This document shows positions 1 through 64,000 of a stretch of 64,000 nucleotides of DNA, in pieces. The notes under the pieces are model-generated. The model saw nothing but the letters and a program-made list of their open reading frames with translations, had not been told where the DNA came from and did no database searches. The first letter of the stretch is position 1. Each line of letters starts with the position of its first letter. The DNA is from an uncultured Actinomycetes bacterium (GTDB lineage: Bacteria > Actinomycetota > Thermoleophilia > UBA2241), in assembly GCA_963783865.1 (NCBI GenBank), contig CAWAPD010000002.1, positions 54,950 through 118,949 on the forward strand. Direction: 5' to 3'. Position numbers and translations under genes: made by a program.

Positions 1-1
1 C

Positions 2-448
2 TCGTGGCTGAGCGGCCTGCCCGGCGAGACCTGGGCCGACATGGAGCAGACCTTCGACCTGATGGACGAGATGGGGCGGCGCAACCCCCGCACCCAGCAC
101 TACGGCATCTTCCTCTACACCCCGTTCCCCAGCCCGCTGCTCGACGAGCTGCCGCCGGAGTTCACGCCGCCGCAGACGCTGGCGGAGTGGGGCGAGATCG
201 AGGTCTTCCACTTCCTGCCGCCATGGCACGGCAAGGCCTACGTCGACCGCCTGCGCGCGGTGTCGGCCGTGACCCGCTACGCGTTCTATCCCGCGTCGCG
301 GATCGACGAGCACGGTCCGGTCTTCAGAGCCGGCTACCGGACGATGAACGGGCTGGCGCGGTGGCGCTGGCGCCACCGCGCCTTCGGGTTCCCGGTCGAG
401 CTGGCGGCGGCCAACGCCGCCTCCCGACGGCTGCGAGGGTTCCTGTGA
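2..448 (+). CDS. B12-binding radical SAM enzyme, C-terminal fragment (5' end outside window)
   Basis: The frame is open from the window edge. '..LSGLPGETWADMEQTFDLM..TPFPSPLLDEL' matches the C-terminal pattern (G-x-PGET..EQTF.L...P.P.S.L) of the two full-length paralogues at 3244-4566 and 4607-5962. Confidence 0.6.
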   Translation, partial: SWLSGLPGETWADMEQTFDLMDEMGRRNPRTQHYGIFLYTPFPSPLLDELPPEFTPPQTLAEWGEIEVFHFLPPWHGKAYVDRLRAVSAVTRYAFYPASRIDEHGPVFRAGYRTMNGLARWRWRHRAFGFPVELAAANAASRRLRGFL

Positions 449-477
449 GCGACGCGCCACGGAGCGACTGAAGGGAG

Positions 478-948
478 ATGCTGATGGCTGCGTTCCTGTC
501 CGGCGCGGGGTTCCTGGGGACCAAGGGGCAGCTCGGCGCCGACCTCTCGCTCGTCCTGATGGCGGTGACGGTGGCCCTGTTGACGGCCGGGATCGTGCTG
601 GTCAAGCGCGGCCACGAGGACGCGCACCGCTGGACCCAGACGGCGGCGGTGTGCCTCAGCACGGTGGTCGCCGTCGCCTGGATGGTCCGCTCGTTCGCGC
701 TCTACGTGCGCCCGGAGATCCCCGCGAAGCTGGGCCAGCGAGCGTACGCCGCCGACACCGTGCACGCGATCGTCGGCGCCGCCGGGGTGCTGCTCGGGGT
801 GTACGTGGTGCTCAGCGCCAGCAAGCTCCTGCCGAGGGCGCTGCAGTTCACGGACTACAAGGTGTGGATGCGGGTCTCGTACGCCGTCTACGTGCTCGGG
901 ATGATCGGCGGCGTCGCCGTCTACGTGATCGCGTACGGCGGCAACTAG
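478..948 (+). CDS. Small 4-TM membrane protein (DUF420-like, low certainty)
   Basis: ATG preceded by SD AAGGGAG. 156 aa with four hydrophobic helices and conserved-looking His residues (RGHEDAHRW, TVHAIVG). It sits in the tightly packed operon. Confidence 0.6.
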   Translation: MLMAAFLSGAGFLGTKGQLGADLSLVLMAVTVALLTAGIVLVKRGHEDAHRWTQTAAVCLSTVVAVAWMVRSFALYVRPEIPAKLGQRAYAADTVHAIVGAAGVLLGVYVVLSASKLLPRALQFTDYKVWMRVSYAVYVLGMIGGVAVYVIAYGGN

Positions 949-956
949 GAGGGCCG

Positions 957-2291
957 ATGCCGGCGCAGCAGCAGCCCGCGGGCGTCGCGCCGGTCGCCAC
1001 GGCCCCCTGGCAAGGGGGCCGCTGGCGGCGCTTCGCGACGCCCGACCGGCGGCTGCTGGCCCTGAGCATCGGCCTGCAGCTCGTCCTTGCCGCCCTGCTC
1101 GGCCACTCCTACGACACCAAGGTCTTCCTGGCCACCGGCTACCTCGCCGGCGGCGGCCACGACCCGTACGTCGCCCAGAACGTCATCGGCGTGTTCCACC
1201 ACACGGGCTTCAGCGTGATCGACTCGGTCGGCTACCCGCCGCCGTGGCCGCTGGCGCTCGGCCTGCTGTACCTGGCCGCCTGGGCGCCGTTCCACTCCCT
1301 GGTCCTGTACGCCGTCGCGATCAAGCTGCCGGTGATCGCCGCCGGCGTCGGCCTCGCTTACCTGACCGCGGCCTGGCTGCAGAACCTGGGGGTCCCCGCC
1401 GAGCGGTGCCGCAGGGCCTGGATCTTCGTGCTGTTCAACCCGTTCCTGCTGTTCGTCGGCGCCGCCTGGGGGCAGATCGACGCGATCGTGGCCCTGCTGG
1501 CCCTGGCCGCCCTGGCGCTGCTGGTGAGCGGGCGGCGGTCGGCCTCGGCGCTCGCGCTGGCCCTGGCGGTCTGCGTCAAGCCGACCGCCGCCCCGATCCT
1601 GCTGGTCGCGCTCGCCTACCTGGCCGTGCGCTCGGGCCGCCGGGCGCTGGTCTACGGAGGCACGTTCGTGGCCGGCGTGTTCGTCTTCTACGTGCTGCCG
1701 TTCCTGGCGCTCGGCTGGAGCGCCGCGCCGCTCAAGCACACCAACGCCGAGTTCACGGCCAGCGGCGGCATGTCGCTCATGACCGTGGCGCGGGTCTTCC
1801 ACGACCCGCTGATCCTGCGCGGGCACTGGTGGCTGCTGGGCCTCGCCTGGGTCGTCGCGCTCGCCGTAGCGGCGCTTGCGCTGCGCCGCGGCGTGGGCGA
1901 CGCCGACGACCTCGTGAGCAAGAGCGCCGCGCTGGTCCTGGTGTTCTTCCTCACGCGCACCTGGCTCTCGGAGCCGAACGCGGTGCTGCTGCTGCCGCTG
2001 GTGCTGATCCTCACCACGCGCGGCCGGCTGGACGGGAGGGCCCTGACCGTCGTCTGGGTGGTCCCGCTGCTGTACGCCGTGGCCAACGCGGCGCCGCTGC
2101 AGACGCTGTGGCTGCTGTTCCCCGGCGCCATGCAGCGATCGCTGGACTGGATCGCGAACTACGGCCACGTGACGCTGCTGGCGCGCGCCGCGCTGGTCCT
2201 GGTCTGGGAGACCGCCGGCTGGTGGATCGTGGTCGCCTGTCTGCGGCGACGGCCGGCGCGGGCGGCCGCGCTCGAGGCGGTGGCCGCATGA
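957..2291 (+). CDS. Polytopic membrane glycosyltransferase, GT-C fold-like (PMT/DUF2029/PIG-type mannosyltransferase-like)
   Basis: ATG 957 lies 4 nt after SD AGGAGGG. About 444 aa with many TM helices and an acidic first-loop segment 'HSYDTKVFLATGY'. The 651-956 part of the track ORF is Arg/Pro-rich GC artefact overlapping the preceding gene. Confidence 0.6.
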   Translation: MPAQQQPAGVAPVATAPWQGGRWRRFATPDRRLLALSIGLQLVLAALLGHSYDTKVFLATGYLAGGGHDPYVAQNVIGVFHHTGFSVIDSVGYPPPWPLALGLLYLAAWAPFHSLVLYAVAIKLPVIAAGVGLAYLTAAWLQNLGVPAERCRRAWIFVLFNPFLLFVGAAWGQIDAIVALLALAALALLVSGRRSASALALALAVCVKPTAAPILLVALAYLAVRSGRRALVYGGTFVAGVFVFYVLPFLALGWSAAPLKHTNAEFTASGGMSLMTVARVFHDPLILRGHWWLLGLAWVVALAVAALALRRGVGDADDLVSKSAALVLVFFLTRTWLSEPNAVLLLPLVLILTTRGRLDGRALTVVWVVPLLYAVANAAPLQTLWLLFPGAMQRSLDWIANYGHVTLLARAALVLVWETAGWWIVVACLRRRPARAAALEAVAA

Positions 2292-3247
2292 GCGCGGCCG
2301 CGAAGACGGCCGGTGGCGCGGGCACGAAGGCCGCCCCACGGGCCCGGCCGCACGCGCTCCCCGGCGTGGTCCTCCCGATCGTCGACGACCGGCTGACGCT
2401 GCGCATCAACGACGGCGACGGCGGCGCACGGGACGGTTCCGGCAGAGCGGCCGGCGGGCCCGGCGACGGCGCCGAGCCCGGCTTCCCGACCTCCCGCCTG
2501 CGCGCGGGACTGGCCCTCTGGGACGGCGGGAGCGACCTGTCGGAGGAGGGCGTGGGCTTCGGCGTGCCGGTGCTCACGATGGGCACGCGGGCCGTGTTCC
2601 CCGGTCACGTGCGGCTCGTCGTCGCAGACGACGAGCCGCACAGACGGCTGACGGCGACCTTCGACCTCGACCTGGTCGAGCGCCTCACCCGGCGGGACGG
2701 CGCCGTCGTCGGCTCGCGGCCGCTCTACGCGGTCAAGAACGGGCTGGCCGCGCTGCACCGGCGGATGCCGGCGCTGCGCGGCCCCCTGACCGCCGTCTCG
2801 AGCGGCGTGCGGCGGACGTTCGCGCTGACGACGACCTACGAGCAGACCGAGCCGATCGCCACGATAGCCGTGACCTTCGAGGTCGAGCGGGGCGGCGGCG
2901 CGATCGCCGTGACGGCCGACCTCGCCGGCGTGCCCTGGGACCGCGTCGACGAGGTCGCCCTGATGAACGAGCAGGGGGCGCACGCCTTCCCGCGCTACCG
3001 CGACTCGTCGGGCGCGGAGCTGACCGGCGAGGCCATCGGCGCCTGGGACGAGGTGGCGGCGGAGAAGGCCACGTTCGTGAGCCGGGCTCACCGCGTGGCC
3101 TTCTCCGCCGCCCGCGCCGAGGGCGCGACCCTGCGTCGCGGCCGCGAGCTGGTCGGGTCGCGCCTGGCGTGGTCCGGGTTCGGCTACCGCGTCGCCCGGG
3201 GCGCAGCCGCCTTTCGCTACGAGCTGAGCGTCGAGAGGGCGCCATGA
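2288..3247 (+). CDS. Hypothetical soluble protein (319 aa), operon member
   Basis: The ATG at 2288 overlaps the upstream stop (ATGA), and its own stop overlaps the next start (ATGA at 3244). High third-position GC. I recognise no family. Confidence 0.55.
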   Translation: MSAAAKTAGGAGTKAAPRARPHALPGVVLPIVDDRLTLRINDGDGGARDGSGRAAGGPGDGAEPGFPTSRLRAGLALWDGGSDLSEEGVGFGVPVLTMGTRAVFPGHVRLVVADDEPHRRLTATFDLDLVERLTRRDGAVVGSRPLYAVKNGLAALHRRMPALRGPLTAVSSGVRRTFALTTTYEQTEPIATIAVTFEVERGGGAIAVTADLAGVPWDRVDEVALMNEQGAHAFPRYRDSSGAELTGEAIGAWDEVAAEKATFVSRAHRVAFSAARAEGATLRRGRELVGSRLAWSGFGYRVARGAAAFRYELSVERAP

Positions 3248-4566
3248 GCCGCTTGCTGCTCGTCTATCCGTTCTTCCGGCGCTCGCTCGACCGCTCGCGC
3301 TTCCGTTTCCCGCCGCTGGGCATCGCCTACCTCGCCTCGGCGGCGCGCCAGGCCGGTCACGAAGTGAGCCTGCTCGACTGCACGTTCCTGAGTCGCGCCG
3401 AGGCCGTCCGCCGGGTGAGCGAGGCCGGTGCCGACGCGATCGGGATCTCCTGCATGGCGACGATGCTCGACGACTGCCTGGCGCTCGCCAGGGCCGCCCG
3501 CGACCACTGCGGTCTGCTGATCGCCGGCGGTCCGCTGGCCACCTGCGAGCCCCAAGCCTTCCTCGAGGCTTTCGACGTGGTCGTGCAGGGCGAGGGCGAG
3601 CACACGCTGGTCGAGGTGCTCGCGACGTGGGAGGCCGGCGACGACCCGGCGCGAGTGCCGGGCGTCGCCGGGGCCGCGCCGCGCCCGTTCGAGCGCGACC
3701 TCGACCGGCTGCCGCCGCCGGCCCGCGAGCTGCTTCCCAACGCCGACTACATCCGCCTCGGGCGCAAGCGCTACGGCTACGCGATCACGACCGTGATGAG
3801 CACCCGCGGCTGTCCCTTCGACTGCGAGTTCTGCAGCAACGTCGTCTTCGGCGAGTCGTTCCGCGCGCGCTCGGCCTGGAGCGTGGTCGACGAGATGGAG
3901 CAGGCCCTGGAGCTGGGCTACGACCGGATCTCGTTCGCCGACGACGTGTTCACGCTGGACGCCGGGCGGGTGGCCGAGATCTGCGAGCAGATCGAGCGCC
4001 GCCGGCTCGGGTGCCGCTGGGAGTGCCTGGCCCGGGTCGACAGCTTCGACGAGGCCACGGCGCGGCGACTGCTGCAGGGCGGCTGCTTCCGCGTGTACTT
4101 CGGCATCGAGTCGGGCAGCGACCGCGTGCTGCAGCTCATGGACAAGCGGATCACCACGGAGCAGGCGGCGCGGGCGGTCGCGACCGCCCGCGCCGCCGGA
4201 CTCGAGGCCGGCGCCTTCTTCATCCTGTGCTATCCGGGCGACACCGACGACACGGCGCTCGACACCCTGCGTCTGGCGAGCTCGCTGCCACTGGACTACC
4301 TCGGCCTGGGGATGCCCTATCCGCTGCCCGGCACGCGCCTGCGCGAGCGCGTCGCCGGCGAGGTGCGCACGACACGGCCCGACGGCAGCCTGCTGCTCAA
4401 CCAGACGCTCACCTACGACGGCGACTTCTCGAGCCTGAAGATGCGCTTCGGGATCGTGAAGGGGCAGACGCAGCACAGGATGCGGCGGCGTCTCGGCAGG
4501 GTGGCGCCGGCGGCGCTGTGGGCGTTCGAGAAGCCGACCGACGCGCTGTTCCGGCTGCTGAAGTGA
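3244..4566 (+). CDS. B12-binding domain radical SAM enzyme
   Basis: N-terminal B12-binding-type segment 'LLLVYPFF..FPPLGIAYLASAARQAGHEVSLLD'. Radical SAM cluster motif 'CPFDCEFC' (CxxxCxxC). 'GIESGS' motif. Confidence 0.88.
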   Translation: MSRLLLVYPFFRRSLDRSRFRFPPLGIAYLASAARQAGHEVSLLDCTFLSRAEAVRRVSEAGADAIGISCMATMLDDCLALARAARDHCGLLIAGGPLATCEPQAFLEAFDVVVQGEGEHTLVEVLATWEAGDDPARVPGVAGAAPRPFERDLDRLPPPARELLPNADYIRLGRKRYGYAITTVMSTRGCPFDCEFCSNVVFGESFRARSAWSVVDEMEQALELGYDRISFADDVFTLDAGRVAEICEQIERRRLGCRWECLARVDSFDEATARRLLQGGCFRVYFGIESGSDRVLQLMDKRITTEQAARAVATARAAGLEAGAFFILCYPGDTDDTALDTLRLASSLPLDYLGLGMPYPLPGTRLRERVAGEVRTTRPDGSLLLNQTLTYDGDFSSLKMRFGIVKGQTQHRMRRRLGRVAPAALWAFEKPTDALFRLLK

Positions 4567-4605
4567 GGGCGGGCGGCGGGCGCCCGCGGCGCCCGCCGCC
4601 CGCCC
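4567..4605. terminator. GC-rich perfect hairpin between convergent genes (18-bp stem, 3-nt loop)
   Basis: GGGCGGGCGGCGGGCGCC-CGC-GGCGCCCGCCGCCCGCCC, verified base by base. It lies between the stops at 4566 (+) and 4607 (-). There is no U-tract. Confidence 0.6.
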
Positions 4606-4606
4606 C

Positions 4607-5962
4607 CTACGCTTCCTTCTGGCCTCCGCCCGCGAACGCCGCCATCGTCTCGTCGACCCGGCGGCGCAGCCAGGCCGCGTCGATCCCCGACGGGTAGAGG
4701 AAGGTCACTTCGTTCTCGCGCGTCCAGTCGCGACCCTCGTCAGGACGGCCCAGGCGCTCGAACAGCGCCGATCCCGGCAGCGGCACCGGCACGTTGAACG
4801 AGATCTCGCTGAGCGGCAGCGTCAGCGCCAGGCGGAAGGTCTGCTCGATCGAGTCCACCGTCTCGCCCGGATAGCCGACGATGAAGAACGCGCCCACCTC
4901 GATGCCCGCGTCGCGGTAGACCTGCGCCGTGTGCGCGCCCTGCTCGATCGTCGTCTGCTTGTTCATCAGGCGCAGGGTCTCGGGGCTGCCCGACTCGAGC
5001 CCGAGGTAGACCTCGCGGCAGCCCGCCTCCTTCATCAGTCGCGCCGTCGCCGGCTCGATCCCGTCGGCTCTCGACAGGCAGCTCCAGCTCAGGCCCATCG
5101 GCGCGATGCGCCGGCAGAACTCCTCGAGGAACGGGCGGCTCAGGGTGAAGGTGTCGTCGGCGATCCACAGGGCGTCGTAGCCGAGGGCGCGGATCTCCTC
5201 GACCTCGGCGAAGACCGAGTCGAGCGGACGGCGGCGCACCACGTTGCCGAAGACGGGCCGCGAGCAGAAGTCGCAGCCGTACGGACAGCCGAGCGTGGTC
5301 ATGATCGAGGTGACCCTGGAGCCCGTCTTGCCCAGCCACTCAGCCTGATAGGCGGCGTGGTCGAACTGGCTGCGGTCGGGCGGCGGGAAGGTCGCGAGCT
5401 CGGCCTCGGTGTGATGCACCAGGGCGTTGTCGGTGGGTCGGCCGTGGTCGGCGACGAACAGCCCGCCGTAGCGGTCGAGCGCCAGCCGGTCGAGGTGGCG
5501 CCGCCCGGCGCCGTCCCCCAGGTACTCTTCGCAGAAGGCGGGGAAGCTGACGTCGGCCTCGCCGCGGAAGACGGCGTCGACGCGGCCGGCGTAGCGGCCG
5601 GGGAACACCGTCGGGAGCGGGCCGCCGACGACGACGAGCGCGTCGGGCAGGTCGGCCCTGACGGCCGCCGCCAGGCGCAGCGTGTTGCCGGTGAGGCTGA
5701 CCATCGAGGAGACTCCGACGATGTCGGGACGCCAGTCGGCGAGGTCGCGACGAAGGTCCTCGAAGCTGCGGAACGTGCCGTCGAGGACCTTCGTCGCGAT
5801 CCCCCGCGCGCGCAGCTGCGCGGCCAGGCTCGCGATCCCCAGCGGCGGGAACAGCATCTCGGTCGGCACCCGCGTGCGGAAGTACGGGAACACGAGCGCG
5901 ACCCTCTGCGACCCGCTCCTCTTCACCCCTGCCCCATCCGGTCGTTGCCCGGTCGACCCCAT
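4607..5962 (-). CDS. B12-binding domain radical SAM enzyme (paralogue)
   Basis: 'VALVFPYF..FPPLGIASLAAQLRARGIATKVLDGTF', 'CPYGCDFC' and 'GLESGS'. Start taken at ATG 5962 (MGSTGQ..). A GTG a few codons downstream is also possible. The upstream part of the 513-aa track ORF is not convincing. Confidence 0.85.
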   Translation of the reverse strand: MGSTGQRPDGAGVKRSGSQRVALVFPYFRTRVPTEMLFPPLGIASLAAQLRARGIATKVLDGTFRSFEDLRRDLADWRPDIVGVSSMVSLTGNTLRLAAAVRADLPDALVVVGGPLPTVFPGRYAGRVDAVFRGEADVSFPAFCEEYLGDGAGRRHLDRLALDRYGGLFVADHGRPTDNALVHHTEAELATFPPPDRSQFDHAAYQAEWLGKTGSRVTSIMTTLGCPYGCDFCSRPVFGNVVRRRPLDSVFAEVEEIRALGYDALWIADDTFTLSRPFLEEFCRRIAPMGLSWSCLSRADGIEPATARLMKEAGCREVYLGLESGSPETLRLMNKQTTIEQGAHTAQVYRDAGIEVGAFFIVGYPGETVDSIEQTFRLALTLPLSEISFNVPVPLPGSALFERLGRPDEGRDWTRENEVTFLYPSGIDAAWLRRRVDETMAAFAGGGQKEA

Positions 5963-6126
5963 CGTACTCGTGAAGGCCGTTGGCTGTCGGCGTTTGATGC
6001 AGGCAGCCGCCAAAGGCACCGCCCCACCCGCCCGACGGCCGTTGCCGTCGGCTACACTGGCCACGCGTGTGTCATGCCAGCGCGCTGGCGGCGTACCGCC
6101 GCCCCGCCACGACGAGGGGGTCGTCC

Positions 6127-7803
6127 ATGTCACCACAACGCACGGCACGCTCGAGGGTGCGTGCCGCCGGTCTTGGCGCGCTCGCTCTGCTCACCGTCTG
6201 CGTGACCCTGGCGATCGGCACGAGTCCTGCGTCCGCCAAGGGCAAGGTCGCAATCACACAGTTCGTCGACCCGCTTCCCATGCTGCCGGTCGCCCAGCCC
6301 ACATCGGTCGACCCCGACGGCACGCAGCACTACGACATCGTCATGTCGCAGTTCACCCAGCAGATCGCACACGGCTTGCCGCCGACAGTCGTCTGGGGCT
6401 ACAACGGCTCGGTCCCGGGTCCGATCATCGCCGTCACCAAGGACGTGCCGGCCGTCATCACCTGGGACAACGAGCTGCCGCTCGTGCCGCTGCTGACCAT
6501 CGACCACACGATCATGGGCGCCGACGAGATGACGCCGGACGTGCGCGCCGTGGTCCACGTCCACGGCGCGCACGTCCCGCCGGCCATCGACGGCCTCCCG
6601 GAGCAGTGGTACACGCCGGGCAACTCCGTCACCAACACCTATCCCAACGACCAGCGCGCCGCCGACCTCATCTACCACGACCACGCGCTGGGCATCACCC
6701 GGCTCAACGTCTACGCCGGGCTCATCGGCGCCTACGTCATCGTCGATCCGCTCGAGGCCGCCCTCAAGCTGCCGTCGGGCAGGTTCGACGTCGCCCTCGC
6801 CGTGCAAGACAAGACCTTCGACCGCGATCCCGACTCGCCCAGCTTCGGCCAGCTCGTCTACCCGGCTACGTGGGTGCCGGAGTACTTCGGCGACACCATC
6901 CTCGTCAACGGCACGGCGTGGCCGTACGAGAGGGTCCAGGCACGCAAGTACCGGTTCCGCGTGTACAACGCCGCCAACGATCGCTTCTTCGACTTCCGCT
7001 TCTCCAACGGCATGAGCTTCTGGCAGATCGGCACCGACGGCGGCCTGCTGTCGCACCCCGCCAAGATCCGCCACCTGCTGCTGGGGCCGGGCGAGCGCGC
7101 CGACGTCGTCGTGGACTTCGCCGCTCATCGGGGCGAGCGCATACTGCTGAGGAACACCGCGGTCACACCGTATCCGAGCGGCGACCCGGACGATCCCGCC
7201 ACGACCGGCAAGGTCATGCAGTTCCGCGTCGGGGCCGCGAAGGTGAGCGACCAGAGTCGCCTGCCGGAGACGCTCTCGACCGACATCCCCACCGCGGCCA
7301 GCCTCGTTGCGAAGGCGGCGCAGACCCGCGACATCACGCTGAGTGAAGCGCCCGACCTCACGCACCCCGACCCCGAGGAGCCCAATCAATACCTGCCGGA
7401 GCCGCTGCTCGAGGGCCTCCACTACGACGACCCGGTGACGATCACGCCCAAGCTCGGCACGACCGAGGTCTGGCGCTACATCAACCTGACGATGGACGCG
7501 CATCCGATGCACGAGCACGACGTGATGAACCGCATCGTGGCGCGGATCCCCTTCGATGCGAAGGCCTACTGGCACGACCAGGTGCTAGCGCAGCTCAAGC
7601 CGCTCGAGCACTACTTCACCGGACCGCCGGTCAAGCCATCGCCACGTGAGGACGGATGGAAGGACACGGTGCGCTGCCCGCCCGGCTACGTCACCGAGGT
7701 CGTGATGACGTTCACCGACTTCACCGGCACCTACGTCTACCACTGCCACATCCTGGCGCACGAAGAGCACGACATGATGCGGCCGTTCGAGGTGGTGCCC
7801 TGA
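6127..7803 (+). CDS. Multicopper oxidase (CotA/bilirubin-oxidase/laccase-like), secreted
   Basis: Four copper motifs are present: 'HVHGAH', 'YHDHA', 'HPMHEH' and 'HCHILAHEEHDMM'. The N-terminus has a signal-like 'RSRVRAAGLGALALLTVCVTLAIG'. Confidence 0.92.
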   Translation: MSPQRTARSRVRAAGLGALALLTVCVTLAIGTSPASAKGKVAITQFVDPLPMLPVAQPTSVDPDGTQHYDIVMSQFTQQIAHGLPPTVVWGYNGSVPGPIIAVTKDVPAVITWDNELPLVPLLTIDHTIMGADEMTPDVRAVVHVHGAHVPPAIDGLPEQWYTPGNSVTNTYPNDQRAADLIYHDHALGITRLNVYAGLIGAYVIVDPLEAALKLPSGRFDVALAVQDKTFDRDPDSPSFGQLVYPATWVPEYFGDTILVNGTAWPYERVQARKYRFRVYNAANDRFFDFRFSNGMSFWQIGTDGGLLSHPAKIRHLLLGPGERADVVVDFAAHRGERILLRNTAVTPYPSGDPDDPATTGKVMQFRVGAAKVSDQSRLPETLSTDIPTAASLVAKAAQTRDITLSEAPDLTHPDPEEPNQYLPEPLLEGLHYDDPVTITPKLGTTEVWRYINLTMDAHPMHEHDVMNRIVARIPFDAKAYWHDQVLAQLKPLEHYFTGPPVKPSPREDGWKDTVRCPPGYVTEVVMTFTDFTGTYVYHCHILAHEEHDMMRPFEVVP

Positions 7804-7836
7804 GCCAAGGCAGGTGACCTCCCTGCCGAACGCCGG

Positions 7837-7874
7837 AGGGGGCGGGGGTAGGCTGTGCCTCACCCCCGCCCCCT
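7837..7874 (+). terminator. Hairpin after the multicopper oxidase gene (13-bp stem, 12-nt loop)
   Basis: AGGGGGCGGGGGT ... ACCCCCGCCCCCT, about 35 nt after the stop at 7803. Confidence 0.5.
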
Positions 7875-7973
7875 TCTCGCATCACCCCTCGTGCGCGGCG
7901 CCCCGCCGGACTTCGTCCTCGCAGCGGTCCGCGAGCACCAAGTAGACTTCGTCCGGTCGGCAAGGGAGGCGCG

Positions 7974-8966
7974 ATGGGCTGGATCGAGAAGGCCGTCGCC
8001 GCGGGCGGCGAGGCGCGGACGACGCTGGAAGAGGTCGAGGAGGGGCTGTTCGTCGACCTCGGCGACTCGCGCGCCAAGCTCTCGCAGTTTTGGGTGCTGC
8101 TCGTCCTCTCGAGCCTGATCGCCGCCGGCGGCGTCGTCGGCAACTCCACCCCGGCCGTCATCGGCGCGATGATCGTGGCCCCCTTGGCGACGCCCATCTA
8201 CGGGGTGGCCCTCGCCACCGTCATCGGGTCGGCCCGACGCCTGCGGACGGCTCTCCTGCTGCTCGTCGGCGGCATCGCGGTCAACATCGCCCTCGGCGTC
8301 ATCGTCGGGCTGGTCACCTTTGAGCGCATGCCGGTCGACCTGAACCCCCAGATCGTGGGCCGCACGTCACCTACGCTTCTCGACCTCGGCGTCGCCACCG
8401 CGACCGGCGTGGCCGGAGCCTTCGCCCTGGCCCGGCGGGACGTCTCGAACATCCTCGCCGGCGTGGCGATCGCGATCTCGTTAGTGCCGGTGCTCGCCGT
8501 GGTAGGGATCACGCTGGGCGCCGGCCACTTCACTCAGGCGGTCGGCGCCCTCCTGCTCTTCCTCGCCAACGTGGCCGCCATCCTCATCGGGGGAGTGGTC
8601 GTGTTCGGCGCTGCGGGATTCGGACGCGCCGCGCGCGACCGCGACCCCCGCATCGCGCGGCGCGCGCATGCTTTCGTCGCCATTTTCGTCGTCGTGATCC
8701 TCGTGCCTTTGAGCCTCGAGACGCTGCGGACCTACCGCTACGAGAACTGGAAGAACAAGGTCGACGCGACGGCCACCACATGGGTGAAGGGCTCGGGCTG
8801 GCAGGTCCAGTCGGTCGCACAGGAGGGCACCGACATCGTCATCTCGGTGATAGGACCTGGTCCCGGGCCGTCTGTGACCGACCTGCGCGCGGCGGTGCGG
8901 CAGGATGTTCCCGCCCGCGTGAGCGTCAAGCTGGTCGAGGCCAGCGGCACGACGACGTCGCTCTGA
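7974..8966 (+). CDS. DUF389-family integral membrane protein
   Basis: SD AAGGGAGG lies upstream of the ATG. 'AAGGVVGNSTPAVIGAMIVAPLATPIYGVALA' and a second similar repeat 'ILAGVAIAISLVPVLAVVG' are typical of DUF389/TIGR00341-type proteins. Confidence 0.65.
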   Translation: MGWIEKAVAAGGEARTTLEEVEEGLFVDLGDSRAKLSQFWVLLVLSSLIAAGGVVGNSTPAVIGAMIVAPLATPIYGVALATVIGSARRLRTALLLLVGGIAVNIALGVIVGLVTFERMPVDLNPQIVGRTSPTLLDLGVATATGVAGAFALARRDVSNILAGVAIAISLVPVLAVVGITLGAGHFTQAVGALLLFLANVAAILIGGVVVFGAAGFGRAARDRDPRIARRAHAFVAIFVVVILVPLSLETLRTYRYENWKNKVDATATTWVKGSGWQVQSVAQEGTDIVISVIGPGPGPSVTDLRAAVRQDVPARVSVKLVEASGTTTSL

Positions 8967-9001
8967 CAACGGCGGCGCCGAGCCCGCGGCCTGCCGCCGC
9001 C

Positions 9002-9310
9002 TCACGTCCGGCGCTCGTCTTCCCTGTTGCCCGGGTCGACCGCGCCTCTCTGGCGCTGCCGCTCCATCTCGCGCTGCACTTCGGCGTGGGTGATCGGCCT
9101 GCGTCCGAACACCTCCCAGGCGTGCAGGACGAGGCCGATGCCCCAGCCCGCCATCACCCAGCCGGGCCAGAAGTAGCCGCGCCCGCCGACGAAGTACCAG
9201 ATGCCGACGAGGAACGCATTGACCACCACATAGGCCACGACGTCGGTCCAGAACTCGCGCTTGCGCCGCAGCTGTCTGATCGCCTGATCGCGCAGCGCCT
9301 GCTCATCCAC
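9002..9310 (-). CDS. 2TM-domain small membrane protein
   Basis: GTG start with SD GAAGGAGG. 'RRKREFWTDVVAYVVVNAFLVGIWYF..GYFWPGWVMAGWGIGLVLHAW' matches the 2TM domain pattern. Confidence 0.7.
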   Translation of the reverse strand: MDEQALRDQAIRQLRRKREFWTDVVAYVVVNAFLVGIWYFVGGRGYFWPGWVMAGWGIGLVLHAWEVFGRRPITHAEVQREMERQRQRGAVDPGNREDERRT

Positions 9311-9491
9311 GATGACCGCCTCCTTCGCTCTGCCTGGCGCGGGCGGCGGCTACGTCGCCGCCCGCGCCGCCCCTTCGGATTCCGCCGCGTGCTGCCCGAC
9401 CGTTGTTCCCGTCGAAGACGAACGCCAGCATCGTCGGCGCGGGGTATGCTCTCCAGGTCGCGGTCAACGCTGCAGGACGGCGGAGGAACAC

Positions 9492-9770
9492 ATGGCACAG
9501 AAGAGGCTCGACCCGGCCGGTTACCTCAAACCGAGGGACGTGGGCACCCTGCCGAGGCGGCGGGGGCGCCCGGTGTCGTCCTTCTACCCCGATCTCGTCA
9601 CCGCCTTCCTTGCCGCCGGCGAGGTGGCGATGGACGTCGACGTGGCCCGCATCGGCCGCAAGCCCGACACCGTGCGCTCGGCGCTGTCGAAGGCGATCCG
9701 CACCCTCGGCGCCCAGGACAAGGTGCGGGTGGCGCGGTACGGCGACGAGGTCGTCCTGATCGCGAAGTGA
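9492..9770 (+). CDS. Hypothetical small protein (92 aa)
   Basis: ATG at 9492 preceded by GGAGGAA. High GC3. Followed by a strong hairpin. No family recognised. Confidence 0.5.
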   Translation: MAQKRLDPAGYLKPRDVGTLPRRRGRPVSSFYPDLVTAFLAAGEVAMDVDVARIGRKPDTVRSALSKAIRTLGAQDKVRVARYGDEVVLIAK

Positions 9771-9774
9771 CGCG

Positions 9775-9824
9775 GGCGCGGGGGCGGGCGGGGCGGCGTA
9801 CGCCGCCCCGCCCGCCCCCGCGCC
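9775..9824. terminator. Long GC-rich hairpin between convergent genes
   Basis: GCGGGGGCGGGCGGGGCGGCG-TA-CGCCGCCCCGCCCGCCCCCGC (21-bp arms plus flanking pairs), between the stops at 9770 (+) and 9848 (-). Confidence 0.6.
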
Positions 9825-9847
9825 GAACGCCCCACCGAACGCTCGCG

Positions 9848-10135
9848 CTACCGGCCCGCGCCCTCCTTGTCGGTCAGCGCAAAGCCGAGCCCCGTGTTCA
9901 GCTCTTCCCTGTTGGTCTGCTCGACGCCGAGCGTCAGGCCGCCGCCTCCGATCATGCCGCCGCCCAGCTCGTCGCGGGTCAGGAACCCGCCGCGGGTCGT
10001 CGCCGGGGCCGCGGCCGCCGTCGTGGTCGAGGACGAAGTGGCCGTCGACACCGGCATCGTCGCAGCCACGCTGACGGCGGCCATGAGGACGAAGATGAGC
10101 GCCAGACCCAGCCCACTCACCAGCCGAAAGCTCAC
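9848..10135 (-). CDS. Small secreted/anchored Gly/Thr-rich protein (95 aa)
   Basis: GTG start with strong SD GAGGAGG. N-terminal signal/TM 'LGLALIFVLMAAVSVAA'. Confidence 0.55.
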   Translation of the reverse strand: MSFRLVSGLGLALIFVLMAAVSVAATMPVSTATSSSTTTAAAAPATTRGGFLTRDELGGGMIGGGGLTLGVEQTNREELNTGLGFALTDKEGAGR

Positions 10136-10268
10136 GAACGCCTCCTCACTCGTTCCGCGCTCTCCGTCTCGCGGCCGCCTCGCGAGCGCGGGTTAGGCGG
10201 CCGGTTTCCCCCGCGATCCTGCCCGCTAATCCGTTGCCTTCGCGGTTCCCGGCGAGGCTGTGGGAGAC

Positions 10269-10290
10269 CGTTCATCCTCCGTTCATCCTC
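10269..10290 (+). promoter_or_regulatory. Perfect tandem 11-bp direct repeat (CGTTCATCCTC x2), candidate OmpR-family response-regulator site
   Basis: Read directly: CGTTCATCCTCCGTTCATCCTC. It lies about 135-155 nt upstream of the NOX-like gene start. The one-helical-turn spacing is typical of OmpR/PhoB sites, and a cognate-looking TCS is adjacent. Confidence 0.35.
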
Positions 10291-10423
10291 GCCGGTGAGA
10301 ACCGTCCTCGAGTCAAGAGAGAGGCTGGGGGCGGCGAGGGCCGCGGACCGACGCCGCGGCCGCCAACGCGGCGGCAGCCGCGGCCCTCACCGCCCGCCGG
10401 CCGCAGCAGAGGAGTTGAGGAGC

Positions 10424-11839
10424 GTGAACGGAGAGCCGCAGACCTACGCCGCCGACGCCGGGGGACTGGCGGACGGGCGCGCCCGGGCGCGGGGAGAGAT
10501 CACTCCCCGCGCCGCCGGCGCGCCCCGGCCGCGCCGCTGGGTCGCCCGTCTCTTCGGGTGGGCGGCGGCGCTCGGGCTGTTCGTGTCGGTGGCGCTGGTC
10601 GCGCCCGTCGAGAAGGCGAGCGTGCTGGCGGCGCCGGGAGGCCTGCTGACGGCCGCCGGTCGCGTGGCGGGCATGGCCGGCGCGTACCTGATGCTGGTCA
10701 CCGTGCTGCTGATCGGCCGCATCCCCGTGGTCGAACGTGCGCTCGGCCAGGACAGGCTCGTCAAGTTGCACCGCCGGCTCGGCCCTTGGGTGCTGGGTCT
10801 GATCGGCGCTCACGTGGCGCTGGTCACCCTCGGGTACGCGCAGCAGGTCCGCACCGGGCCGCTGCACGAGCTGGCGACGATGGTCGCCACCTTCCCCGGC
10901 ATGCTGATGGCCGCCGCAGGCACCGCCCTGTTGGCGCTGGCCGGCGTCACCTCCTATCGCTACGCCCGCCGGCACATGAAGTACGAGACCTGGTGGGCCG
11001 TGCACCTCTACACCTACCTGGCCATCGGCCTCTCGTTCTGGCACCAGATCGCGACCGGCGCGCCGTTCCTCGGCCACCCCTTGGCCAAAGCCTGGTGGGC
11101 CGGCGTGTGGGTGCTGACCGCCGGCCTGGTGCTCGGCTACCGCTGGGGCCTGCCGCTCGTGCGCAGCCTGCGGCACCGCGTCAGGGTCGCCGCCGTCCGG
11201 GCCGAGAGCGACGACGTGATCTCGGTGACCCTGCAGGGGCGCCGTCTGGACCGGCTGCCGGTCAGCGGCGGTCAGTTCCTGCACTGGCGGTTCCTGCGCC
11301 GGGGCATGTGGTGGCAGGCGCACCCCTACTCACTGTCGGCCCTGCCGACCACGCACGAGATGCGGATCACGGTCAAGAAGATCGGCGACCACAGCCAGGC
11401 TCTCGAAGGCATCCGGCCGGGAACGCGCGTGGCCATCGAAGGCCCGTATGGGGCCTTCACCCACCACGCCCGTCGCACGGACCGCGTGCTGCTCGTGGCC
11501 GCGGGCGTCGGCATCACTCCCGTCCGAGCCCTGCTCGAGGACCTGCCGCGGCACGTCGACGTGGTCGCCATCATGCGCGGTTCCAGCGAGGCCGACCTGG
11601 TGCTGCGGCACGAGATCGCGTCGCTGGTCGGCGAGCGCGGCGGACGGCTCCACGAGGTCGTCGGCCCACGCTCCCAGGCCCCGCTCGACGCGGCGCACCT
11701 GCGCTCGCTCGTGCCGGACATCGCCGAGCGCGACCTGTACGTGTGCGGCCCGTCCGGGTTCATGCGGCACCTGATCGGCGAGGCCCGCTCGCTGGGAGTG
11801 CCGGACCGCAACATCCACCACGAGGACTTCGCCTTCTGA
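10424..11839 (+). CDS. NOX/ferric-reductase-like flavocytochrome (ferric reductase TM domain + FAD-binding + NAD(P)-binding)
   Basis: GTG 10424 follows GGAGTTGAGGAG. TM His pairs 'H-x13-H' (HRRLGPWVLGLIGAH) and 'H-x12-H' (HLYTYLAIGLSFWH). FAD motif 'HPYSL'. NAD region 'VLLVAAGVGITP' and 'CGPSGFM'. The start codon is uncertain. Confidence 0.85.
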   Translation: MNGEPQTYAADAGGLADGRARARGEITPRAAGAPRPRRWVARLFGWAAALGLFVSVALVAPVEKASVLAAPGGLLTAAGRVAGMAGAYLMLVTVLLIGRIPVVERALGQDRLVKLHRRLGPWVLGLIGAHVALVTLGYAQQVRTGPLHELATMVATFPGMLMAAAGTALLALAGVTSYRYARRHMKYETWWAVHLYTYLAIGLSFWHQIATGAPFLGHPLAKAWWAGVWVLTAGLVLGYRWGLPLVRSLRHRVRVAAVRAESDDVISVTLQGRRLDRLPVSGGQFLHWRFLRRGMWWQAHPYSLSALPTTHEMRITVKKIGDHSQALEGIRPGTRVAIEGPYGAFTHHARRTDRVLLVAAGVGITPVRALLEDLPRHVDVVAIMRGSSEADLVLRHEIASLVGERGGRLHEVVGPRSQAPLDAAHLRSLVPDIAERDLYVCGPSGFMRHLIGEARSLGVPDRNIHHEDFAF

Positions 11840-11858
11840 GGCGAGGGGAGGGACGACG

Positions 11859-12359
11859 ATGAGACGCGCACCGATAGTCATCGCCGCCACGGCGGCGGGG
11901 CTGGCCGCGACGGCGACCTTCCGCCCGAGCGGCGGAGTGGTGAGCGCCGCCAATCTGGCGTCGCTGTCGGTCGGCAACGCCCACGTCGCCGGCGCCCAGA
12001 CGGTGGTCGGCAGCGTGCAGCCGCTGGCCGGCAACCTCGGCACCATCCAGGTCAAGGTCACCGCCGCAAAAGGCAAGATCGTCAGCGTCGGCATGGCCCA
12101 GATGAACCTGCACGGGCCACAGTCGACACAGATCTCGAGCGGGGTGATCCCGCAGCTCGAGCAACAGGTCGTGGCCGCCAACGGCGGGCCGATCCACGGC
12201 GTCTCGGGCGCCACCTACACGAGCCAGGCGTTCACCAGGTCGCTGCAGGCGGCCCTGACGAAGCTCACAGGAGGGCCCAATGCAGCACTTGCAGCAGGTC
12301 ATGGGAACGGTGGTCTCCTACAGCATCAGGGAGGCGGCGACGAAGGCCACGACGACTGA
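11859..12359 (+). CDS. Membrane-anchored/secreted FMN-binding domain protein (ApbE flavinylation substrate)
   Basis: N-terminal anchor 'APIVIAATAAGLAATA'. FMN_bind-type region ending in the flavinylation motif 'GVSGAT' (nt 12198-12215). Confidence 0.8.
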   Translation: MRRAPIVIAATAAGLAATATFRPSGGVVSAANLASLSVGNAHVAGAQTVVGSVQPLAGNLGTIQVKVTAAKGKIVSVGMAQMNLHGPQSTQISSGVIPQLEQQVVAANGGPIHGVSGATYTSQAFTRSLQAALTKLTGGPNAALAAGHGNGGLLQHQGGGDEGHDD

Positions 12360-13077
12360 GACTGAGGCGAGGGCGGCGGCGGCGAACGCCGCCGCCGCCC
12401 TCGGCCGCGCCGTCGCGAAGCTGGAGTGGGTCGACGACGTCTTCAGCACGTACCGGTTCGACAGCCCGGTGAGCCGTCTGCGGCGTCGCGAGATCGCCCT
12501 CGACGCGGCGCCTCCCGAGGTCACCGAGGTGCTCGAACTGTGCCGCCTGGCGCACGAAGCCTCGGGCGGCTGGTTCGATCCGTGGGCCCTGCCCGGTGGC
12601 CTCGATCCCACCGGCTTGGTCAAAGGCTGGGCCGTGGAACGGGCGCTCGACGAGCTCAAGGCCGCCGGCGTGCCGGCGGCGATGATCAACGCCGGCGGCG
12701 ACATCGCGATGTACGGCGAGCCCGAGGACGGCAAGCCGTGGCGGGTCGGCGTTCGCGACCCGGGCGACGGCCGCCGCCTGCTCTGCGTCGTCGAGATCGA
12801 AGGCACCGGTGCCGTCGCCACGTCCGGGTCCTACGAGCGCGGCGACCACGTGCTCGATCCGATCGCGGGCGGCACGGCCCGCGGCCTGTCGTCGGCCACC
12901 GTGATCGGCCTCGACCTGGCGTTCGCCGACGCGCTGGCCACGGGGCTGTTCGCCTCGGGCGGCAAGGCGCTCGCGGCGATCGCTCGCTTCAGCGGCTACC
13001 ACGCCTTCGTGATCGACGAGACAGGCGTGCCTCGCGCGACACCGGGCTTCCCGCTGGCGCTCACCCTCGCGGCGTAG
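12280..13077 (+). CDS. apbE: FAD:protein FMN transferase
   Basis: ApbE-family features: 'VMGTVVSY' at the N-terminus, 'GLVKGWA' and 'AVATSGSYERG'. It overlaps the FMN-binding gene by 80 nt. Confidence 0.85.
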   Translation: MQHLQQVMGTVVSYSIREAATKATTTETEARAAAANAAAALGRAVAKLEWVDDVFSTYRFDSPVSRLRRREIALDAAPPEVTEVLELCRLAHEASGGWFDPWALPGGLDPTGLVKGWAVERALDELKAAGVPAAMINAGGDIAMYGEPEDGKPWRVGVRDPGDGRRLLCVVEIEGTGAVATSGSYERGDHVLDPIAGGTARGLSSATVIGLDLAFADALATGLFASGGKALAAIARFSGYHAFVIDETGVPRATPGFPLALTLAA

Positions 13078-14050
13078 GCAGCCAGATGGTGGCGGTCGTG
13101 CCGGTGCCCGGCGCGCTGGCGAGGGTCACGTCGCCACCCATGCGGCGCACCGCCCAGCGCGCGATGGCAAGGCCGAGGCCCGAGCCGCCGCGGGCGCGCG
13201 AGCGCGACGGGTCGCCGCGGTAGAAGCGGTCGAAGACGTGGGCCAGCACCTCGGGCGGGATCCCCTCGCCGTGGTCGGTGACCGTGATCTCACTGCGGCG
13301 GGCGCCGGTGGCGACCGTGACCCGCACGCGCGACCCGGCCGGCGAGTGCTCGATCGCGTTGCGCAGGATGTTGGCCAGCGCCCGCCGCAGGTGGCCGGGG
13401 TCACCGGTGGCTGGAGCGTGGCCGCCGGCGTCGAGCTCGAGCTCGACGCCGGCGGCCCCCGCCAGGCCGCGCAGGCTGGCGGTCGTCTCGCGAGCGAGCG
13501 GCTCGAGATCGAGACGCTCGCTCGCGACAGGTTCCTCGCGGGCATCGATCCGCGACAGGGTCAGCAGGTCCTCGACCATGGCGCCCATCCGGTCGACCTC
13601 CTCGAGCCCGCTGACCAGGGACGGCCGCGCCTGGTCGCTGAGCGCCGGGTCGCGCAACGCCACCTCGAAGTCGGCCTTCATCACGGCCAGCGGCGTGCGC
13701 AGATCGTGCGAGGCGTCGGCCACGAACCGCCGTTGGGCGGCCACGCTCTCGCGGATCGGCTTGAGCGTGCGGCGCGCGTAGAGCAAGCCGCCCACGCCGA
13801 CGGCGACGACGATCACGCCGTCGAGCGCCACGAGCCGCCAGCGCAGCTTGCCGAGCGAGCGGCTGACGTACTCGCTCTCCGTCTCGCCGTCGCCCGGCGT
13901 GCGGGCGGCGGCGTTGCGGATGTCGGTGCGGAACGTCAGGTACATGAAGATGCTCGAGACGATCACGAGCACGATCACGATGCCGGCGAACAGCAGCGCC
14001 AGGCGGGTCTGGGCGCGGGCGAAGACGTCGGGGGCGGCCGGCTCAGCCAC
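13061..14050 (-). CDS. Sensor histidine kinase (two TM helices, short extracytoplasmic loop)
   Basis: H-box 'ASHDLRTPLA'. N box 'LRNAIEHSP'. G boxes 'DHGEGIP' and 'GGSGLGLAIA'. Confidence 0.92.
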   Translation of the reverse strand: MAEPAAPDVFARAQTRLALLFAGIVIVLVIVSSIFMYLTFRTDIRNAAARTPGDGETESEYVSRSLGKLRWRLVALDGVIVVAVGVGGLLYARRTLKPIRESVAAQRRFVADASHDLRTPLAVMKADFEVALRDPALSDQARPSLVSGLEEVDRMGAMVEDLLTLSRIDAREEPVASERLDLEPLARETTASLRGLAGAAGVELELDAGGHAPATGDPGHLRRALANILRNAIEHSPAGSRVRVTVATGARRSEITVTDHGEGIPPEVLAHVFDRFYRGDPSRSRARGGSGLGLAIARWAVRRMGGDVTLASAPGTGTTATIWLPTPRG

Positions 14051-14792
14051 GGCGACCGCCGTCGTCGGGGCCGGCCGCCCCGGCCGACCCCACGGCCCCG
14101 GCGGCCAGCACGTAGCCCACGCCGCGCACCGCCCGGATGAGGCTCGGCTCGCCCGGCCGGTCGAGCTTCTTGCGCAGGCGGCCCACGTAGACGTCGACGA
14201 CGTTCGAGAACGCGTCGGACTCGTCGTCCCAGGCGTGGTCGAGGATCCAGTCGCGGCTCACGACCTGCCCCGCGCGACGCATGAGCAGCTCGAGCAGGCC
14301 GTACTCCTTGGCGCTGAGCGCGACCGGCTCTCCCCCGCGCCGCACCTGTCGGGTCGCCGGGTCGAGCGCCACGTCGCCGACGGCGAGCACCGGGGGCAGC
14401 GCCTGTCGCGGGCGCCGCAGCAGCGTGCGGAGGCGGGCCAGCAGCTCCTCGAAGGCGAAGGGCTTGACCAGGTAGTCGTCGGCGCCGCTGTCAAGGCCCG
14501 CGACCTTGTCGGTCGTCGCGTCGCGCGCCGTCAACATCAGGACCGGCACGGTGACCCCCCGGTCGCGCAGTTCGCGACAGAGGGTGAAGCCGTCGACGCC
14601 GGGCAGCATCACGTCGAGGACGATGACGTCGAAGGGGTGACCGGCGTCGATGGGCTCGCCGCGCGCCGCCGCCAGGCGGCGGCGCGCGGCGAGCCCATCG
14701 TGCAGCACGTCGACCGCATAGCCTTCGGTCTCGAGACCGCGCTTGAGCGTGGCGGCGAGCTTGACGGTGTCTTCGACGATCAGGATCCGCAT
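14043..14792 (-). CDS. OmpR/PhoB-family response regulator
   Basis: 'MRILIVEDT', 'DVIVLDVMLPGVDG', and a winged-helix C-terminus 'LSAKEYGLLELL..VRGVGY'. It overlaps the kinase start by 8 nt. The longer track ORF upstream is artefact. Confidence 0.93.
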   Translation of the reverse strand: MRILIVEDTVKLAATLKRGLETEGYAVDVLHDGLAARRRLAAARGEPIDAGHPFDVIVLDVMLPGVDGFTLCRELRDRGVTVPVLMLTARDATTDKVAGLDSGADDYLVKPFAFEELLARLRTLLRRPRQALPPVLAVGDVALDPATRQVRRGGEPVALSAKEYGLLELLMRRAGQVVSRDWILDHAWDDESDAFSNVVDVYVGRLRKKLDRPGEPSLIRAVRGVGYVLAAGAVGSAGAAGPDDGGRRG

Positions 14793-14961
14793 GGCCTCCG
14801 GCGTCCTCCTGTCGGTGGTCGCGCCAGGTGCAACCTTCCCGTTTCGGGCACCGCCGAGTCCCACGGGTGCGGGCGTGCCTGGAGCGCGGGCGCATCTCCC
14901 GGCTCGTCCGCGCCACCCCGCCGTCGTCCAGGCGGTCGCGCCCTCGCGCGCCGGCTCGCGT

Positions 14962-15501
14962 ATGATGCGCAGTGACCGCCAACCTCCGCCAAAGGAGTCA
15001 GCCACGGAGCGCAAGGTCGAGGGCACGCAGAACGTCAGCCGCATGTGCCTGGTCTGCGGGACCGAGAACGCGCTGGGGCTTCATGCCCGCTTCTTCGAGC
15101 TCGAGGGCGGCGAGGTCGTCGGCGTGTTCACGCCGCGTCCCGAGCACCAGGGCTATCCCGGGCGCCTGCACGGCGGCGTCGTGGCGGCGATCCTCGACGA
15201 GACGGTCGGCCGCGCCGTCAACGCCATCGGCCCGGGCACGTGGGGCGTGACCGCCGAGCTCACCGTCCGCTACCGGGCGCCCGTGCCGATCGACCGCGAG
15301 GTGCGCGCCGTGGGCCGGATCACGCGCGACGCCGGCCGGCTGTTCGAGGGCCACGGCGAGATCGTCGTCGACGGCAAGGTGGCCGCCGAGGCACGGGGCA
15401 AGTACGTGCGCCTCCCGATCGACGACATCGTCGACGAGGAGTTCACGAAGCTGAACTGGTTCCCCGACCCTTGCGAGGCGCCCGACTCGATCGACGTGTA
15501 G
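14962..15501 (+). CDS. PaaI/hotdog-fold thioesterase
   Basis: 'GRLHGGVVAAILDETVGRA' hotdog active-site region, with N-terminal 'CLVCG'. The start is uncertain (ATG 14962 or ATG 15043). Confidence 0.7.
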   Translation: MMRSDRQPPPKESATERKVEGTQNVSRMCLVCGTENALGLHARFFELEGGEVVGVFTPRPEHQGYPGRLHGGVVAAILDETVGRAVNAIGPGTWGVTAELTVRYRAPVPIDREVRAVGRITRDAGRLFEGHGEIVVDGKVAAEARGKYVRLPIDDIVDEEFTKLNWFPDPCEAPDSIDV

Positions 15502-15519
15502 GCGGAGGGGCGCCGAGCC

Positions 15520-16239
15520 GTGAACTGGCAGTTCGACCCGCCCGGTGAGCCCGGACCGCCGGCGGCGGCCCCGCGACCGCCCGCGCCCGGAGCAGTCCCG
15601 CCGCCCGAGGCCGGCGAGCGGCCGGCGGCCCGGCCCGATGTCGACGCGCTCTTCGAGCAGGCGCGCGCATCGTCGGGCCGCCGCGCCGGCCGCCGGTCCT
15701 GGTCGCCCGACCCCGACGGGCTGTGGAGCACCACCCTGCAGTGGGTCGTCGCCGCCGCCGTGACCCTCTTCCTGGCCTGGGCCACCTACGCCCACGGCGG
15801 CTGGGTGCTGATCCTCTCGAGCTTCGACCTCGGCGTCCACGAGTTCGGCCACCTGGTCTTCTTCTGGGCGCCGACGCTGTGGGTGCAGGCCGCGGGGTCG
15901 TTCATGCAGGTGTTCCTGCCGCTGGCGCTGGTGGCGTACTTCCTCTGGCGCCGCGACCGCTTCGCGGCGATCCTCATGATCGCCTGGGCGGCCGAGTCGC
16001 TGGACAACGTGTCGGTCTACATCGGCGACGCGCGGCGCATGGAGCTGACCCTGTTCAACGACGACGGCTCGGGCTCGGGCCACGACTGGCACAACATCCT
16101 GAGCGAGCTGCACCAGCTGCCCCGGACCGACGTGCTGGCGCACTTCGTGCGCGCCGCGTCGGTCCTCCTCTTCCTCACCGCGCTCGGCCTCTCGCTGTAC
16201 TGGCTCGTGCGGTCGCGGCGGGCGCGGCGGGCGGCGTAG
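15520..16239 (+). CDS. Membrane protein with HExGH metalloprotease-like motif and Pro-rich N-terminus
   Basis: GTG start. 'GVHEFGHLVFF' lies next to TM helices. There are 4-5 hydrophobic segments. Confidence 0.6.
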   Translation: MNWQFDPPGEPGPPAAAPRPPAPGAVPPPEAGERPAARPDVDALFEQARASSGRRAGRRSWSPDPDGLWSTTLQWVVAAAVTLFLAWATYAHGGWVLILSSFDLGVHEFGHLVFFWAPTLWVQAAGSFMQVFLPLALVAYFLWRRDRFAAILMIAWAAESLDNVSVYIGDARRMELTLFNDDGSGSGHDWHNILSELHQLPRTDVLAHFVRAASVLLFLTALGLSLYWLVRSRRARRAA

Positions 16240-16316
16240 CTCCCGCCGCGCCCGGGTACGGCTAGCCTGACACCGGCCGGCGCCCGCCGGCGGGCGCCGG
16301 CAAGGAGGCTGCTGCC

Positions 16317-17012
16317 ATGAAGATCGGGATCGTAGGCTCGGGCGCCGTGGCCCAAACGCTGGGGACGAGGCTGGCGGAGCTCGGCCAGACCGTGATGATC
16401 AGCTCACGCGACACGGGCAGGGGGAAGGACCTGGGCGAGCGCGGCGCGCTGCCGTCGGCCGACGAGTGGGCGGCGGCCCAGCGTGCCGCCGGGCGCGAAG
16501 CGGCGGCTGGCAGCTTCGACGCCGCCGCCGTCTTCGGCGAGCTCGTCATCGTGGCCACGCCGGGCCTGAACGCGCTCGACGCTCTGGCCACCGTCGAGCG
16601 GGCCGCCCTCGACGGCAAGATCGTGGTCGACCTCTCGAACCCGCTCGACTTCTCCCACGGGATGCCGCCGATCCTCGGCGTGTGCAACACCGAGTCCATC
16701 GGCGAGCGCGTCCAGGCCGCCTTCCCCGAGGCGCGCGTCGTGAAGACGCTGAACACGGTCAACGTGGGCGTGATGATCGATCCCGGCGCGCTCGGCGAGG
16801 ACACGCACCTGTTCGTCGCCGGCAACGACGCCGAGGCGAAGCGCTGGGTGACCGAGCATCTCCTCATGGGTCTGCTGGGCTGGAAGCTCGTGCTCGACGT
16901 CGGCGACATCACGGCCGCCAGGGGGTTGGAGATGTACCTGCCGTTGTGGCTGCGCCTGTTGCGCGCGACCGGCACCGCCATGGTGAACGTCAAGGTGGTC
17001 GCGGCGGCGTGA
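16317..17012 (+). CDS. NADP oxidoreductase, coenzyme F420-dependent family (NpdG-like)
   Basis: Rossmann 'MKIGIVGSGAVAQTLG'. The family-typical layout continues to 'GNDAEAK..V..L'. SD AAGGAGG upstream. Confidence 0.75.
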   Translation: MKIGIVGSGAVAQTLGTRLAELGQTVMISSRDTGRGKDLGERGALPSADEWAAAQRAAGREAAAGSFDAAAVFGELVIVATPGLNALDALATVERAALDGKIVVDLSNPLDFSHGMPPILGVCNTESIGERVQAAFPEARVVKTLNTVNVGVMIDPGALGEDTHLFVAGNDAEAKRWVTEHLLMGLLGWKLVLDVGDITAARGLEMYLPLWLRLLRATGTAMVNVKVVAAA

Positions 17013-17043
17013 GAGACAAGGCGGCTGGTGAGAGCCAGCGGCG

Positions 17044-17080
17044 ACGAGGGCGGCGGGGCCTGCAGCCCCGCCGCCCTCGT
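17044..17080. terminator. Perfect hairpin between convergent genes (16-bp stem, 5-nt loop)
   Basis: ACGAGGGCGGCGGGGC-CTGCA-GCCCCGCCGCCCTCGT. Confidence 0.6.
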
Positions 17081-17124
17081 CCTCCCCGGCCGCCGTCGTC
17101 ACACCGGCCGGCGGCCCTCCACCG

Positions 17125-18165
17125 TCAGAGCGACGTCGTCGCCAGGTACTGGTCCAGTACGTCGACGACCGTCCCGAGCTGCGTCTCGATGCGGCCCGGG
17201 TACCGGATCTCCCAGTAGGCGAGCGTGTCCTTGTTGGTATGCCAGATCACGCCGTCCTTGGTCGTGTTCTCGTAGCCGTCCTTGTCCCCGATGAGCCAGT
17301 TCGTCGCCTCGAAGTACACCCACGGGATGTGGCCGGCCTCGAAGGCATCGCTGTCGCTGAAGAAGGGCTCGGTCTCCCCGTACGGGATCGGCTTGTGGCC
17401 GTAGTCGGCGAGCGGCTTGCTGAGGCCCGGGTTGGTCATCAGCGGCGTGCCCTGCTGCCGGGCGATGCGCTGCAGCTGCAGCCGCGCGTCGAAGCTGACC
17501 GCGTTGCCGGGGCCGTTGTACACGCACAGCTGGTCGCCCCCGGCGGGGCTATCGAGGTTGACCGTCAGCGCGATGTCACCGCGCTCGGTCGGCGTCAGGT
17601 GCTTCACGTAGTAGGAGGAACCCTCTTCGCCGAACTCCTCACCGCCGAAGGCGATGAAGACCAGCGTGTCCGGAGTCGCCACCGACTGGAACCGGGCGGC
17701 CAGATCGAGCACGACGGCGACGCCCGTGGCATTGTCGGCGGCGCCGCGGTTGGTCGGGTTCGGCTGGCCGGCATAGGTCGCGAACGCCGAGTCATAGTGC
17801 GCACCGACGACGATCACCTTCGACGAGCTGCCCGGCTTGATCGCGATGACGTTGGCCGTCTCCCTCGTCTTGCCGCCGCCGACGAACGAGAAGTCTTGGA
17901 CCTGGGGCGTGTAGCCGGCGGCCGTGAACTGGTCCGCGACCCACTGGGTCGCGGCCGCGCCGCCCGCCGTGCCGGCCACCCTGCGGCCGATACCGTCGGT
18001 CAGCCCGGCGAGGTACTCGTAGGCGGAGGCGCCGGCGGAGACCGTCGCCGGCGCCCCGCCGGCGCCGCCTCCGCCGGGCGACGCGGCCAGGCTCAGCGAC
18101 GCCCACAGCGCCAGGCCGAGCAGCCCCGCGACGACCACCGCCAGCATGAGTCTCCTTCGATTCAT
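17125..18165 (-). CDS. Secreted M28-family aminopeptidase
   Basis: Signal peptide 'LMLAVVVAGLLGLALWASLSLA'. Zn-ligand regions 'VGAHYDS', 'GAADNATGVAVVL' and 'FGGEEFGEEGS'. Confidence 0.85.
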   Translation of the reverse strand: MNRRRLMLAVVVAGLLGLALWASLSLAASPGGGGAGGAPATVSAGASAYEYLAGLTDGIGRRVAGTAGGAAATQWVADQFTAAGYTPQVQDFSFVGGGKTRETANVIAIKPGSSSKVIVVGAHYDSAFATYAGQPNPTNRGAADNATGVAVVLDLAARFQSVATPDTLVFIAFGGEEFGEEGSSYYVKHLTPTERGDIALTVNLDSPAGGDQLCVYNGPGNAVSFDARLQLQRIARQQGTPLMTNPGLSKPLADYGHKPIPYGETEPFFSDSDAFEAGHIPWVYFEATNWLIGDKDGYENTTKDGVIWHTNKDTLAYWEIRYPGRIETQLGTVVDVLDQYLATTSL

Positions 18166-18259
18166 GGCTTCCCCCTTGTCTCTCGATGGCTTCCGATGCC
18201 AGTCGGGGCCGGCGCGCAGACCACCCGGCCTGCGCGCCGGCCCCCGTGACCGCAGTCCC

Positions 18260-19621
18260 TCACGCGCCCCCGGCCAGCGTGGCGTGCATGGCGCGGGCCG
18301 CCCTGCGGCCCGCGCCCATCGCGCTGATCACCGTCGCCGCCCCAGTCACCACGTCGCCGCCGGCCCACACCCGCTCGCGCGAGGTCAGCCCAGTCTCCTC
18401 GTCGGCGACGATGTTGCCCCGCCGGCCCACGTCGAGTCCCGGCGTGGTCATCGGGATCAGCGGGTTGGGGCTGTTGCCGATGGCGCAGACCGACGCGTCC
18501 ATCTCCATGACGAACTCCGAGCCGGGAATCTCGATGGGGCGCCGGCGGCCCGAGTCGTCGGGCTCGCCCAGCTCCATGCGGCGACACTCCACGCCGGTCA
18601 GCCAGCCACTCTCGCCGATCAGCTGCACCGGCAAGGTGAGGAGGTCGAAGATCACGCCCTCCTCCTCGGCGTTCTCGACCTCCTCGGCGCGCGCCGGCAG
18701 CTCGGCCTTGCCCCGCCGGTAAACGATGTGGACCTCGTCGGCGCCCAGGCGCAGGGCCGTGCGGGCCGAGTCCATGGCCACGTTGCCGCCGCCGAACACC
18801 GCCACCCGCGCCGAGCGCTTGAGCGGCGTGTCGAAGGCGGGGAAGCGGAAGCCGCGCATCAGGTTGCAGCGGGTCAGGTACTCGTTGGCGGAGTAGACAC
18901 CGTTCAGGTTCTCACCGGGGATCTCCAGGAACCACGGCAGCCCTGCGCCGGCGCCGACGAACACGCCATCGAACGACTCCACCAGCGCATCGATCGTGCG
19001 TGTCTTGCCGACCACGAAGTCGAGGCGCAGGTCGACCCCGAGGCTGCGCACGTACGACACCTCGCGACGCACGATCGCCTTGGGCAGGCGGAACTCGGGG
19101 ATGCCGTAGGTGAGCACGCCGCCGGCCTCGTGCAGGGCCTCGAACATCGTCACCTCGTAGCCCTTGAGCGCGAGGTCGGCGGCCACGGTGATGCCCGCCG
19201 GCCCCGACCCGACGATGGCGATACGCAGGCCGTTGAGGGGCGGGAGAGGCGGAGCCTCTCCCGCCCCGTCCTCCGCCTCGTGGTCGGCGACGAACCGCTC
19301 CAGCCGGCCGACCGCCACCGGGTCCCCTTTCTTGCTCAGCAGGCAGTTGCGCTCGCACTGCTCTTCCTGCGGACAGACGCGGCCGCAGACGGCCGGCAGC
19401 GCGTTCGTCTCCTTGACCTTGCGGGCGGCGGCGGCGAACTCGCCGTCGGCGACCAGGCCGATGAAGCCGGGGATGTCGATGCCGACGGGACAGCCCTCGA
19501 CGCAGCCCGGCTTCTTGCAGCCCAGGCAGCGTCCGGCCTCCTCGCGCGCCAGTTCCGGCGTGTAGCCCAGCGCCACCTCGTCGAAGTTGCGCACGCGCTC
19601 GAACGGCTCCTGCTTGGGCAT
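18260..19621 (-). CDS. nfnB: NfnB/SudA/GltD-like NADPH-dependent oxidoreductase (2x[4Fe-4S] + FAD)
   Basis: 'CLGCKKPGCVEGCP' and 'CGRVCPQEEQCERNC'. Dinucleotide folds 'IVGSGPAGITVA' and 'VFGGGNVAMD'. Start at ATG 19621 (MPKQEPF). Confidence 0.88.
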   Translation of the reverse strand: MPKQEPFERVRNFDEVALGYTPELAREEAGRCLGCKKPGCVEGCPVGIDIPGFIGLVADGEFAAAARKVKETNALPAVCGRVCPQEEQCERNCLLSKKGDPVAVGRLERFVADHEAEDGAGEAPPLPPLNGLRIAIVGSGPAGITVAADLALKGYEVTMFEALHEAGGVLTYGIPEFRLPKAIVRREVSYVRSLGVDLRLDFVVGKTRTIDALVESFDGVFVGAGAGLPWFLEIPGENLNGVYSANEYLTRCNLMRGFRFPAFDTPLKRSARVAVFGGGNVAMDSARTALRLGADEVHIVYRRGKAELPARAEEVENAEEEGVIFDLLTLPVQLIGESGWLTGVECRRMELGEPDDSGRRRPIEIPGSEFVMEMDASVCAIGNSPNPLIPMTTPGLDVGRRGNIVADEETGLTSRERVWAGGDVVTGAATVISAMGAGRRAARAMHATLAGGA

Positions 19622-19662
19622 CGGGCGTCTGACGTAGTCGACGGGGCTCACGTTCGCCGCTC

Positions 19663-20496
19663 CTAGAAGTGCGACGTGCAGCCGCTGCGGTGCAGCGGCT
19701 CCACCTCTTCGGCGCTGTAGCCCTCGCGGCGGGCGAGGAACTCCTCCCAGTCCACCTCGTGGCCGTCGAACTCGGGCCCATCCACGCAGGCGAACTTCGT
19801 CTCTCCGGCGACCGTCAGACGGCAGACGCCGCACATGCCGGTGCCGTCGATCATGATCGGGTTCATGCTGACGATCGTCTTGACGCCGAGCGGCTCGGTC
19901 TGGCGCGCCACGGTCATCATCTGGAAGGTGCAGCCGTGGACGATGACGCGGTCGGGCTGCACGTCTTCGAGAGCGAGGATCTCGGCCAGGCGGCTGACGT
20001 GCCCTTTGTAACCGCGGCTGCCGTCGCGGGTGACGACGATGACCCGCTCGCACACCTCGGCCAGGCGGTCCTCCCAGTAGAGCAGGTACGAGCTGCGCGC
20101 CTCGATCAGCGCCACCACGCGGTTGCCGGCGGCCCTCAGCGCGCGGGCGATCGGCAGGATGCTGCCGATGCCGTAGCAGCCGCCGACCACGAGCACCGCG
20201 CCGAAGCGGTCGATCTCGGTCGGGTTGCCGAGCGGGCCCGCGTAGGAGGGTACCTCGTCGCCGCCCTTCAGCCGCGCCAGCTTGGCCGTCGAGGCGCCGA
20301 CCTGCACGAACACCGAGCTGACCGTGCCGGCACTCACGTCGGTGTCGGCGATCGTCAACGGGATCCGCTCCCCCTGCTCGTCCGGGCGCAGGATCACGAA
20401 GTTGCCCGGCAGCGCCGACTCGGCGACCTCGGGCGCCCGCACGGTCAGCAGGTGGACGTTGGGGACGAGCATGCGCCGCTCAACGACCGGGACCAC
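19663..20496 (-). CDS. nfnA: NfnA/SudB/PyrK-like FAD/[2Fe-2S] subunit
   Basis: 'RIPLTIAD', 'VVGGCYGIG' and the C-terminal cluster 'GTGMCGVCR..KFACVDGPEF'. Confidence 0.88.
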   Translation of the reverse strand: MVPVVERRMLVPNVHLLTVRAPEVAESALPGNFVILRPDEQGERIPLTIADTDVSAGTVSSVFVQVGASTAKLARLKGGDEVPSYAGPLGNPTEIDRFGAVLVVGGCYGIGSILPIARALRAAGNRVVALIEARSSYLLYWEDRLAEVCERVIVVTRDGSRGYKGHVSRLAEILALEDVQPDRVIVHGCTFQMMTVARQTEPLGVKTIVSMNPIMIDGTGMCGVCRLTVAGETKFACVDGPEFDGHEVDWEEFLARREGYSAEEVEPLHRSGCTSHF

Positions 20497-22903
20497 GGGC
20501 GCCTCCCTTCGAGATCCGCGCCCTGACCGGCGCCGTCCCGAACCCGGCGCCCTCGGCGCCGGCCAGGTAGGCGGCGCCCCGGGGGCACCCGGGATCGGGC
20601 CGCGCGGCGAAGACCGCGGCGCGGCCCTCGACCTTGACGGTCACCGGGTCGTCCGGTCCGACGCCCAGCCGCGCCAGGTCGTCGGGGTTCAGGCGCACGC
20701 CATCCTCGAGACGGAGCTCGTCGAGGCCCTCGACCACGGCGGCAAGGTCGATGCCGCGATGACGGAAGGCGCCGTGCTCGGGCACCAGGACGAAGCGGCC
20801 CGCGCCCGCGACGGCGCTCGCCGGCGCCGTGTCCGGCGGGCTGCCGAACGGCGTCATGCGGCGCGGCGCCCGGTCGCCCTCGGCCGGCCGGCCCGGTACC
20901 TCGGCGCGCATCGCCCTGCGGACCCCGGTGACGCTGGCGAAGCCCGCGCCGCGCCGCTTCAGGCGCCGCGCGAGCTCCGCGAAGACCCACCAGTCGGGGC
21001 GGACGGAGCCGGCGGCCGCGCCCCCGGCGGGCCTTCCGGAAGCGGCCCGCTCCACCCCGACCAGCTCCTGGACGCGCCCCTCGATGCTGGTGAGCGTACC
21101 GTCGGCCTCGGCGAACGAGGCCGCCGGCAGGAACACGTCGACGTCGAAGGGCGGCAGGTAGAGGTCCTGGGCGATCACGACCTCGGCCTCGGGTCGCGTG
21201 GCGAAAGGCGTTTCGCCGACAAGGTAGAGGACGCGGGGGTGCTGCCCGGCCTGGAGCCGGCCGAGCGTGAAACCGGAGCCTTCGCCCGGCCGGGGGCCGG
21301 GCAGCACCCCCGCGAGCGCGCCCAGCTCCAGCGCGCCGCGGGTGTTGGCGCCGTGGACCAGCGGTAGGACGGTCACGCCGTCGCGAGCGGCGACGGCCAG
21401 CAGGGCGGCCGCCAGATCCTGCGCGCCGGGGCACTCGAAGACGCGCGGCCCGGCGACGACCGCCAGCGTGCCGTCGCCGCCCCACGCGCGCACCTCGTCG
21501 GTCAACGCCGTCGCCTCGCCGCCCGGCGCGGTGCGCCGCCAGCGATGGGCCATGCGCGCCAAGTTCGATTCGCGGGCGTCGACGGCGACCAGGGTGGCGC
21601 CGCGCCGCAGGGCGCGGCGCACCTGTACCCCCACGACCGAGAACGAGAAGCGCGTGTCGAGACCGGCGACCAGCACCGTGTCGGCGACGGCGACGGCCCC
21701 AATCGAGACGGGCAGCGAGAAGAGGTGCGACCACAGCGCCGGCCCACCGGGCAGCGACCGGCGGGCGCTTGAGTCGATGCCCTCCGACCCGAGTCCGGCG
21801 CGCACGAGGCGCTGGGCGGCGTAGAGGCCCTCGTTCGACAGGTCGCCCGAGACGAGCGCCAGGAGCTCGTCGGGGGCGACCCGCCCGAGAGCGAGGGCCG
21901 CCGCGCCCAGCGCCTCGTCCCAGTCCACGACCCGGAAGTAGCCCCCTTTGCGCAGCATCGGCTTGCGCGCCCGCGCATAGTGGTGGGTCGCCTCGGGCAG
22001 GCAGAACCGCCCGCGCACGCAGAGCTGGCCGTCGTTGATCTCGGGGTCGGGCGCTCCTCGCGCGGCCGACAGCCGGGCGTCGCCGTGGGCGAGCTCCAGG
22101 CGGCATCCCAGACCGCAGAACGGGCAGGTCGAGGTCTCGACGCCGTCCGGCCTGCCATCCCACTTCGAGACCTTGTCGGCCAGCGCCCCCGTCGGGCAGA
22201 CCGACACGCAGGCGCCGCAGAACTCGCAGCCGGCGTCGACGTGCGAGGTGCCGAACGCCGGGCCGATCAGGGCCCGGCGCCCCCGGTACTTGAACGCCAG
22301 CACCGAGGTGCCGCGCACCTCGTGGCACATCCGCACGCAGCGCCCGCAGAGGATGCAGAGGTTGTAGTCGCGGTCGAAGAACGGGTCGTCGTGCTCGGCC
22401 TCCAGGCCCCTGTAGGTGACCGGGAACTCGATCTCCTCGAGTCCCACGAGGTCGACCACGTGCTGCAGCTCGCACTCACCGTCGTTGGGACAGCTGCGAC
22501 AGCCGGTCGTGACGCCGGCCTTGCGGATGGTGGTCAAGCTGCGCCGGCAGTCGTCCTGCTCGCCGCAGAACAGGCAGCTCGAGGGATGCTCCGACAGGAT
22601 CAGGCTGAGCACGTCCCGGCGCAGCTCGCGCAGCTCCTCGGTGTCGGTCGTCACCTCCATGCCGTGGGTCACCTCGGTGCTGCAGGCCAGCGGATGCCCG
22701 CGCATCCCCTCGATCTCCACGGCGCACAGCCGGCAGCCGCCGAACGGCGACAGCTCCTCGTGCGAGCAGAGCGAGGGGATGTCGATCCCGGCGCGCTCCG
22801 CCGCCGCGAGCACCGTCGTCCCCTCCGGGACCGACACGTGGTGACCATCGACGCGCACGCGCGCCAGACGGGTGGCGGTCCCCGTGGCCGGCTCAGCGCG
22901 CAT
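20480..22903 (-). CDS. NuoG/FdhA-like Fe-S + molybdopterin-oxidoreductase-fold subunit (active-site Cys/Sec replaced by Ser)
   Basis: N-terminal [2Fe-2S] 'CSHEELSPFGGCRLC'. His/Cys cluster and two CxxCxxCxxxCP-type clusters. MopB [4Fe-4S] 'CPFCGLGCRL' and 'GQLCVRGRF'. 'IDSSARRSLPGG' aligns to FdhF '[12 protein letters not shown]'. C-terminal beta-barrel domain. Confidence 0.85.
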   Translation of the reverse strand: MRAEPATGTATRLARVRVDGHHVSVPEGTTVLAAAERAGIDIPSLCSHEELSPFGGCRLCAVEIEGMRGHPLACSTEVTHGMEVTTDTEELRELRRDVLSLILSEHPSSCLFCGEQDDCRRSLTTIRKAGVTTGCRSCPNDGECELQHVVDLVGLEEIEFPVTYRGLEAEHDDPFFDRDYNLCILCGRCVRMCHEVRGTSVLAFKYRGRRALIGPAFGTSHVDAGCEFCGACVSVCPTGALADKVSKWDGRPDGVETSTCPFCGLGCRLELAHGDARLSAARGAPDPEINDGQLCVRGRFCLPEATHHYARARKPMLRKGGYFRVVDWDEALGAAALALGRVAPDELLALVSGDLSNEGLYAAQRLVRAGLGSEGIDSSARRSLPGGPALWSHLFSLPVSIGAVAVADTVLVAGLDTRFSFSVVGVQVRRALRRGATLVAVDARESNLARMAHRWRRTAPGGEATALTDEVRAWGGDGTLAVVAGPRVFECPGAQDLAAALLAVAARDGVTVLPLVHGANTRGALELGALAGVLPGPRPGEGSGFTLGRLQAGQHPRVLYLVGETPFATRPEAEVVIAQDLYLPPFDVDVFLPAASFAEADGTLTSIEGRVQELVGVERAASGRPAGGAAAGSVRPDWWVFAELARRLKRRGAGFASVTGVRRAMRAEVPGRPAEGDRAPRRMTPFGSPPDTAPASAVAGAGRFVLVPEHGAFRHRGIDLAAVVEGLDELRLEDGVRLNPDDLARLGVGPDDPVTVKVEGRAAVFAARPDPGCPRGAAYLAGAEGAGFGTAPVRARISKGGARGPGR

Positions 22904-24791
22904 GGCGGCCTCTCGACTCGATGACGATGGCGTCGCCGGCGATCGCGTCGAAGCGGCAGACCTCGTAGCACGAGCGGCACTTGATGCACTTCTCGGTGTC
23001 GACGTTGTGCGCCTCGGCCCGCGGCCCCGTGATGGCGCCGGTCGGGCACACCTGCACGCAGCGCTGGCAGCCGGTGCAGCGGCCGGGGATGATGCGATAC
23101 ACGACGAGGTCGCGGCAGACCACCGCGCGACACCGCTTCTGCTCGATGTGCTCCAGGAACTCGTCGCGGAAGTAGCGCAGCGACGAGAGCACCGGGTTGG
23201 GCGCCGTCTGCCCGAGGCCACAAAGGGAGCTGGCCTTGACGACGCGGGACAGCCGCTCGAGGCGGTCCAGGTCGGCCAGCTCGCCCTTGCCGGTGCAGAT
23301 CCGGTCGAGGATGTCGACGAGGTGCCCCGTGCCCACGCGGCAGGGGGCGCACTTGCCGCACGATTCGTCCTGCGTGAACTGAAGGAAGAAGCGGGCGAAG
23401 TCGACCATGCAGGTGGAGTCGTCGACCACGACCATGCCGCCGGACCCCATCATCGACCCCGCCGCGGCGAGGCTCTCGTAGTCGATCGGATCGTCGAGCA
23501 ACTCGGCGGGCAGGCAGCCTCCGGAGGGTCCGCCGAGCTGCACCGCCTTGAACTCGCGGCCGGGCAGCATGCCGCCGCCGATCTCGAAGATGACGTGGCG
23601 GAGCGTGGCGCCCATCGGTACCTCGACCAAGCCGCCGTTGGCCACCTTGCCAGTCAGCGAGAAGATCTTGGTCCCCTGTGAGGACGAGGTGCCCTCCGCC
23701 GCGAACGCCTCCGCGCCATGGTTGATGATCCAGGGTACGTTGGCGTAGGTCTCGACGTTGTTGATGTTGGTCGGCTTGCCGAACAGGCCTTCCACCGCCG
23801 GGTAGGGCGGGCGCGTACGAGGCATCCCGCGACGGCCCTCGATGCTCGCCATCAGGGCCGTTTCCTCGCCGCACACGAACGCGCCCGCCCCCTCGGCGAT
23901 GGTGACGTCGAAGGCGAAGTTCGTGCCGAGCACGCGGTCGCCGAGGATGCCGCGCTCGCGCGCCTGCTCGATCGCCCGCCGCAGGCGGTCCACCGCGAAC
24001 TGATACTCGTGTCGAACGTAGATGTAGCCCCGTTGAGCGCCGATGGCGAAGGCGGCTACGATCATGCCCTCGAGCACGACGTGCGGATCGCCTTCGAGGA
24101 CCGAGCGGTCCATGAAGGCCCCGGGGTCGCCCTCGTCGGCGTTGCAGATGATGTACTTGACGTCGCCCGGGCTCGAGCGGGCGAAGCCCCACTTGGTCCC
24201 CGTCTTGAACCCCGCGCCGCCGCGGCCGCGCAGGCCCGACTCGGTGATCGTCTCGATGACGTCCTCGGGATCGTCGTCGGTCAGCACCCGTGCCAGGGCC
24301 TCGTAGCCGCCGTGTCCCAGGTAGTCGTCGATGGAGTAGGGGTCGATCCTGCCGTTCAGCGCGAGCACGCGCCGGCGCTGCCCCACGTAGAACGGGATGT
24401 CCTTCTCACGGGCGACGCGCTGCTTGCTGGCCGGGTCTTTGTAGAGGCGCGGCTGATAGACACCGTCGCCCACAACGCTCGCCTCGACGATCTTCGGGAC
24501 GTCCTCGGGCCGCACGTGCGGATAGAACACGCCGGCCGGCCAGAGCACGACGATCGGCCCTTGCTCGCAGAACCCGTGGCAGCCGGTCTCGATCAGGCGA
24601 TGCGTGCCGTCGAGGCCGCGGGCCGCGATCTCGTCGCGGAACGCGGCCGTCACGGCCGGACGCCCGGAGGCGTGGCACGCGGTGCCGGCGCAGATGCGGA
24701 TCTCCGAGCGCGCGTCGTCGGTGACGTAGGCGCGAGGGTCACGCGCCCGCGCGAGCGCCTCCCCGACGCCGGCGACGACGGTCGCGGCCAT
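22893..24791 (-). CDS. NuoF/HydB/HoxF-like NAD(H)-FMN subunit with N-terminal Trx-like [2Fe-2S] and C-terminal 2x[4Fe-4S] domains
   Basis: 'CAGTACHASG..GCHGFCEQGP', 'GLRGRGGAGFKTGTKW', 'ICNADEGDPGAFMDR', 'ESCGKCAPCR', 'SLCGLGQTAP', and C-terminal 'CTGCQRCVQVCP' and 'CIKCRSCYEVC'. Confidence 0.92.
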   Translation of the reverse strand: MAATVVAGVGEALARARDPRAYVTDDARSEIRICAGTACHASGRPAVTAAFRDEIAARGLDGTHRLIETGCHGFCEQGPIVVLWPAGVFYPHVRPEDVPKIVEASVVGDGVYQPRLYKDPASKQRVAREKDIPFYVGQRRRVLALNGRIDPYSIDDYLGHGGYEALARVLTDDDPEDVIETITESGLRGRGGAGFKTGTKWGFARSSPGDVKYIICNADEGDPGAFMDRSVLEGDPHVVLEGMIVAAFAIGAQRGYIYVRHEYQFAVDRLRRAIEQARERGILGDRVLGTNFAFDVTIAEGAGAFVCGEETALMASIEGRRGMPRTRPPYPAVEGLFGKPTNINNVETYANVPWIINHGAEAFAAEGTSSSQGTKIFSLTGKVANGGLVEVPMGATLRHVIFEIGGGMLPGREFKAVQLGGPSGGCLPAELLDDPIDYESLAAAGSMMGSGGMVVVDDSTCMVDFARFFLQFTQDESCGKCAPCRVGTGHLVDILDRICTGKGELADLDRLERLSRVVKASSLCGLGQTAPNPVLSSLRYFRDEFLEHIEQKRCRAVVCRDLVVYRIIPGRCTGCQRCVQVCPTGAITGPRAEAHNVDTEKCIKCRSCYEVCRFDAIAGDAIVIESRGRHAR

Positions 24792-25315
24792 CAGGCCGGC
24801 CCGAGGTCGGGAGCGCCGGCATCGAGCATCTCCTGCAGCCTGAGCACGCTCATCTGGCCGTGGATGTCGTCGTCCACCGTCACGACCGGCGCCAGCGCGC
24901 AGCAGCCGAGACAGGCGACGCGTTCGACGTCGTACTCCCCGTCCTCCGTCGTCCCGCCGGGTGTCACGCCGAGGCGCCGTTCCAGGGTCTCGAGCATCTG
25001 CACGCCGCCCTTGACGTGGCAGGCGGTGCCCAGGCAGACGCGCAGGTGGTGGCGGCCCGGCGGCGTGAAACGGAACTGAGCGTAGAAGCTGGCGACCCCG
25101 AAGACCTCGTTCTCCGACAGACGCAGCCACCGCGCGATGCGGAGCAGCGTGTCGGGAGCGAGGTAGCCGAGCGCCTCCTGGGCGCGCTGGAGGACCGGGA
25201 CCAGGTCGGAGGGCTCGCCGTGTGGGCCTTGCAGGATCCCATCCCAAGGGTCCGGCGGCGCCGGGGGGCGCCTACGGGCGCCCCGCGGCGCCGCCACACT
25301 GGGCGACCGGGTCAT
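24791..25315 (-). CDS. NuoE/HydC/HoxE-like thioredoxin-fold [2Fe-2S] subunit
   Basis: 'FYAQFRF..PGRHHLRVCLGTACHVKG' and 'ERVACLGCCALAP'. The stop overlaps the next start (ATGA). Confidence 0.9.
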   Translation of the reverse strand: MTRSPSVAAPRGARRRPPAPPDPWDGILQGPHGEPSDLVPVLQRAQEALGYLAPDTLLRIARWLRLSENEVFGVASFYAQFRFTPPGRHHLRVCLGTACHVKGGVQMLETLERRLGVTPGGTTEDGEYDVERVACLGCCALAPVVTVDDDIHGQMSVLRLQEMLDAGAPDLGPA

Positions 25316-25321
25316 CTCCGC

Positions 25322-26407
25322 CTACTTCGAGACCGTCAGGTGCCGCGCGATGTCGACGTACTTCTCGTGCACGCCGGCGATGATGTCCTGCGACTCCATC
25401 GAGGTGTACGCCTGTTCCAGCTCCTCGAGGTCCCGCTGGGTGAGCACGTGGCTGACCATCGGGAAGACGATCGTCTCCTCGAGCTCGATGTGGCGACGCA
25501 TCTCGACGATGTAGGCCCCCAGCTCGTTGTAGAACTCGGCGCCGGGACTGGTGCCCGACTCGCGCGCCTTCTGGAGCCGCTGCTCGATCGAGTCGAACCG
25601 GGCCGACAGGGTGTCGTGATACTCGTTCATCTCGGCCAGCTCGCCTTCGTCCATGTTCACCCCGCGCTGGCCGAGCTTCGCGTAGAGCAGCTGCGCCTCC
25701 TTAGGCACGTGGCACTCGCGCGTGTAGAAGTGCAGGAAGTCGACCAGCTCGTCGAGCTTCTCGAGGTCGACGTCGTCGCCGCGGCGGATGGCGGCCACTT
25801 CGCGCTCGGCCGCGGCGAGCACCTCGAGCAGGACCTTGTGCTCCTTCTGCAGGGTCTCGGTGGGGCGGCCGACGAGCAGGTGCGCGAGTTCGGAGTACCT
25901 GTCGTGCACCCCCTCGGCCGCCTCGGCGGCGTCCTCCGACCCGAAAGCCTCTTCGAGCGCCTCCTGGTCCTCGTCGGTGAGCAGCCCGTTGGCGAGCGTG
26001 AACAGCAGTTCCTCCTCGCGCATCACGTGCGAGCGCATGAGGTCGAGGTAGTCCGTGAGCAGGTCGGCGAGCTCAGCCGGCGGCAGCGGCCCCTCCTTCT
26101 TGTCGCGCCGCAGCCAGTGCTCGACGTCGCGCAGCCGCGCCGTAAGCTCCCGGTGTTCGCGGATGAACTGGGCCAGGATGCCGCTGTCGGCGGGCAGGCC
26201 GCGCACCTGGAGGCGCGCGAACAGGTAGCGTTCCTCCTTGGGGTCGTGGCAGGCCTCGGCGAAGAACTCGAAGAAATCGACGACCTCGCCGACTTCCTCG
26301 GCCCGGTACTCCCCGGTGTCGTGGATGTACCTGACTTCCTGTTCAGCGGCCTTGGTGACGCGGAGCACGAGCGCATGCTCCTTGGCCAGGGTGTCAGTCG
26401 GTCGCAT
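25322..26407 (-). CDS. Tandem (two-domain) hemerythrin HHE cation-binding protein
   Basis: Two homologous halves, each with 'L.KEH..(V)L' ... 'FF..(E)CH.PKEE..L(F/Y)A(R/K)L' ... 'H...EE...FP/F'. Its stop lies 6 nt before the NuoE-like start. Confidence 0.85.
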   Translation of the reverse strand: MRPTDTLAKEHALVLRVTKAAEQEVRYIHDTGEYRAEEVGEVVDFFEFFAEACHDPKEERYLFARLQVRGLPADSGILAQFIREHRELTARLRDVEHWLRRDKKEGPLPPAELADLLTDYLDLMRSHVMREEELLFTLANGLLTDEDQEALEEAFGSEDAAEAAEGVHDRYSELAHLLVGRPTETLQKEHKVLLEVLAAAEREVAAIRRGDDVDLEKLDELVDFLHFYTRECHVPKEAQLLYAKLGQRGVNMDEGELAEMNEYHDTLSARFDSIEQRLQKARESGTSPGAEFYNELGAYIVEMRRHIELEETIVFPMVSHVLTQRDLEELEQAYTSMESQDIIAGVHEKYVDIARHLTVSK

Positions 26408-26683
26408 GGCCGCCTCCCTGCTCGTGATGCACGGACCCATGCGCGCCTGCCGTCGTCTGGCTCCTGGGCGACGGCGAAGCGCACGTCGTGTTGCCGAAGC
26501 TGCGTCGAGGCTCTGGGAGACCCTGTCCTCGTGCTCGGCCGCCTCCCCCATGTGACGGCCCGCACAACCAAGGATACCCCCGCATGCTTCGAGGTCAACA
26601 GGCTCGCCCGGCCATACGTTGTTCGCGCAGGCGTCGCAGCGGGTAGGCAGCGCCCAGCGCAGGCGACGACGGCGAGGTGTCCC

Positions 26684-27100
26684 ATGACGAAGATCCCGAG
26701 CGAGCTCAGAGACCTCCTTTCCGGGGGCCATAACGTGTGGGTGGCGACGGTCGCCCCCGACGGCACCCCCAACGTCTCGATCAAGGGCAGCGGCGCCCTT
26801 CTCGACGACGAGCACCTCTACTTCGCCGACATGTTCAGCCACAAGACGCGCGAGAACCTGGAACACGACCCGCGCGTGGCGGTCGGCATCCACGACCCCG
26901 ACCGCAAGCTCGCGATGCAGGTCAAGGGCACCGCCGAGCTGATCGACCACGGCGACGTCTTCGACCAGGTCAACGAGAAACTGCGAGCCATCAGCGAGGA
27001 GCTCCACCTGCCGCCGATGAAGTACGTGGTGCGCATCGCGGTCGAGTCGGTCTGGGACATGGGTCCGGGACCGCACGCCGGCGACCGCGTCGAGAGCTGA
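26684..27100 (+). CDS. Pyridoxamine 5'-phosphate oxidase-family flavin/deazaflavin-binding protein
   Basis: 'VWVATVAPDGTPNVSIKGS..DDEHLYFADMFSHKTRENL' is a typical split-barrel PNPOx-like sequence. Only the last 138 codons of the 746-aa track ORF are credible. Confidence 0.75.
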   Translation: MTKIPSELRDLLSGGHNVWVATVAPDGTPNVSIKGSGALLDDEHLYFADMFSHKTRENLEHDPRVAVGIHDPDRKLAMQVKGTAELIDHGDVFDQVNEKLRAISEELHLPPMKYVVRIAVESVWDMGPGPHAGDRVES

Positions 27101-27106
27101 GGCGGG

Positions 27107-27146
27107 CGCGAGGGCGGGGCGGGCGCACGCCCGCCCCGCCCTCGCG
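27107..27146 (+). terminator. Perfect GC-rich hairpin (19-bp arms)
   Basis: CGCGAGGGCGGGGCGGGCG-CA-CGCCCGCCCCGCCCTCGCG, 7 nt after the stop. Confidence 0.6.
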
Positions 27147-27158
27147 TATGATGCGCGC

Positions 27159-27590
27159 ATGGCCAGCGCCACTCCCCGCACGGCCGCCGTCCGGACCCTC
27201 CTCGTCCTGCTCGTCGTGCAGGGCATCGGAGCGGTCGGCGGCGGCGTCGCCCTCGTCGCCGGCCCCGACGGGGCCATCCTGCACATGCCGGCCGGGAACC
27301 TGCACGGGTCGCCGTTCCACGATTTCCTGATCCCCGGCATCGTGCTGCTGGTCGTTCTCGGCATCTGGCCGCTCGCCGCCGCCGCCGGCCTCTGGCGTCA
27401 CCACGCCTGGGCCTGGTACAGCGCCTTCGCCATCGGCTGCGCCCTCATGATCTTCGAGGTCGTCGAGGCCCTGTCGATCCCCTTCAGCCCCTTGCAGCCC
27501 ATCTACTTCGTGGTCGGCCTCGCCCTGGCGTCGCTGGCCCTGCTCCCGTCGGTCCGGCGCTTTGCCGGCCTGCGCCCGCTCGGCCGCTAG
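27159..27590 (+). CDS. 4-TM membrane protein, unknown function
   Basis: 143 aa with four hydrophobic helices and high GC3. Confidence 0.6.
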   Translation: MASATPRTAAVRTLLVLLVVQGIGAVGGGVALVAGPDGAILHMPAGNLHGSPFHDFLIPGIVLLVVLGIWPLAAAAGLWRHHAWAWYSAFAIGCALMIFEVVEALSIPFSPLQPIYFVVGLALASLALLPSVRRFAGLRPLGR

Positions 27591-27708
27591 GGCATCGCGT
27601 CGCGAGGCGCCGGCGGGTAGGGCAGCGCAGCCCGGCGCCGAATCCCTACCCGTGACCGCGGTCTAACGGCCGGCCTCGGCGCGCCGATAAGACTTCTGGA
27701 GCTTCTGC

Positions 27709-28788
27709 ATGAAGACACACGTGATCAAACCCGGTCCTGCACCGGCGGTGGCCGCCACGGCGGCCACCGCCGCCATCGTGCTCTGCCTGCTGTGCCTGCT
27801 CTGCCTACCGGCCGCCCCCGCCCGCGCCGACACGGTCGTGGTGACCGCCAAGCAGCCGACCACTCTCGCCGGGCTCGAGAAGGCGGCCTCGGCGTCGCGC
27901 ACCCAGATGCGCCGGCTCGAGAAGCAGATGAAGGCGATCACGGCACGCTACCAGGCCGCCCAGGGCCGCCTCGACGCGCTCAGCGCCGAACTCGGCCAGA
28001 CCCGCCTCGAGCTCGCCCGCGCGCAGGCCGACCTCGACCGCCAAGCCGAGCTGATCGGCACCCGCCTGAAGACCATGTACAAGACGGGGACCTTCACCTG
28101 GATGGACGTGCTCGACAACACCGCCTCGCTCACCGACCTCCAGAGCGAGATGGACTTCTTCAGGCTCATCTCCGAGCAGGACCGGCAGAACGGCAGCGAC
28201 CTGGCCCGCGTCAACGCCCAGATCGCCCAGCTCGAGAAGGACCAGGCCGACCAGCGAGAGGCCACGGTCCAGGTGACGGCCGAGATCGACACCCAGCGCA
28301 TGGCGATGAAAGACAAGATCGCCCAGCGGCAGGCGATCCTCGACGACCTCGTGACGAAGATCAAGAAGATCCTCGCCCGCCGCCCCCACGACGCGCTCGT
28401 GGCGCCGGTCCACGTGACCGGCGGCTTCACGCCCGTCACCTGGGCCAACAAGCTCCTGCAGCTCCTGGGGATGCCCCTGACGTCGGACAACCTCGCGGCC
28501 CTGGTCGCCTGGGAGATGGCCGAGGGCGGGCACTGGCACAACACGGCTCACTACAACCCGCTGAACACGACCCAGCCGATGCCCGGCGCGACCGCGATGA
28601 ACTCGGTCGGGGTCAAGGCCTACACGAGCTGGTCGCAGGGCTTCGAGGCGACGATCATCACGCTGCACAACGGACGCTACGGCGGCATCCTCGCGGCCTT
28701 GCGGGCCGGGGACGACGCCGTGGCGGTGGCACACGCCGTCGCCCTGTCGCCCTGGGGTACCGGCAACTTCGCCGGCCTGATCAAGTAG
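27709..28788 (+). CDS. Secreted coiled-coil protein with uncharacterised C-terminal globular domain
   Basis: GGAG lies 7 nt upstream. It has a signal peptide. About 200 aa of coiled coil resemble the N-terminal parts of PcsB/RipA-type cell-wall hydrolases ('QAELIGTRLKTMYKTG'). The C-terminal 'WEMAEGGHWHNTAHYNPLNTT' domain is unrecognised. Confidence 0.75.
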   Translation: MKTHVIKPGPAPAVAATAATAAIVLCLLCLLCLPAAPARADTVVVTAKQPTTLAGLEKAASASRTQMRRLEKQMKAITARYQAAQGRLDALSAELGQTRLELARAQADLDRQAELIGTRLKTMYKTGTFTWMDVLDNTASLTDLQSEMDFFRLISEQDRQNGSDLARVNAQIAQLEKDQADQREATVQVTAEIDTQRMAMKDKIAQRQAILDDLVTKIKKILARRPHDALVAPVHVTGGFTPVTWANKLLQLLGMPLTSDNLAALVAWEMAEGGHWHNTAHYNPLNTTQPMPGATAMNSVGVKAYTSWSQGFEATIITLHNGRYGGILAALRAGDDAVAVAHAVALSPWGTGNFAGLIK

Positions 28789-28803
28789 GAAGTCCCCCGG
28801 TTC

Positions 28804-29091
28804 TCAGCTGCCGGCGGTCTTTCCGGCCTCGCGCAGCATCTCCCGCAGGTCGCGCGCGCTGAACTGCGTCAGGCGGTGGGCGACGGCGGTGGGGCGCAGG
28901 AAGGGCGGGACGTAGTCTTCGACAGCTTCCTGCGCCCCGCCGGCGCGCACGAAGACGTAGCCGGTGTGGTTGCCGACGCGGCAGCCCCACTCGTAGGCTT
29001 CCTGGAACCCCGGTCCCTGGTTCAGGGTGGCCTCGATCGCCTCGAGGCAGCGCCCGGGGTCGTGCGGGACGACGACGAGGAAGCGGGCCAT
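28804..29091 (-). CDS. Hypothetical small protein (95 aa)
   Basis: ATG 29091 with SD AGGAGGA. The upstream part of the 166-aa track ORF is not supported. Confidence 0.55.
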   Translation of the reverse strand: MARFLVVVPHDPGRCLEAIEATLNQGPGFQEAYEWGCRVGNHTGYVFVRAGGAQEAVEDYVPPFLRPTAVAHRLTQFSARDLREMLREAGKTAGS

Positions 29092-29200
29092 GGTCCTCCT
29101 GAGGACGGATGATAGCCCTTGCCCGCCGGCGTGCCGGGGCAAACCGGAACGGCCGGGCAGAGCGTGTTGCCTCACGTTCCCCGCCGGGAAGCATGAGGTC

Positions 29201-30043
29201 GTGCGACCCTCCTTCGACACGGCGACGGTGGCAGACTCGATGTTCGCCGAGGCGCGCCACATCATCGCGGTCGCGGGCGAGCGCGACGTGACGCTGCGCC
29301 TCACCGGCGGTCTCGCCGTGCACGCGCTCGCCCGCGACCGCGCCTTCTCGCTGCGCCCCTACCGCGACATCGACGTCGTCGGCCTGCGCCGTCAGGCGAA
29401 GCGGCTCGCGAACGTCTTCCGCGAGCTGGGCTACGAGGAGAACGCCTTCGTGCGGCTGGGCAGCGCCGGCCAGGCGGTCCAGTTCTATCGCGACTGCACC
29501 CACGCCGGCCCGGAGGCCGCGATCCACACCGACGACCGCGTCGACGTGTACCTCGACGCCGTGCGCCTCGACCACACCCTCGCGCTCGCCGACCGGCTCC
29601 CCGACGCCGCCGGCACGGTCGCGCCGACCGATGTGCTGCTGCTCAAGTTGCAGCGCACGCGGCCCGACCCCGACGACCTGCGGGACGCGGTGGCGCTGCT
29701 CAAGGACCTCGAGCTCGACGGAGGCGAACGACCCGGGGCGGTCGACGCGCAGCGCATCGCCTGCCTGTGCGCCCGCGACTGGAACCTCCACCACGACGTG
29801 ACTCACTCGCTGGACGCGGTGCTCGAGGCGCTGCCCGGCCTCGACCTCGGCGACGGCGACGCGACGAGGGTCGCCGGCGCCGTCGCCGAGCTCGGCCGGG
29901 CGATCGCGCGGCGCCGCAAGACGACGCGCTGGCGGCTGCGCTCGGTGGCCGGCGAGCGCCTGCCCTGGAGCGACGCGGTCGACGACCGCGACGGCGCGCG
30001 CATCGGCCTGCTCGAGGGCACGCCCACGAGCAGGACCGGCTAG
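29201..30043 (+). CDS. Uncharacterised nucleotidyltransferase-family-like protein
   Basis: 'LRLTGGLAVHAL...YRDIDVVG' resembles the minimal nucleotidyltransferase fold G-x-a / D-x-D region. The start is uncertain (GTG 29201 or ATG 29240). Confidence 0.5.
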   Translation: MRPSFDTATVADSMFAEARHIIAVAGERDVTLRLTGGLAVHALARDRAFSLRPYRDIDVVGLRRQAKRLANVFRELGYEENAFVRLGSAGQAVQFYRDCTHAGPEAAIHTDDRVDVYLDAVRLDHTLALADRLPDAAGTVAPTDVLLLKLQRTRPDPDDLRDAVALLKDLELDGGERPGAVDAQRIACLCARDWNLHHDVTHSLDAVLEALPGLDLGDGDATRVAGAVAELGRAIARRRKTTRWRLRSVAGERLPWSDAVDDRDGARIGLLEGTPTSRTG

Positions 30044-30134
30044 CGCGCCGTCGCTCCGCCGGCACGGCGCCCCCAGGGCTGGGGCCGGGGGAGCCGTTGC
30101 GATACGCTTGCCCGGCCATGGAGGCAACGCACGC

Positions 30135-31346
30135 ATGAGCCTCGAGCTGCGTCGGGTCGTGGGCCTGCCCGAGTTCGTGTTCGACCGCGTCGCGGGCTGG
30201 AAGGCGCAAGCGGAGCGGAACGGCTTCGAGGTCGTCGACTTCGGCATCGGCAGCCCCGACCGTCCCGCGCCGCCGCCCGTCGTCGAGCGCGCCGTCACGG
30301 CCCTGCGCGACCCTGCGACCCACGGCTACCCCGTATCGGCCGGCATCCCCGAGCTTCGGTCCGCGCTCGCCGCCTGGTACCGGCGGCGCTACGACGTCGT
30401 GCTCGACCCCGACGCACAGGTGCTGGTCACGTGGGGCGCGAGCGAGGCGATGACCCACCTGCCGTGGGTCCTGCTCGAGCCCGGCGACGCCTGCCTGGTG
30501 CCGTCGCCCTGCTACCCGATCCACCACTACGCCGTCCTGTTCTCGGGCGCGAAGCCCGTGCCGGTCGAGATCGATCCTCGAGGCGACGTCGCCGCCGCGC
30601 TCGAGCGCGCCCTGGCCGGCGCGCAGGACGGCGGCGCGGGGGCACGCCCCCGCGCCGCCGTCCTCAGCTTCCCCCACAACCCGACCACGCGCTGCGTGGA
30701 GCTCGCCGACCTCGAGCGGCTGGTCGCCGTGGCCCGCGCCCACGACCTGGTCCTCGTCCACGACTTCGCCTACGCCGAGATCGGCTTCGACGGCTACCGG
30801 CCGCCGAGCGTGCTGCAGGTGCCGGGCGCGGCCGACCTCGCGGTCGAGCTCGTCTCGCTGTCGAAGAGCCACAACATGGCCGGCTTCCGGCTTGGCTTCG
30901 CGGCCGGCAACGCCGAGGTCGTCGGCGCCCTGCGGCGGCTCAAGAGCTTCCTCGACTACGGCGTCTCGACGCCGGTGCAGCTCGCCGGCCTGGCCGCGTT
31001 CGAGGACTGCGACGCGTTCGGAGCCGGGATGGCGGCCGTCTACCAGGCGCGCCGCGACCGGCTCTGCGACGGGCTGGCCGCCTGCGGCTGGCCCGTCGCC
31101 CGCCCGCGCGGCAGCATGTTCGTCTGGGCGCCGGTGCCTGGGCGGTTCGCCGCGGCCGGCTCGCTGGCCTTCGCCCGCCACCTGCTCGAGGCGGCCCACA
31201 TCGCCGTCTCGCCGGGCGTCGGGTTCGGTCCTGCCGGCGACGGTCACGTCCGCTTCTCGCTGGTGCAGGACGACGCGCGCATCGACCAGGCGCTCGAGGG
31301 CATCGCGCACGCCCTCGTCGAGCCGCTCGTCGGGCGGGCCGGCTGA
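30135..31346 (+). CDS. Class I/II PLP-dependent aminotransferase (AlaT/DapL-like)
   Basis: 'GYPVSAGIPELR', 'NPTT' and the PLP-lysine context 'SLSKSHNMAGFRLGF'. Confidence 0.88.
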   Translation: MSLELRRVVGLPEFVFDRVAGWKAQAERNGFEVVDFGIGSPDRPAPPPVVERAVTALRDPATHGYPVSAGIPELRSALAAWYRRRYDVVLDPDAQVLVTWGASEAMTHLPWVLLEPGDACLVPSPCYPIHHYAVLFSGAKPVPVEIDPRGDVAAALERALAGAQDGGAGARPRAAVLSFPHNPTTRCVELADLERLVAVARAHDLVLVHDFAYAEIGFDGYRPPSVLQVPGAADLAVELVSLSKSHNMAGFRLGFAAGNAEVVGALRRLKSFLDYGVSTPVQLAGLAAFEDCDAFGAGMAAVYQARRDRLCDGLAACGWPVARPRGSMFVWAPVPGRFAAAGSLAFARHLLEAAHIAVSPGVGFGPAGDGHVRFSLVQDDARIDQALEGIAHALVEPLVGRAG

Positions 31347-31458
31347 TGCACGGCTGCGCGGGCGATCCTTGCGGTCTCATCGTACGGCGGCACGAGTCTT
31401 CAGCGAGCCCGGCGTGCTGCCGATTCCATGATCAGGACACGAAGCCGGAGGCCGCTGC

Positions 31459-31917
31459 ATGAGCTACTACAAGCCCAAGTTCCCCAAGGCGAAGCTTCAC
31501 GAGGTGGTGACGCGGTACATCGCCAACATGCGCCAACTCGAGCGCGAACCGAACTGCGACGTCCTCTTCAAGGATACCGGCCCCCTTCCCGCCGAAGGCC
31601 GCGACACGCGTGGCTGGCTGCTGCGCGACCCCCAGGCGGGCTCCGACGGGCACCGCTGCCTCCTGCTCAACGACGGCGACGTGTGGCGCGAGGTCGAAGG
31701 GGCCGCAGGCACCCCGACCGCCGGTCAACGCACCTGGCTGAACGCACCGGACGACGACGCCGTCATGCTGCTCAACCGTTCGCTCACCAACGCCCGCATG
31801 GGTGGCGACGGGTTCCTCGAACCGCCCGAGCAGGTGAACCTGCACGTCGTGGACGACCGGCGGGGGTCCGGCGTCGACGAACCGTACGGCGGGCCGGAGC
31901 GGCGCACGCGCGGGTAG
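31459..31917 (+). CDS. Hypothetical protein (152 aa)
   Basis: ATG with SD CGGAGG and slightly lower GC. No family recognised. Confidence 0.5.
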   Translation: MSYYKPKFPKAKLHEVVTRYIANMRQLEREPNCDVLFKDTGPLPAEGRDTRGWLLRDPQAGSDGHRCLLLNDGDVWREVEGAAGTPTAGQRTWLNAPDDDAVMLLNRSLTNARMGGDGFLEPPEQVNLHVVDDRRGSGVDEPYGGPERRTRG

Positions 31918-31954
31918 GCCGGGCGGCTCGTCCCCGGTGCACGAGAAGGCGAGG

Positions 31955-31979
31955 GGCGGCGGCGCTGCGCGCCGCCGCC
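31955..31979. terminator. Hairpin between convergent genes (11-bp stem)
   Basis: GGCGGCGGCGC-TGC-GCGCCGCCGCC. Confidence 0.45.
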
Positions 31980-32004
31980 GGCCCCGCCGCGCCCCGACCC
32001 GCCC

Positions 32005-33312
32005 TCAGACCACCGGCGCCAGCAGCCCCGCGTGGTCGCGGGCGCGGCTGTACTCGGAGTCCATCTCCAGCACGCCACCGGGGAACTCGTACTCCTTCAT
32101 CAGCCCCACGTAGTCGTCGGCCCCGAAAGACTGCGGCACGTGCACGCCGCCCTCCGGGTTGCCCTTGTAGCCCTGCAGCTTGCCGTGGGCGAGCAGCTCG
32201 AGGGCGATGTTGGCGGTGAACGCGGTCTGTGCGACCACGCTCTGGGTGCCGTACTTCGCCACGCACTCCTCGTTGTCGGCGACCTGGTACAGGTAGACCT
32301 GCCGCTCCATGCCGTCCTTGCGGCCCTTGACCCAGGTGCCGGCGCAGGTCTGGCCGACGTACTTCTTGCCGATCTCGTTCGGGTCGGGCGCCGCAGCCTC
32401 GATCACGTCGCGCGGCGCCACCTCGACCCCGCCGACCTTGATCTTGTCGACCTTGTGCATGTTGACCGACTTGAAGATCTCCATCGCCTGGATGAACTCG
32501 TCGCCCAGCGCGTACTTGAAGTTCGCCTTCTTGACGCCCTTGAGCAGCTCGTGGGTGCGCCCGATGGCGATGACCTCTTCGTGCTCGACGTGGGCGCACT
32601 CGACCCAGCCGATGCCCTCGGGAAGGTAGAACGGCTCCGGCTCGGAGAGCGGCGGCACGGTGTAGAAGCCGCGGTCGAGCTCCCAGCAGACGGCCGGGTT
32701 GGTGCACTCCTCGATCGTCATCCAGATCGAGAAGCCGAAGCTGATGCCGGTCGCGCCGGGGATCTCGAGGTTGGCGCCGTCGCGGATGCCGATCATGTCG
32801 ATCTCGTCGAAGAAATGGTCGGCCGCGTAGCGGCAGAACCAGTCGGCCATGCCGGGCTCGACGCCCCAGCCGGCCAAGGCGAGCTTGCCGATCTTCTCGA
32901 ACTCGGGGCTGAGGGCGAACTCCTCCTCGCCCAGCTTCTTGGTGCCGCACTTGTTGAACGGGTCGGTCGGGTGCCGGTTCGAGAGCGAGGTCGAGGCGTC
33001 GAGGTGGTGGACCTCCGCCTTGAGCGCCGCGTCGAGCGTGAACACGTTGTACTTGACCGGCAGCAGGCTGCAGAGGATGTCGGCGTCGTACTTCTTGACC
33101 AGGGCGACGACCGCGTCGACGTCGGCCGCGTCGACCTGCTCGGCGGGGAACCGCTTCTCGTCGCCCAGGCGCGCGCTGCAGGCCTGCGCCCTGGCGAGGT
33201 CGTAGTCGGCCATGACCATCGTCTCGAGCCACTCGGCCCGGGGGTCGCGCCGTCTGAAGATCGCCGCCATGGACTCGCCGACGCCGCCGCTGCCCACACA
33301 CACTACCTTCAT
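32005..33312 (-). CDS. Saccharopine dehydrogenase-family NAD(P) oxidoreductase
   Basis: 'MKVVCVGSGGVGES' Rossmann start plus the family-typical C-terminal domain. Start at ATG 33312. Confidence 0.75.
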   Translation of the reverse strand: MKVVCVGSGGVGESMAAIFRRRDPRAEWLETMVMADYDLARAQACSARLGDEKRFPAEQVDAADVDAVVALVKKYDADILCSLLPVKYNVFTLDAALKAEVHHLDASTSLSNRHPTDPFNKCGTKKLGEEEFALSPEFEKIGKLALAGWGVEPGMADWFCRYAADHFFDEIDMIGIRDGANLEIPGATGISFGFSIWMTIEECTNPAVCWELDRGFYTVPPLSEPEPFYLPEGIGWVECAHVEHEEVIAIGRTHELLKGVKKANFKYALGDEFIQAMEIFKSVNMHKVDKIKVGGVEVAPRDVIEAAAPDPNEIGKKYVGQTCAGTWVKGRKDGMERQVYLYQVADNEECVAKYGTQSVVAQTAFTANIALELLAHGKLQGYKGNPEGGVHVPQSFGADDYVGLMKEYEFPGGVLEMDSEYSRARDHAGLLAPVV

Positions 33313-33348
33313 GTCAGCTCCGTTCCGGTGAGGGCGCCCGTTCGGCTC

Positions 33349-33376
33349 GGGCGGGCGCCGCCGGCGGCGCCCGCCC
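33349..33376. promoter_or_regulatory. 28-bp perfect palindrome in a divergent promoter region
   Basis: GGGCGGGCGCCGCC|GGCGGCGCCCGCCC with no spacer. It lies between the divergent starts 33312 (-) and 33467 (+). A TAGAAT -10-like hexamer sits at 33423-33428. Confidence 0.35.
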
Positions 33377-33466
33377 CCGGGGCCGCTTCGTGCGCGGTCC
33401 CGCGTCCCTCGTGGCCGCAGGCTAGAATAGGGTCCCGAAAAGTCAACACACGAAAATGGGGGGCCG

Positions 33467-34180
33467 GTGGGACCGAACGACGAGGGCGTGACCGCCGGGG
33501 GCGGCGACGAGGGCCGGCCCCGCCCGCGGGGCCGGCCGAAGAAGTCGGTCCCCGTCTCCGACGCCGGCGGGCTCTCCATCGAGAACCCGACCGAGGCGCT
33601 GCCGCCGGCGGCGCGCGGCATCCTCGAGGCCGCGCGCGAGGTGCTCGCCGAGCGCGGCCTCGAAGGGCTGACCGTCGAGGCGGTCGCCAACCAGGCCAAC
33701 GTCAGCCGCACCTCCATCCCCTACCACTTCGGCAGCCGCGCCGGTCTGGTGGCGATCCTCGTCGACTCGCTGTTCCACGACTTCGCGGTCGAGATCTGGC
33801 AGCGCCAGCAGGCGCATCCCGGCGAGCGGGGCCTGGACGACTTCCTGGAGATGGTGCGCCACGAGTGCGCCGACGTGCGCGGCCAGCAGGACTTCTTCGA
33901 GCTCGTCGTCTATGCCATGCGCGACGCCGAGGTCCGGCGCCGGGTGGCGGCGCTGTTCGCCGACTACCGGCGGCTCAACCTGCACCTGGCGGGGGTGGAC
34001 GCGGACGGGGCCGACGGCGCGCGGCTGCGCCGGCTCACCGCCGTCGGCGCCGTCCTGCAGGCCCTGACCGACGGGCTGGCGCTGCAGGCCGTGTTCGACC
34101 CGGCCTTCGACCTCCAGGCTGCGATCGACGCGGTGCAGGCGCTGCTCGGGCCGACGCTGGGAAAGGCGACCGCGGAGTAA
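33467..34180 (+). CDS. TetR-family transcriptional regulator
   Basis: HTH 'LTVEAVANQANVSRTSIPYHFGSRAGL'. GTG start after GGGGGG. Confidence 0.85.
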   Translation: MGPNDEGVTAGGGDEGRPRPRGRPKKSVPVSDAGGLSIENPTEALPPAARGILEAAREVLAERGLEGLTVEAVANQANVSRTSIPYHFGSRAGLVAILVDSLFHDFAVEIWQRQQAHPGERGLDDFLEMVRHECADVRGQQDFFELVVYAMRDAEVRRRVAALFADYRRLNLHLAGVDADGADGARLRRLTAVGAVLQALTDGLALQAVFDPAFDLQAAIDAVQALLGPTLGKATAE

Positions 34181-34184
34181 GAGA

Positions 34185-34229
34185 CGCGGCGGGCGGCGGC
34201 GCGGCGCTCCCGCGCCGCCGCCCGCCGCG
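34185..34229. terminator. Long GC hairpin between convergent genes (about 20-bp stem)
   Basis: CGCGGCGGGCGGCGGCGC(GG)-CGCTC-(CC)GCGCCGCCGCCCGCCGCG. Confidence 0.6.
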
Positions 34230-35682
34230 CTACGTGTCGAAGCCCAGGCCCAGCCGGTCGAGCGCGCGCAACCACAGGTTGCGCGCGCCCTCGCGCGCAT
34301 CGGCGCGACCCATCGACCACGAGGTCAGGCCGATCGCCCCGGCCCGCAGCGGCTCGGGCGGCCAGGGGATGGGCTTGGTCGTGGTGAGCCGCAGCCGGGT
34401 GAGCTCGCCGTCGCACCCGTCGAGGAGGTCGAGGGCGACCAGCGCTCCGAACCGGGTCTCTCCTACGCCCATGCCGGTGTAGCCGGCCGCGTAGGCCACG
34501 CGGCCGTCGTGGGACGTGCCCCAGAACGGGCAGAAGCGGGTGCAGGTGTCGATCACGCCGGCCCAGGCGTGCGAGAAGCGTAGGCCCTGCAACTGCGGGA
34601 ACGTCTCGAAGAACTGCACGGCGAGCTTCTCGAAGGTCGCCGGACGCCGCTCGAGGTCGGGTGAGATGGCGCTCCCGAAGTGGTAGACGGCATCGTAGCC
34701 GCCCCACAGGATGCGGCCATCGGCCGTGCGCCGGTAGTAGTGGAAGCGGTTGCCGGCGTCGGAGACGCCCTGGTACCGGCGCCAGCCGACGGCCGCCCAC
34801 TGCTCGTCGCTCAGCGGCTCCGTCATCAGGGCGTGGTCGTAGACGGGCACGATGCGCCGGCGCAGCGAGCCGACCAGCCCCGGGAAGGCGTTGGTCGCGA
34901 GCATCACGCGGCGGGCGCTCAGGGCGCCGCCGGAGGTCCGCAGGACCAGGGCGGCGCCCTGCCTGTCCATCGCTTCGACGCGCGTCCCTTCGAAGAACCG
35001 CACGCCGAGGTCGTGCGCGGCGCGCGCCAGCCCCCAGGTGAGCGCCGCCGGGTCGACCATGGCGCACTCGTCCTTCTTCCAGAGGCCGGCCAGGTAGGTC
35101 GGCGAGGCGATCTCGTCGCGCAACGCCGGCCCGTCGAGCCACTCGACCTCGTGGCCAGCGGCGGCCAACTCGTCGCGCGCCTCGGCCAGGTCGCCGACCT
35201 GCCACGGGGCGACGGCGACGTCGATCTCGCCCGTGCGGCGCCAGTCACAGTCGACGCCGTGGCCGCGCGACGGCGCGCTCCACCTCGTCGAGGTTCTCCA
35301 TGCCCAGGCGCTCGAGCGTGTCGACCTCGTCCGGGAACCGTGCCAGCCCGTTCCCGATGCCGTGGGTCAGCGTCGCCATGCAGAAGCCACCGTTGCGCCC
35401 CGACGCCTCCCAGCCGACCCGCTCCGCCTCGAGCAGGACGACCTCGCGGTCGGGGTCGCGCTCCTTGGCCAGCAGGGCCGTCCACACGCCGGTCAGCCCG
35501 CCGCCGACGACCGCGAGGTCGCAGCCGTCGAGGCCGTCGAGCGGCGGGGCCGGCTCGGGGGCCGCCGGGCTGTCGAGCCAGAACGGCACCGGCCGCGCCC
35601 CATCGAGGGCGCGCAGGGCGGCGTCACGGTCGATCGAGGGCGGGACGGCGCCGGAGTGAAGGTGGAGCCGGGGCCTCGCCAC
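34230..35682 (-). pseudogene. FAD-dependent oxidoreductase (DAO family, gamma-glutamylputrescine-oxidase-like) split by a 1-nt frameshift near 35263
   Basis: The N-terminal ORF (35245-35682) carries 'DLAVVGGGLTGVWTA'. The C-terminal ORF (34230-35168) carries the rest. Shifting frame at CGCGGCCAC restores '..EVERAVARHGVDCDWRRTGEIDVAVAPWQVGDLAEARDELAAAGHEVEW..'. Confidence 0.85.
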
Positions 35683-35839
35683 GTGGCATCACTCCTTTCC
35701 GGAGAGGCGATCCTCCTGCCGTCCAGTGTGCGACGGATCGGCGCCGAGGGCCAGTCCGAGTGTCTGCTCGAACTTGCTCCGAACGAGCTCCCGATCTTCC
35801 TCAAAGTGCGGCCGCGTGGCCACGCCCCAGGTGAAGGGA

Positions 35840-35875
35840 GAGGGGGCGGGGCGGCTCGCGCCGCCCCGCCCCCTC
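35840..35875 (-). terminator. Perfect hairpin after the aminotransferase gene (15-bp stem)
   Basis: GAGGGGGCGGGGCGG-CTCGCG-CCGCCCCGCCCCCTC, about 50 nt downstream of the stop at 35924. Confidence 0.55.
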
Positions 35876-35923
35876 GAAGGCGGTCACATCCTGGGGGGCA
35901 GGAATCGGACCGCCAAGGGCCGG

Positions 35924-37330
35924 CTAGCCGAAGAGCTCGGAGACCGCCTCGCGGAACACCGCCGTGTGGAGGTCCACGTCGGCCTCGCTCGTCGCCGGGC
36001 ACATCAGCGCCATGTTGTGGAACGGGGTCATCAGGATCCCGCGGTTCACGGTATACAGATGCATGTACTCGTCGAGCCCGGCGTCGTGGGCGGCCGCCGA
36101 CTCGGCGCCGCTGGCGGGCACCTCGGGCGTGAAGCGATACTCGGCCCGGGCGCCGACCTGGACGATGGTCCAGGGCACGCCGAGCTCGTCGAGCACTTCC
36201 TCGACGCCTTCGCGGTAGCGGGTGGCGAGCGCGAGCATGTGGTCGAACGCCTCGCGCGTCAGCACCTGCTCGAGCGTCGCCCGCGCGGCCGCCGTCGACA
36301 GGGCGTTGCCGGCGAGCGTGCCGCCGACGCCGCCCTGGTCGACCAGGTCGGCGTCGGCGTCGGCCAGGATCCGCTCGGCGACGGCGGCAGACAGGCCGTA
36401 GGCGCCGATCGGCACACCGCTGGCCAGTGCCTTGCCGATGGTCACGATGTCGGGCTTGAGACCCCAGGCGCCCGTGCAGCCGCCGTAGCCGCCGCTGAAC
36501 GTGTGCGTCTCGTCGTAGATCAGCAGCGTGCCGGTCTCGCGGCAGACCTCCTCGACCTTCTTCAAGAACCCGGGCTGGGGCGGCACGATGCCGATGTTGG
36601 TCATCGCAGGCTCCATCAGCACGCAGGCGACGTCGCGCGGCGCCAGCGCCTCGCGCAGCGCCGCGATGTCGTTGAACTCCACGACCTTGGTCGTCTCGGT
36701 GGGGTCGACCTGGGGACCGACGTTGCCCGGCTTGGAGGCCGGACGCCCGTCGGGACCGACAACGATCACCGTCTCGTCGACACTGCCGTGGTAGCAGCGC
36801 GAGAACACCAGCACGTAGGGCCGCTTCTGGATCTGGCGGCACATGCGCAGGACGAACCGGTTGGCGTCGGTGGCCGAGAGCGTGAACTGCCAGTAGGGCA
36901 GCCCGAAGCGACGGCCGAGCTCGGCCCCGACCGCGGCCGCGTCAGCCGTGGGCAGCATGGTCGTCAGGCCGCCCTGCAGCTCCATGCGGCGCCTGATCGC
37001 GGCCACGACCGGCTCCGGAGAGTGCCCCGTCATGGCGCCGGTGTCGCCGAGACAGAAGTCGACGTAGGTGGAACCGTCGACGTCGGTGATGCGGTTGCCA
37101 TGGGCCGACTCGAAGTACAAGGGGAATCCGCCGGACCAGATGCTCATCCAGCTCATCGGCACGCCGGCGAGCAGGGTCTCCCGAGCGCTGTCGAAGAACT
37201 CACGCGAACGCGGATGATCGTCGGCGTAGCGGGCGCGCTCGCGGTCGAGCAGCCGCGCGAGACGGGCGCGGTCGAGCTCGCGATACTCGTCGTCGTACTC
37301 GCGAGCGAGGTTGGTGTCACCCAGCATCAT
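35924..37330 (-). CDS. Class III PLP aminotransferase (glutamate-1-semialdehyde aminomutase-like family)
   Basis: 'LMEPAMTNIG', 'LLIYDETHT' and the PLP-lysine context 'DIVTIGKALASGVP'. Start at ATGATG 37330. Confidence 0.85.
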   Translation of the reverse strand: MMLGDTNLAREYDDEYRELDRARLARLLDRERARYADDHPRSREFFDSARETLLAGVPMSWMSIWSGGFPLYFESAHGNRITDVDGSTYVDFCLGDTGAMTGHSPEPVVAAIRRRMELQGGLTTMLPTADAAAVGAELGRRFGLPYWQFTLSATDANRFVLRMCRQIQKRPYVLVFSRCYHGSVDETVIVVGPDGRPASKPGNVGPQVDPTETTKVVEFNDIAALREALAPRDVACVLMEPAMTNIGIVPPQPGFLKKVEEVCRETGTLLIYDETHTFSGGYGGCTGAWGLKPDIVTIGKALASGVPIGAYGLSAAVAERILADADADLVDQGGVGGTLAGNALSTAAARATLEQVLTREAFDHMLALATRYREGVEEVLDELGVPWTIVQVGARAEYRFTPEVPASGAESAAAHDAGLDEYMHLYTVNRGILMTPFHNMALMCPATSEADVDLHTAVFREAVSELFG

Positions 37331-37363
37331 GGTCGTCTCCCAACGATCAGTGTGTGAAGAGCA

Positions 37364-37389
37364 AAACATTGAATGAGTGTTCAATGTTT
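37364..37389. promoter_or_regulatory. Candidate TetR operator: 10-bp perfect inverted repeat with 6-bp spacer
   Basis: AAACATTGAA-TGAGTG-TTCAATGTTT sits in an AT-rich island between the divergent starts 37330 (-) and 37442 (+). Confidence 0.6.
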
Positions 37390-37441
37390 GACCGAACATA
37401 TACCCCGGACTATGGTGAGTCAAGCCGTTCGTGGAGGAAGG

Positions 37442-38041
37442 ATGAAGCGAGCCGAACGTACGGAGCTGCGGCGCCGCGAGATCCTGGCGGCCTACTATCA
37501 GGCCCTGCTCGACGAGGGCCTGCAGGGTGCGTCGATCGCCAAGGTCGCGCAGCGGCTCGACGTCACCCCCAGCCTGCTCCTCCACTACTTCGGCACCAAG
37601 GAGCAGATGACGATCGCGCTCGTCGACTACCTGCTCGACGAGTTCCGCCACTCGTTCGCCGACCGGCTCGCCGCGATCGAGGACCCCGTCACGCGGCTGC
37701 GCACCATCCTCGACGCCCTGTTCAGCCCCGGGTACCACACGCTGCTCGACGACCGCGCCTTCTACGCCTGCTTCTACCTGAGCTTGCAGAACGACGAGGT
37801 CCAGAAGCGGTTCGCCGTGCTCGACGAGGCGACGATGCAGCTGGTCGAAGGGACCATCGTCGCCTGCATGGACGCGGGCGCGATCCCGCGCGGCGACGCG
37901 CGCGAGCTGGCGACGCTGGTCAACGTGCTGGAGGAGGGCTACGCCTTCCGCATCGGCGGCGACCCCGACGAGGCCGCCAAGACCGCCTTGGGCGACATGC
38001 TCAAGGGGAGGGCGGCGGCGCTGCTCGGGCTCGACGCCTGA
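37442..38041 (+). CDS. TetR-family transcriptional regulator
   Basis: SD GGAGGAAGG directly upstream. HTH 'ASIAKVAQRLDVTPSLLLHYFGTKEQM'. Confidence 0.88.
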   Translation: MKRAERTELRRREILAAYYQALLDEGLQGASIAKVAQRLDVTPSLLLHYFGTKEQMTIALVDYLLDEFRHSFADRLAAIEDPVTRLRTILDALFSPGYHTLLDDRAFYACFYLSLQNDEVQKRFAVLDEATMQLVEGTIVACMDAGAIPRGDARELATLVNVLEEGYAFRIGGDPDEAAKTALGDMLKGRAAALLGLDA

Positions 38042-38044
38042 GGA

Positions 38045-38677
38045 TCAGGGCGTCGAGCCCGACTCTTCGCCGCCGCCCTCGAGCTTCGTGACCCGCCAGT
38101 CCCCGTCGCTGCCGCGGGTCATCTGGGCCGTCAAGTCGACCACGTCGCTCGTCGACGCGTCGACCCACTCGCCGTTCGCGTCCTGCTTCTGACCCCTGGC
38201 CCACTGCGTGACCGTGGCCGTGACCGTCGCCTGCGAGCCGTCCACCACGATCGTGTGGATGGTGACGTTGGAGACGCCCGCGCCCAGTGGGTAGTAGCCG
38301 GGGTCACTCTCGGCGGCGATGCCGCGGTCGAGGCCCGCCTTCGCCTGCACGGCGGCGTCGCCCGAGAAGTAGCGGGCGATGGTCGCCTCGGCGATCGCCC
38401 GCTGGTGCGCCAGCTCCGCCGCCGGCGGCGCGGCCGCGTTCTGCCCGGGGCCCAGCGGCTCGCGTGTGCCTGCCGGCGCCGTCACCGCCATCCGCGCCGC
38501 CATCGCCTCGCGGAACGCGATCTCCACTCTCGTATCTTGCGGTTGACAGCCGGCGGCCGAGATCAGCGCCCGGCCGAAGACCGCGAGCACAAGCGCCATG
38601 ATGAGCAGGAGGGCCACACGCACGTCCCAGGCGCTGCGGGGGACGATCCAGGCGCCGATCCTTCGCGGGGCGCTCAC
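38045..38677 (-). CDS. Membrane-anchored hypothetical protein
   Basis: N-terminal TM 'VRVALLLIMALVLAVFG' followed by a soluble domain. No family recognised. Confidence 0.55.
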   Translation of the reverse strand: MSAPRRIGAWIVPRSAWDVRVALLLIMALVLAVFGRALISAAGCQPQDTRVEIAFREAMAARMAVTAPAGTREPLGPGQNAAAPPAAELAHQRAIAEATIARYFSGDAAVQAKAGLDRGIAAESDPGYYPLGAGVSNVTIHTIVVDGSQATVTATVTQWARGQKQDANGEWVDASTSDVVDLTAQMTRGSDGDWRVTKLEGGGEESGSTP

Positions 38678-38882
38678 GCAGGTCCGCCTGCCGCCGGCGA
38701 GCTCGTGACGCTCCGCGCGAACGCTGTCCCGGGAGACTGGGCAGTCGAACTCGTCAGGTCAGTGCGGTCGATGACGGTACTACAGGCCGGCAACCGGTGC
38801 ATCGCACCCCTGTCGATGGAGGCTGTACGCAGGCGATTCTACTCTGGTCGCCCGGCGATGCGGCACCGGCCTCGGCGGCCCT

Positions 38883-41305
38883 CTACAGGGCGTCGAGCCC
38901 GGCGATCGCCAGCCAGATCGGACCCAGCCAGAAGTTCAGGCTGGACGACGGCGACGCGCTCGGCACAGGCGTGCTCGAGCTCGGGCTCCCCGACGGCGTC
39001 GGGGAGGCGCTCGCCGAGGCGGTCGGTGATGCGCTGGAACTCGGGGACGGACTGGGCGACGGCTTGGCGAACGTGCTCGGAGTCGCCGACGGCGTCGTCG
39101 ACGGCGCCACCGTCGGCCGCACCGACGAAGGCGGCGAGGAGCTCGGTGTCGGATCCGCCGTCGCGCCGACGCCGACGATCTCGACGGCGACCGGCAGCCG
39201 CGTCAGCTGCGCGCCACCCGAGGCCGGCCTGACGTTGAAGGTGACCGTCCCCTGCAGGTCTGCAAGGGCCGTACCCGCGGGGACGCAGAGCTCGAAGGCG
39301 AGCTTCTGCGTCTGCCCGGCCGCCAGCGTCACGCCGCCGTGGATGATGTCGCCGTGAGCGTCGCGGAAGCCGACTCCCCGGACCAGCGTGGCGACCGGCC
39401 CGGAAAGGGTGAAGGTCAGCGTCGCGGCCCCGGAGCTCGTCGACGTCAGGTCGAGCACGTCGTCGTAGACGGCCTTCTCGGTCCCCACCACCTCATCCCC
39501 GAAGTCGAGGGAGAGGTTGCCCTGCTTGTCTGAGGTGGCGATCGGTGCCTGCTGGGGGCAGCCGGTGGTCGAGTAGTGGGTGGCCTGGGAGCTCCCCGGA
39601 GCGAAGCTCAGGCAGGGCTTCTGGGCCAGGACCTTCACGGTCATCGGGATGACGTGGCTCTCGGCGCCGCCGACCACGGCCACCGTCAGGCTGCCGGTGT
39701 AGGTGCCGGGGGCGGTCGCGGCCGGCACGACGATCTTGACCGCGACGCTGCGCGTCTGCTTGGGGTTGAGGGCGCCGCCGGTCTTGTCGGAGGCGAAGCC
39801 GACGCTGGCGATCAGGGGCGCGATCGCCCCGCTGGGCGTGAACGAGACCTTGAGCGCGGCCGGGGCCGAGGAGGTGATGCGGAAGACGTCCGACCAGCTG
39901 GTCTGGCTGCCCACCACCTCATCCCCGAAGTCGAGGGAGAGGTTGCCCTGCTTGTCTGAGGTGGCGATCGGTGCCTGCTGGGGGCAGCCGGTGGTCGAGT
40001 AGTGGGTGGCCTGGGAGCTCCCCGGAGCGAAGCTCAGGCAGGGCTTCTGGGCCAGGACCTTCACGGTCATCGGGATGACGTGGCTCTCGGCGCCGCCGAC
40101 CACGGCCACCGTCAGGCTGCCGGTGTAGGTGCCGGGGGCGGTCGCGGCCGGCACGACGATCTTGACCGCGACGCTGCGCGTCTGCTTGGGGTTGAGGGCG
40201 CCGCCGGTCTTGTCGGAGGCGAAGCCGACGCTGGCGATCAGGGGCGCGATCGCCCCGCTGGGCGTGAACGAGACCTTGAGCGCGGCCGGGGCCGAGGAGG
40301 TGATGCGGAAGACGTCCGACCAGCTGGTCTGGTGCCCACCACCAGGTCCCCGAAGTCGAGGGAGAGGTTGCCCTGCTTGTCTGAGGTGGCGATCGGTGCC
40401 TGCTGGGGGCAGCCGGTGGTCGAGTAGTGGGTGGCCTGGGAGCTCCCCGGAGCGAAGCTCAGGCAGGGCTTCTGGGCCAGGACCTTCACGGTCATCGGGA
40501 TGACGTGGCTCTCGGCGCCGCCGACCACGGCCACCGTCAGGCTGCCGGTGTAGGTGCCGGGGGCGGTCGCGGCCGGCACGACGATCTTGACCGCGACGCT
40601 GCGCGTCTGCTTGGGGTTGAGGGCGCCGCCGGTCTTGTCGGAGGCGAAGCCGACGCTGGCGATCAGGGGCGCGATCGCCCCGCTGGGCGTGAACGAGACC
40701 TTGAGCGCGGCCGGGGCCGAGGAGGTGATGCGGAAGACGTCCGACCAGCTGGTCTGGCTGCCCACCACCAGGTCCCCGAAGTCGAGGGCGAGGTTGCCCT
40801 GCTTGTCTGAGGTGGCGATCGGTGCCTGCTGGGGGCAGCCGGTGGTCGAGTAGTGGGTGGCCTTCGAGCAGCCGGGGGCGAAGTGGAGGTTGTCGCCCCA
40901 GGTGCCGGTCGAGATCGTGTTGCCGGCGACCGACGGTGACGTCGTCCACCAGGCCAGAGCCTGCGACACCCCCAAGACGACCACGAGCAGCGTGGCCGCC
41001 ATGACTGCGACGCGCCGGCCAAGTGGCTTGCGGCGAGGCCGGCGATGCGCAACCTCGATCGGCAGGCTCGCCGGCCGCGCCGGGCCGGCACGCCGCCGCG
41101 CAGAGAGCTCGATTGGGATCGGCACCACGCGCGGCTTGGGGACAGCCGGGGGCCGCCACTCCATCGGAGCGACGACATCGTGCTCGAGCAGGTGCGACCG
41201 CAGGTGCCAGCGGTTGGCGAACGTCGCGCCGCAGTGCGAGCACACGAAGACGACCGACCCTGTCATCGGCTCACCGTCTTGACCACCCTGGTCTTTCGGC
41301 CTCAT
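38883..41305 (-). pseudogene. Large surface repeat protein: N-terminal C2H2 zinc finger, TM/SipW-type signal-like segment, 3 near-identical + 1 divergent ~142-aa repeats, S/T/P linker, C-terminal hydrophobic tail. Interrupted by a 1-nt deletion at ~40332/40333
   Basis: Two overlapping track ORFs (40238-41305 and 38883-41243) carry the same repeat sequence in different frames. Intact copies read GGCAGCCAGACCAGCTGG (GSQTSW). Copy 2 reads GGCACCAGACCAGCTGG. The likely start is ATG 41269 (MTGSVVF..) or ATG 41305. Confidence 0.8.
39484..40865 (-). repeat. Tandem direct repeat, unit 426 bp, about 3.2 copies, near-identical
   Basis: Unit starts (CCCACCACC..) at 39484, 39910, 40335 and 40761. The antisense track ORFs at 39576, 40002 and 40427 give identical 110-aa translations. 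The differences are a 1-nt deletion in copy 2 and CTCATC versus CAGGTC at the junctions. Confidence 0.95.
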
Positions 41306-41323
41306 GTCCGGTCACCGGGCCAC

Positions 41324-41357
41324 CGGGCGGGGCGGCGGCAAGCCGCCGCCCCGCCCG
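41324..41357 (-). terminator. Perfect hairpin (16-bp stem) after the TasA-like gene
   Basis: CGGGCGGGGCGGCGGC-AA-GCCGCCGCCCCGCCCG, 14 nt downstream of the stop at 41371. Confidence 0.55.
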
Positions 41358-41370
41358 GCAAGGCGCTATC

Positions 41371-42039
41371 TCACCACCCGCCCGCGGCGTCGAACTGCTC
41401 GACCTGCTCACCGTGCAAGTTGATCGAGAAGCCGACGGTCTTGCCCTGCGTGTCGTTGCCGGCGGTCTGGTCGAGCCAGACGGCGATCTTGTAGACGCCG
41501 GTCTCGCCGGGGTTGATCGGGGTCTTCACACCGGTGCCGTTCAGACCACTGGTGCTGCCCAGATAGACCTTGCCCTGGGCCGAGCTGTTCCAGATCGTGC
41601 CCAGCATGCCGCCGAACACCTGGTAGTTGCCTGTGTTGTTGAAGGTGTTGGTCCAGCCGCTGTTGTTGGTCGCGGGGTTCAGCCAGATGCGGACGTGCAC
41701 GTAGTCGACGAGGCCCACGTAGCCGGCCGGGTCGGCGAGGAACACGTAGAACATCAACGGTACGGACCCCTGGTTCTGGACGTAGATGTAACTCACGCTC
41801 GGGTAGGTGCTGTCCGGCAGGGATCCCGTCAGATCCGCCGGCGGGTCGACCTGGGGCACGAGGCCACTTAAGGCGATCGGCGCGCCACCTACGACGAGGG
41901 TCGCGGTGTCCGACGTGAGTGTGTTGCCTCCCACGGCCGGGTCGCTCGTCCACCACCCGAAGGCGACACCCGCTAGGGCCGTGGCGGCCGCCAGCACGAC
42001 GACAACGATGAGCGCGACGATGAGCGTCTTTCTCTTCAT
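41371..42039 (-). CDS. Secreted protein with TasA/camelysin (SipW-type signal) N-terminal motif
   Basis: ATG 42039 after SD AAGGGGGGA. Signal 'KTLIVALIVVVVLAAATALAGVAFGWW' followed by 'TSDPAVGGNTLTSDTATL'. This resembles the A-x-F-S-D-x5-N-x-F-x-x-G-T-L signature after SipW-type signal peptides. Confidence 0.7.
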   Translation of the reverse strand: MKRKTLIVALIVVVVLAAATALAGVAFGWWTSDPAVGGNTLTSDTATLVVGGAPIALSGLVPQVDPPADLTGSLPDSTYPSVSYIYVQNQGSVPLMFYVFLADPAGYVGLVDYVHVRIWLNPATNNSGWTNTFNNTGNYQVFGGMLGTIWNSSAQGKVYLGSTSGLNGTGVKTPINPGETGVYKIAVWLDQTAGNDTQGKTVGFSINLHGEQVEQFDAAGGW

Positions 42040-42464
42040 TGGTCCCCCCTTCAAACTGCCTAAGAAGAAGTCAGGCCGCGCGACAAGCGCGGCCGGAACG
42101 GCTAGCTCTCACACCCGCATCCCCCCTTTGGCGGGAGCCGGAGCTCCACGGCGCCGCCGCGCAGCACACGAACGCTACGCATGCAGCGGCGCGGTACTCT
42201 TTTCGAAGAACTCGAACGACGGTGAGGCCGCACAGGAACGCGCAGGAAGATGGCGGCGTGAAGCCGTGCGACCAACGTGCGGAATCACATGTGCGACCAC
42301 AGGGCCCACCCCCCCGAGCGTCGCGTTCCCAGACTCCCGTAAGGAGACAGTTCTATGACGGCACTACGAAAGGTTCAAGCGTTTGTCTGTAGCCAGTTCA
42401 GACAACAGCGGCCGGGCTCGGCGAGACGGAGGTCGCGCGCTCTGTGGACGGAGGAAAGGAGAGA

Positions 42465-42540
42465 TGGTGGGCGACGTTGGAATTGAACCAACGACCTCCA
42501 GCTTGTCGAGCTGGCGCTCTCCCAACTGAGCTAGTCGCCC
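42465..42540 (-). tRNA. tRNA-Val (anticodon GAC), 76 nt with encoded CCA
   Basis: Reverse complement: GGGCGAC-TA-GCTC-AGTTGGGA-GAGC-G-CCAGC-TCGACAA-GCTGG-AGGTC-GTTGG-TTCAATT-CCAAC-GTCGCCC-A-CCA. All four stems are perfect. The anticodon is at 42505-42507. Confidence 0.93.
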
Positions 42541-42624
42541 ACGCAGAACCGGGAGTATAGCAAACGGGTCAGATGGGAGCATTCCGTCCGCGCGGTTCTG
42601 GTCTAGACTGCTCGCGTGGGTGCG

Positions 42625-43386
42625 ATGCGAAACACCCTGCTCGTGGCCCTGGCGGTCGCGGCGTTCGTGGCCGCCGGCTGTGGAACGGGGACCAAAGGGC
42701 CGAGGGCGACGGTGACGGTCACGGCGACGGCGCAGCCGTCGCCGACCTCGTCATCATCACCCTCGGCCTCACCTTCCCCCACCGCGCCACCCTCCCCCAT
42801 CGCGCCGCCGGCCTTCTCCGTCACGATCGCCCGGATCGATCCGGCGACCCGCCAGGCGATGCTCGAGTCCGGCTCCTGGGCGCCCGGCGACCCGGTCGCG
42901 ATCTCCGCCCTGCGCCTGCTGACGCTGAGCTACTGGGGCTTCGACGGCGCGGCGCACACGGGGCAGCTCGTGGTCAACGCCAGCGTGGCGGGCGACGTGG
43001 CGAGGGCCATGAAGGCCCTCTACGTCGCCCGCTTCCCGATCCGCCGCATGCGCCTCGTCGACGCCTACGGCGCCAGCGACGACCGCTCTATGGCGGCCGA
43101 CAACACCTCCGCCTACAACGGCCGCAAGGTCTCGGGCACCACCTCCTGGTCGATGCACGCCTACGGCCTGGCGATCGACATCGACCCGCTCGAGAACCCC
43201 GAGGTCCAGAACGGCAAGGTCTACCCCCCGACCGGGGCGCGGTACGTCGACCGGTCGCTCCACGCGAAGGGGATGATCCACCCGGACGACGCGGTCGTCC
43301 GGGCGTTCGCCGCGATCGGCTGGAAGTGGGGCGGCGACTGGCACTCGCTGAAGGACTACCAGCACTTCTCGAGCAACGGCCTCTAG
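42625..43386 (+). CDS. M15-family (VanY/D-Ala-D-Ala carboxypeptidase-like) peptidoglycan peptidase, lipoprotein
   Basis: Lipobox 'FVAAGCG' and an S/P-rich linker. Zn-site regions 'SWSMHAYGLAIDI' and 'GGDWHSLKDYQHF'. Confidence 0.8.
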   Translation: MRNTLLVALAVAAFVAAGCGTGTKGPRATVTVTATAQPSPTSSSSPSASPSPTAPPSPIAPPAFSVTIARIDPATRQAMLESGSWAPGDPVAISALRLLTLSYWGFDGAAHTGQLVVNASVAGDVARAMKALYVARFPIRRMRLVDAYGASDDRSMAADNTSAYNGRKVSGTTSWSMHAYGLAIDIDPLENPEVQNGKVYPPTGARYVDRSLHAKGMIHPDDAVVRAFAAIGWKWGGDWHSLKDYQHFSSNGL

Positions 43387-43428
43387 GGCGAGTGCCCCTC
43401 GCCGCCCCGGCACGACGCGCGCCGGCGC

Positions 43429-43929
43429 CTACTCGCGCACGAACTCCTCGGCCAGCAGCTCCATGAGCAGCCCGTCGCGCCAGTGGCCGTCGGCGACACG
43501 CTCGTACCGGCGCAGCACACCGACCGGCTTGAAGCCGAGCTTCTCGTAGACGTGGATCGCGCGCGCGTTGGCGGCCGCCGGGTCGACGGTCAGGCGGTGG
43601 TGGCCCCGTTCGTCGATCAGCCACGCGATCAGCGTGCGCATCGCGTCGGCGCCCGTCCCGAGACCCATGAAGGCCGTGCCGATGAAGAGGTCGACGGCGG
43701 CCGAGCGGTAGTCCGGGTCGGTCTCGGCCACGTACTGGATGCAGCCGGCGACGGCGCCGTCCACGTCGATCGCGTAGACGATCGCCCCGCCCTCCTTGAC
43801 GCGCTCCCACTCGTCGCGCCGCCACCAGGCCGCGACCTCCGGCTCGGCCAGGATCGCAGCCAGCGGCTCGACGTCGTCGTCGGTCGCCGGCCGCAGGGCG
43901 ACGATCCGCCCCCGAAGGACCCGGCTCAT
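43429..43929 (-). CDS. GNAT-family N-acetyltransferase
   Basis: 'LRPATDDDVEPL', 'MGLGTGADAMRTLIAWL' (the Q/R-x-x-G-x-G/A-like acetyl-CoA site) and 'NARAIHVYEKLGF'. Confidence 0.85.
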   Translation of the reverse strand: MSRVLRGRIVALRPATDDDVEPLAAILAEPEVAAWWRRDEWERVKEGGAIVYAIDVDGAVAGCIQYVAETDPDYRSAAVDLFIGTAFMGLGTGADAMRTLIAWLIDERGHHRLTVDPAAANARAIHVYEKLGFKPVGVLRRYERVADGHWRDGLLMELLAEEFVRE

Positions 43930-43939
43930 CGCGGACAGG

Positions 43940-45105
43940 TCATTTCTTCTTCTGCCCGTCGCCGCTCGCCCGCCACACGAGGTAGTCGTGTACGAACGGG
44001 TCGAGGTCGCCGTCGAGCACCGCCTGGGTGTTGCCGGTCTCGTGCTGGGTGCGCAGGTCCTTGACCATCTGGTACGGGTGCAGGACGTAGCTGCGGATCT
44101 GCGAGCCGAAGTTGACGTCGAGCTGCTCGCCCCGCTCCTTGGCCAGCGCCTCGGCGTGCTTGCGCTCCTCGAGCTCGAGAAGACGCGACTTGAGCATGCG
44201 CATCGCGGTCTGGCGGTTGGAGATCTGCGAACGCTCGTTCTGGCACTGCACGACGATGCCGGTCGGGATGTGGGTGATCCGCACCGCCGAGCTCGTCTTG
44301 TTGACGTGCTGGCCGCCGGCGCCGCTCGAGCGGTAGGTGTCGATGCGCAGGTCGCCCTCGTCGATCTCGATCTCGACGTCGTCGCTCACGAGCGGGCCGA
44401 CCTCGACGGCGGCGAAGCTGGTGTGACGGCGGTTGGCCGAGTCGAAGGGACTCAGGCGGACCAGGCGGTGGACGCCCTTCTCCGAGGACAGCAGGCCGTA
44501 GACGTTCTCGCCTTCGACGCTGATCGTCGCGCTCGTGATGCCGGCCTCGCCGCCCTCTTGCGTGTCGTTCACCTCGGCCTTGAAGCCGCGGCGTTCGAAC
44601 CAGCGCAGGTACATGCGCAGGAGCATCTCGGCCCAGTCCTGCGACTCGGTGCCGCCGGCGCCGGGGTGGATCGTGACGATGGCGCCGCCCTCGTCGTAGC
44701 GGCCGCTGAAGAAGCGCTGCTCCTCGCCGCGCTCGAGCTCGCGCTCGAGGTCGTGCACGCCGCGGGAGAGTTCCGAGAGGAGCTCGGCGTCGACCGCGTC
44801 GGCGCCGAGCTCCTCGCGGACCAGCTCCTCGGTGGTCTCGAGGTCGCCGAACCGGCTCTCGAGGGCCGTGAAGTCCTCGAGGCGGCGCTTGTGCCGGCTG
44901 TACTCGGCCGACACCGCCTGCGCCGCCTCCTGGTCGTTCCAGAAGTCGGCGGCGCGCATGCGCTCCTCGAGAGCCGGCGATGCGTGCGGTCAGGGCAGGG
45001 GGGTCAAAGATAGCTCCGCAGCCAGCTCAGGCGTTCGGAACACGCCTTGAGCCGCTCGCGGAGCGCGTCGAGCTCGGTGTAGGCATCGGGGACGGTCATC
45101 GTCAT
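43940..45105 (-). CDS. prfB: Peptide chain release factor 2, with programmed +1 frameshift plus one extra unprogrammed frame break
   Basis: 'SGAGGQHVNKTSSAVRITH' (GGQ) and 'SPF' lie in the 43940-44959 frame. The N-terminal ORF 'MTVPDAYTELDALRERLKACSERLSWLRSYL*' ends in CTT-TGA-C. See findings for the second break near 44975. Confidence 0.92.
45003..45009 (-). other. prfB: Canonical RF2 programmed +1 frameshift site CUU UGA C
   Basis: The minus strand reads GCGGAGC-TAT-CTT-TGA-C. An SD-like GGAG lies upstream, as in the E. coli AGGGGG-TAT-CTT-TGA-C arrangement. Confidence 0.85.
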
Positions 45106-45221
45106 GGTGCTGGAGTATACCCGGTCCGGCCCCCCGCGGGTCCGCCCTCGGGGCACCCGGCCGCGCCCGCGCCGAGCCTGGGCCAACGAACGTCCTATAG
45201 GGCGCGGGCCGGGGGATTCCG

Positions 45222-47084
45222 ATGATGTATCCGTGTATGCTTTTGCCGAGAACGGGGGGGTCGGGAAGAAGGTGCCGCATAGCCACAGATGACCCGAGAG
45301 AGGGCGAGCAGCCGCTCGCCGACATCGCCACCCACGACGCCCTCGGCGTGGGCGTCGTCGTTTGCGACGCCAACGGCACGGTCCTGCGCATCAACGACGT
45401 CGCCGCCGAGCTCATCGGTGTCGGTGCAGAGGCCGGCCGCACCGAACGCACCGCGGCCTACAACCGCTTCGAGGCTCGTCTGCGGCTGGCCGACGGCTCG
45501 CCGCTGACGAGTTCCGAGACCCCACTGCGTATGGGGCTCAAGCTGGGACGACCGGTCTCGCAGCGCGTCCTGGGCGTGGTCGGCAGCGACGGCACGCTCA
45601 GCCGCTGGGTCCAGGTCACCAGCGAGCCGCTCCTCGGCGTCTCGGAGGGGGAGCAGGTCGGCGCCTTCATCGTCCTCGTCGACGTCACCGAGATCCGCCT
45701 CGCCGAGACGCGGGCGCAGCTCGCCGCGAGCGAGCGCGACCTCACCACGGTGACCGACCGCGACCAGCTCGAGGCGCGCCTGCAGGGTCTGGTCGGCAGG
45801 GCGCAGGCCACCGCGGGACGCTTCGCCGTCGTCGCCCTCGGCATCGACCGCTTCAAGACCGTGCACGACAGCCTCGGTCACGCGCTGACCGAGCAGCTCG
45901 AGCATGCAGTGACCGACCGTCTGCGCCGCGACCTGCGCGGCGACGACGTGGTGGCGCGCACCGGGGAGGGCGACTTCGTGCTGCTCCTGTCGGGCACCGA
46001 CACCGCCGTCGACGTCACCCGCGCCGTCGAGCGCATCAAGAGCGCCTTCGACCACCGCTGGGAGATCTCGGGTCAGGAGTTCCTGCTCACGCCGAGCATG
46101 GGCATCGCGCAGTTCCCGGGCGACGGCGACAACACCGATCTGCTGTTGCGCAATGCTGCCGCCTCGATGCGCCGCGCCCAGCAGGCCGGCGGCAACACCT
46201 GGGAGTTCTTCCACGAGGGGATGCACGACGAGGGCAGCGATCGCCTCGGCATGGAGAGCCGCCTGCACCGGGCCCTCGAGCTGGGCCACTTCGTGCTCAA
46301 CTTCCAGCCCCAGATCGACAGCTACAGCGGCGCCGTGCTGGGCGTCGAGGCGTTGCTGCGCTGGCAGGACCCCGAACGCGGCCTCATCCCTCCGGGCGAC
46401 TTCATCCCGCTGGCCGAGGAGACCGGCCTCATGCTGCCGATCGGTGAGTGGGTGCTCGAGACCGCCTGTCAGCAGGCGGTGCAGTGGGCGAACGGCGAAG
46501 AGGGCGCCCGCATGGCCGTGAACGTCTCGCCGCGCCAGTTCGCCCAGCAGGACATCGTCGGTCTCGTGCGCCGCGTGCTCGAGGATACCGGCCTGCCGGC
46601 TCACCTCCTCGAGATCGAGATCACCGAGTCGATGGCCATCCAGGACCCTGAGCGCACCATCGACCTGCTGAACGGCCTCAAGCGCCTGGGCGTGCGCGTG
46701 GCGCTCGACGACTTCGGCACCGGCTACTCCTCGCTCAGCCACCTCGCGCGGCTGCCGATCGACACGGTCAAGATCGACCGGAGCTTCGTGATGAACCTCG
46801 AAGAGGCGCGGGAGCACATCGTCGTCGCGACCTCGATCATCGCCCTCGGCCACCGGCTGGGGCTGACGGTCGTGGCCGAGGGCGTCGAGACCCACGAGCA
46901 GGCCGCGTTCCTCGGGGCCGAGTCGTGCGACGTGCTGCAGGGCTTCCTGTTCAGCCGGCCGATCCCGTCGGAGGAGTGCTCCAAGATCATGACCACGGGG
47001 ACCTCGGCCTACACGAAGCTGCTCGAGGACGCCGCCGCCAGGCTGGCAGAGCGCATGAGCAGCGGAGGGTTCGGGCAGAACTAG
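45222..47084 (+). CDS. PAS - degenerate GGDEF - EAL signalling protein (likely c-di-GMP phosphodiesterase)
   Basis: PAS-like N-terminus. The GGDEF position reads 'GEGDF' (45963-45977). EAL domain features: 'VEALLRW', 'DDFGTGYSSL' and 'VVAEGVET..Q..L'. The start codon is uncertain. Confidence 0.88.
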   Translation: MMYPCMLLPRTGGSGRRCRIATDDPREGEQPLADIATHDALGVGVVVCDANGTVLRINDVAAELIGVGAEAGRTERTAAYNRFEARLRLADGSPLTSSETPLRMGLKLGRPVSQRVLGVVGSDGTLSRWVQVTSEPLLGVSEGEQVGAFIVLVDVTEIRLAETRAQLAASERDLTTVTDRDQLEARLQGLVGRAQATAGRFAVVALGIDRFKTVHDSLGHALTEQLEHAVTDRLRRDLRGDDVVARTGEGDFVLLLSGTDTAVDVTRAVERIKSAFDHRWEISGQEFLLTPSMGIAQFPGDGDNTDLLLRNAAASMRRAQQAGGNTWEFFHEGMHDEGSDRLGMESRLHRALELGHFVLNFQPQIDSYSGAVLGVEALLRWQDPERGLIPPGDFIPLAEETGLMLPIGEWVLETACQQAVQWANGEEGARMAVNVSPRQFAQQDIVGLVRRVLEDTGLPAHLLEIEITESMAIQDPERTIDLLNGLKRLGVRVALDDFGTGYSSLSHLARLPIDTVKIDRSFVMNLEEAREHIVVATSIIALGHRLGLTVVAEGVETHEQAAFLGAESCDVLQGFLFSRPIPSEECSKIMTTGTSAYTKLLEDAAARLAERMSSGGFGQN

Positions 47085-47102
47085 CCGCGCCTGAGCCTCG
47101 GC

Positions 47103-49748
<2,646 letters not shown>

Positions 49749-49839
49749 TCTCCAGCCTACACCCTCGGGCGAGGCTTCCCTGACTGGGGTTCTCCTTGTC
49801 GCTCCGGGCGGGCCGGAGCAGCCGCGGCAGGCGGCGACG

Positions 49840-50466
49840 TCAGCGCGTGACGGGCTCGATCAGGCCGTAGTGGCCGTCGCGGCGCTTGTAGACGACGTTG
49901 GTGTCGCTGGTGTCCGCATTGGTGAAGACGAAGAAGTCGTGGCCGACCAGCTCGAGCTGCAGCGCCGCCTCTTCGACCGACATCGGCTTGAGCGAGAACT
50001 GCTTGCTCTTGACCACGCGTGGCTCGATGTGGTCGACGGGGGCGGCGAGGGCCAGGACCGGCTCGCCGGCGGCGGGAGCCGGTTCCGACTCGCCGCCGTT
50101 GTTGCCCGCGCCAGCGGCATCGACGGTCTTGCCCTGGTGCCGCTGGGCCCGGTGCTGGATGCGATCGCGGTACTTCTTGACCTGCCGTTCGACCTTCTCG
50201 GCCACCAGGTCGATGGACGCGTACATGTCGTTCGACGATTCCTTGGCGCGGATCACCGGCCCGCGCGTGAAGACCGTCGCCTCCGCCACCTGGCTGTGCG
50301 CGTTGTTGTGCGGGTTCTTCTCGACGCTCAGCTCCAGCTCCACCCGCGTCACCTCGTCGATGTGCTTCTCCCCGAGGTACTTGTGCACCCTTGAGAGCTT
50401 CTCCTCGGCGAACTCCCTGAGCGCATCGGTCACGACGATATGGCGGCCCTTGATCTGGATCTTCAT
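49840..50466 (-). CDS. hpf: Ribosome hibernation-promoting factor (long HPF)
   Basis: '[24 protein letters not shown]' S30AE domain plus the C-terminal dimerisation domain '[25 protein letters not shown]'. Confidence 0.93.
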
Positions 50467-51251
50467 CGACCCTGCTCCTTTGCCCTACGTTGCCGCACGT
50501 CTCCGGACGCACAACGGCGGGCGGCGCGCGCAAACGTGAACACGTACGGCTCGCAGCCCGCTCGTCTCAACACACTGGAACACTGATGTAGTGTCTCACC
50601 CGTAGTGTAGACGTCGTCAACCACTACCACATTCTTTACCTTTTCGGCGCAATCGAAGCCTCCCCCCGGGGTCCCCTTTCGCAGCTCGAAGGCCCCGCGT
50701 ACATTGTCGCGCCGGGCGGCGGCGGCGAGGCCGCTTTGACGGCGGCCTCGCCGCCGCCGCACCAGCAACGGCTCGCAGTGAAGCCCGTGCCGGCGGGCCA
50801 GCCCGCGGGCCAGCAGACGCGCCTGGTCGAAGCCCCGCTCGAGGCCGCGCTCACGGTGCAGCGGCACCCAGGTGACGGCGTTCACGGCCGCCTCGCCGCC
50901 CAGCGCCGCCACCAGCTCGCCGAAGCGCGGCGCCGCCAGCGCGGCCATCTCGTCGGCGAGCGAACGCAGGGCGCGGAACTTGCAGGCGGTGACCAGGCGG
51001 CGCGCCGGGCCTTCGTACACGAAGGCGGCGCGCGCCGCCCCGAACGCGAGCGACCGGCCACGGCATTCGGGACACGACGGCGCCGGGCGCGGCAGCGGGG
51101 CGCCGCAACGCAGGCAGACCGTCACCGGCACGGGACGCAGCGCGGGCGCGCAGGCGGGGCACAGCCACGCGCCCGCGCGCCCGCACTGCACGCAGCGGCG
51201 CGGCAACACCAGGTCCGCCAGCCCCTCGAGGATGCGGACCGGTGCGCTCAC
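50463..51251 (-). CDS. comF: ComF-family phosphoribosyltransferase-domain protein
   Basis: N-terminal Zn ribbons 'CVQCG..CPAC' and 'CLRCG..CPEC'. PRTase motif 'VVVVDDVYTTGETL'. GTG start 51251. 4-nt overlap with hpf. Confidence 0.82.
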   Translation of the reverse strand: MSAPVRILEGLADLVLPRRCVQCGRAGAWLCPACAPALRPVPVTVCLRCGAPLPRPAPSCPECRGRSLAFGAARAAFVYEGPARRLVTACKFRALRSLADEMAALAAPRFGELVAALGGEAAVNAVTWVPLHRERGLERGFDQARLLARGLARRHGLHCEPLLVRRRRGRRQSGLAAAARRDNVRGAFELRKGTPGGGFDCAEKVKNVVVVDDVYTTGETLHQCSSVLRRAGCEPYVFTFARAARRCASGDVRQRRAKEQGR

Positions 51252-52387
51252 CCCGCCGGATCGGCCTCCTTGCGGACCTCGCTGCGCGGCGCCAGCCGGG
51301 AGTCGGCGCGCACGACGGCGCCGGCATGGATCGTCGACCCGTCGCCGACGACGGTGCCCTTGTGCACGACCGCGCCGTCGAGCACGCGTACGTCGCGACC
51401 GACGATGCAGCCCGACAGGGACGCGCCTCGCCCGAGCCGGGTGCCGTTCCAGTGGATCGCGCCCTCCAGGACGGCGCCCCTGCCCACGGTGCACCCGTCG
51501 CCGACGATCAACGGACCCACGAGCCGCGCCTTGGGGAAGACGACGCACCCCGAGCCGATCAGCACCGGCGGCACGATCTCCACGTCGTCGGCGACGGCGG
51601 AGTTGCGGCCGACCCAGACGCCGAGGCCGCGCTCGGTGCCCGGAACGGCCACGCTCACGCGGCCGAGCAGGGCGTCGAAGTTGCCGCGCCGGTACTCGCG
51701 GATGCTGCCGATGTCGTTCCAGTAGGAGGTCACGCGCCAGACGTGGAAGGCGACGTCGCCGGCCAGCAGCCGCGGGAAGACGTCCTTGGCCCAGTCGACG
51801 AACGTGGCCGGCGGCACGAAGTCGAAGATACTCGGCTCGAAGGCGTAGATGCCGCAGTTGCAGAGGTCGCTGAGCGCCTCGCCGGCGGCGGGCTTCTCCT
51901 GGAACCCCACGACGCGGTCGCCGGCGTCGTGGACGACGACCCCGTAGTGGGACGGGTCGTCGACCTGCTTGACCGCGAGCGTGCCGACGCCGCCGAGCGC
52001 GTGGTGGCGCGCCACCAGGGCGGTCAGGTCGACGTCCGTCAGCGCGTCGCCGCTGACGACGACGAACGTGCCCTGTGACAGGAACTCGCGGAACCCGCCG
52101 ACCCCGCCGGCGGTCCCCAGCAGCTTGGGCTCGACGTGGTAGCGCAGCCGCAGGCCGAACTCCTTGCCGTCGCCGAAGTGGTCGCGGATCTCGTCGGCGT
52201 AGTAGTGGAGGTTCACGGCGACCTCGGTCACGCCATGGCGCGCGAGCAGCCGCAGGATGTGCTCCATCACAGGACGGTTGACGATCGGCGCCATCGGCTT
52301 GGCCGTGCGGTCGGTGAGCGGCGCCAGCCGCGTCCCCAGGCCGGCGGCCATGATCATCGCGCGCGGGGGGAGCGCGGTCACGCGCAT
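51248..52387 (-). CDS. NDP-sugar pyrophosphorylase (nucleotidyltransferase + left-handed beta-helix), GMPP/eIF2B-gamma/epsilon-like architecture
   Basis: 'AMIMAAGLGTRLAPLTDRTAKPM', 'GTAGG', and C-terminal hexapeptide repeats. It overlaps the mtnA stop by 10 nt. Confidence 0.85.
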   Translation of the reverse strand: MRVTALPPRAMIMAAGLGTRLAPLTDRTAKPMAPIVNRPVMEHILRLLARHGVTEVAVNLHYYADEIRDHFGDGKEFGLRLRYHVEPKLLGTAGGVGGFREFLSQGTFVVVSGDALTDVDLTALVARHHALGGVGTLAVKQVDDPSHYGVVVHDAGDRVVGFQEKPAAGEALSDLCNCGIYAFEPSIFDFVPPATFVDWAKDVFPRLLAGDVAFHVWRVTSYWNDIGSIREYRRGNFDALLGRVSVAVPGTERGLGVWVGRNSAVADDVEIVPPVLIGSGCVVFPKARLVGPLIVGDGCTVGRGAVLEGAIHWNGTRLGRGASLSGCIVGRDVRVLDGAVVHKGTVVGDGSTIHAGAVVRADSRLAPRSEVRKEADPAG

Positions 52388-53466
52388 CTCCCGCGCGCGC
52401 AAGCCCCGGCCAGACTCTCGGTGTACGGCTCGCGCAGCACGCCGGCCTCGGTCACGATGGCGGTGATGCTGGCGTGCGGGGTGACGTCGAAGGCCGGGTG
52501 CCGCGCCCGTGCCCCCTCGGGCGCGACGCGGCGCCCGGCGAACGACGTCACCTCGTCCTCGCCGCGCTCCTCGATCGGGATGGCGGCGCCGCTGTCGATG
52601 CTCAGGTCGACCGTCGACAGCGGCGCCGCCACGTAGAACGGAACCCCATGCTCCTTGGCGAGCACCGACAGCGTGTACGTGCCGATCTTGTTGGCCGTGT
52701 CGCCGTTGGCGGCGATGCGGTCGGCCCCCACCACGATCCCGCTGACCTCCCCGCTGGCGATGAAGTACCCGGCCATGTTGTCGCTGATGAGACGGTAGTC
52801 GATACCCTCGACCGACAGCTCCCATGCCGTCAGGCGCGAGCCCTGCAGGAACGGGCGCGTCTCGTCGACCAGCACCGATACGTCACCGTCGCAGGCCGCG
52901 TTCGCGGCGCGGATGACACCGAGCGCCGTGCCGTACCCCGCCGTCGCCAGGGCGCCCGCGTTGCAGTGGGTGAGGATGCGGCCGCCGCACGGGAAGAGCG
53001 TGGCGCCGTAGCGGCCGATCGCCAGGCAGCGCTCGATGTCGTCGTCGTGGATCGCGACGGCGCGCCGGTGCAGCGCCTGGGCACATACCGCCGACGCGCC
53101 GGCGCACCCCTGCCAGGCGGCGCGCATCTCGGCGATCGCCCAGGTGAGGTTGACGGCCGTGGGCCGCGTCGCGGCCAAGCCAACGGCGGCCGTCTCGAGG
53201 TCGTCCTTCATGGCCACGAGGTCGTCGGGGTGGTTGCGGGCGGCGGCGCGGGCGGCCAGGTGCAGGGCGCCGGCGGCGGCGACGCCGATGGCCGGCGCCC
53301 CGCGGACCGTCATGTCGACGATGCGGTCGGCGACGTCGGTCCAGGTGGTACAGGTGACGTAGCGCTCGACCTGCGGCAGGGCGAGCTGGTCGATCAGCAC
53401 GACCGCATCGGGGCGGATCTCGACCGTCTCGACGCGCAGCTTCAGCGACTCGGGCAGCGGACTCAT
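52378..53466 (-). CDS. mtnA: S-methyl-5-thioribose-1-phosphate isomerase (IF-2B family)
   Basis: 'VRGAPAIGVAAA', 'ILTHCNAGALATAGYGTALGVIRAA' and 'VGADRIAANGDTANKIGTY'. Confidence 0.88.
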   Translation of the reverse strand: MSPLPESLKLRVETVEIRPDAVVLIDQLALPQVERYVTCTTWTDVADRIVDMTVRGAPAIGVAAAGALHLAARAAARNHPDDLVAMKDDLETAAVGLAATRPTAVNLTWAIAEMRAAWQGCAGASAVCAQALHRRAVAIHDDDIERCLAIGRYGATLFPCGGRILTHCNAGALATAGYGTALGVIRAANAACDGDVSVLVDETRPFLQGSRLTAWELSVEGIDYRLISDNMAGYFIASGEVSGIVVGADRIAANGDTANKIGTYTLSVLAKEHGVPFYVAAPLSTVDLSIDSGAAIPIEERGEDEVTSFAGRRVAPEGARARHPAFDVTPHASITAIVTEAGVLREPYTESLAGACARGRCA

Positions 53467-53509
53467 GTGACGCAGCCTCGTGACACCGGGAGCGGGGACC
53501 CCGCTCGGC

Positions 53510-55375
<1,866 letters not shown>

Positions 55376-55390
55376 CTACGGGGTCGCCGT

Positions 55391-56503
55391 TCAGGAGCCG
55401 GGCGGCGCGCCGCCGAGGCGGGCCTTCAGGCCCTCGATCGCCGCCACCGGCGCCGGGTCGACGCCGCGCAACACCGCCAGGTACAGCGACGCGAAGTCGC
55501 CGACCACGATCGTCGAGAGCAGGCGGGCGAGCGGCGTAGCTCCCCGCGCGTCGACGCGGGCCACGCCGCCCGCCCGCGCCGCGACGATCTCCAGTGTGTA
55601 GTCCATTCGGCGCCGCAGCCGCTCGTCGGCCTGGTCGTCGTCGAGGGCCACGACGAAGAAGGAGTCGGCCGGCGCGGCGCCCTCACCAAAGCCGACGAGC
55701 TCGTTGTGGTCGAGCTCGGGCAGCTCGTTGAAGAAGGCGGGCACCTTGGCGTTCTCGTTCAGCTGGCCCTTCCAGCGGCGCGCGGCCGGCGCGGTCAGGC
55801 CGGCGCCGTAGACCACGGGGATCTTGCCGAGCAGGGCCCCAGCCAGGCGCTTTGCCTCATTGGCTCCTTCGTCGGCCTCATCGTCGGCACCGGGGGCGAG
55901 CTCGAGTGCCCGCGCCTGGACGACCACGGCCGCCTCTGCCACCTGCTCGCCGAACACGCCCGTCAGGCCGGCGCGCTCCAGCGCGGCGCCGATCGCCGTC
56001 ACAAGGTAGCCCAGGGAGGCGCGCGGCTGCAGGCCGCCCGTCACCGTGACCAGCGGCAGGGCGCGCCCGGCGGCGACGCCGCCGAGCGCGCCCCCCGTGG
56101 CCACGCACACGGGCCGGCAGCCGCGCGCCAGCGCCTGGTCGACGCAGGCCAGCGTCTCCTCGGTGTTGCCCGAGTAGCTCACGGCGATCGTCAGCGTCTG
56201 CGGGCCCACCCAGGCCGGCAGCTCGTAGCCGCGCACGACCGCATAGGGGACCGGCAGCGCGCCCAGGCAGGCGCCGACCACGTCGGCGCCGATCGCCGAC
56301 CCGCCCATCCCCACGACCGCGACCCCGGTGACCGACGAGCCGGCGGCGCCGGGCAGGGTCTCCTCCTGCAGCGCCGACCAGGCCGTGGCCCAGCCGGCGC
56401 GCAGCTGGTCGCACAGCGTCGCCGCGACCGCGAGCTGCCCGCTCGTGTCGACCGCGGCGATGCGGTCGGCCGTGAGATCGACGCCGGGCGCTGCCGCGTC
56501 CAC
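55391..56503 (-). CDS. Bifunctional phosphoglucose/phosphomannose isomerase-like SIS-domain protein
   Basis: 'VAVVGMGGSAIGAD', 'AVSYSGNTEETL', and a C-terminal PGI/PMI-type domain. Confidence 0.72.
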   Translation of the reverse strand: MDAAAPGVDLTADRIAAVDTSGQLAVAATLCDQLRAGWATAWSALQEETLPGAAGSSVTGVAVVGMGGSAIGADVVGACLGALPVPYAVVRGYELPAWVGPQTLTIAVSYSGNTEETLACVDQALARGCRPVCVATGGALGGVAAGRALPLVTVTGGLQPRASLGYLVTAIGAALERAGLTGVFGEQVAEAAVVVQARALELAPGADDEADEGANEAKRLAGALLGKIPVVYGAGLTAPAARRWKGQLNENAKVPAFFNELPELDHNELVGFGEGAAPADSFFVVALDDDQADERLRRRMDYTLEIVAARAGGVARVDARGATPLARLLSTIVVGDFASLYLAVLRGVDPAPVAAIEGLKARLGGAPPGS

Positions 56504-57853
56504 TCAGGCGCCCTGCCGGATCACGCCCAGCACGAGGTCGCGCTTCTCCTCCATCAGGTCCCGGCCGTCGGCGCCGAGGTTCAGGCGCAACAGCGGCTCG
56601 GTGTTGGAGGGGCGCACGTTGAAATGCCAGTCGGGGTAGTCGACGGAGATCCCGTCGAGCTTCGTCACCTCGCCGTCGCCGAAGCGCACCTCGATGCGCG
56701 CCAGGGCGGCGGGCACGTCGTCGACGGTCGTGTTGATCTCGCCCGAGATGAAGTACTTCTCGCGCAACGGCTGCAGCAGCTCGGCCATGGTCGCCTTCTT
56801 GCGCGACAGCAGTTCAAGGATGAGCAGCGCGGGGATGAAGCCCGAGTCGGCGTTGTGGTTGGCGGCGAAGTAGTAGTGGCCCGACACCTCGCCGCCGAAC
56901 AGCACGCCCTCGCGGCGCATGCGTTGCTTGAAGAAGGCGTGCCCCACCCGGTTCACCAGGGGCACGCCCCCGTTGGCCCTGACCGTGTCGGGCACGGCCC
57001 GGCTGGCGCGCAGGTCGTAGAGGATCGAGGCTCCGGGGTCGCGGCCCAGCAGGGCCTCGGCCAGCAGCGCCGTGACGAAATCGCCGGGCACGAACTCGCC
57101 GGCCTCGTCGACGAAAAAGCAGCGGTCGGCGTCGCCGTCCCAGGCGATCCCCAGGTCGGCCTTCTCGGCCACCACCCGTTCGCGGATCTCGCGGCTGTTC
57201 TCCTCGAGCAGCGGGTTCGGCTCGTGGTTGGGGAAGGTGCCGTCGACCTCGAAGTACATCTCGACGCGGCGCACCGGCGTGCGGTCGAACACGAGCGGCG
57301 CCAGCTTGCCGGCGGCGCCGTTGGCGGCGTCCATGACCACGCGGTACGGGGCGAACGCGCCGGCGTCGACCAGGCCGAGCAGGTGCTCGACGTAGTCCGG
57401 GTAGAGGTCGTCGGCCCGCAGGGTCGGCTCGACGCCGGCAGCCGGGGCCGCGCTCTCGAGCACGCGCCGCTTGAGCTCGGGGATGCCGGCGTCGCCGCTC
57501 AACGGCAGCGCTCCCTCCCCCACCAGCTTCATGCCGTTGTACTGCGGGGGGTTGTGCGAGGCGGTGATCATGGCGCCGCCGTCGAAGCCGCGGTGGGCGA
57601 CGCCGAAGTACAGCATCTCGGTCGGGACCATGCCGAAGTCGACCGTCTCCGCCCCGGCGGCGGCCGCCCCCCGGGCGAACGCCAGGACGAGGCCCGGCGA
57701 CGAGGGCCGGGGGTCGGCCCCGGCGGCGAGCGTGCGGGCGCCGAGCTGCGCGGCGAGCGCCGCGCCGATCAGCTCGGCGCCCGCCTCGTCGATCTCCTGC
57801 GGGTACAGCCCGCGCACGTCGTACGCCTTGAACGCCCCGGGTGCGATCGTCAT
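56504..57853 (-). CDS. manB: Phosphomannomutase/phosphoglucomutase
   Basis: 'FKAYDVRG', active-site 'ITASHNPPQYNGMKL', 'GIAWDGDADR' and 'GGEVSGH'. Confidence 0.92.
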   Translation of the reverse strand: MTIAPGAFKAYDVRGLYPQEIDEAGAELIGAALAAQLGARTLAAGADPRPSSPGLVLAFARGAAAAGAETVDFGMVPTEMLYFGVAHRGFDGGAMITASHNPPQYNGMKLVGEGALPLSGDAGIPELKRRVLESAAPAAGVEPTLRADDLYPDYVEHLLGLVDAGAFAPYRVVMDAANGAAGKLAPLVFDRTPVRRVEMYFEVDGTFPNHEPNPLLEENSREIRERVVAEKADLGIAWDGDADRCFFVDEAGEFVPGDFVTALLAEALLGRDPGASILYDLRASRAVPDTVRANGGVPLVNRVGHAFFKQRMRREGVLFGGEVSGHYYFAANHNADSGFIPALLILELLSRKKATMAELLQPLREKYFISGEINTTVDDVPAALARIEVRFGDGEVTKLDGISVDYPDWHFNVRPSNTEPLLRLNLGADGRDLMEEKRDLVLGVIRQGA

Positions 57854-59007
57854 CGTGTCTCCCCGTCGATGTCGCGGAACTTCATGCTGCCGTCGGCCAG
57901 CGCCGTCTCGGGGGACAGGCAGACGCCCCGGGCGAGCACGTTGTCGGCGCCCACGCGGCAGCCCTCGCCGAGCACGGCGTGCGACAGGTGCGTGCGCGGT
58001 CCCACCTCGCAGCCGCCGACCACGATGCTGCGCTCGATCAGCGCCTCGGCGCCGACATTGACGCCCTCCAGGAGCACGCTCTCCACGACCGACGCCCCCT
58101 CGCCCACGCGGCAGCCCTCACCGAGCACGGCGAGCGGGCCGACGACGGCGCGGGTCGCGACCTCGACGCCGGCGGCGATGTGCGCCGGGGGCACGATCCG
58201 TGCCCCCGGCGCCACCCTCGCCGCCGGCGACAGGTGCACGTAGTGCTCGCCGAGCTCGTCGGCGACGTGCGTGGTGAGCGCGTTCTGCAAAAGGTCGAAG
58301 TGCGCCGACAGGTAGCTGTCGGGCGTGCCGATGTCGCGCCAGTAGGCGTGGTTTACGAAGCCGAACAGCCTGCCCTCGGCCGCCAGCCGCGGAAACACCT
58401 CGCGCTCGATCGAGACCGCTCGCCCCGACGGGATCATGTCGAGGACCTCCGGCTCGAGCACGTAGACGCCGGCGTTGATCAGGCCGGCGCCGACGTGCTC
58501 CGACCCCGGCTTCTCGAGGAACTCCGCCACGCTGCCGTCGTCGTTCATGCTCACGAGGCCGTAGCGCCTCGGGTCCTCGACCGGCGTCAGCAGGATGGTC
58601 GCCGCCGCACCCTTCTCCCCGTGGAACGCCGCCAGCGCCGTCACGTCGACGTCGGTCAGCACATCGCCGTTGAACGCGAGCACGCATCCGTCGCCGAGCT
58701 CGCTCTGCGCGTTGCGAATCGCCCCCGCCGTGCCCAGCGGCTCGTCTTCGACGACGTAGCGCACCGAGATGCCGTACGCCTCGCCGTCGCCGATCGTCCG
58801 CCGGATCGCGTCGGACAGGTAGCCCGACGAGAAGACGGCGCGCTCGACGCCGTGCCGCGCCAGGTTCTCGAGGATGTAGCCGACGAACGGCCGGCCGACG
58901 AGGGGCAGGACGGGTTTGGGCAGACGGCTCGTGACCGGCCGCAGGCGAGTCCCCTCGCCGCCCACGAGGACCACGGCCTGCCAGCAGGCGCACGCGGGTC
59001 CGGCCAC
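57850..59007 (-). CDS. Mannose-1-phosphate guanylyltransferase-like NDP-sugar pyrophosphorylase
   Basis: 'VLVGGEGTRLRPVTSRLPKPV', 'GTAGA' and a C-terminal hexapeptide-repeat domain. 4-nt overlap with manB. Confidence 0.85.
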   Translation of the reverse strand: MAGPACACWQAVVLVGGEGTRLRPVTSRLPKPVLPLVGRPFVGYILENLARHGVERAVFSSGYLSDAIRRTIGDGEAYGISVRYVVEDEPLGTAGAIRNAQSELGDGCVLAFNGDVLTDVDVTALAAFHGEKGAAATILLTPVEDPRRYGLVSMNDDGSVAEFLEKPGSEHVGAGLINAGVYVLEPEVLDMIPSGRAVSIEREVFPRLAAEGRLFGFVNHAYWRDIGTPDSYLSAHFDLLQNALTTHVADELGEHYVHLSPAARVAPGARIVPPAHIAAGVEVATRAVVGPLAVLGEGCRVGEGASVVESVLLEGVNVGAEALIERSIVVGGCEVGPRTHLSHAVLGEGCRVGADNVLARGVCLSPETALADGSMKFRDIDGETR

Positions 59008-59011
59008 GGGC

Positions 59012-60346
59012 CTACCTCTCCGCGGCGTCGACCGGCCGCATGGCGGCCCCGTCGACGCCGACGCCGTCGTACGACAGCCCGGCCGCCCGCACCGCGTGCA
59101 CGTCGAGCACGTTGCGGCCGTCGATCAGGTGCGCGCCGCGCATGGCGCCCTTGACCTCGCGCCAGTCCAGCCCCACGTACTCGGGCCACTCGGTGACCAG
59201 CACCACGGCGTCGGCGCCCTCGACCGCGTCGAGCGCCCCGCCCACGACCTCGACCCCGGGGAACAGCGGATGGCTGCCCGGCGCGACCATGGGGTCGCAG
59301 GCGGCGACCTCGGCGCCCTCGGCGAGCAGGCGAGCCGCGAGCACGATCGAGGCCGCCTCGCGCAGGTCGTCGGTGTGGGGCTTGAAGGTCAGCCCGAGCA
59401 ATGCCACGCGCTTGCCCCGCAGCGCGCCGAGGCGGCGCTTGAGCTTGGCCACGACCAGGCGCTTCTGCAGGTGGTTCACCTCGATCACGGCGTTCAGGAG
59501 CTGGAAGTGGTACCCGGAGTTGCCGGCCAGCTGCTTGAGGGCCTGCACGTCCTTGGGGAAGCACGACCCGCCGTAGCCGATCCCGGCCTGGAGGAAACTA
59601 GGTCCGATGCGCCGGTCCAGCCCCATCCCGTAGGCGACCGTGCGCACGTCGGCCCCGACGTGCTCGCACACGTTGGCGATCTCGTTGATGAACGAGATCT
59701 TGGTCGCGAGGAACGCGTTCGAGGCGTACTTGATCATCTCGGCCGACGGCACCGTCGTGCGCACGACCGGCGCGTCGACACCGTCATAGAGCGCGGCCAC
59801 GGCATCGCCGTCGGCCTCGTCGAAGGCGCCGATCACGATGCGGTCGGGGTGCAGCACGTCATCGACCGCGGCGCCCTCCCGCAGGAACTCGGGGTTCGAC
59901 GCGTAGCCGGTGGCCTCGAGCCCGGCGGCCTCGAGCTGCGCGACCACGCGGTCGCCGGTACCGACCGGCACCGTGCTCTTCATGACCAGCAGGTGCTCCC
60001 CGCCGCGCGCCCCGACCTCGCGGACCACGGCGTCGATGCGCGTGAGGTCCGCGTCACCCGACGGCGAGGGCGGCGTGTCGACGGCCACGAACAGGATGCG
60101 GCAGGCGTCGAAGAGCTCCGCGGCGGAGGTCGTGAAGGTGAGCCGCGCGCGGGCGTCGGCCATCAGCTCGGCCAGGCCCGGCTCGTAGATCGGGACGCCG
60201 CCCGAGCGCAGGAGCGCGATCTTGGCCTCGTCGACGTCCATGCACACGACGTGGTGGCCCAGGGTCGCGAAACACACCCCGGTCACGAGGCCGACGTACC
60301 CCACGCCGATGACACCGATGGGCGCTTGGGAAGGTCGTGCGGTCAT
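59012..60346 (-). CDS. ugd: UDP-glucose 6-dehydrogenase
   Basis: 'IGVIGVGYVGLVTG', 'NPEFLREG' and catalytic 'GGSCFPKDV'. Confidence 0.92.
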   Translation of the reverse strand: MTARPSQAPIGVIGVGYVGLVTGVCFATLGHHVVCMDVDEAKIALLRSGGVPIYEPGLAELMADARARLTFTTSAAELFDACRILFVAVDTPPSPSGDADLTRIDAVVREVGARGGEHLLVMKSTVPVGTGDRVVAQLEAAGLEATGYASNPEFLREGAAVDDVLHPDRIVIGAFDEADGDAVAALYDGVDAPVVRTTVPSAEMIKYASNAFLATKISFINEIANVCEHVGADVRTVAYGMGLDRRIGPSFLQAGIGYGGSCFPKDVQALKQLAGNSGYHFQLLNAVIEVNHLQKRLVVAKLKRRLGALRGKRVALLGLTFKPHTDDLREAASIVLAARLLAEGAEVAACDPMVAPGSHPLFPGVEVVGGALDAVEGADAVVLVTEWPEYVGLDWREVKGAMRGAHLIDGRNVLDVHAVRAAGLSYDGVGVDGAAMRPVDAAER

Positions 60347-60450
60347 GCGGCTCCTTCTCGTCGGGCGGCGCCAAAGTCTACCACAGGCTCGCTTTCGCCC
60401 CCCTTCTGCCCGGAACGGGCCCGCGCCTCACCGGTTGTCGTCGCCGGCCG

Positions 60451-62580
60451 CTAGCGCGGCCGCGCCGTGCCGGCCGCAGCCCGCGCCAGACCGAGCTCGT
60501 ACCGGCTCAGGTCGTCGAACGGGTTCAGGCCCAGCGCGTGTCGGAACGACGCGGCCGCGCCCCGCGGGTCGCCGAGCGAGTTCAGCTGCAGCAGCCCGAG
60601 CTGGTAGTAGGTCAGGTAGTTCAGGGGCTGGAGCCGCACGGCCCGCTCGATCGTCGCTCTGGCCTGACTCACCTGGCCCTGCTGCTGCTCGATCAGCGAC
60701 AGGGCCAGCAGCGGGTCGGCGGCGAGCGGGTCGAGACGGTGGGCGCGCCGGGCATCGGCCGCCGCCTGCGTCAGCTTGTCGTCACTGGCCGCGGTCAGCG
60801 CGCTGGAGTAGGCGCGGTCGGCCAGCCACGGGACGGTCCAGCTGGCGGCGACGACGACCAGCAGGCCGGTGGCCGCGAGGCGCGGGGCGAGGGCGGCGCG
60901 GCGGCGGGTCGCCGCCGCGCGGCCCCAGCCCCGCGCCGCCTCGCCTTCGTCCCCGGTCCCGCCCTCGCTCGCCGCCGCCCCGGCCGCCTTCTCCCGCCGC
61001 CGTCCGGCGACGTAGGCCGCGGCCGTGCCGGCGAACAGGAGGAAGGCCAGCGTCGCCGAGGACATGTCCCAGTCCCAGTCGACGCTCATGTGCAGCACGA
61101 AGACGAGGCAGCCGGCCTGCAGCACGGCCAGCGCGCCACGGTCGCCGTCGCGGCCCGCGCCCGGCCTTAGCCCCGCCGCGAGCAGCAGCCCGATCCCCGC
61201 CACGAACAGCACGAGACCGGGGATGCCGAGCTCGGTAAGCACGTTGACCCACTGGTTGTGGGCGTGCTTCACGAGCAGGTGCGAGTCCCGGAACCGGTAG
61301 TTGACGAAGCGGAAGGTGCCGGCGCCCGTCCCCGTCCAGGGCACGTACCGGTAGGCGCGCACGCCCTCCCTCCACATGGGGATGCGGCCGTTGCTGCTGG
61401 TCGACAGCACGCGCTCGATCGAGTTGCCGTTGCCCTCGATGGACACGTCGTTGCCGCGAAGCTGCTGCGAGAGCGTGTGGGCGAACGCGTGCGCGCCACC
61501 CGCGTGCCGGACGTAGGCCCAGCTCGCGCCGGTCACGGCCAGCACGGCCACCGCCAGCACGATGGCGCCGGCGACCGCCGTCACCAGCCGCCCGGCGTGC
61601 AGCCGCCGGTGGACGAGGGCGATCGCGAGCTCGAGAACGGCGGTGACAGCCAGCGCCAGCACGACCGAGCGGCCGAACTGGTGGCCTTGCAGGGTGCGCA
61701 GGCGGTCGTCGGTCGTGGCGTTGAAGAGCGTGTCGAGGTCGCGAGCGCGGAACAGCGCGGCCGCGGCCGGCAAGGCCGCGGCCGCGAGACTCGCCGCGCC
61801 CGTCAGCCGTTCGTTGGTCAGCGCGAAGTAGGCGACCAGCCCGACGACCGCGGCCAGGCTCCCGCCGCGCGAGAAGGTGAACACCAGCGCGAGCAGGAAC
61901 AGGCCCAGGACCACCGCCAGCACGACCCGCAAGGCGACCGGCATCGTCCGCCGCGAGGCGCCTTCGAGCGCCGCCAGGGCGCCCATCACCATGAGGAGGG
62001 CGAGCACGTTCCAGTAGCCGACCGGAGCGCTCAGGCGGGCGTACTCGTGGGCATGTGTCGCCACGTCTGGCAACACTTTCCCGAGCAGCGCCCATGCCGC
62101 CACCGGGACCATCCCGAACGCGAAACCGTAGGCCACCAGCCGCAGGTTCCAGCGCCGCGCCGATGCCGACGCGCAGACCACCACGACCACGAGATAGAGA
62201 GCCGCGAAGTCGAAGGCGAGCCACGTGAGGTCCGGCCCGATCGACCAAGCCACCGAAAGCCCGGTCCAGCCGACGAACAGGGCGAGGCAGACGAGGGCGG
62301 CCAGCGAGAGACGGCCGAGCGCGGGCGGCGGCGCGAACCACACCCACACGGCAGCCGCGGCCAGCAGTACGAGCACGATCGGGAAGGCAAGAGTGAAGAT
62401 GTAGCCGCCGGACCGCAGGGCCAGCGCGACGACGGCCCCCAGGATCACCAGATGAGGGCCGAAGTCGCGCAGCGCGCCGAGGGCGCGGCGCCCGGCGCGT
62501 CCGCCGCGCGTCGACGCCTCCACGACTGCGGGCGGCTCCCAGGCGGAGTCGACGGCGGGGCTGACGACAGGCTCGTCCAC
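60451..62580 (-). CDS. O-antigen ligase/polymerase-like (Wzy_C) polytopic membrane protein with C-terminal TPR repeats
   Basis: 'HAHNQWVNVLTELGIPGLVLFV' is a Wzy_C-type motif. There are at least 10 TM helices. The C-terminal TPR-like region includes 'ALSLIEQQQGQVSQARATIERAVRLQPLNYLTYYQLG'. Start set to GTG 62580 because the first 32 codons of the track ORF have low GC3. The start is uncertain. Confidence 0.72.
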   Translation of the reverse strand: MDEPVVSPAVDSAWEPPAVVEASTRGGRAGRRALGALRDFGPHLVILGAVVALALRSGGYIFTLAFPIVLVLLAAAAVWVWFAPPPALGRLSLAALVCLALFVGWTGLSVAWSIGPDLTWLAFDFAALYLVVVVVCASASARRWNLRLVAYGFAFGMVPVAAWALLGKVLPDVATHAHEYARLSAPVGYWNVLALLMVMGALAALEGASRRTMPVALRVVLAVVLGLFLLALVFTFSRGGSLAAVVGLVAYFALTNERLTGAASLAAAALPAAAALFRARDLDTLFNATTDDRLRTLQGHQFGRSVVLALAVTAVLELAIALVHRRLHAGRLVTAVAGAIVLAVAVLAVTGASWAYVRHAGGAHAFAHTLSQQLRGNDVSIEGNGNSIERVLSTSSNGRIPMWREGVRAYRYVPWTGTGAGTFRFVNYRFRDSHLLVKHAHNQWVNVLTELGIPGLVLFVAGIGLLLAAGLRPGAGRDGDRGALAVLQAGCLVFVLHMSVDWDWDMSSATLAFLLFAGTAAAYVAGRRREKAAGAAASEGGTGDEGEAARGWGRAAATRRRAALAPRLAATGLLVVVAASWTVPWLADRAYSSALTAASDDKLTQAAADARRAHRLDPLAADPLLALSLIEQQQGQVSQARATIERAVRLQPLNYLTYYQLGLLQLNSLGDPRGAAASFRHALGLNPFDDLSRYELGLARAAAGTARPR

Positions 62581-62726
62581 GCGTGGAGTATACCGAACGG
62601 CCCAACGCCCGAGCCCCCCGATGAGATTCGTCGTGGGGCCAACGTGGTAAACCGACGATGTGCGTGGTATAAGCATCCCGACAAGGGTCGGCAGAACCCG
62701 GCCGCAAGGATGGAGGGGGTAACTCC

Positions 62727-63101
62727 ATGAAGAAGGCAGTCAGCATCGTGGTCCTCGCGGCCGTCGCGCTGCTGGCGTTCGCGAGCATCGCCCAGGCGAG
62801 TAGCAGCAGCACGACCACGGCGATCCTCAAAGACGCTCAGGACGGCACACTCGACGGCCATTACACGGCGGCTCAGGTGCGCGCGGCACTGGCGGCGGTG
62901 AAGAGCGATCCCGCGCTCCAGCAGTACACCGACGTCGAAGGCGTCCTCGAGGACTTCCTCGCGAGCCTGCCGTCGCCCGGCGTGGCCGGCTCCGGTGATC
63001 TGATGTTCACCGGCGGCCCGGTGCTGTGGCTGTTCGCGCTCGGCGCGGGGCTCGTGGTCACCGGACTGGCGCTCCGCCGTCGCGCTTCCGAGGCCGCCTG
63101 A
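62727..63101 (+). CDS. Small secreted protein with C-terminal sorting-signal-like tail
   Basis: SD GGAGGGGG. Signal peptide 'VVLAAVALLAFASIAQA'. C-terminal 'LMFTGG-PVLWLFALGAGLVVTGLAL-RRR'. Confidence 0.65.
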   Translation: MKKAVSIVVLAAVALLAFASIAQASSSSTTTAILKDAQDGTLDGHYTAAQVRAALAAVKSDPALQQYTDVEGVLEDFLASLPSPGVAGSGDLMFTGGPVLWLFALGAGLVVTGLALRRRASEAA

Positions 63102-63132
63102 CAGGCAGCCTCCGGCGACAAGCATGAGCACT

Positions 63133-63159
63133 GAGGGGCGGCCCTGCGGGCCGCCCCTC
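63133..63159. terminator. Hairpin (12-bp stem, 3-nt loop) followed by TTCGTT, between convergent genes
   Basis: GAGGGGCGGCCC-TGC-GGGCCGCCCCTC-TTCGTT. Confidence 0.65.
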
Positions 63160-63168
63160 TTCGTTGCG

Positions 63169-63963
63169 CTACTGCGCCGCGACCGGCATGACGAGCGTCA
63201 GCGGCCGCGGCGCGCCGGCCGACGACGCCACCTGCGAACGCGGCAGGCCGAGGTCGGCGGCCAGGCTGAGGGCCGCCCTCAGCGACCCCGGCCGGTAGAA
63301 GACCACCGTCACCGGCAGCGCCGTGAGCGACGTCGCCGTCAGGGCCGTCGTCCCCCACCCGTCGTTCTCGAGGCGGGCGCGCATGCGCGCGCCGCGGTCG
63401 GCGTTCGCGTCGACGACGGCGACGACGGTCGCCAGGCGGTCGGCGAACGTGAAGCCCAGCCGGGTCGACGCCAGCGCCGGCGCGAAGAAGGCCGGCTGCA
63501 CGGCGCGGGCCAGCAGGTCGGCCGACACCGCCCCCCAGGCGCCGGCGGCCGCGGCGCTCAAAGCCGACCCCGACGGCACGAGCCGGTCGGCCCGCGAGAC
63601 GGCGAGGTCGGCTCCTGCCGCGGCCGCCTCGACGCCGGCGACCAGCGCGGCAGTGCGCGGGCCGTCGGGCAGCGGCGGCACCGAGACGATCGCCGGCACG
63701 GAGCGCGCCTGGGCGGCCGCGATCGCCGCCTCGTCAAGGGCTTCCACGCGCGCCGGAGTGCCGCTCGCCGAGCCGGTGCGGCCGAACGCGACCACCACCG
63801 CGAGCGGCGGCCTCGCCGGTCGCGCGGCGACGGCCCGGACGGCCTGCGCCGTCGTGGAGCACGCGACCACCCGCACGCGGCAGGCGCCGCCGTCCCGGCG
63901 CAGACGGGACTCGAGGGCGCGGGAGACCTGCGTCGCCCGCGCCCCCAGCGGCTGCGTGAGCAT
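63169..63963 (-). CDS. Hypothetical Ala-rich protein, possibly LytR_C-like C-terminus; 5' end may lie outside the window
   Basis: The frame stays open upstream of the ATG at 63963 to the window edge. The C-terminal 'VVAVVDANADRGARMRARLENDGW....VVFYRPGSLRAALSLAADLG' resembles LytR C-terminal domains. Confidence 0.45.
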   Translation of the reverse strand: MLTQPLGARATQVSRALESRLRRDGGACRVRVVACSTTAQAVRAVAARPARPPLAVVVAFGRTGSASGTPARVEALDEAAIAAAQARSVPAIVSVPPLPDGPRTAALVAGVEAAAAGADLAVSRADRLVPSGSALSAAAAGAWGAVSADLLARAVQPAFFAPALASTRLGFTFADRLATVVAVVDANADRGARMRARLENDGWGTTALTATSLTALPVTVVFYRPGSLRAALSLAADLGLPRSQVASSAGAPRPLTLVMPVAAQ

Positions 63964-64000
63964 CAGGACGGTACGCGCAGCGGGCTGCCGGGTAGCCCTC

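What the first reader, a model, noticed from the sequence alone, without database searches (positions are those of the whole stretch)
18260..26407. One operon joins a tandem hemerythrin, a HydBC/Bfu-type flavin module, a MopB-fold subunit and a complete NfnAB
On the minus strand the order is:
- hemerythrin (25322-26407)
- NuoE/HydC-like (24791-25315)
- NuoF/HydB-like (22893-24791)
- NuoG/FdhA-like (20480-22903)
- NfnA (19663-20496)
- NfnB (18260-19621)

The junctions are a 6-nt gap, an ATGA overlap, an 11-nt overlap, a 17-nt overlap and a 41-nt gap. This points to a single transcript with translational coupling.

The F-like subunit has an extra N-terminal Trx-like [2Fe-2S] domain and a C-terminal 2x[4Fe-4S] ferredoxin domain. 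That is the HydB architecture of flavin-based electron-bifurcating Bfu enzymes, not respiratory NuoF.

The window contains no [FeFe] H-cluster domain, no NiFe subunits and no other nuo genes. NfnAB on its own is already a bifurcating transhydrogenase. Sporomusa-type Stn combines HydBC-like subunits with a GltD-like module. Here both sets are encoded separately but together, led by an O2/NO/iron-binding hemerythrin.

I am not aware of a characterised complex with this composition. It could be a new NADH/NADPH/ferredoxin redox-balancing complex, with the hemerythrin as sensor or protector.
Basis: partly seen in the sequence, partly recalled or inferred. Interest (0 to 1): 0.7.

Follow-up and report, generated by a model that had tools for sequence, protein, structure and literature searches.

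The report
Bfu flavin core operon with NfnAB
A soil actinobacterium carries one operon that joins the core of one family of electron-splitting redox enzymes (BfuABC) to a complete copy of a second, unrelated one (NfnAB); this five-gene unit recurs in more than a dozen bacterial phyla, I found no description of it, and the hemerythrin gene in front of it is a local add-on.

Summary
Six co-directional minus-strand genes at 18260-26407 encode a tandem hemerythrin, BfuC/HydC, BfuB/HydB, a NuoG-like BfuA, NfnA and NfnB. Two details need correcting. The E/F junction is a 1-nt TGATG overlap, not ATGA. nfnB most likely starts at GTG 19651, giving an 11-nt gap.

BfuB has every cofactor motif of the bifurcating enzymes, including all five B2 ligands. 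BfuA has no catalytic site: the Mo-ligand Cys-His of formate dehydrogenases is deleted across the whole family. NfnAB are canonical.

The five-gene core is strongly conserved. In a scan of species-representative genomes, 62 of 64 loci with enough flank have nfnA-nfnB directly after the BfuA gene, across more than 12 phyla. Two independent BfuA-NfnA gene fusions exist.

The characterised Nfn-Bfu/Stn subunit equals this BfuA with an NfnB-like domain inserted exactly between two tandem Cys motifs. The locus is therefore best read as a split Nfn-Bfu that also keeps the NfnS subunit.

The hemerythrin is operonic only here and in one relative genome. Elsewhere it is about 8 kb away or unlinked.

I found no published description of this cluster. 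The function (an NADPH/NAD/ferredoxin oxidoreductase, possibly with two bifurcation sites in series) is inferred, not shown.

The parts
26571..26598 (-). Promoter-like site (TTGACC-16-TATCCT), about 165 nt upstream of the hemerythrin start, in the 276-nt divergent intergenic region
   Evidence: It is the only sigma-70-type match on the minus strand in 16900-27800. The divergent PNPOx-like gene lies at 26684-27092 (+). This is a consensus match only, in a 72% GC genome.
25322..26407 (-). Tandem hemerythrin (2 x HHE domain, 361 aa), the first gene of the operon and a lineage-specific accessory
   Evidence: PF01814 E=2.5e-27 with two stretches. The halves are 39% identical, E=3e-40. Family-invariant ligands: H54/E58/H85/H127/E131 in half 1 and H190/H233/E237/H264/H306/E310/H347 in half 2. 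Half 1 also has H11 and H168 in the window sequence. GGGAGG lies 8 nt before the ATG. The family is small: 38 hits; the four that carry a taxon name are Thermoleophilia.
24791..25315 (-). BfuC / HydC / NuoE-like [2Fe-2S] subunit (174 aa)
   Evidence: PF01257 E=1.4e-42. Scores are below the equivalog cut-offs for NuoE, HoxE and FdsG. There is a 6-nt gap after the hemerythrin stop.
22893..24791 (-). BfuB / HydB: FMN/NAD(H) subunit with an N-terminal Trx-like [2Fe-2S] domain, B1, the B2 ligand set and a C-terminal 2x[4Fe-4S] domain (632 aa)
   Evidence: Full-length match to A. mobile NiFe-HydB 7t2r_B (822 bits), to 9bov_B, 9n5u_B and 8oh5_B (the B subunits of the same entries whose A/C chains are the Csac, Tsi and Sov Nfn-Bfu/Stn subunits used below), and to HydB 7q4v_B and 8a6t_B. 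All Cys are conserved, including the equivalents of B2 ligands C438, C476, H525, C531 and C536, plus GGPSGG (ligand list from PMC9304861). There is a 1-nt TGATG overlap with E.
20480..22903 (-). BfuA: a NuoG/FdsA-fold FeS subunit with a non-catalytic MopB domain (807 aa)
   Evidence: Pfam domains. All scores are below the NuoG, FdhA and HoxU cut-offs. Foldseek top hits are FdsA and mycobacterial NuoG, TM 0.7. Invariant Cys sets are present for the [2Fe-2S] cluster, the His-ligated 4Fe-4S cluster, the 2x ferredoxin-type clusters and the MopB Fe4S4 cluster. There is an 11-nt overlap with F.
22472..22588 (-). Tandem Cys motifs in BfuA: H106-x3-C-x2-C-x5-C119, then C135-x2-C-x5-C144-ELQ
   Evidence: Both motifs are present in 79 of 80 related loci. 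A. mobile HydA has only one copy, which aligns to both. In Csac NfnA 9bov_A and Sov StnC 8oh5_C the NfnB-like domain sits between the segments that align to G 12-120 and G 137-304. The same insertion point is described for GltD/SfrB-like domains in PMC7483475 and PMC9888536.
21743..21775 (-). Position equivalent to the Mo-ligand Cys-His of formate dehydrogenases, deleted or replaced (DSSARR-SLPGG)
   Evidence: R. capsulatus FdsA has TDTCARVCHSPTG. The window has DSSARR-SLPGG, and the family has DSTARxx-LPGG wherever it could be aligned. There is no in-frame TGA. The PF01568 hit reaches only 19 bits against a cut-off of 26.8.
19663..20496 (-). NfnA / NfnS: FAD, NAD(H) site and [2Fe-2S] (277 aa, GTG start)
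   Evidence: NF004862, 341 bits (cut-off 220). 266 bits to P. furiosus NfnI-S 5jca_S and 220 bits to T. maritima NfnA. The RIPLTIAD, Gly-rich loop and DGTGMCGxCR motifs are kept. AAGGGAGG lies 7 nt upstream. There is a 17-nt overlap with G.
18260..19651 (-).
   Evidence: TIGR01316, 550 bits (cut-off 472). 552 bits, full length, to T. maritima NfnB 4ylf_B. The IPEFRLP Arg is conserved. Start revised on the basis.
18205..18244 (-). GC-rich 18-bp perfect hairpin 15 nt after the nfnB stop: the likely 3' end of the operon (no U tract)
   Evidence: The 126-nt region folds at -69.8 kcal/mol, against a shuffle mean of -53.4, z = -4.75. The T-tract terminator scan did not call it.

Best explanation
The conserved unit is a five-subunit soluble flavin/iron-sulfur complex.

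- Core: a bifurcating BfuBC core (NAD(H) at the FMN, ferredoxin at the C-terminal 2x[4Fe-4S] domain of BfuB).
- Wire: a NuoG-like BfuA that has no active site of its own and serves as an FeS wire.
- Partner: a canonical NfnSL pair (NfnA + NfnB) that supplies the NADP(H) site.
- Classification: in Bfu terms, a Type-3-like enzyme whose extra subunits are NfnSL. Equivalently, a split version of Nfn-Bfu/Stn that has kept the NfnS subunit.
- Electron path (inferred): the two [4Fe-4S] clusters of NfnB dock onto BfuA at the tandem Cys motifs. That is where the NfnL-like domain is inserted in Stn. They pass electrons along BfuA to the BfuBC flavobicluster.
- Net function (inferred): coupling of the NADPH, NADH and ferredoxin pools.
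- Possible cascade: because NfnS and the bifurcating-FAD environment are intact, two bifurcation sites may act in series. The ideal stoichiometry would be 4 NADPH + 3 NAD+ + 2 Fd(ox) -> 4 NADP+ + 3 NADH + 2 Fd(red).
- Hemerythrin: in this genome the tandem di-iron hemerythrin has been recruited as first gene of the operon. It is probably an O2/NO/peroxide-responsive protector or repair factor for this cluster-rich enzyme, not a core subunit.

Shown: gene content, cofactor motifs, the missing Mo site, conserved synteny, the fusions and the domain correspondence with Stn. Inferred: physical complex formation, electron path, substrates, stoichiometry and the hemerythrin role.
For: - BfuB carries all the bifurcation-type features.
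- BfuA lacks the Cys/Sec-His Mo ligands throughout the family and has no H-cluster, so it needs a partner for a third substrate.
- NfnAB are canonical.
- Synteny: 62 of 64 loci have nfnA-nfnB immediately after G. 63 of 67 have E-F immediately before G. In at least three of the other four (L029, L038, L041) E-F has moved to the end of the cluster while G-nfnA-nfnB stays together; the fourth, L034, ends before that point. The loci span Actinomycetota, Planctomycetota, Acidobacteriota, Chloroflexota, Zixibacteria, Latescibacterota, WOR-3, Eisenbacteria, Krumholzibacteriota, Desulfobacterota (including cultured Syntrophorhabdus aromaticivorans UI) and others.
- In-frame G-NfnA fusions occur in two Acidobacteriota MAGs from different projects, with homologous but diverged linkers, and independently in a Thermoleophilia MAG.
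- Cluster-linked NfnB sequences form a mostly separate clade from the second nfnB copies and from Tma/Pfu NfnB.
- Csac NfnA and Sov StnC align as G(12-120) + NfnB + G(137-...). The published Nfn-Bfu path is FAD-A7-A6-A3-A2-A1-B1 (PMC12018979).
- Operon signals are tight junctions, SD sequences, a single upstream promoter-like site and a terminal hairpin.
Against: - There are no transcript, protein or activity data.
- NfnAB here are so similar to stand-alone enzymes (552 bits to T. maritima NfnB) that they could work alone.
- Two related loci (L068, L084) have E-F-G without an adjacent nfnAB.
- The AlphaFold model is low-confidence across the FeS region (residues 105-250), so the fate of the extra Cys motif is unresolved. 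No multimer prediction was possible.
- With the cascade stoichiometry, the NADPH-forming direction would be thermodynamically unfavourable at usual cellular ratios (my calculation from the E' values in PMC9304861 Table 1). The physiological rationale is therefore unclear.
- The genome scan kept only the 80 best BfuA matches, so the synteny figures describe the close family only.
- The supplementary table of the Bfu survey (PMC9304861) was not available, so a prior listing of this cluster type cannot be excluded.
Confidence: 0.6

Rival explanations
1. These are two independent enzymes that are merely co-transcribed. One is a stand-alone NfnAB transhydrogenase. The other is a BfuABC module whose true third-substrate partner is encoded elsewhere or is unknown.
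For: NfnA and NfnB are canonical and close to enzymes that work as heterodimers. Loci L068 and L084 have E-F-G without an adjacent nfnAB. Functionally related redox-balancing genes are often clustered.
Against: Adjacency holds in 62 of 64 loci across more than 12 phyla. Rearranged clusters keep G-nfnA-nfnB contiguous. There are at least two independent G-NfnA fusions. The linked NfnB sequences form their own clade. BfuA has no catalytic site, and no other candidate partner is encoded in the conserved cluster. Characterised Stn is literally a BfuA-NfnB fusion at the same site.
Confidence: 0.15
2. The locus encodes an NAD(P)-dependent or bifurcating formate dehydrogenase (Fds/Fdh-Bfu type). The MopB subunit would be the catalytic FdhA, as automatic annotation of homologues suggests ('formate dehydrogenase (NADP+) alpha subunit').
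For: The best sequence and fold matches of G include FdsA of Rhodobacter and Methylorubrum. JGI names many homologues FDH alpha.
Against: The Mo-ligand Cys/Sec and the adjacent His are missing, with a one-residue deletion, in the window and across the family, and there is no in-frame TGA. TIGR01591 scores 136 bits against a cut-off of 666. PF01568 is below threshold. The FdsA alignment covers only residues 15-456.
Confidence: 0.03
3. In this genome the hemerythrin is the terminal redox module, analogous to the proposed rubrerythrin-Bfu. The complex would use NAD(P)H and ferredoxin to reduce O2, H2O2 or NO at the di-iron sites, as a detoxification system.
For: The hemerythrin is the first gene of the operon, with a 6-nt gap. 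Both halves keep the di-iron ligands. A Rub-Bfu with a di-iron partner has been proposed (PMC9304861). The window also encodes a multicopper oxidase, which hints at exposure to O2.
Against: Hemerythrin is operonic only in the window and one relative MAG. Its orthologues sit about 8 kb away or are unlinked in other Thermoleophilia. The conserved five-gene unit exists without it in all other phyla. The proposed Rub-Bfu lacks BfuA, whereas here BfuA and NfnAB are present.
Confidence: 0.1
4. E, F and G are a detached NADH-input (N) module of respiratory complex I, or a HoxEFU-type diaphorase.
For: There are Pfam/NCBIfam similarities to NuoE/F/G and HoxE/U, and a fold match to mycobacterial NuoG.
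Against: All equivalog scores are below their cut-offs. F carries the N- and C-terminal cluster domains and the B2 His that non-bifurcating NuoF/HoxF lack. No nuo or hox structural genes are in the window. Linkage to nfnAB is conserved.
Confidence: 0.02

Closest known systems
Nfn-Bfu / Stn (NfnABC of Caldicellulosiruptor saccharolyticus and Thermococcus sibiricus, StnABC of Sporomusa ovata; PDB 9bov, 9n5u, 8oh5)
   Same: It has the same BfuBC core: 9bov_B 752 bits and 9n5u_B 751 bits to the window BfuB. The same NuoG/Fdh-like scaffold carries an NfnL/GltD-type FAD-2x[4Fe-4S] NADP(H) module. The large subunit aligns as G(12-120) + NfnB + G(137-...). It is a soluble NADPH/NAD/ferredoxin enzyme.
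   Different: Here the NfnL module is a separate polypeptide of canonical NfnSL type (552 bits to Tma NfnB against 326 bits to the Csac fused domain). An NfnS/NfnA subunit with its own FAD, NAD(H) site and [2Fe-2S] is present, which Stn lacks. BfuA has duplicated Cys motifs in place of the inserted domain. The window BfuB keeps the N-terminal [2Fe-2S] cysteines that are lost in Csac and Sov.
NfnSL / NfnAB (T. maritima 4YLF, P. furiosus NfnI 5JCA)
   Same: NfnA and NfnB align full length, with the cluster and flavin motifs and the FAD-N5 Arg conserved.
   Different: Known NfnSL are free heterodimers that reduce free ferredoxin. The literature treats NfnSL and NfnABC as alternatives found in different organisms (PMC12018979). 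Here nfnAB is embedded in a Bfu operon, is sometimes fused to BfuA, and forms its own NfnB clade.
Type 3 Bfu enzymes, e.g. NiFe-HydABCSL of Acetomicrobium mobile (7T2R)
   Same: It is the best BfuB match (822 bits, all B1-B5 ligands). It has a NuoG-like BfuA without its own active site, and extra subunits carry the third-substrate site (PMC9304861).
   Different: There the extra subunits are the NiFe hydrogenase S and L subunits. Here they are NfnS and NfnL, themselves a bifurcating flavoenzyme. The window BfuA has an additional Cys3 motif and a full-length MopB domain with a C-terminal barrel.
Bam-Bfu (BamBCDEFGHI benzoyl-CoA reductase) as proposed in PMC9304861
   Same: It is a precedent for a BfuABC module coupled to a second bifurcating flavin module (HdrA) in one complex.
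   Different: The second module there is HdrA, and the end reaction is aryl-CoA reduction at a W-pterin. Neither is present here.
SfrAB of Geobacter sulfurreducens, and the GltD/SfrB-inserted hydrogenases
   Same: It pairs a NuoG/FdhA-like FeS protein that lacks catalysis with a GltD/NfnB-like NADPH flavoprotein. [quoted passage not shown]
   Different: SfrAB has no BfuBC core and no NfnS. I did not compare its sequence directly with the window proteins.

Membership tests
Bfu family (bifurcating BfuBC core) | BfuB with an FMN/NADH domain plus the B1 [4Fe-4S] cluster, an N-terminal Trx-like [2Fe-2S] domain and a C-terminal 2x[4Fe-4S] domain | tested here: met
   Pfam domains. Full-length alignment to 7t2r_B with all Cys conserved.
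Bfu family (bifurcating BfuBC core) | B2 site ligands, including the His that is absent from non-bifurcating homologues (A. mobile C438, C476, H525, C531, C536) | tested here: met
   All five positions are conserved in the window BfuB. The ligand list is from PMC9304861.
Bfu family (bifurcating BfuBC core) | An adjacent BfuC with a [2Fe-2S] cluster | tested here: met
   PF01257 E=1.4e-42, four Cys, and a 1-nt overlap with BfuB.
Bfu family (bifurcating BfuBC core) | Tightly coupled three-substrate bifurcating activity | not testable with these tools
   This needs purified enzyme.
Type 3 Bfu (BfuA with the A1-A5 clusters and extra catalytic subunits) | BfuA carries the [2Fe-2S], the His-ligated 4Fe-4S, two ferredoxin-type 4Fe-4S and the MopB-type 4Fe-4S motifs | tested here: met
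   Invariant residues are C46/57/60/74; H106/C110/113/119; C183/186/189/193/226/229/232/236; and C260/263/267/295.
Type 3 Bfu (BfuA with the A1-A5 clusters and extra catalytic subunits) | Additional subunits are physically bound to BfuA | tested here: inconclusive
   This is supported only indirectly, by synteny in 62 of 64 loci and by G-NfnA fusions. There are no protein data.
NfnSL / NfnAB transhydrogenase | NfnL: Fer4_20 with two [4Fe-4S] clusters, FAD and NADPH folds, and the Arg at FAD N5 | tested here: met
   TIGR01316 at 550 bits exceeds the 472 cut-off. 552 bits to 4ylf_B. IPEFRLP is conserved.
NfnSL / NfnAB transhydrogenase | NfnS: FAD/NAD-binding fold with an Asp-Cys3 [2Fe-2S] motif | tested here: met
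   NF004862 at 341 bits exceeds the 220 cut-off. DGTGMCGVCR...C is conserved against 5jca_S and 4ylf_A.
NfnSL / NfnAB transhydrogenase | A free heterodimer that uses free ferredoxin | not testable with these tools
   The context (operon, fusions) argues for attachment to BfuA, but this is not shown.
Nfn-Bfu / Stn (NfnABC) | An NfnL/GltD-like domain fused within the BfuA polypeptide, in a three-subunit enzyme without NfnS | tested here: not met
   The window BfuA has no GltD-like domain. NfnB is a separate gene, and NfnA (NfnS) is present. The domain correspondence is shown.
Formate dehydrogenase (FdsA / Fdh-Bfu) | A Mo/W-ligand Cys or Sec followed by a His in the MopB domain | tested here: not met
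   ARVCHSPTG is replaced by ARR-SLPGG in the window. The family lacks the CH pair. TIGR01591 scores 136 bits against 666.
Respiratory complex I N-module (NuoEFG) | NuoF without the extra cluster domains, equivalog-level scores, and neighbouring nuo genes | tested here: not met
   TIGR01959 scores 492 against 559, and TIGR01973 scores 265 against 470. F has the extra domains. There are no nuo genes in the window.
HoxEFU diaphorase | A short HoxU (about 240 aa) and hoxYH hydrogenase genes | tested here: not met
   G is 807 aa with a MopB domain. HoxU NF005745 scores 162 against 333, and HoxE scores 130 against 224. No NiFe genes were found.
Hemerythrin (HHE cation-binding domain) | A four-helix domain with His/Glu di-iron ligands | tested here: met
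   PF01814 at 96 bits exceeds the 25.3 cut-off, with two domains. The ligands are conserved in both halves. Metal content was not tested.
RIC / YtfE / DnrN iron-sulfur repair di-iron proteins | An equivalog-level match to TIGR03652, NF008221 or NF041614 | tested here: not met
   28-33 bits against cut-offs of 205-300. The resemblance is at domain level only.

The most novel reading that the evidence does not exclude
The complex is a two-stage (cascade) electron-bifurcating machine.

- Stage 1: NADPH is bifurcated at the NfnB FAD. The high-potential electron goes via NfnA to NAD+.
- Stage 2: the low-potential electron is not released to ferredoxin. It is wired through BfuA into the BfuBC flavobicluster, where it is bifurcated a second time between NAD+ and ferredoxin.
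- Consequence: with ideal coupling (4 NADPH -> 3 NADH + 2 Fd(red)), NADPH could drive the reduction of acceptors down to roughly -680 mV. No single known bifurcating enzyme achieves this from a pyridine nucleotide.

The system is widespread in uncultured anaerobic phyla. In this Thermoleophilia lineage it is paired with a hemerythrin.
Probability: 0.2. Interest if true: 0.85.

Novelty: new variant of a known kind. Interest (0 to 1): 0.6.

Why it matters
Electron bifurcation is how many anaerobes make low-potential ferredoxin without spending ATP. Current literature presents NfnSL and the Bfu-type NfnABC as two unrelated solutions to the same reaction, used alternatively by different organisms.

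A conserved operon that combines a complete NfnSL with a complete BfuABC core has three implications:
1. It adds an uncharacterised and phylogenetically very widespread member to the Bfu family. The hosts are mostly uncultured phyla, plus Syntrophorhabdus.
2. It provides a natural "split" intermediate that explains how the fused Stn/Nfn-Bfu subunit arose, or fell apart.
3. It makes directly testable whether two bifurcation sites can be wired in series.

It also corrects a common automatic annotation of the BfuA gene as formate dehydrogenase, which would distort metabolic reconstructions of these MAGs. The hemerythrin association suggests how such an oxygen-sensitive enzyme might be maintained in soil Actinomycetota.

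Tried and rejected
- **Formate dehydrogenase.** Rejected because the Mo-ligand Cys-His is missing family-wide.
- **Complex I N-module and HoxEFU.** Rejected on scores, extra domains and context.
- **Hidden hemerythrin in other phyla.** I asked whether the first gene of the cluster elsewhere is a diverged hemerythrin. It is not; it is an unrelated Cys-rich protein of about 173 aa with no family hit.
- **G-NfnA fusion as an assembly artefact.** P0050/L010 comes from a long-read MAG in which NfnB is also fused to DRTGG, so alone it is weak evidence. However, L014 and L022 come from different projects, are both fused in frame, and have homologous but diverged linkers. The fusion is therefore real in at least that lineage.
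- **AlphaFold2 of BfuA.** The aim was to see which residues complete the extra Cys3 site. The FeS region (residues 105-250) came out at pLDDT 42-60, so nothing could be concluded.
- **Literature.** Eight full-text searches and several papers (the Bfu survey, both Nfn-Bfu cryo-EM papers, the Stn papers, the Nfn distribution review, the Hydrogenedentota Bfu paper and others) gave no description of a BfuABC+NfnSL cluster. Two sources could not be read: the supplementary table of the Bfu survey, and the Syntrophorhabdus genome paper.
- **Source contig.** The exact-sequence look-up of the window's BfuA found no record.
- **Promoters and terminators.** The scans are of limited value at 72% GC. They gave one promoter-like hit and missed the hairpin after nfnB.

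Full report
**1. The observation**

The window is about 72% G+C, so ORF lists are crowded. Third-position GC picks out one coherent minus-strand series between 18.2 and 26.4 kb.
- a 361-aa protein with two hemerythrin HHE domains (25322-26407);
- a NuoE/HydC-like [2Fe-2S] protein (24791-25315);
- a 632-aa NuoF-like protein with an extra N-terminal thioredoxin-like [2Fe-2S] domain and a C-terminal 2x[4Fe-4S] domain (22893-24791);
- an 807-aa NuoG/FdhA-like protein with a MopB domain (20480-22903);
- an NfnA-type protein (19663-20496);
- an NfnB-type protein (stop at 18260).

The junctions are a 6-nt gap, a 1-nt overlap, an 11-nt overlap and a 17-nt overlap. The E/F junction is TGATG (one shared base), not ATGA. 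nfnB more likely starts at GTG 19651: an AGGAG lies 9 nt upstream and overlaps the nfnA stop, and the extra residues VSPVDYVRRP are conserved in the gene called in a relative. That leaves an 11-nt gap.

**2. Operon boundaries**

Upstream of the hemerythrin lies a 276-nt intergenic region shared with a divergent PNPOx-like gene (26684-27092). It contains the only sigma-70-like match on this strand in the 11 kb scanned (26598-26571).

Fifteen nucleotides after the nfnB stop there is a perfect 18-bp GC hairpin (18244-18205). The surrounding 126 nt fold at -69.8 kcal/mol, z = -4.75 against shuffles. It has no U tract, so the terminator scan missed it. From general knowledge, tail-less hairpins are common 3' ends in high-GC Actinobacteria.

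An M28 peptidase gene follows on the same strand after 94 nt. The rest of the window is housekeeping and shows no hydrogenase, nuo or hox genes.

**3. What each protein is**

- **BfuB.** It aligns end to end with the B subunits of structurally characterised bifurcating enzymes: A. mobile NiFe-HydB 7t2r_B at 822 bits; 9bov_B, 9n5u_B and 8oh5_B (from the same entries as the Csac, Tsi and Sov Nfn-Bfu/Stn subunits used in section 6); and HydB 7q4v_B and 8a6t_B. Respiratory NuoF matches only the central 400 residues. Every cluster cysteine of 7t2r_B is conserved. So are the equivalents of the five B2 ligands (C438, C476, H525, C531, C536) and the GGPSGG loop. The Bfu survey gives that His as a mark of bifurcating BfuB (PMC9304861).
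- **BfuA.** It has the fold of FdsA/NuoG (AlphaFold pLDDT 82; Foldseek TM about 0.7 to both). Sequence similarity to FdsA stops at residue 456. At the position of the Mo ligand, R. capsulatus FdsA has ARVCHSPTG and the window has ARR-SLPGG. The family consensus is DSTARxx-LPGG. Fdh-alpha, NuoG and HoxU equivalog models are all far below cut-off. It is an iron-sulfur scaffold, not a formate dehydrogenase.
- **NfnB and NfnA.** They match T. maritima NfnB (552 bits, full length) and P. furiosus NfnI-S (266 bits). The cluster motifs, flavin and dinucleotide loops and the IPEFRLP arginine are conserved. Both exceed the NCBIfam cut-offs.

**4. Conservation of the cluster**

The BfuA protein has more than 2,500 database relatives. 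The top 120 are 53-79% identical and come from MAGs; the few that carry a source name are Thermoleophilia, Planctomycetota/Phycisphaerae and Aminicenantales.

A scan of one genome per species with a family profile returned 80 loci. I mapped the six window proteins, and the accessory proteins of one planctomycete locus, onto them by tblastn:
- Of 64 loci with at least 2.6 kb downstream of BfuA, 62 have nfnA and nfnB immediately after it.
- Of 67 loci with enough upstream sequence, 63 have E-F immediately before it.
- In at least three of the other four (L029, L038, L041), E-F has moved to the far end of the cluster while G-nfnA-nfnB stays contiguous. The fourth, L034, ends before that point.

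The hosts are Actinomycetota, Planctomycetota, Acidobacteriota (Aminicenantes, Thermoanaerobaculaceae, Holophagales), Chloroflexota, Zixibacteria, Latescibacterota, WOR-3, Eisenbacteria, Krumholzibacteriota, Gemmatimonadota, Ignavibacteria and Syntrophorhabdaceae. The last group includes the only isolate, Syntrophorhabdus aromaticivorans UI.

BfuA and NfnA are fused in frame in two Acidobacteriota MAGs from different projects, with homologous but diverged linkers of about 35 aa. They are also fused, with a different short linker, in a Thermoleophilia MAG.

In a simple NJ tree, the cluster-linked NfnB sequences group apart from second nfnB copies in the same loci and from the T. maritima and P. 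furiosus enzymes (no bootstrap).

Two loci (L068, L084) have E-F-G followed by unrelated genes.

**5. The hemerythrin is an add-on**

Only one other genome in the scan (Actinomycetota MAG palsa_647; L005/L006/L016; BfuA 69% identical) has the hemerythrin as first gene. It also has the M28 peptidase after nfnB.

The tandem hemerythrin family is small: 38 hits, and the four that carry a taxon name are Thermoleophilia. Its other members are placed as follows:
- in two genomes, about 8 kb from the cluster or its usual neighbours, separated by the ApbE/ferric-reductase genes (L089, L092);
- in one genome, beside a DUF438-hemerythrin-PAS protein with no Bfu nearby (L090);
- in one genome, beside a lone GltD-like gene and an IS110 transposase (L091).

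A nearer relative of the window (L007/L008/L013) has the five genes with no hemerythrin.

In most other phyla the cluster carries a different accessory set: a Cys-rich protein of about 173 aa, two DRTGG proteins, a SpoIIAB-like ATPase and a 440-aa protein with a degenerate H-cluster domain plus a C-terminal FeS domain. That set occurs in 45 of 80 loci. It looks regulatory and is absent from the window.

Both hemerythrin halves retain the His/Glu ligand pattern. Matches to the RIC/YtfE repair proteins are far below cut-off.

**6. Relation to known enzymes**

The Bfu survey and the later structural papers list these third-substrate modules: H-cluster, NiFe, Fdh, Wor, Por, Codh, Bam, F420, Nuo, Mbh, Rub, and Nfn in the fused form. 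They describe NfnSL and NfnABC as unrelated enzymes used alternatively. I found no mention of BfuABC combined with NfnSL in any paper I could search.

The sequence comparison gives an exact correspondence:
- In C. saccharolyticus NfnA (9bov_A) and S. ovata StnC (8oh5_C), residues 1-115 align to window BfuA 12-120.
- Residues of about 80-500 align to window NfnB.
- Residues from 567 onward align to BfuA from 137.

The break falls between two tandem motifs in the window protein: H106-x3-C-x2-C-x5-C119 and C135-x2-C-x5-C144-ELQ. Both motifs are present in 79 of 80 related loci. A. mobile HydA has one copy, which aligns to both. The Stn paper and a Desulfitobacterium study describe the same point as the place where GltD/SfrB-like domains were integrated into NuoG/HndD-like proteins.

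The window therefore encodes a split form of the Nfn-Bfu large subunit, plus the NfnS subunit that Stn lacks.

**7. Proposed mechanism (inferred)**

By analogy with the Nfn-Bfu path FAD-A7-A6-A3-A2-A1-B1, the two NfnB clusters would hand electrons to BfuA near the tandem Cys motifs and on to the BfuBC flavobicluster. That core exchanges with NAD(H) and ferredoxin.

NfnA is intact and under strong conservation (53-85% identity across phyla). The NfnB FAD would therefore still sit at a fork, as in NfnSL. If both forks are coupled, the ideal stoichiometry is 4 NADPH + 3 NAD+ + 2 Fd(ox) -> 4 NADP+ + 3 NADH + 2 Fd(red). Using the physiological potentials tabulated in PMC9304861, my calculation is that this could push an acceptor to about -680 mV. 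It would also make the NADPH-forming direction unfavourable.

If NfnA is silent, the enzyme would behave like Stn (2:1:2). I cannot distinguish these cases from sequence. The Bam-Bfu proposal, a Bfu module feeding an HdrA bifurcating module, is a published precedent for two such modules in one complex.

**8. Verdict**

It is less general for the hemerythrin. It is a new variant within the Bfu family, uncharacterised as far as I could establish, and experimentally tractable.

Confidence that the five proteins form one complex is about 0.75. Confidence that it is an NADP(H)/NAD(H)/ferredoxin oxidoreductase as described is about 0.6. Confidence in serial bifurcation is about 0.2.

Noticed in passing
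window 45003-45009 (-), within prfB (about 43940-45104, -): The release factor 2 gene carries the classical programmed +1 frameshift site CTT TGA C. A GGAG lies shortly upstream, after a short ORF0 that starts at ATG about 45104. The main PCRF/RF-1 ORF continues in the +1 frame.
   Followed up: partly
L002 6668-7581 and 14998-17100 (same set in 45 of 80 loci, e.g. L004, L012, L014, L049): Outside the window's lineage, the Bfu-Nfn cluster carries a conserved accessory set. It consists of a Cys-rich protein of about 173 aa with no family hit, two DRTGG proteins, a SpoIIAB-like HATPase_c protein, and a 440-aa protein with a degenerate [FeFe]-hydrogenase H-domain (SVYCP instead of TSCCP) plus a C-terminal PF04060 FeS domain. 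This looks like an H2/redox-sensing regulatory module.
   Followed up: partly
window 22472-22504 (-), BfuA residues 134-144: A second CxxCx5C motif (C135, C138, C144) is invariant across the family. It has no obvious fourth ligand and no counterpart in A. mobile HydA. It might bind an extra cluster at the NfnB docking site. The AlphaFold model is too uncertain here to tell.
   Followed up: partly
window 8780-13077 (+); compare L007/L008 4490-7202, L089 16845-19080, L092 14727-16932: A ferric-reductase/NOX-like membrane flavoprotein gene (FAD and NAD domains) and an ApbE flavin transferase gene lie within a few kb of the Bfu-Nfn cluster, both in the window and in related Actinomycetota MAGs. 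In the window they sit downstream of nfnB on the opposite strand, whereas in relatives they sit upstream. The cluster is therefore inverted relative to its neighbours.
   Followed up: no
window 17125-18165 (-); L005 14833-15876: An M28 peptidase gene follows nfnB on the same strand in both hemerythrin-bearing genomes. It is separated from nfnB by the strong hairpin in the window. This is probably lineage synteny rather than part of the operon.
   Followed up: partly
L069, L071, L075, L078, L087 (Syntrophorhabdaceae and related), about 4-9 kb downstream of the cluster; also L044 17198-19334: A second, more divergent nfnA-nfnB pair (41-45% and 55-63% identity) lies near the Bfu-linked pair. In the Syntrophorhabdaceae and delta-proteobacterial loci it is preceded by a gene with weak similarity to the [FeFe]-hydrogenase-like protein. 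This may be a separate NADP-linked hydrogenase.
   Followed up: no
L029, L036, L038, L041 (Aminicenantales MAG L029; MAGs labelled Eubacteriales L036, L038, L041): The gene order is permuted: CysRich-DRTGG-BfuA-nfnA-nfnB-DRTGG-HATPase-HydS-like-BfuC-BfuB. BfuA stays with nfnAB, not with BfuBC.
   Followed up: yes
window 3169-4566 (+) and 4607-6148 (-); 6067-7803 (+): Two convergent B12-binding radical SAM genes lie next to a three-domain multicopper oxidase gene. The oxidase suggests that the organism encounters oxygen.
   Followed up: no
window 26684-27092 (+): A small PNPOx-like FMN-binding split-barrel protein is encoded divergently from the hemerythrin and shares the putative promoter region. 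A PNPOx_N gene also lies about 4 kb downstream of the cluster in L007/L008.
   Followed up: no
L001/L010 13405-15153: In the Thermoleophilia MAG that has the BfuA-NfnA fusion, NfnB is also fused to the downstream DRTGG domain (582 aa). This was seen in one long-read assembly only, so it could be an indel artefact.
   Followed up: no

Follow-up and report, generated by a model that had tools for sequence, protein, structure and literature searches.

Does a bacterial surface protein really carry a eukaryote-style zinc finger at its cytoplasmic tip and, if so, what might that finger do there? Classical C2H2 fingers are the commonest DNA-binding domain of eukaryotes and are nearly absent from characterised bacterial biology. 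One survey counts them in 0.003% of bacterial proteins, with none of the bacterial ones characterised there (PMC3541406), and our literature search turned up no report of a bacterial classical C2H2 finger anchored in the membrane. An earlier note on the 64,000-nucleotide (64-kb) stretch of uncultured Actinomycetes DNA analysed here, which we call the window, claimed such a finger at positions 41180-41242, with the full classical consensus, at the N-terminus of a repeat-containing surface protein. Positions joined by two dots below lie on the minus strand.

We find the motif where it had been placed, in the minus-strand ORF 41305..40238, in which residues 22-42 (window 41242..41180) read CSHCGATFANRWHLRSHLLEH and follow the pattern C-x2-C-x3-F-x5-L-x2-H-x3-H. 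The consensus is borne out and extended by F20, an aromatic residue two positions N-terminal of the first Cys, which completes F-x-C-x2-C-x3-F-x5-L-x2-H-x3-H in the finger as we delimit it (FVCSHCGATFANRWHLRSHLLEH, 41180..41248). C22, C25, H38 and H42 are proposed as the zinc ligands, and F20, F29 and L35 make up the hydrophobic core. The spacing C-x2-C-x12-H-x3-H occurs once across the six frames of the 64 kb, and 200 Markov-shuffled windows give a chance expectation per window of 0.045 for the bare spacing and of 0 for the spacing together with its hydrophobic positions; with a sole match and an expectation this low, a finger arising by chance is unlikely.

Profile and structure comparisons agree on the kind of finger. 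Pfam model PF00096 aligns end to end with the window protein (profile 1-23/23; 23.7 bits, E 6e-5; just short of the gathering cut-off of 25.2), and two-finger orthologues and paralogues score 31-41 bits, above that cut-off; precomputed Pfam matches are on record for P0004 and P0151. A phmmer search of PDB sequences matches the finger to those of PRDM9, Aart and ZBTB24. AlphaFold2 predicts a beta-beta-alpha fold (strands 20-21 and 28-29, helix 32-41, pLDDT ~85), and the model superposes on CTCF and SALL4 fingers to 0.4-0.8 A over 23-25 residues; its best 50 Foldseek matches in the PDB are all C2H2 fingers, with E-values (at least 0.18) that are not significant because the domain is tiny. Neither PF13490 (zf-HC2) nor PF05443 (Ros/MucR) matches the window protein at E up to 1, and Pfam gives C2H2 models only for the cytoplasmic part. 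The HMM comparison of zf-C2H2 with zf-HC2 that the earlier note suggested favours C2H2: motif and HMM together rule out membership of the zf-HC2 anti-sigma type, and the x12 spacing and the missing PF05443 match rule out Ros/MucR. From the Pfam match, the PDB sequence matches, the predicted fold and the chance estimate we identify a classical finger, and we confirm that the cytoplasmic tip of this surface protein is a genuine, conserved, eukaryote-style C2H2 finger of uncultured soil and peat Actinomycetes.

The finger-TM-Ig-repeat gene spans 38883..41266 if, as is most likely, the true start is the second ATG (41266, M14) and not the in-frame ATG at 41305, which is the mechanical ORF start; counted from M14 the finger occupies residues 9-29, matching all relatives, and each locus has a start ATG placed 6-7 codons ahead of the finger. 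For P0020, the start of the finger ORF overlaps the upstream glycosyltransferase gene (ATGA overlap). GC3 of 0.90-0.93 against GC2 of 0.43-0.53 in the finger frame is of the coding type, and an independent 171-nt contig from another public run is identical to the window over 41095-41265; no RNA run was found to contain the locus. We consider it exceedingly improbable that the finger is a chance, untranslated reading ahead of a protein that really begins downstream at the hydrophobic segment, as is annotated in several relatives. The database proteins P0015 and P0021 do begin at or inside that segment, but on their short-read contigs the frame stays open further upstream, taking in two intact fingers, as far as a conserved start (MKWA.../MRARATF...); the ligands are invariant while their codons change synonymously, and both the coding-type GC3 and a chance expectation of at most 0.045 per window stand against an untranslated finger. 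A downstream start is already contradicted by these observations, and the worry expressed in the earlier note, that the true start might exclude the finger, falls away with the ATG that precedes it at every locus. Since gene callers have trimmed the fingers from several entries in the database, this architecture is annotated less often than it occurs.

In the window, the reading frame of the gene is interrupted. Of three 426-bp repeats that are 99% identical, the second carries a 1-bp deletion at 40332..40333 (gggcaGccag to gggca-ccag), and the frame changes there; read through, the protein has 807 residues from ATG 41305 and ~794 from ATG 41266. This frameshift is probably an assembly error. 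The essential prfB carries an unprogrammed 1-nt indel near 44975 besides its programmed CTTTGAC site, and an FAD oxidoreductase (34230-35682) is also split by an unprogrammed indel, which together point to consensus indel errors in the assembly. It is unlikely that the deletion is real and that this genome holds a pseudogene, yielding a 355-aa N-terminal fragment (finger, TM and ~1.5 Ig domains) or nothing functional. The assembled sequence does carry the deletion, and the database lists the two fragments as separate gene calls (P0009); against this stand the indels in the other two genes, a GC3 of 0.9-1.0 that is maintained in the shifted frame to the gene end, and orthologues that are intact in short-read assemblies. 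Public contigs aligned to this stretch do not reach the deletion. Intact 843-aa orthologues occur at loci L002 and L003. The earlier note had missed the frameshift and the likely M14 start, and it mentioned neither the wider family nor the conserved partner gene, both described below.

An exhaustive HMMER search reveals ~20 relatives, most of which carry two fingers and exceed the Pfam cut-off; a word-indexed homologue search gave one relative, and a 65-aa module profile alone found no match in the word-indexed database. Related loci were searched for with a 5-sequence alignment. In M14 numbering, C9, C12 and H25 are invariant both in an alignment of 11 homologues and in one of 13 module sequences, and H29 is present in all 13 of the latter and in 10 of the 11 former, with one Cys substitution. 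The ligand codons change synonymously only (TGT/TGC, CAC/CAT), and codon differences number 143 at position 3 versus 86 and 82 at positions 1 and 2; judged from these substitutions, the zinc ligands are clearly under purifying selection. A survey of homologues had been proposed, with non-conserved Cys and His positions as the outcome that would count against the finger; we find instead that the finger architecture recurs and that these positions are invariant or nearly so.

The conservation extends beyond the finger. Seventeen residues after it, a fixed distance, lies a cytoplasmic motif, PRVVPIPIELSARRR (41090..41134), of the form RVxx[IV]PxE(LS), which with the finger falls within a module of ~55 aa; V47, P51 and E53 do not vary among the 13 module sequences, whose proteins represent five different C-terminal architectures. 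Other proteins also bear finger and motif: a polytopic one encoded in a GT2/flippase/TagF cluster, a DUF1616-like one whose gene is flanked by those for GT2 and GT4, a small multi-TM one encoded next to GH16, and a DUF5317 membrane protein, which has them at its C-terminus. A GT4/flippase/GH5/GT2 cluster surrounds the orthologue P0004. Judged by this recurrence, finger plus motif appear to be a portable, membrane-tethered cytoplasmic module fused to varied envelope and exopolysaccharide-cluster proteins. The cytoplasmic module is strongly basic (16 K/R versus 5 D/E in 85 aa), and each protein has one or two fingers, with a long variable linker and no TGEKP. Helix positions -1, 2, 3 and 6 of finger 1 are Asp/Ser/Gly/Ala, and finger 2 has Trp at +2 and a position 3 that varies (H/G/R/Q) among close orthologues. 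The low finger number, the missing TGEKP, the contact residues of finger 1 and the variable position 3 of finger 2 all disfavour a canonical DNA reader.

Beyond the module, we find the order that had been described before, namely a basic, Arg/Pro-rich stretch, a single hydrophobic segment and an extracytoplasmic repeat region, whose repeats are modelled as Ig-like domains, with the correction that the hydrophobic segment begins 56 residues after the finger rather than ~45. This segment, VAVMAATLLVVVLGVSQALA (40952..41011), follows HRRPRRKPLGRR; the structure prediction that the earlier note recommended for the N-terminus gives, besides the beta-beta-alpha finger, a helix at 95-121 (AlphaFold2, pLDDT 73-89). 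Across 11 homologues, the A-x-A pair has one Ala that never changes and one that at least 90% of the sequences retain, and where fingerless relatives align with this segment they carry ordinary signal peptides. On these grounds, the segment appears to be a signal-anchor or the h/c-region of a signal peptide, ending A-L-A, where a signal peptidase may cut. The motif that follows, AWWTTSPSVAGNTISTGTWG (40895..40954), aligns with GAYFSDTKSGAFSGTLGTWG of the fingerless protein P0033 and shares homology with the AYFSD...G-T motif found in SipW-dependent (TasA/camelysin-class) signal peptides; TIGR04088 aligns with the finger protein over the whole profile (1-34/34) at 9.4 bits, against a cut-off of 19.

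The outer part is built from a 426-bp tandem repeat of 3.2 copies, 99% identical (39484..40863; TRF and unit alignment), each copy of which encodes one ~142-aa Ig-like beta-sandwich domain, modelled by AlphaFold2 from a 29-sequence alignment at pLDDT 86. Foldseek relates the unit to a GH123 N-domain, a PapD-like HYDIN domain and a sialidase Ig linker (E 1e-6 to 1e-5), and its weak Pfam matches are to Glyco_hydro_123_N_2 and NPCBM_assoc; a comparison of the unit with PDB sequences gave nothing useful. We reject a TasA-like ectodomain, as Foldseek shows a generic Ig-like sandwich. Read-through translation leads on to a divergent fourth beta-sandwich domain (39165..39494), a terminal unit that the homologues share in a jackhmmer domain map, and then to a 75-residue Pro/Ser/Thr/Ala-rich stalk (38940..39164), which is found in all full-length homologues and whose codon-position GC pattern is consistent with S/T/P/A codons. 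The translation ends in a C-terminal hydrophobic segment, LNFWLGPIWLAIAGLDAL (38886..38939), with the stop codon directly after it. The segment may anchor the C-terminus in the membrane; it recurs in P0003 and P0005, where a KRRKRST/RRRRRSP tail is added, and other homologues end in a conserved amphipathic tail, ...SFFGSIAKAIASLI.

The finger gene does not stand alone. Directly upstream is a partner gene (41371..42054, supported by ORF and GC3) for a secreted protein of ~222-230 aa, with an ordinary signal peptide followed by AFGWWTSDPAVGGNTLTSDT, an N-terminus like those of the TasA/SipW class. A partner occupies this position in 11 of 12 loci, that is, the window and 10 of the 11 others (L002, L003, L005-L011 and L017), and the window partner is 39-44% identical over its full length to those of L005, L006 and L017. 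The L005 and L017 partners score 19.1 and 22.4 bits against NCBIfam TIGR04088 (cognate_SipW; cut-off 19); NCBIfam gives no match for the window proteins, partner included, and a search of PDB sequences with the partner protein gave nothing useful. Between the two genes, ViennaRNA folds a perfect 17-bp GC-rich hairpin (41322..41359), terminator- or attenuator-like in look and without a T-run; a GC stem of 14-18 bp is present at the same position in all nine loci folded, with differing stem sequences.

On SipW-type export, the wider context speaks both for and against. The fingerless P0033 (L018) sits between a TasA-like gene and a gene for a TIGR02228 SipW-type signal peptidase (53.1 bits, cut-off 51.85). 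This locus is the only one with such an enzyme, as a SipW-type peptidase or [ST]GSMxP motif is absent from the 64-kb window and from every finger-bearing locus searched; this absence, like the TIGR04088 shortfall of the finger protein and of the window partner, counts against the TasA/TapA-like reading proposed below. In L002 and L003, the finger gene is followed ~1 kb downstream by one for a rhomboid protease, which we reject as a conserved partner because it is missing from the window and the remaining loci. Unknown neighbouring ORFs in L006 and at 38045-38677 of the window have no Pfam match, and no sigma-factor gene neighbours the finger gene, either in the window or at the other loci for which we inspected the flanks.

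We tentatively propose, at somewhat short of an even chance, that two genes make up a surface-matrix module in which the finger protein is the large, TapA-like member, and that its finger module docks to a shared cytoplasmic partner. The TasA/TapA-like pairing is drawn from the upstream partner, the TIGR04088 scores of the L005 and L017 partners, and the position of P0033 beside a TIGR02228 peptidase. The first gene encodes a small secreted protein whose signal peptide would be of the TasA/SipW class, and the hairpin and then the finger gene come next. The finger pre-protein would insert N-in, leaving ~85 residues, counted from M14, on the cytoplasmic side; this part would comprise a finger that we infer to bind zinc, the RVxx[IV]PxELS motif at its fixed distance and a basic stretch. 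The single hydrophobic segment would act as a SipW/TasA-class signal-anchor ending A-L-A, and four Ig-like domains, the Pro/Ser/Thr stalk and the C-terminal hydrophobic anchor would lie outside. The module would then dock envelope proteins to a shared cytoplasmic partner, for example a regulator or an assembly scaffold, and docking would link matrix export or assembly with intracellular events, in an action closer to that of an anti-sigma factor's cytoplasmic zinc domain than to that of a multi-finger DNA reader.

The module may nonetheless bind nucleic acid, since it is basic and since single C2H2 fingers with basic flanks can bind DNA, as does that of the archaeal-virus protein AFV1p06 (PMC3541406). 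A membrane-tethered nucleic-acid-binding regulator, acting in place like ToxR/CadC or freed by signal-peptidase and intramembrane cleavage, in both cases with export feeding back on expression, would draw further on a classically DNA-binding fold and on the conserved N, R, W and R of a recognition helix with KPRV/RRR flanks; release is conceivable given the A-x-A site and a segment homologous to cleavable SipW/TasA-class signal peptides, and the rhomboid gene downstream in L002 and L003 could supply a protease. We judge such a regulator rather unlikely, as the rhomboid gene is missing elsewhere, the specificity positions differ among close orthologues, the finger 1 contacts are acidic or small, no conserved operator-like repeat was found, and the module also sits on polytopic proteins and at the DUF5317 C-terminus, from which signal-peptide cleavage cannot free it.

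The polytopic and DUF5317 proteins also weigh against the idea that the finger is an N-terminal extension of a signal peptide, which would hold, target or time the protein for the translocon or a SipW-type peptidase and later be discarded, because on those proteins the module cannot be such an extension; a stably folded zinc domain would also be an unusual export signal. In its favour, other Gram-positive surface proteins are known to have long N-extended signal peptides, the true signal peptides of fingerless relatives are homologues of the hydrophobic segment, the A-x-A site persists among homologues, and a C-terminal anchor makes an N-terminal one unnecessary; we regard this role in export as improbable. 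Just as improbable in our view is an 'export receipt' by regulated proteolysis, in which SipW-type cleavage would leave a finger stub, an intramembrane protease would free it, and the stub would tune matrix or exopolysaccharide genes; if true, surface assembly and transcription would be linked stoichiometrically through a eukaryote-style DNA/RNA-binding finger.

Within the limits of an uncultured lineage, a small family and a wholly inferred function, one or two classical fingers serve a small family of bacterial envelope proteins as a cytoplasmic domain tethered to the membrane. Were the module to bind a regulator, as our preferred docking of a TapA-like protein would allow, or nucleic acid, it would represent a new wiring of surface or biofilm-matrix assembly to the cytoplasm, and would add to the evidence on how classical fingers arose and spread outside eukaryotes.

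Comparison with known systems places the protein between several of them. With classical TFIIIA/Krueppel-type fingers (PF00096/PF13894) it shares the spacing, the end-to-end profile match and the predicted beta-beta-alpha fold; it differs from them in being bacterial, in having one or two fingers without TGEKP, in its RVxx[IV]PxELS extension and membrane tether, and in atypical contact residues (Trp +2 in finger 2, Asp/Gly/Ala in finger 1). AFV1p06 (PDB 2LVH) is likewise non-eukaryotic, with one classical-fold finger plus extensions and a Foldseek rmsd of 2.1 A over 30 residues, but it belongs to an archaeal virus, is soluble and has no fourth ligand; its single finger can bind DNA, and a bacterial homologue was not found in that study (PMC3541406). 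Ros/MucR proteins (PF05443) are bacterial and Cys2His2, with a single finger inside a unit of ~55-60 aa. The Ros spacing is C-x2-C-x9-H-x3-4-H and Ros is a soluble alpha-proteobacterial DNA-binder, whereas the window finger has x12 and is membrane-tethered. Ros/MucR proteins are often tied to the regulation of exopolysaccharide or surface components (PMC9779718).

The Bacillus subtilis TapA-SipW-TasA system resembles these loci in its pair of a small, fibre-like secreted protein and a larger one in an accessory or anchoring role, with related post-signal motifs in both; here, two partner proteins exceed the TIGR04088 cut-off and a fingerless relative is flanked by TasA-like and TIGR02228 genes. 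In contrast to that system, the finger-bearing loci are without a nearby SipW-type gene, the ectodomain is Ig-like and the window proteins fall below the TIGR04088 cut-off; TapA is not known to have a cytoplasmic zinc finger. ToxR, CadC and TcpP also combine an N-terminal cytoplasmic DNA-binding-type domain, a single TM and an extracytoplasmic domain, but they use an OmpR-type winged helix and a sensor outer domain, where the window protein has Ig-like repeats, a stalk and an anchor; having no OmpR-type winged helix and C2H2 models only in Pfam, it does not belong with the ToxR-like proteins. ZAS anti-sigma factors (RsrA, RslA) differ in their H-x3-C-x2-C motif and helical domain, while the window protein has neither a PF13490 match nor an adjacent sigma-factor gene. 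They nevertheless share its plan of an N-terminal cytoplasmic zinc domain, one TM and an extracytoplasmic domain, and their zinc domain binds protein, which makes them the closest analogue for how the finger module might act.

Residues 22-42 (41242..41180, minus strand) of an ORF running from 41305 to 40238 on the minus strand, the translation of which begins MRPKDQGGQDGEPMTGSVVFVCSHCGATFANRWHLRSHLLEHDVV, fit exactly the classical C2H2 consensus that an earlier note had claimed from the sequence, and inclusion of F20 completes the motif, F-x-C-x2-C-x3-F-x5-L-x2-H-x3-H. The pattern C-x2-C-x12-H-x3-H occurs once in the six-frame translation of the whole window, compared to a chance expectation per window, from 200 Markov shuffles, of 0.045 for the spacing only and 0 with the hydrophobic positions. 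GC in the finger frame is 0.90-0.93 at codon position 3 vs 0.43-0.53 at position 2, the coding signature of this genome (70-72% GC), and the stretch therefore reads as coding; 41095-41265 shows zero differences from an independent contig of another public run.

We find that the Pfam profile zf-C2H2 (PF00096) matches the window protein end to end (profile 1-23/23; 23.7 bits, E 6e-5), slightly below its gathering score of 25.2 bits, and zf-C2H2_4 at 23.3 bits; zf-HC2 and Ros/MucR give no Pfam match at E up to 1. Searching PDB sequences with phmmer returns only eukaryotic C2H2 proteins, e.g., PRDM9, the designed Aart and ZBTB24, and the 'TGxxxF' ahead of the finger likewise resembles an inter-finger linker. 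AlphaFold2, given a two-sequence input, predicts a beta-beta-alpha fold for residues 20-41 (pLDDT ~85), and C2H2 fingers make up 50 of the best 50 Foldseek PDB matches, with E-values (≥0.18) that are uninformative at so short a domain length; superposition on CTCF, SALL4 and Tramtrack gives 0.4-0.8 Å across 23-25 residues, and the archaeal-virus finger AFV1p06 is also among the PDB matches. The classical C2H2 identity and the overall protein architecture are very probably correct.

Exhaustive HMMER searching recovered ~20 relatives and a word-indexed search one; at the DNA level, locus searches contributed several metagenome contigs and sequence from three metagenome-assembled genomes. Three relatives are genome-derived, and each of their genomes bears the label uncultured Actinomycetes; the window sequence is present in soil, freshwater-sediment and peat metagenome runs. 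Each locus has an ATG 6-7 codons ahead of F-x-C (MKWAHATFEC, MVREPLTFAC, MTGERAIFEC), its window counterpart being the second ATG, 41266 (MTGSVVFVC), and the start codon is thus placed upstream of the finger rather than downstream, as the earlier note had allowed; in the paralogue P0020, the start of the finger ORF overlaps (ATGA) the preceding glycosyltransferase gene. The same note had allowed that the Cys/His positions might not be conserved. A set of 13 module sequences, drawn from five protein architectures, keeps C, C, F, L, H and H without exception. In an alignment of 11 orthologues no variation is seen at F7, C9, C12, L22 or H25, and H29 is found in 10, with Cys in one. Among six loci, finger codons differ 143 times at the third position vs 86 and 82 times at positions 1 and 2, with only synonymous variation (TGT/TGC and CAC/CAT) in the zinc-ligand codons. 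Most relatives carry two fingers, which clear the Pfam threshold at 31-41 bits. This sequence evidence shows a real finger that is translated and subject to selection.

Two database proteins, P0015 (L005 3542-5239) and P0021 (L017 2140-3798), have public calls in which the start falls at or within the hydrophobic segment, so that two N-terminal fingers are missing. We rejected both as 'fingerless' proteins and treat them as gene-call truncations; on their short-read contigs, the in-frame ORF extends upstream across two intact fingers, and the finger architecture is therefore under-annotated in databases.

At a fixed distance of 17 residues after the finger lies a conserved motif, RVxx[IV]PxELSxR (41134-41090, minus strand), followed by a basic stretch, HRRPRRKPLGRR, and a hydrophobic segment, VAVMAATLLVVVLGVSQALA (41011-40952, minus strand), modelled by AlphaFold2 as a helix and closed by an A-x-A, of which one Ala never varies and ≥90% of homologues keep the other. 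The post-membrane sequence AWWTTSPSVAGNTISTGTWG aligns with GAYFSDTKSGAFSGTLGTWG from a fingerless relative. The protein would insert N-in, with its finger side cytoplasmic, as suggested by the basic stretch ahead of the hydrophobic segment and by the cytoplasmic environment that a Cys/His zinc site requires. Homology to true signal peptides, the conserved A-x-A and a second anchor at the C-terminus point to probable cleavage of the segment at A-L-A. Beyond it, each of three 426-bp repeats (39484-40863, minus strand; 99% identical) encodes one all-beta domain, as does a divergent fourth unit; the AlphaFold2 model of the domain (pLDDT 86, 29-sequence alignment) matches Ig-like sandwiches in Foldseek at E 1e-6 to 1e-5 (GH123 N-domain, PapD-like HYDIN domain, sialidase linker). 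The protein ends in a Pro/Ser/Thr stalk of 75 residues and, last, a hydrophobic segment. Among the window protein, P0002, P0058, P0152 and P0153, two C-terminal types follow the stalk: in one, a hydrophobic segment runs into a KRRKRS-type tail (KRRKRST in homologues), and the other is a conserved amphipathic tail, ...A[SA]L[TA]SF[FV]G[SG][IL]A[KR]A[IV]ASL[IV]. The window C-terminus (38886-38939) has the KRRKRS-type end, yet its stop falls directly after the hydrophobic part. Either type may be an unrecognised sorting signal.

A 1-bp deletion splits the finger gene into ORFs of 355 and 423 aa: repeat copy 2 lacks one G at 40332/40333, where the GC3 signal switches frame, and the C-terminal piece is a separate database protein, P0009. 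We think that this frameshift is an assembly error, since the orthologues are intact, window GC3 stays at 0.9-1.0 through to the gene end, and other genes here are similarly affected. The essential gene prfB (44960-45012, minus strand) has its usual programmed +1 site, CTTTGAC, at 45009 and can be read through only with a further, unprogrammed 1-nt correction near 44975 (between ...ARIAG and LEERMRAADFW...), which points to consensus indel errors in the assembly; an FAD-dependent oxidoreductase (34230-35682, minus strand) reads as two ORFs in different frames (145 and 312 aa; break near 35240), a probable further assembly indel. That the gene is a true pseudogene in this genome is, on the same evidence, unlikely; public contigs matched to the region leave 40332/40333 uncovered.

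The combination of finger, hydrophobic segment and Ig repeats recurs in homologues, as in the orthologue P0004, an Ig-repeat protein like that of the window encoded in a GT4, DUF2206, flippase, GH5 and GT2 cluster. The finger with its RVxx[IV]PxE motif is also fused to other envelope proteins: an 858-aa polytopic protein (P0020; L012 6001-8577) in a GT2, flippase, TagF-like and GH16 cluster, a DUF1616-like protein (P0122; L013 1462-2127) between GT2 and GT4 genes, and a small multi-TM protein (P0026; L014 281-1057) adjoining a GH16 gene. In P0017 (L015 6001-6771), a DUF5317 membrane protein, the module sits C-terminally, with MMPL, HTH/cupin and RibD_C genes nearby and no glycan genes among the annotated neighbours. 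The module is portable between proteins.

Finger and motif might form a membrane-tethered cytoplasmic docking module common to matrix and envelope-polymer proteins, which would bind a common cytoplasmic partner as an anti-sigma zinc domain binds its sigma factor; we put protein docking forward tentatively. Nucleic-acid binding, which we regard as doubtful, would suit a strongly basic module (16 K/R vs 5 D/E), and DNA binding is known for single fingers with flanks (PMC3541406), but there are only one or two fingers, their spacers are long, variable and non-TGEKP, the canonical contact positions of finger 1 are Asp/Ser/Gly/Ala, and position +3 of finger 2 differs (H/G/R/Q) among close orthologues. 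The fusions to polytopic enzymes and, in one case, to a C-terminus further argue against a DNA reader, and also against a purely signal-peptide role for the finger. We therefore prefer docking to DNA reading.

Reading by eye, we observe a rhomboid-family intramembrane protease gene in two related genomes (L002 6380-7288, L003 13326-14234), where it follows the finger gene at a distance of ~1 kb, but not in the window or the remaining loci. In the window (45222-47084 and 47103-49748), we likewise read by eye a PAS-GGDEF-EAL gene (c-di-GMP turnover) next to secA, at ~4 kb from the finger gene; SecA itself bears its usual C-terminal zinc motif.

Classical C2H2 fingers are 'practically absent in bacteria', annotated in 0.003% of bacterial proteins in one survey (PMC3541406), and the studied bacterial zinc finger, the Ros/MucR type, is structurally distinct (PMC9779718). 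No membrane-anchored classical finger from bacteria came up in a full-text literature search of incomplete coverage, and some finger-bearing relatives are already flagged automatically by Pfam. Although the domain itself is familiar, its conserved architecture in bacteria is undescribed, as is its context, in which it apparently extends a SipW/TasA-class signal-anchor at the N-terminus and tags glycan-cluster membrane proteins. This is relevant to work on the evolution of zinc fingers and on envelope signalling in bacteria, bounded by the small, uncultured family.

Directly upstream of the finger gene, in the window (41371-42054) and 10 of the 11 other finger-gene loci examined (L002, L003, L005-L011, L017), lies a partner gene for a secreted protein of 200-245 aa, the signal peptide of which is ordinary and leads into A[FY][GA]WW[TS]...GN.[VL][ST]. 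A GC hairpin with a perfect 14-18-bp stem separates the two genes in all nine folded loci (window, 41322-41359; L002, L003, L005-L010), and its stem sequences differ among loci, so that structure, not sequence, is conserved. No T-run follows it; the hairpin may be a terminator or attenuator setting a high partner to low anchor expression ratio. Between hairpin and start codon we also observe a conserved 'GGGACATG' element (window 41295-41310; ~35 nt ahead of the start ATG in L002, L005, L007-L009 and L011) and, after it, a TAGGC-like sequence; window ATG 41305 belongs to this element and happens to be in frame, which lengthens the mechanical ORF.

We consider a TasA/TapA-like pairing of partner and finger genes reasonably probable, with membership only partly demonstrated. 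The window partner has no NCBIfam match and is a full-length homologue (39-40% identity) of the L005 and L017 partners, and the finger protein's signal region aligns to the whole of TIGR04088 ('SipW-dependent-type signal peptide') at 9.4 bits (cut-off 19). The arrangement differs from TapA-SipW-TasA in that no SipW-type peptidase is found in the window or any finger-bearing locus examined. It resembles that system in its L005 and L017 partners, which pass TIGR04088 (19.1 and 22.4 bits), and in L018 (1970-5835), where a TasA-like secreted protein with a GAYLSDT motif, the fingerless Ig-repeat relative P0033 (OmpL47-type barrel domains; no in-frame upstream extension) and an archaeal/SipW-type signal peptidase (TIGR02228, 53.1 bits; cut-off 51.85), fused to an N-terminal Ig-like segment, are encoded in that order.
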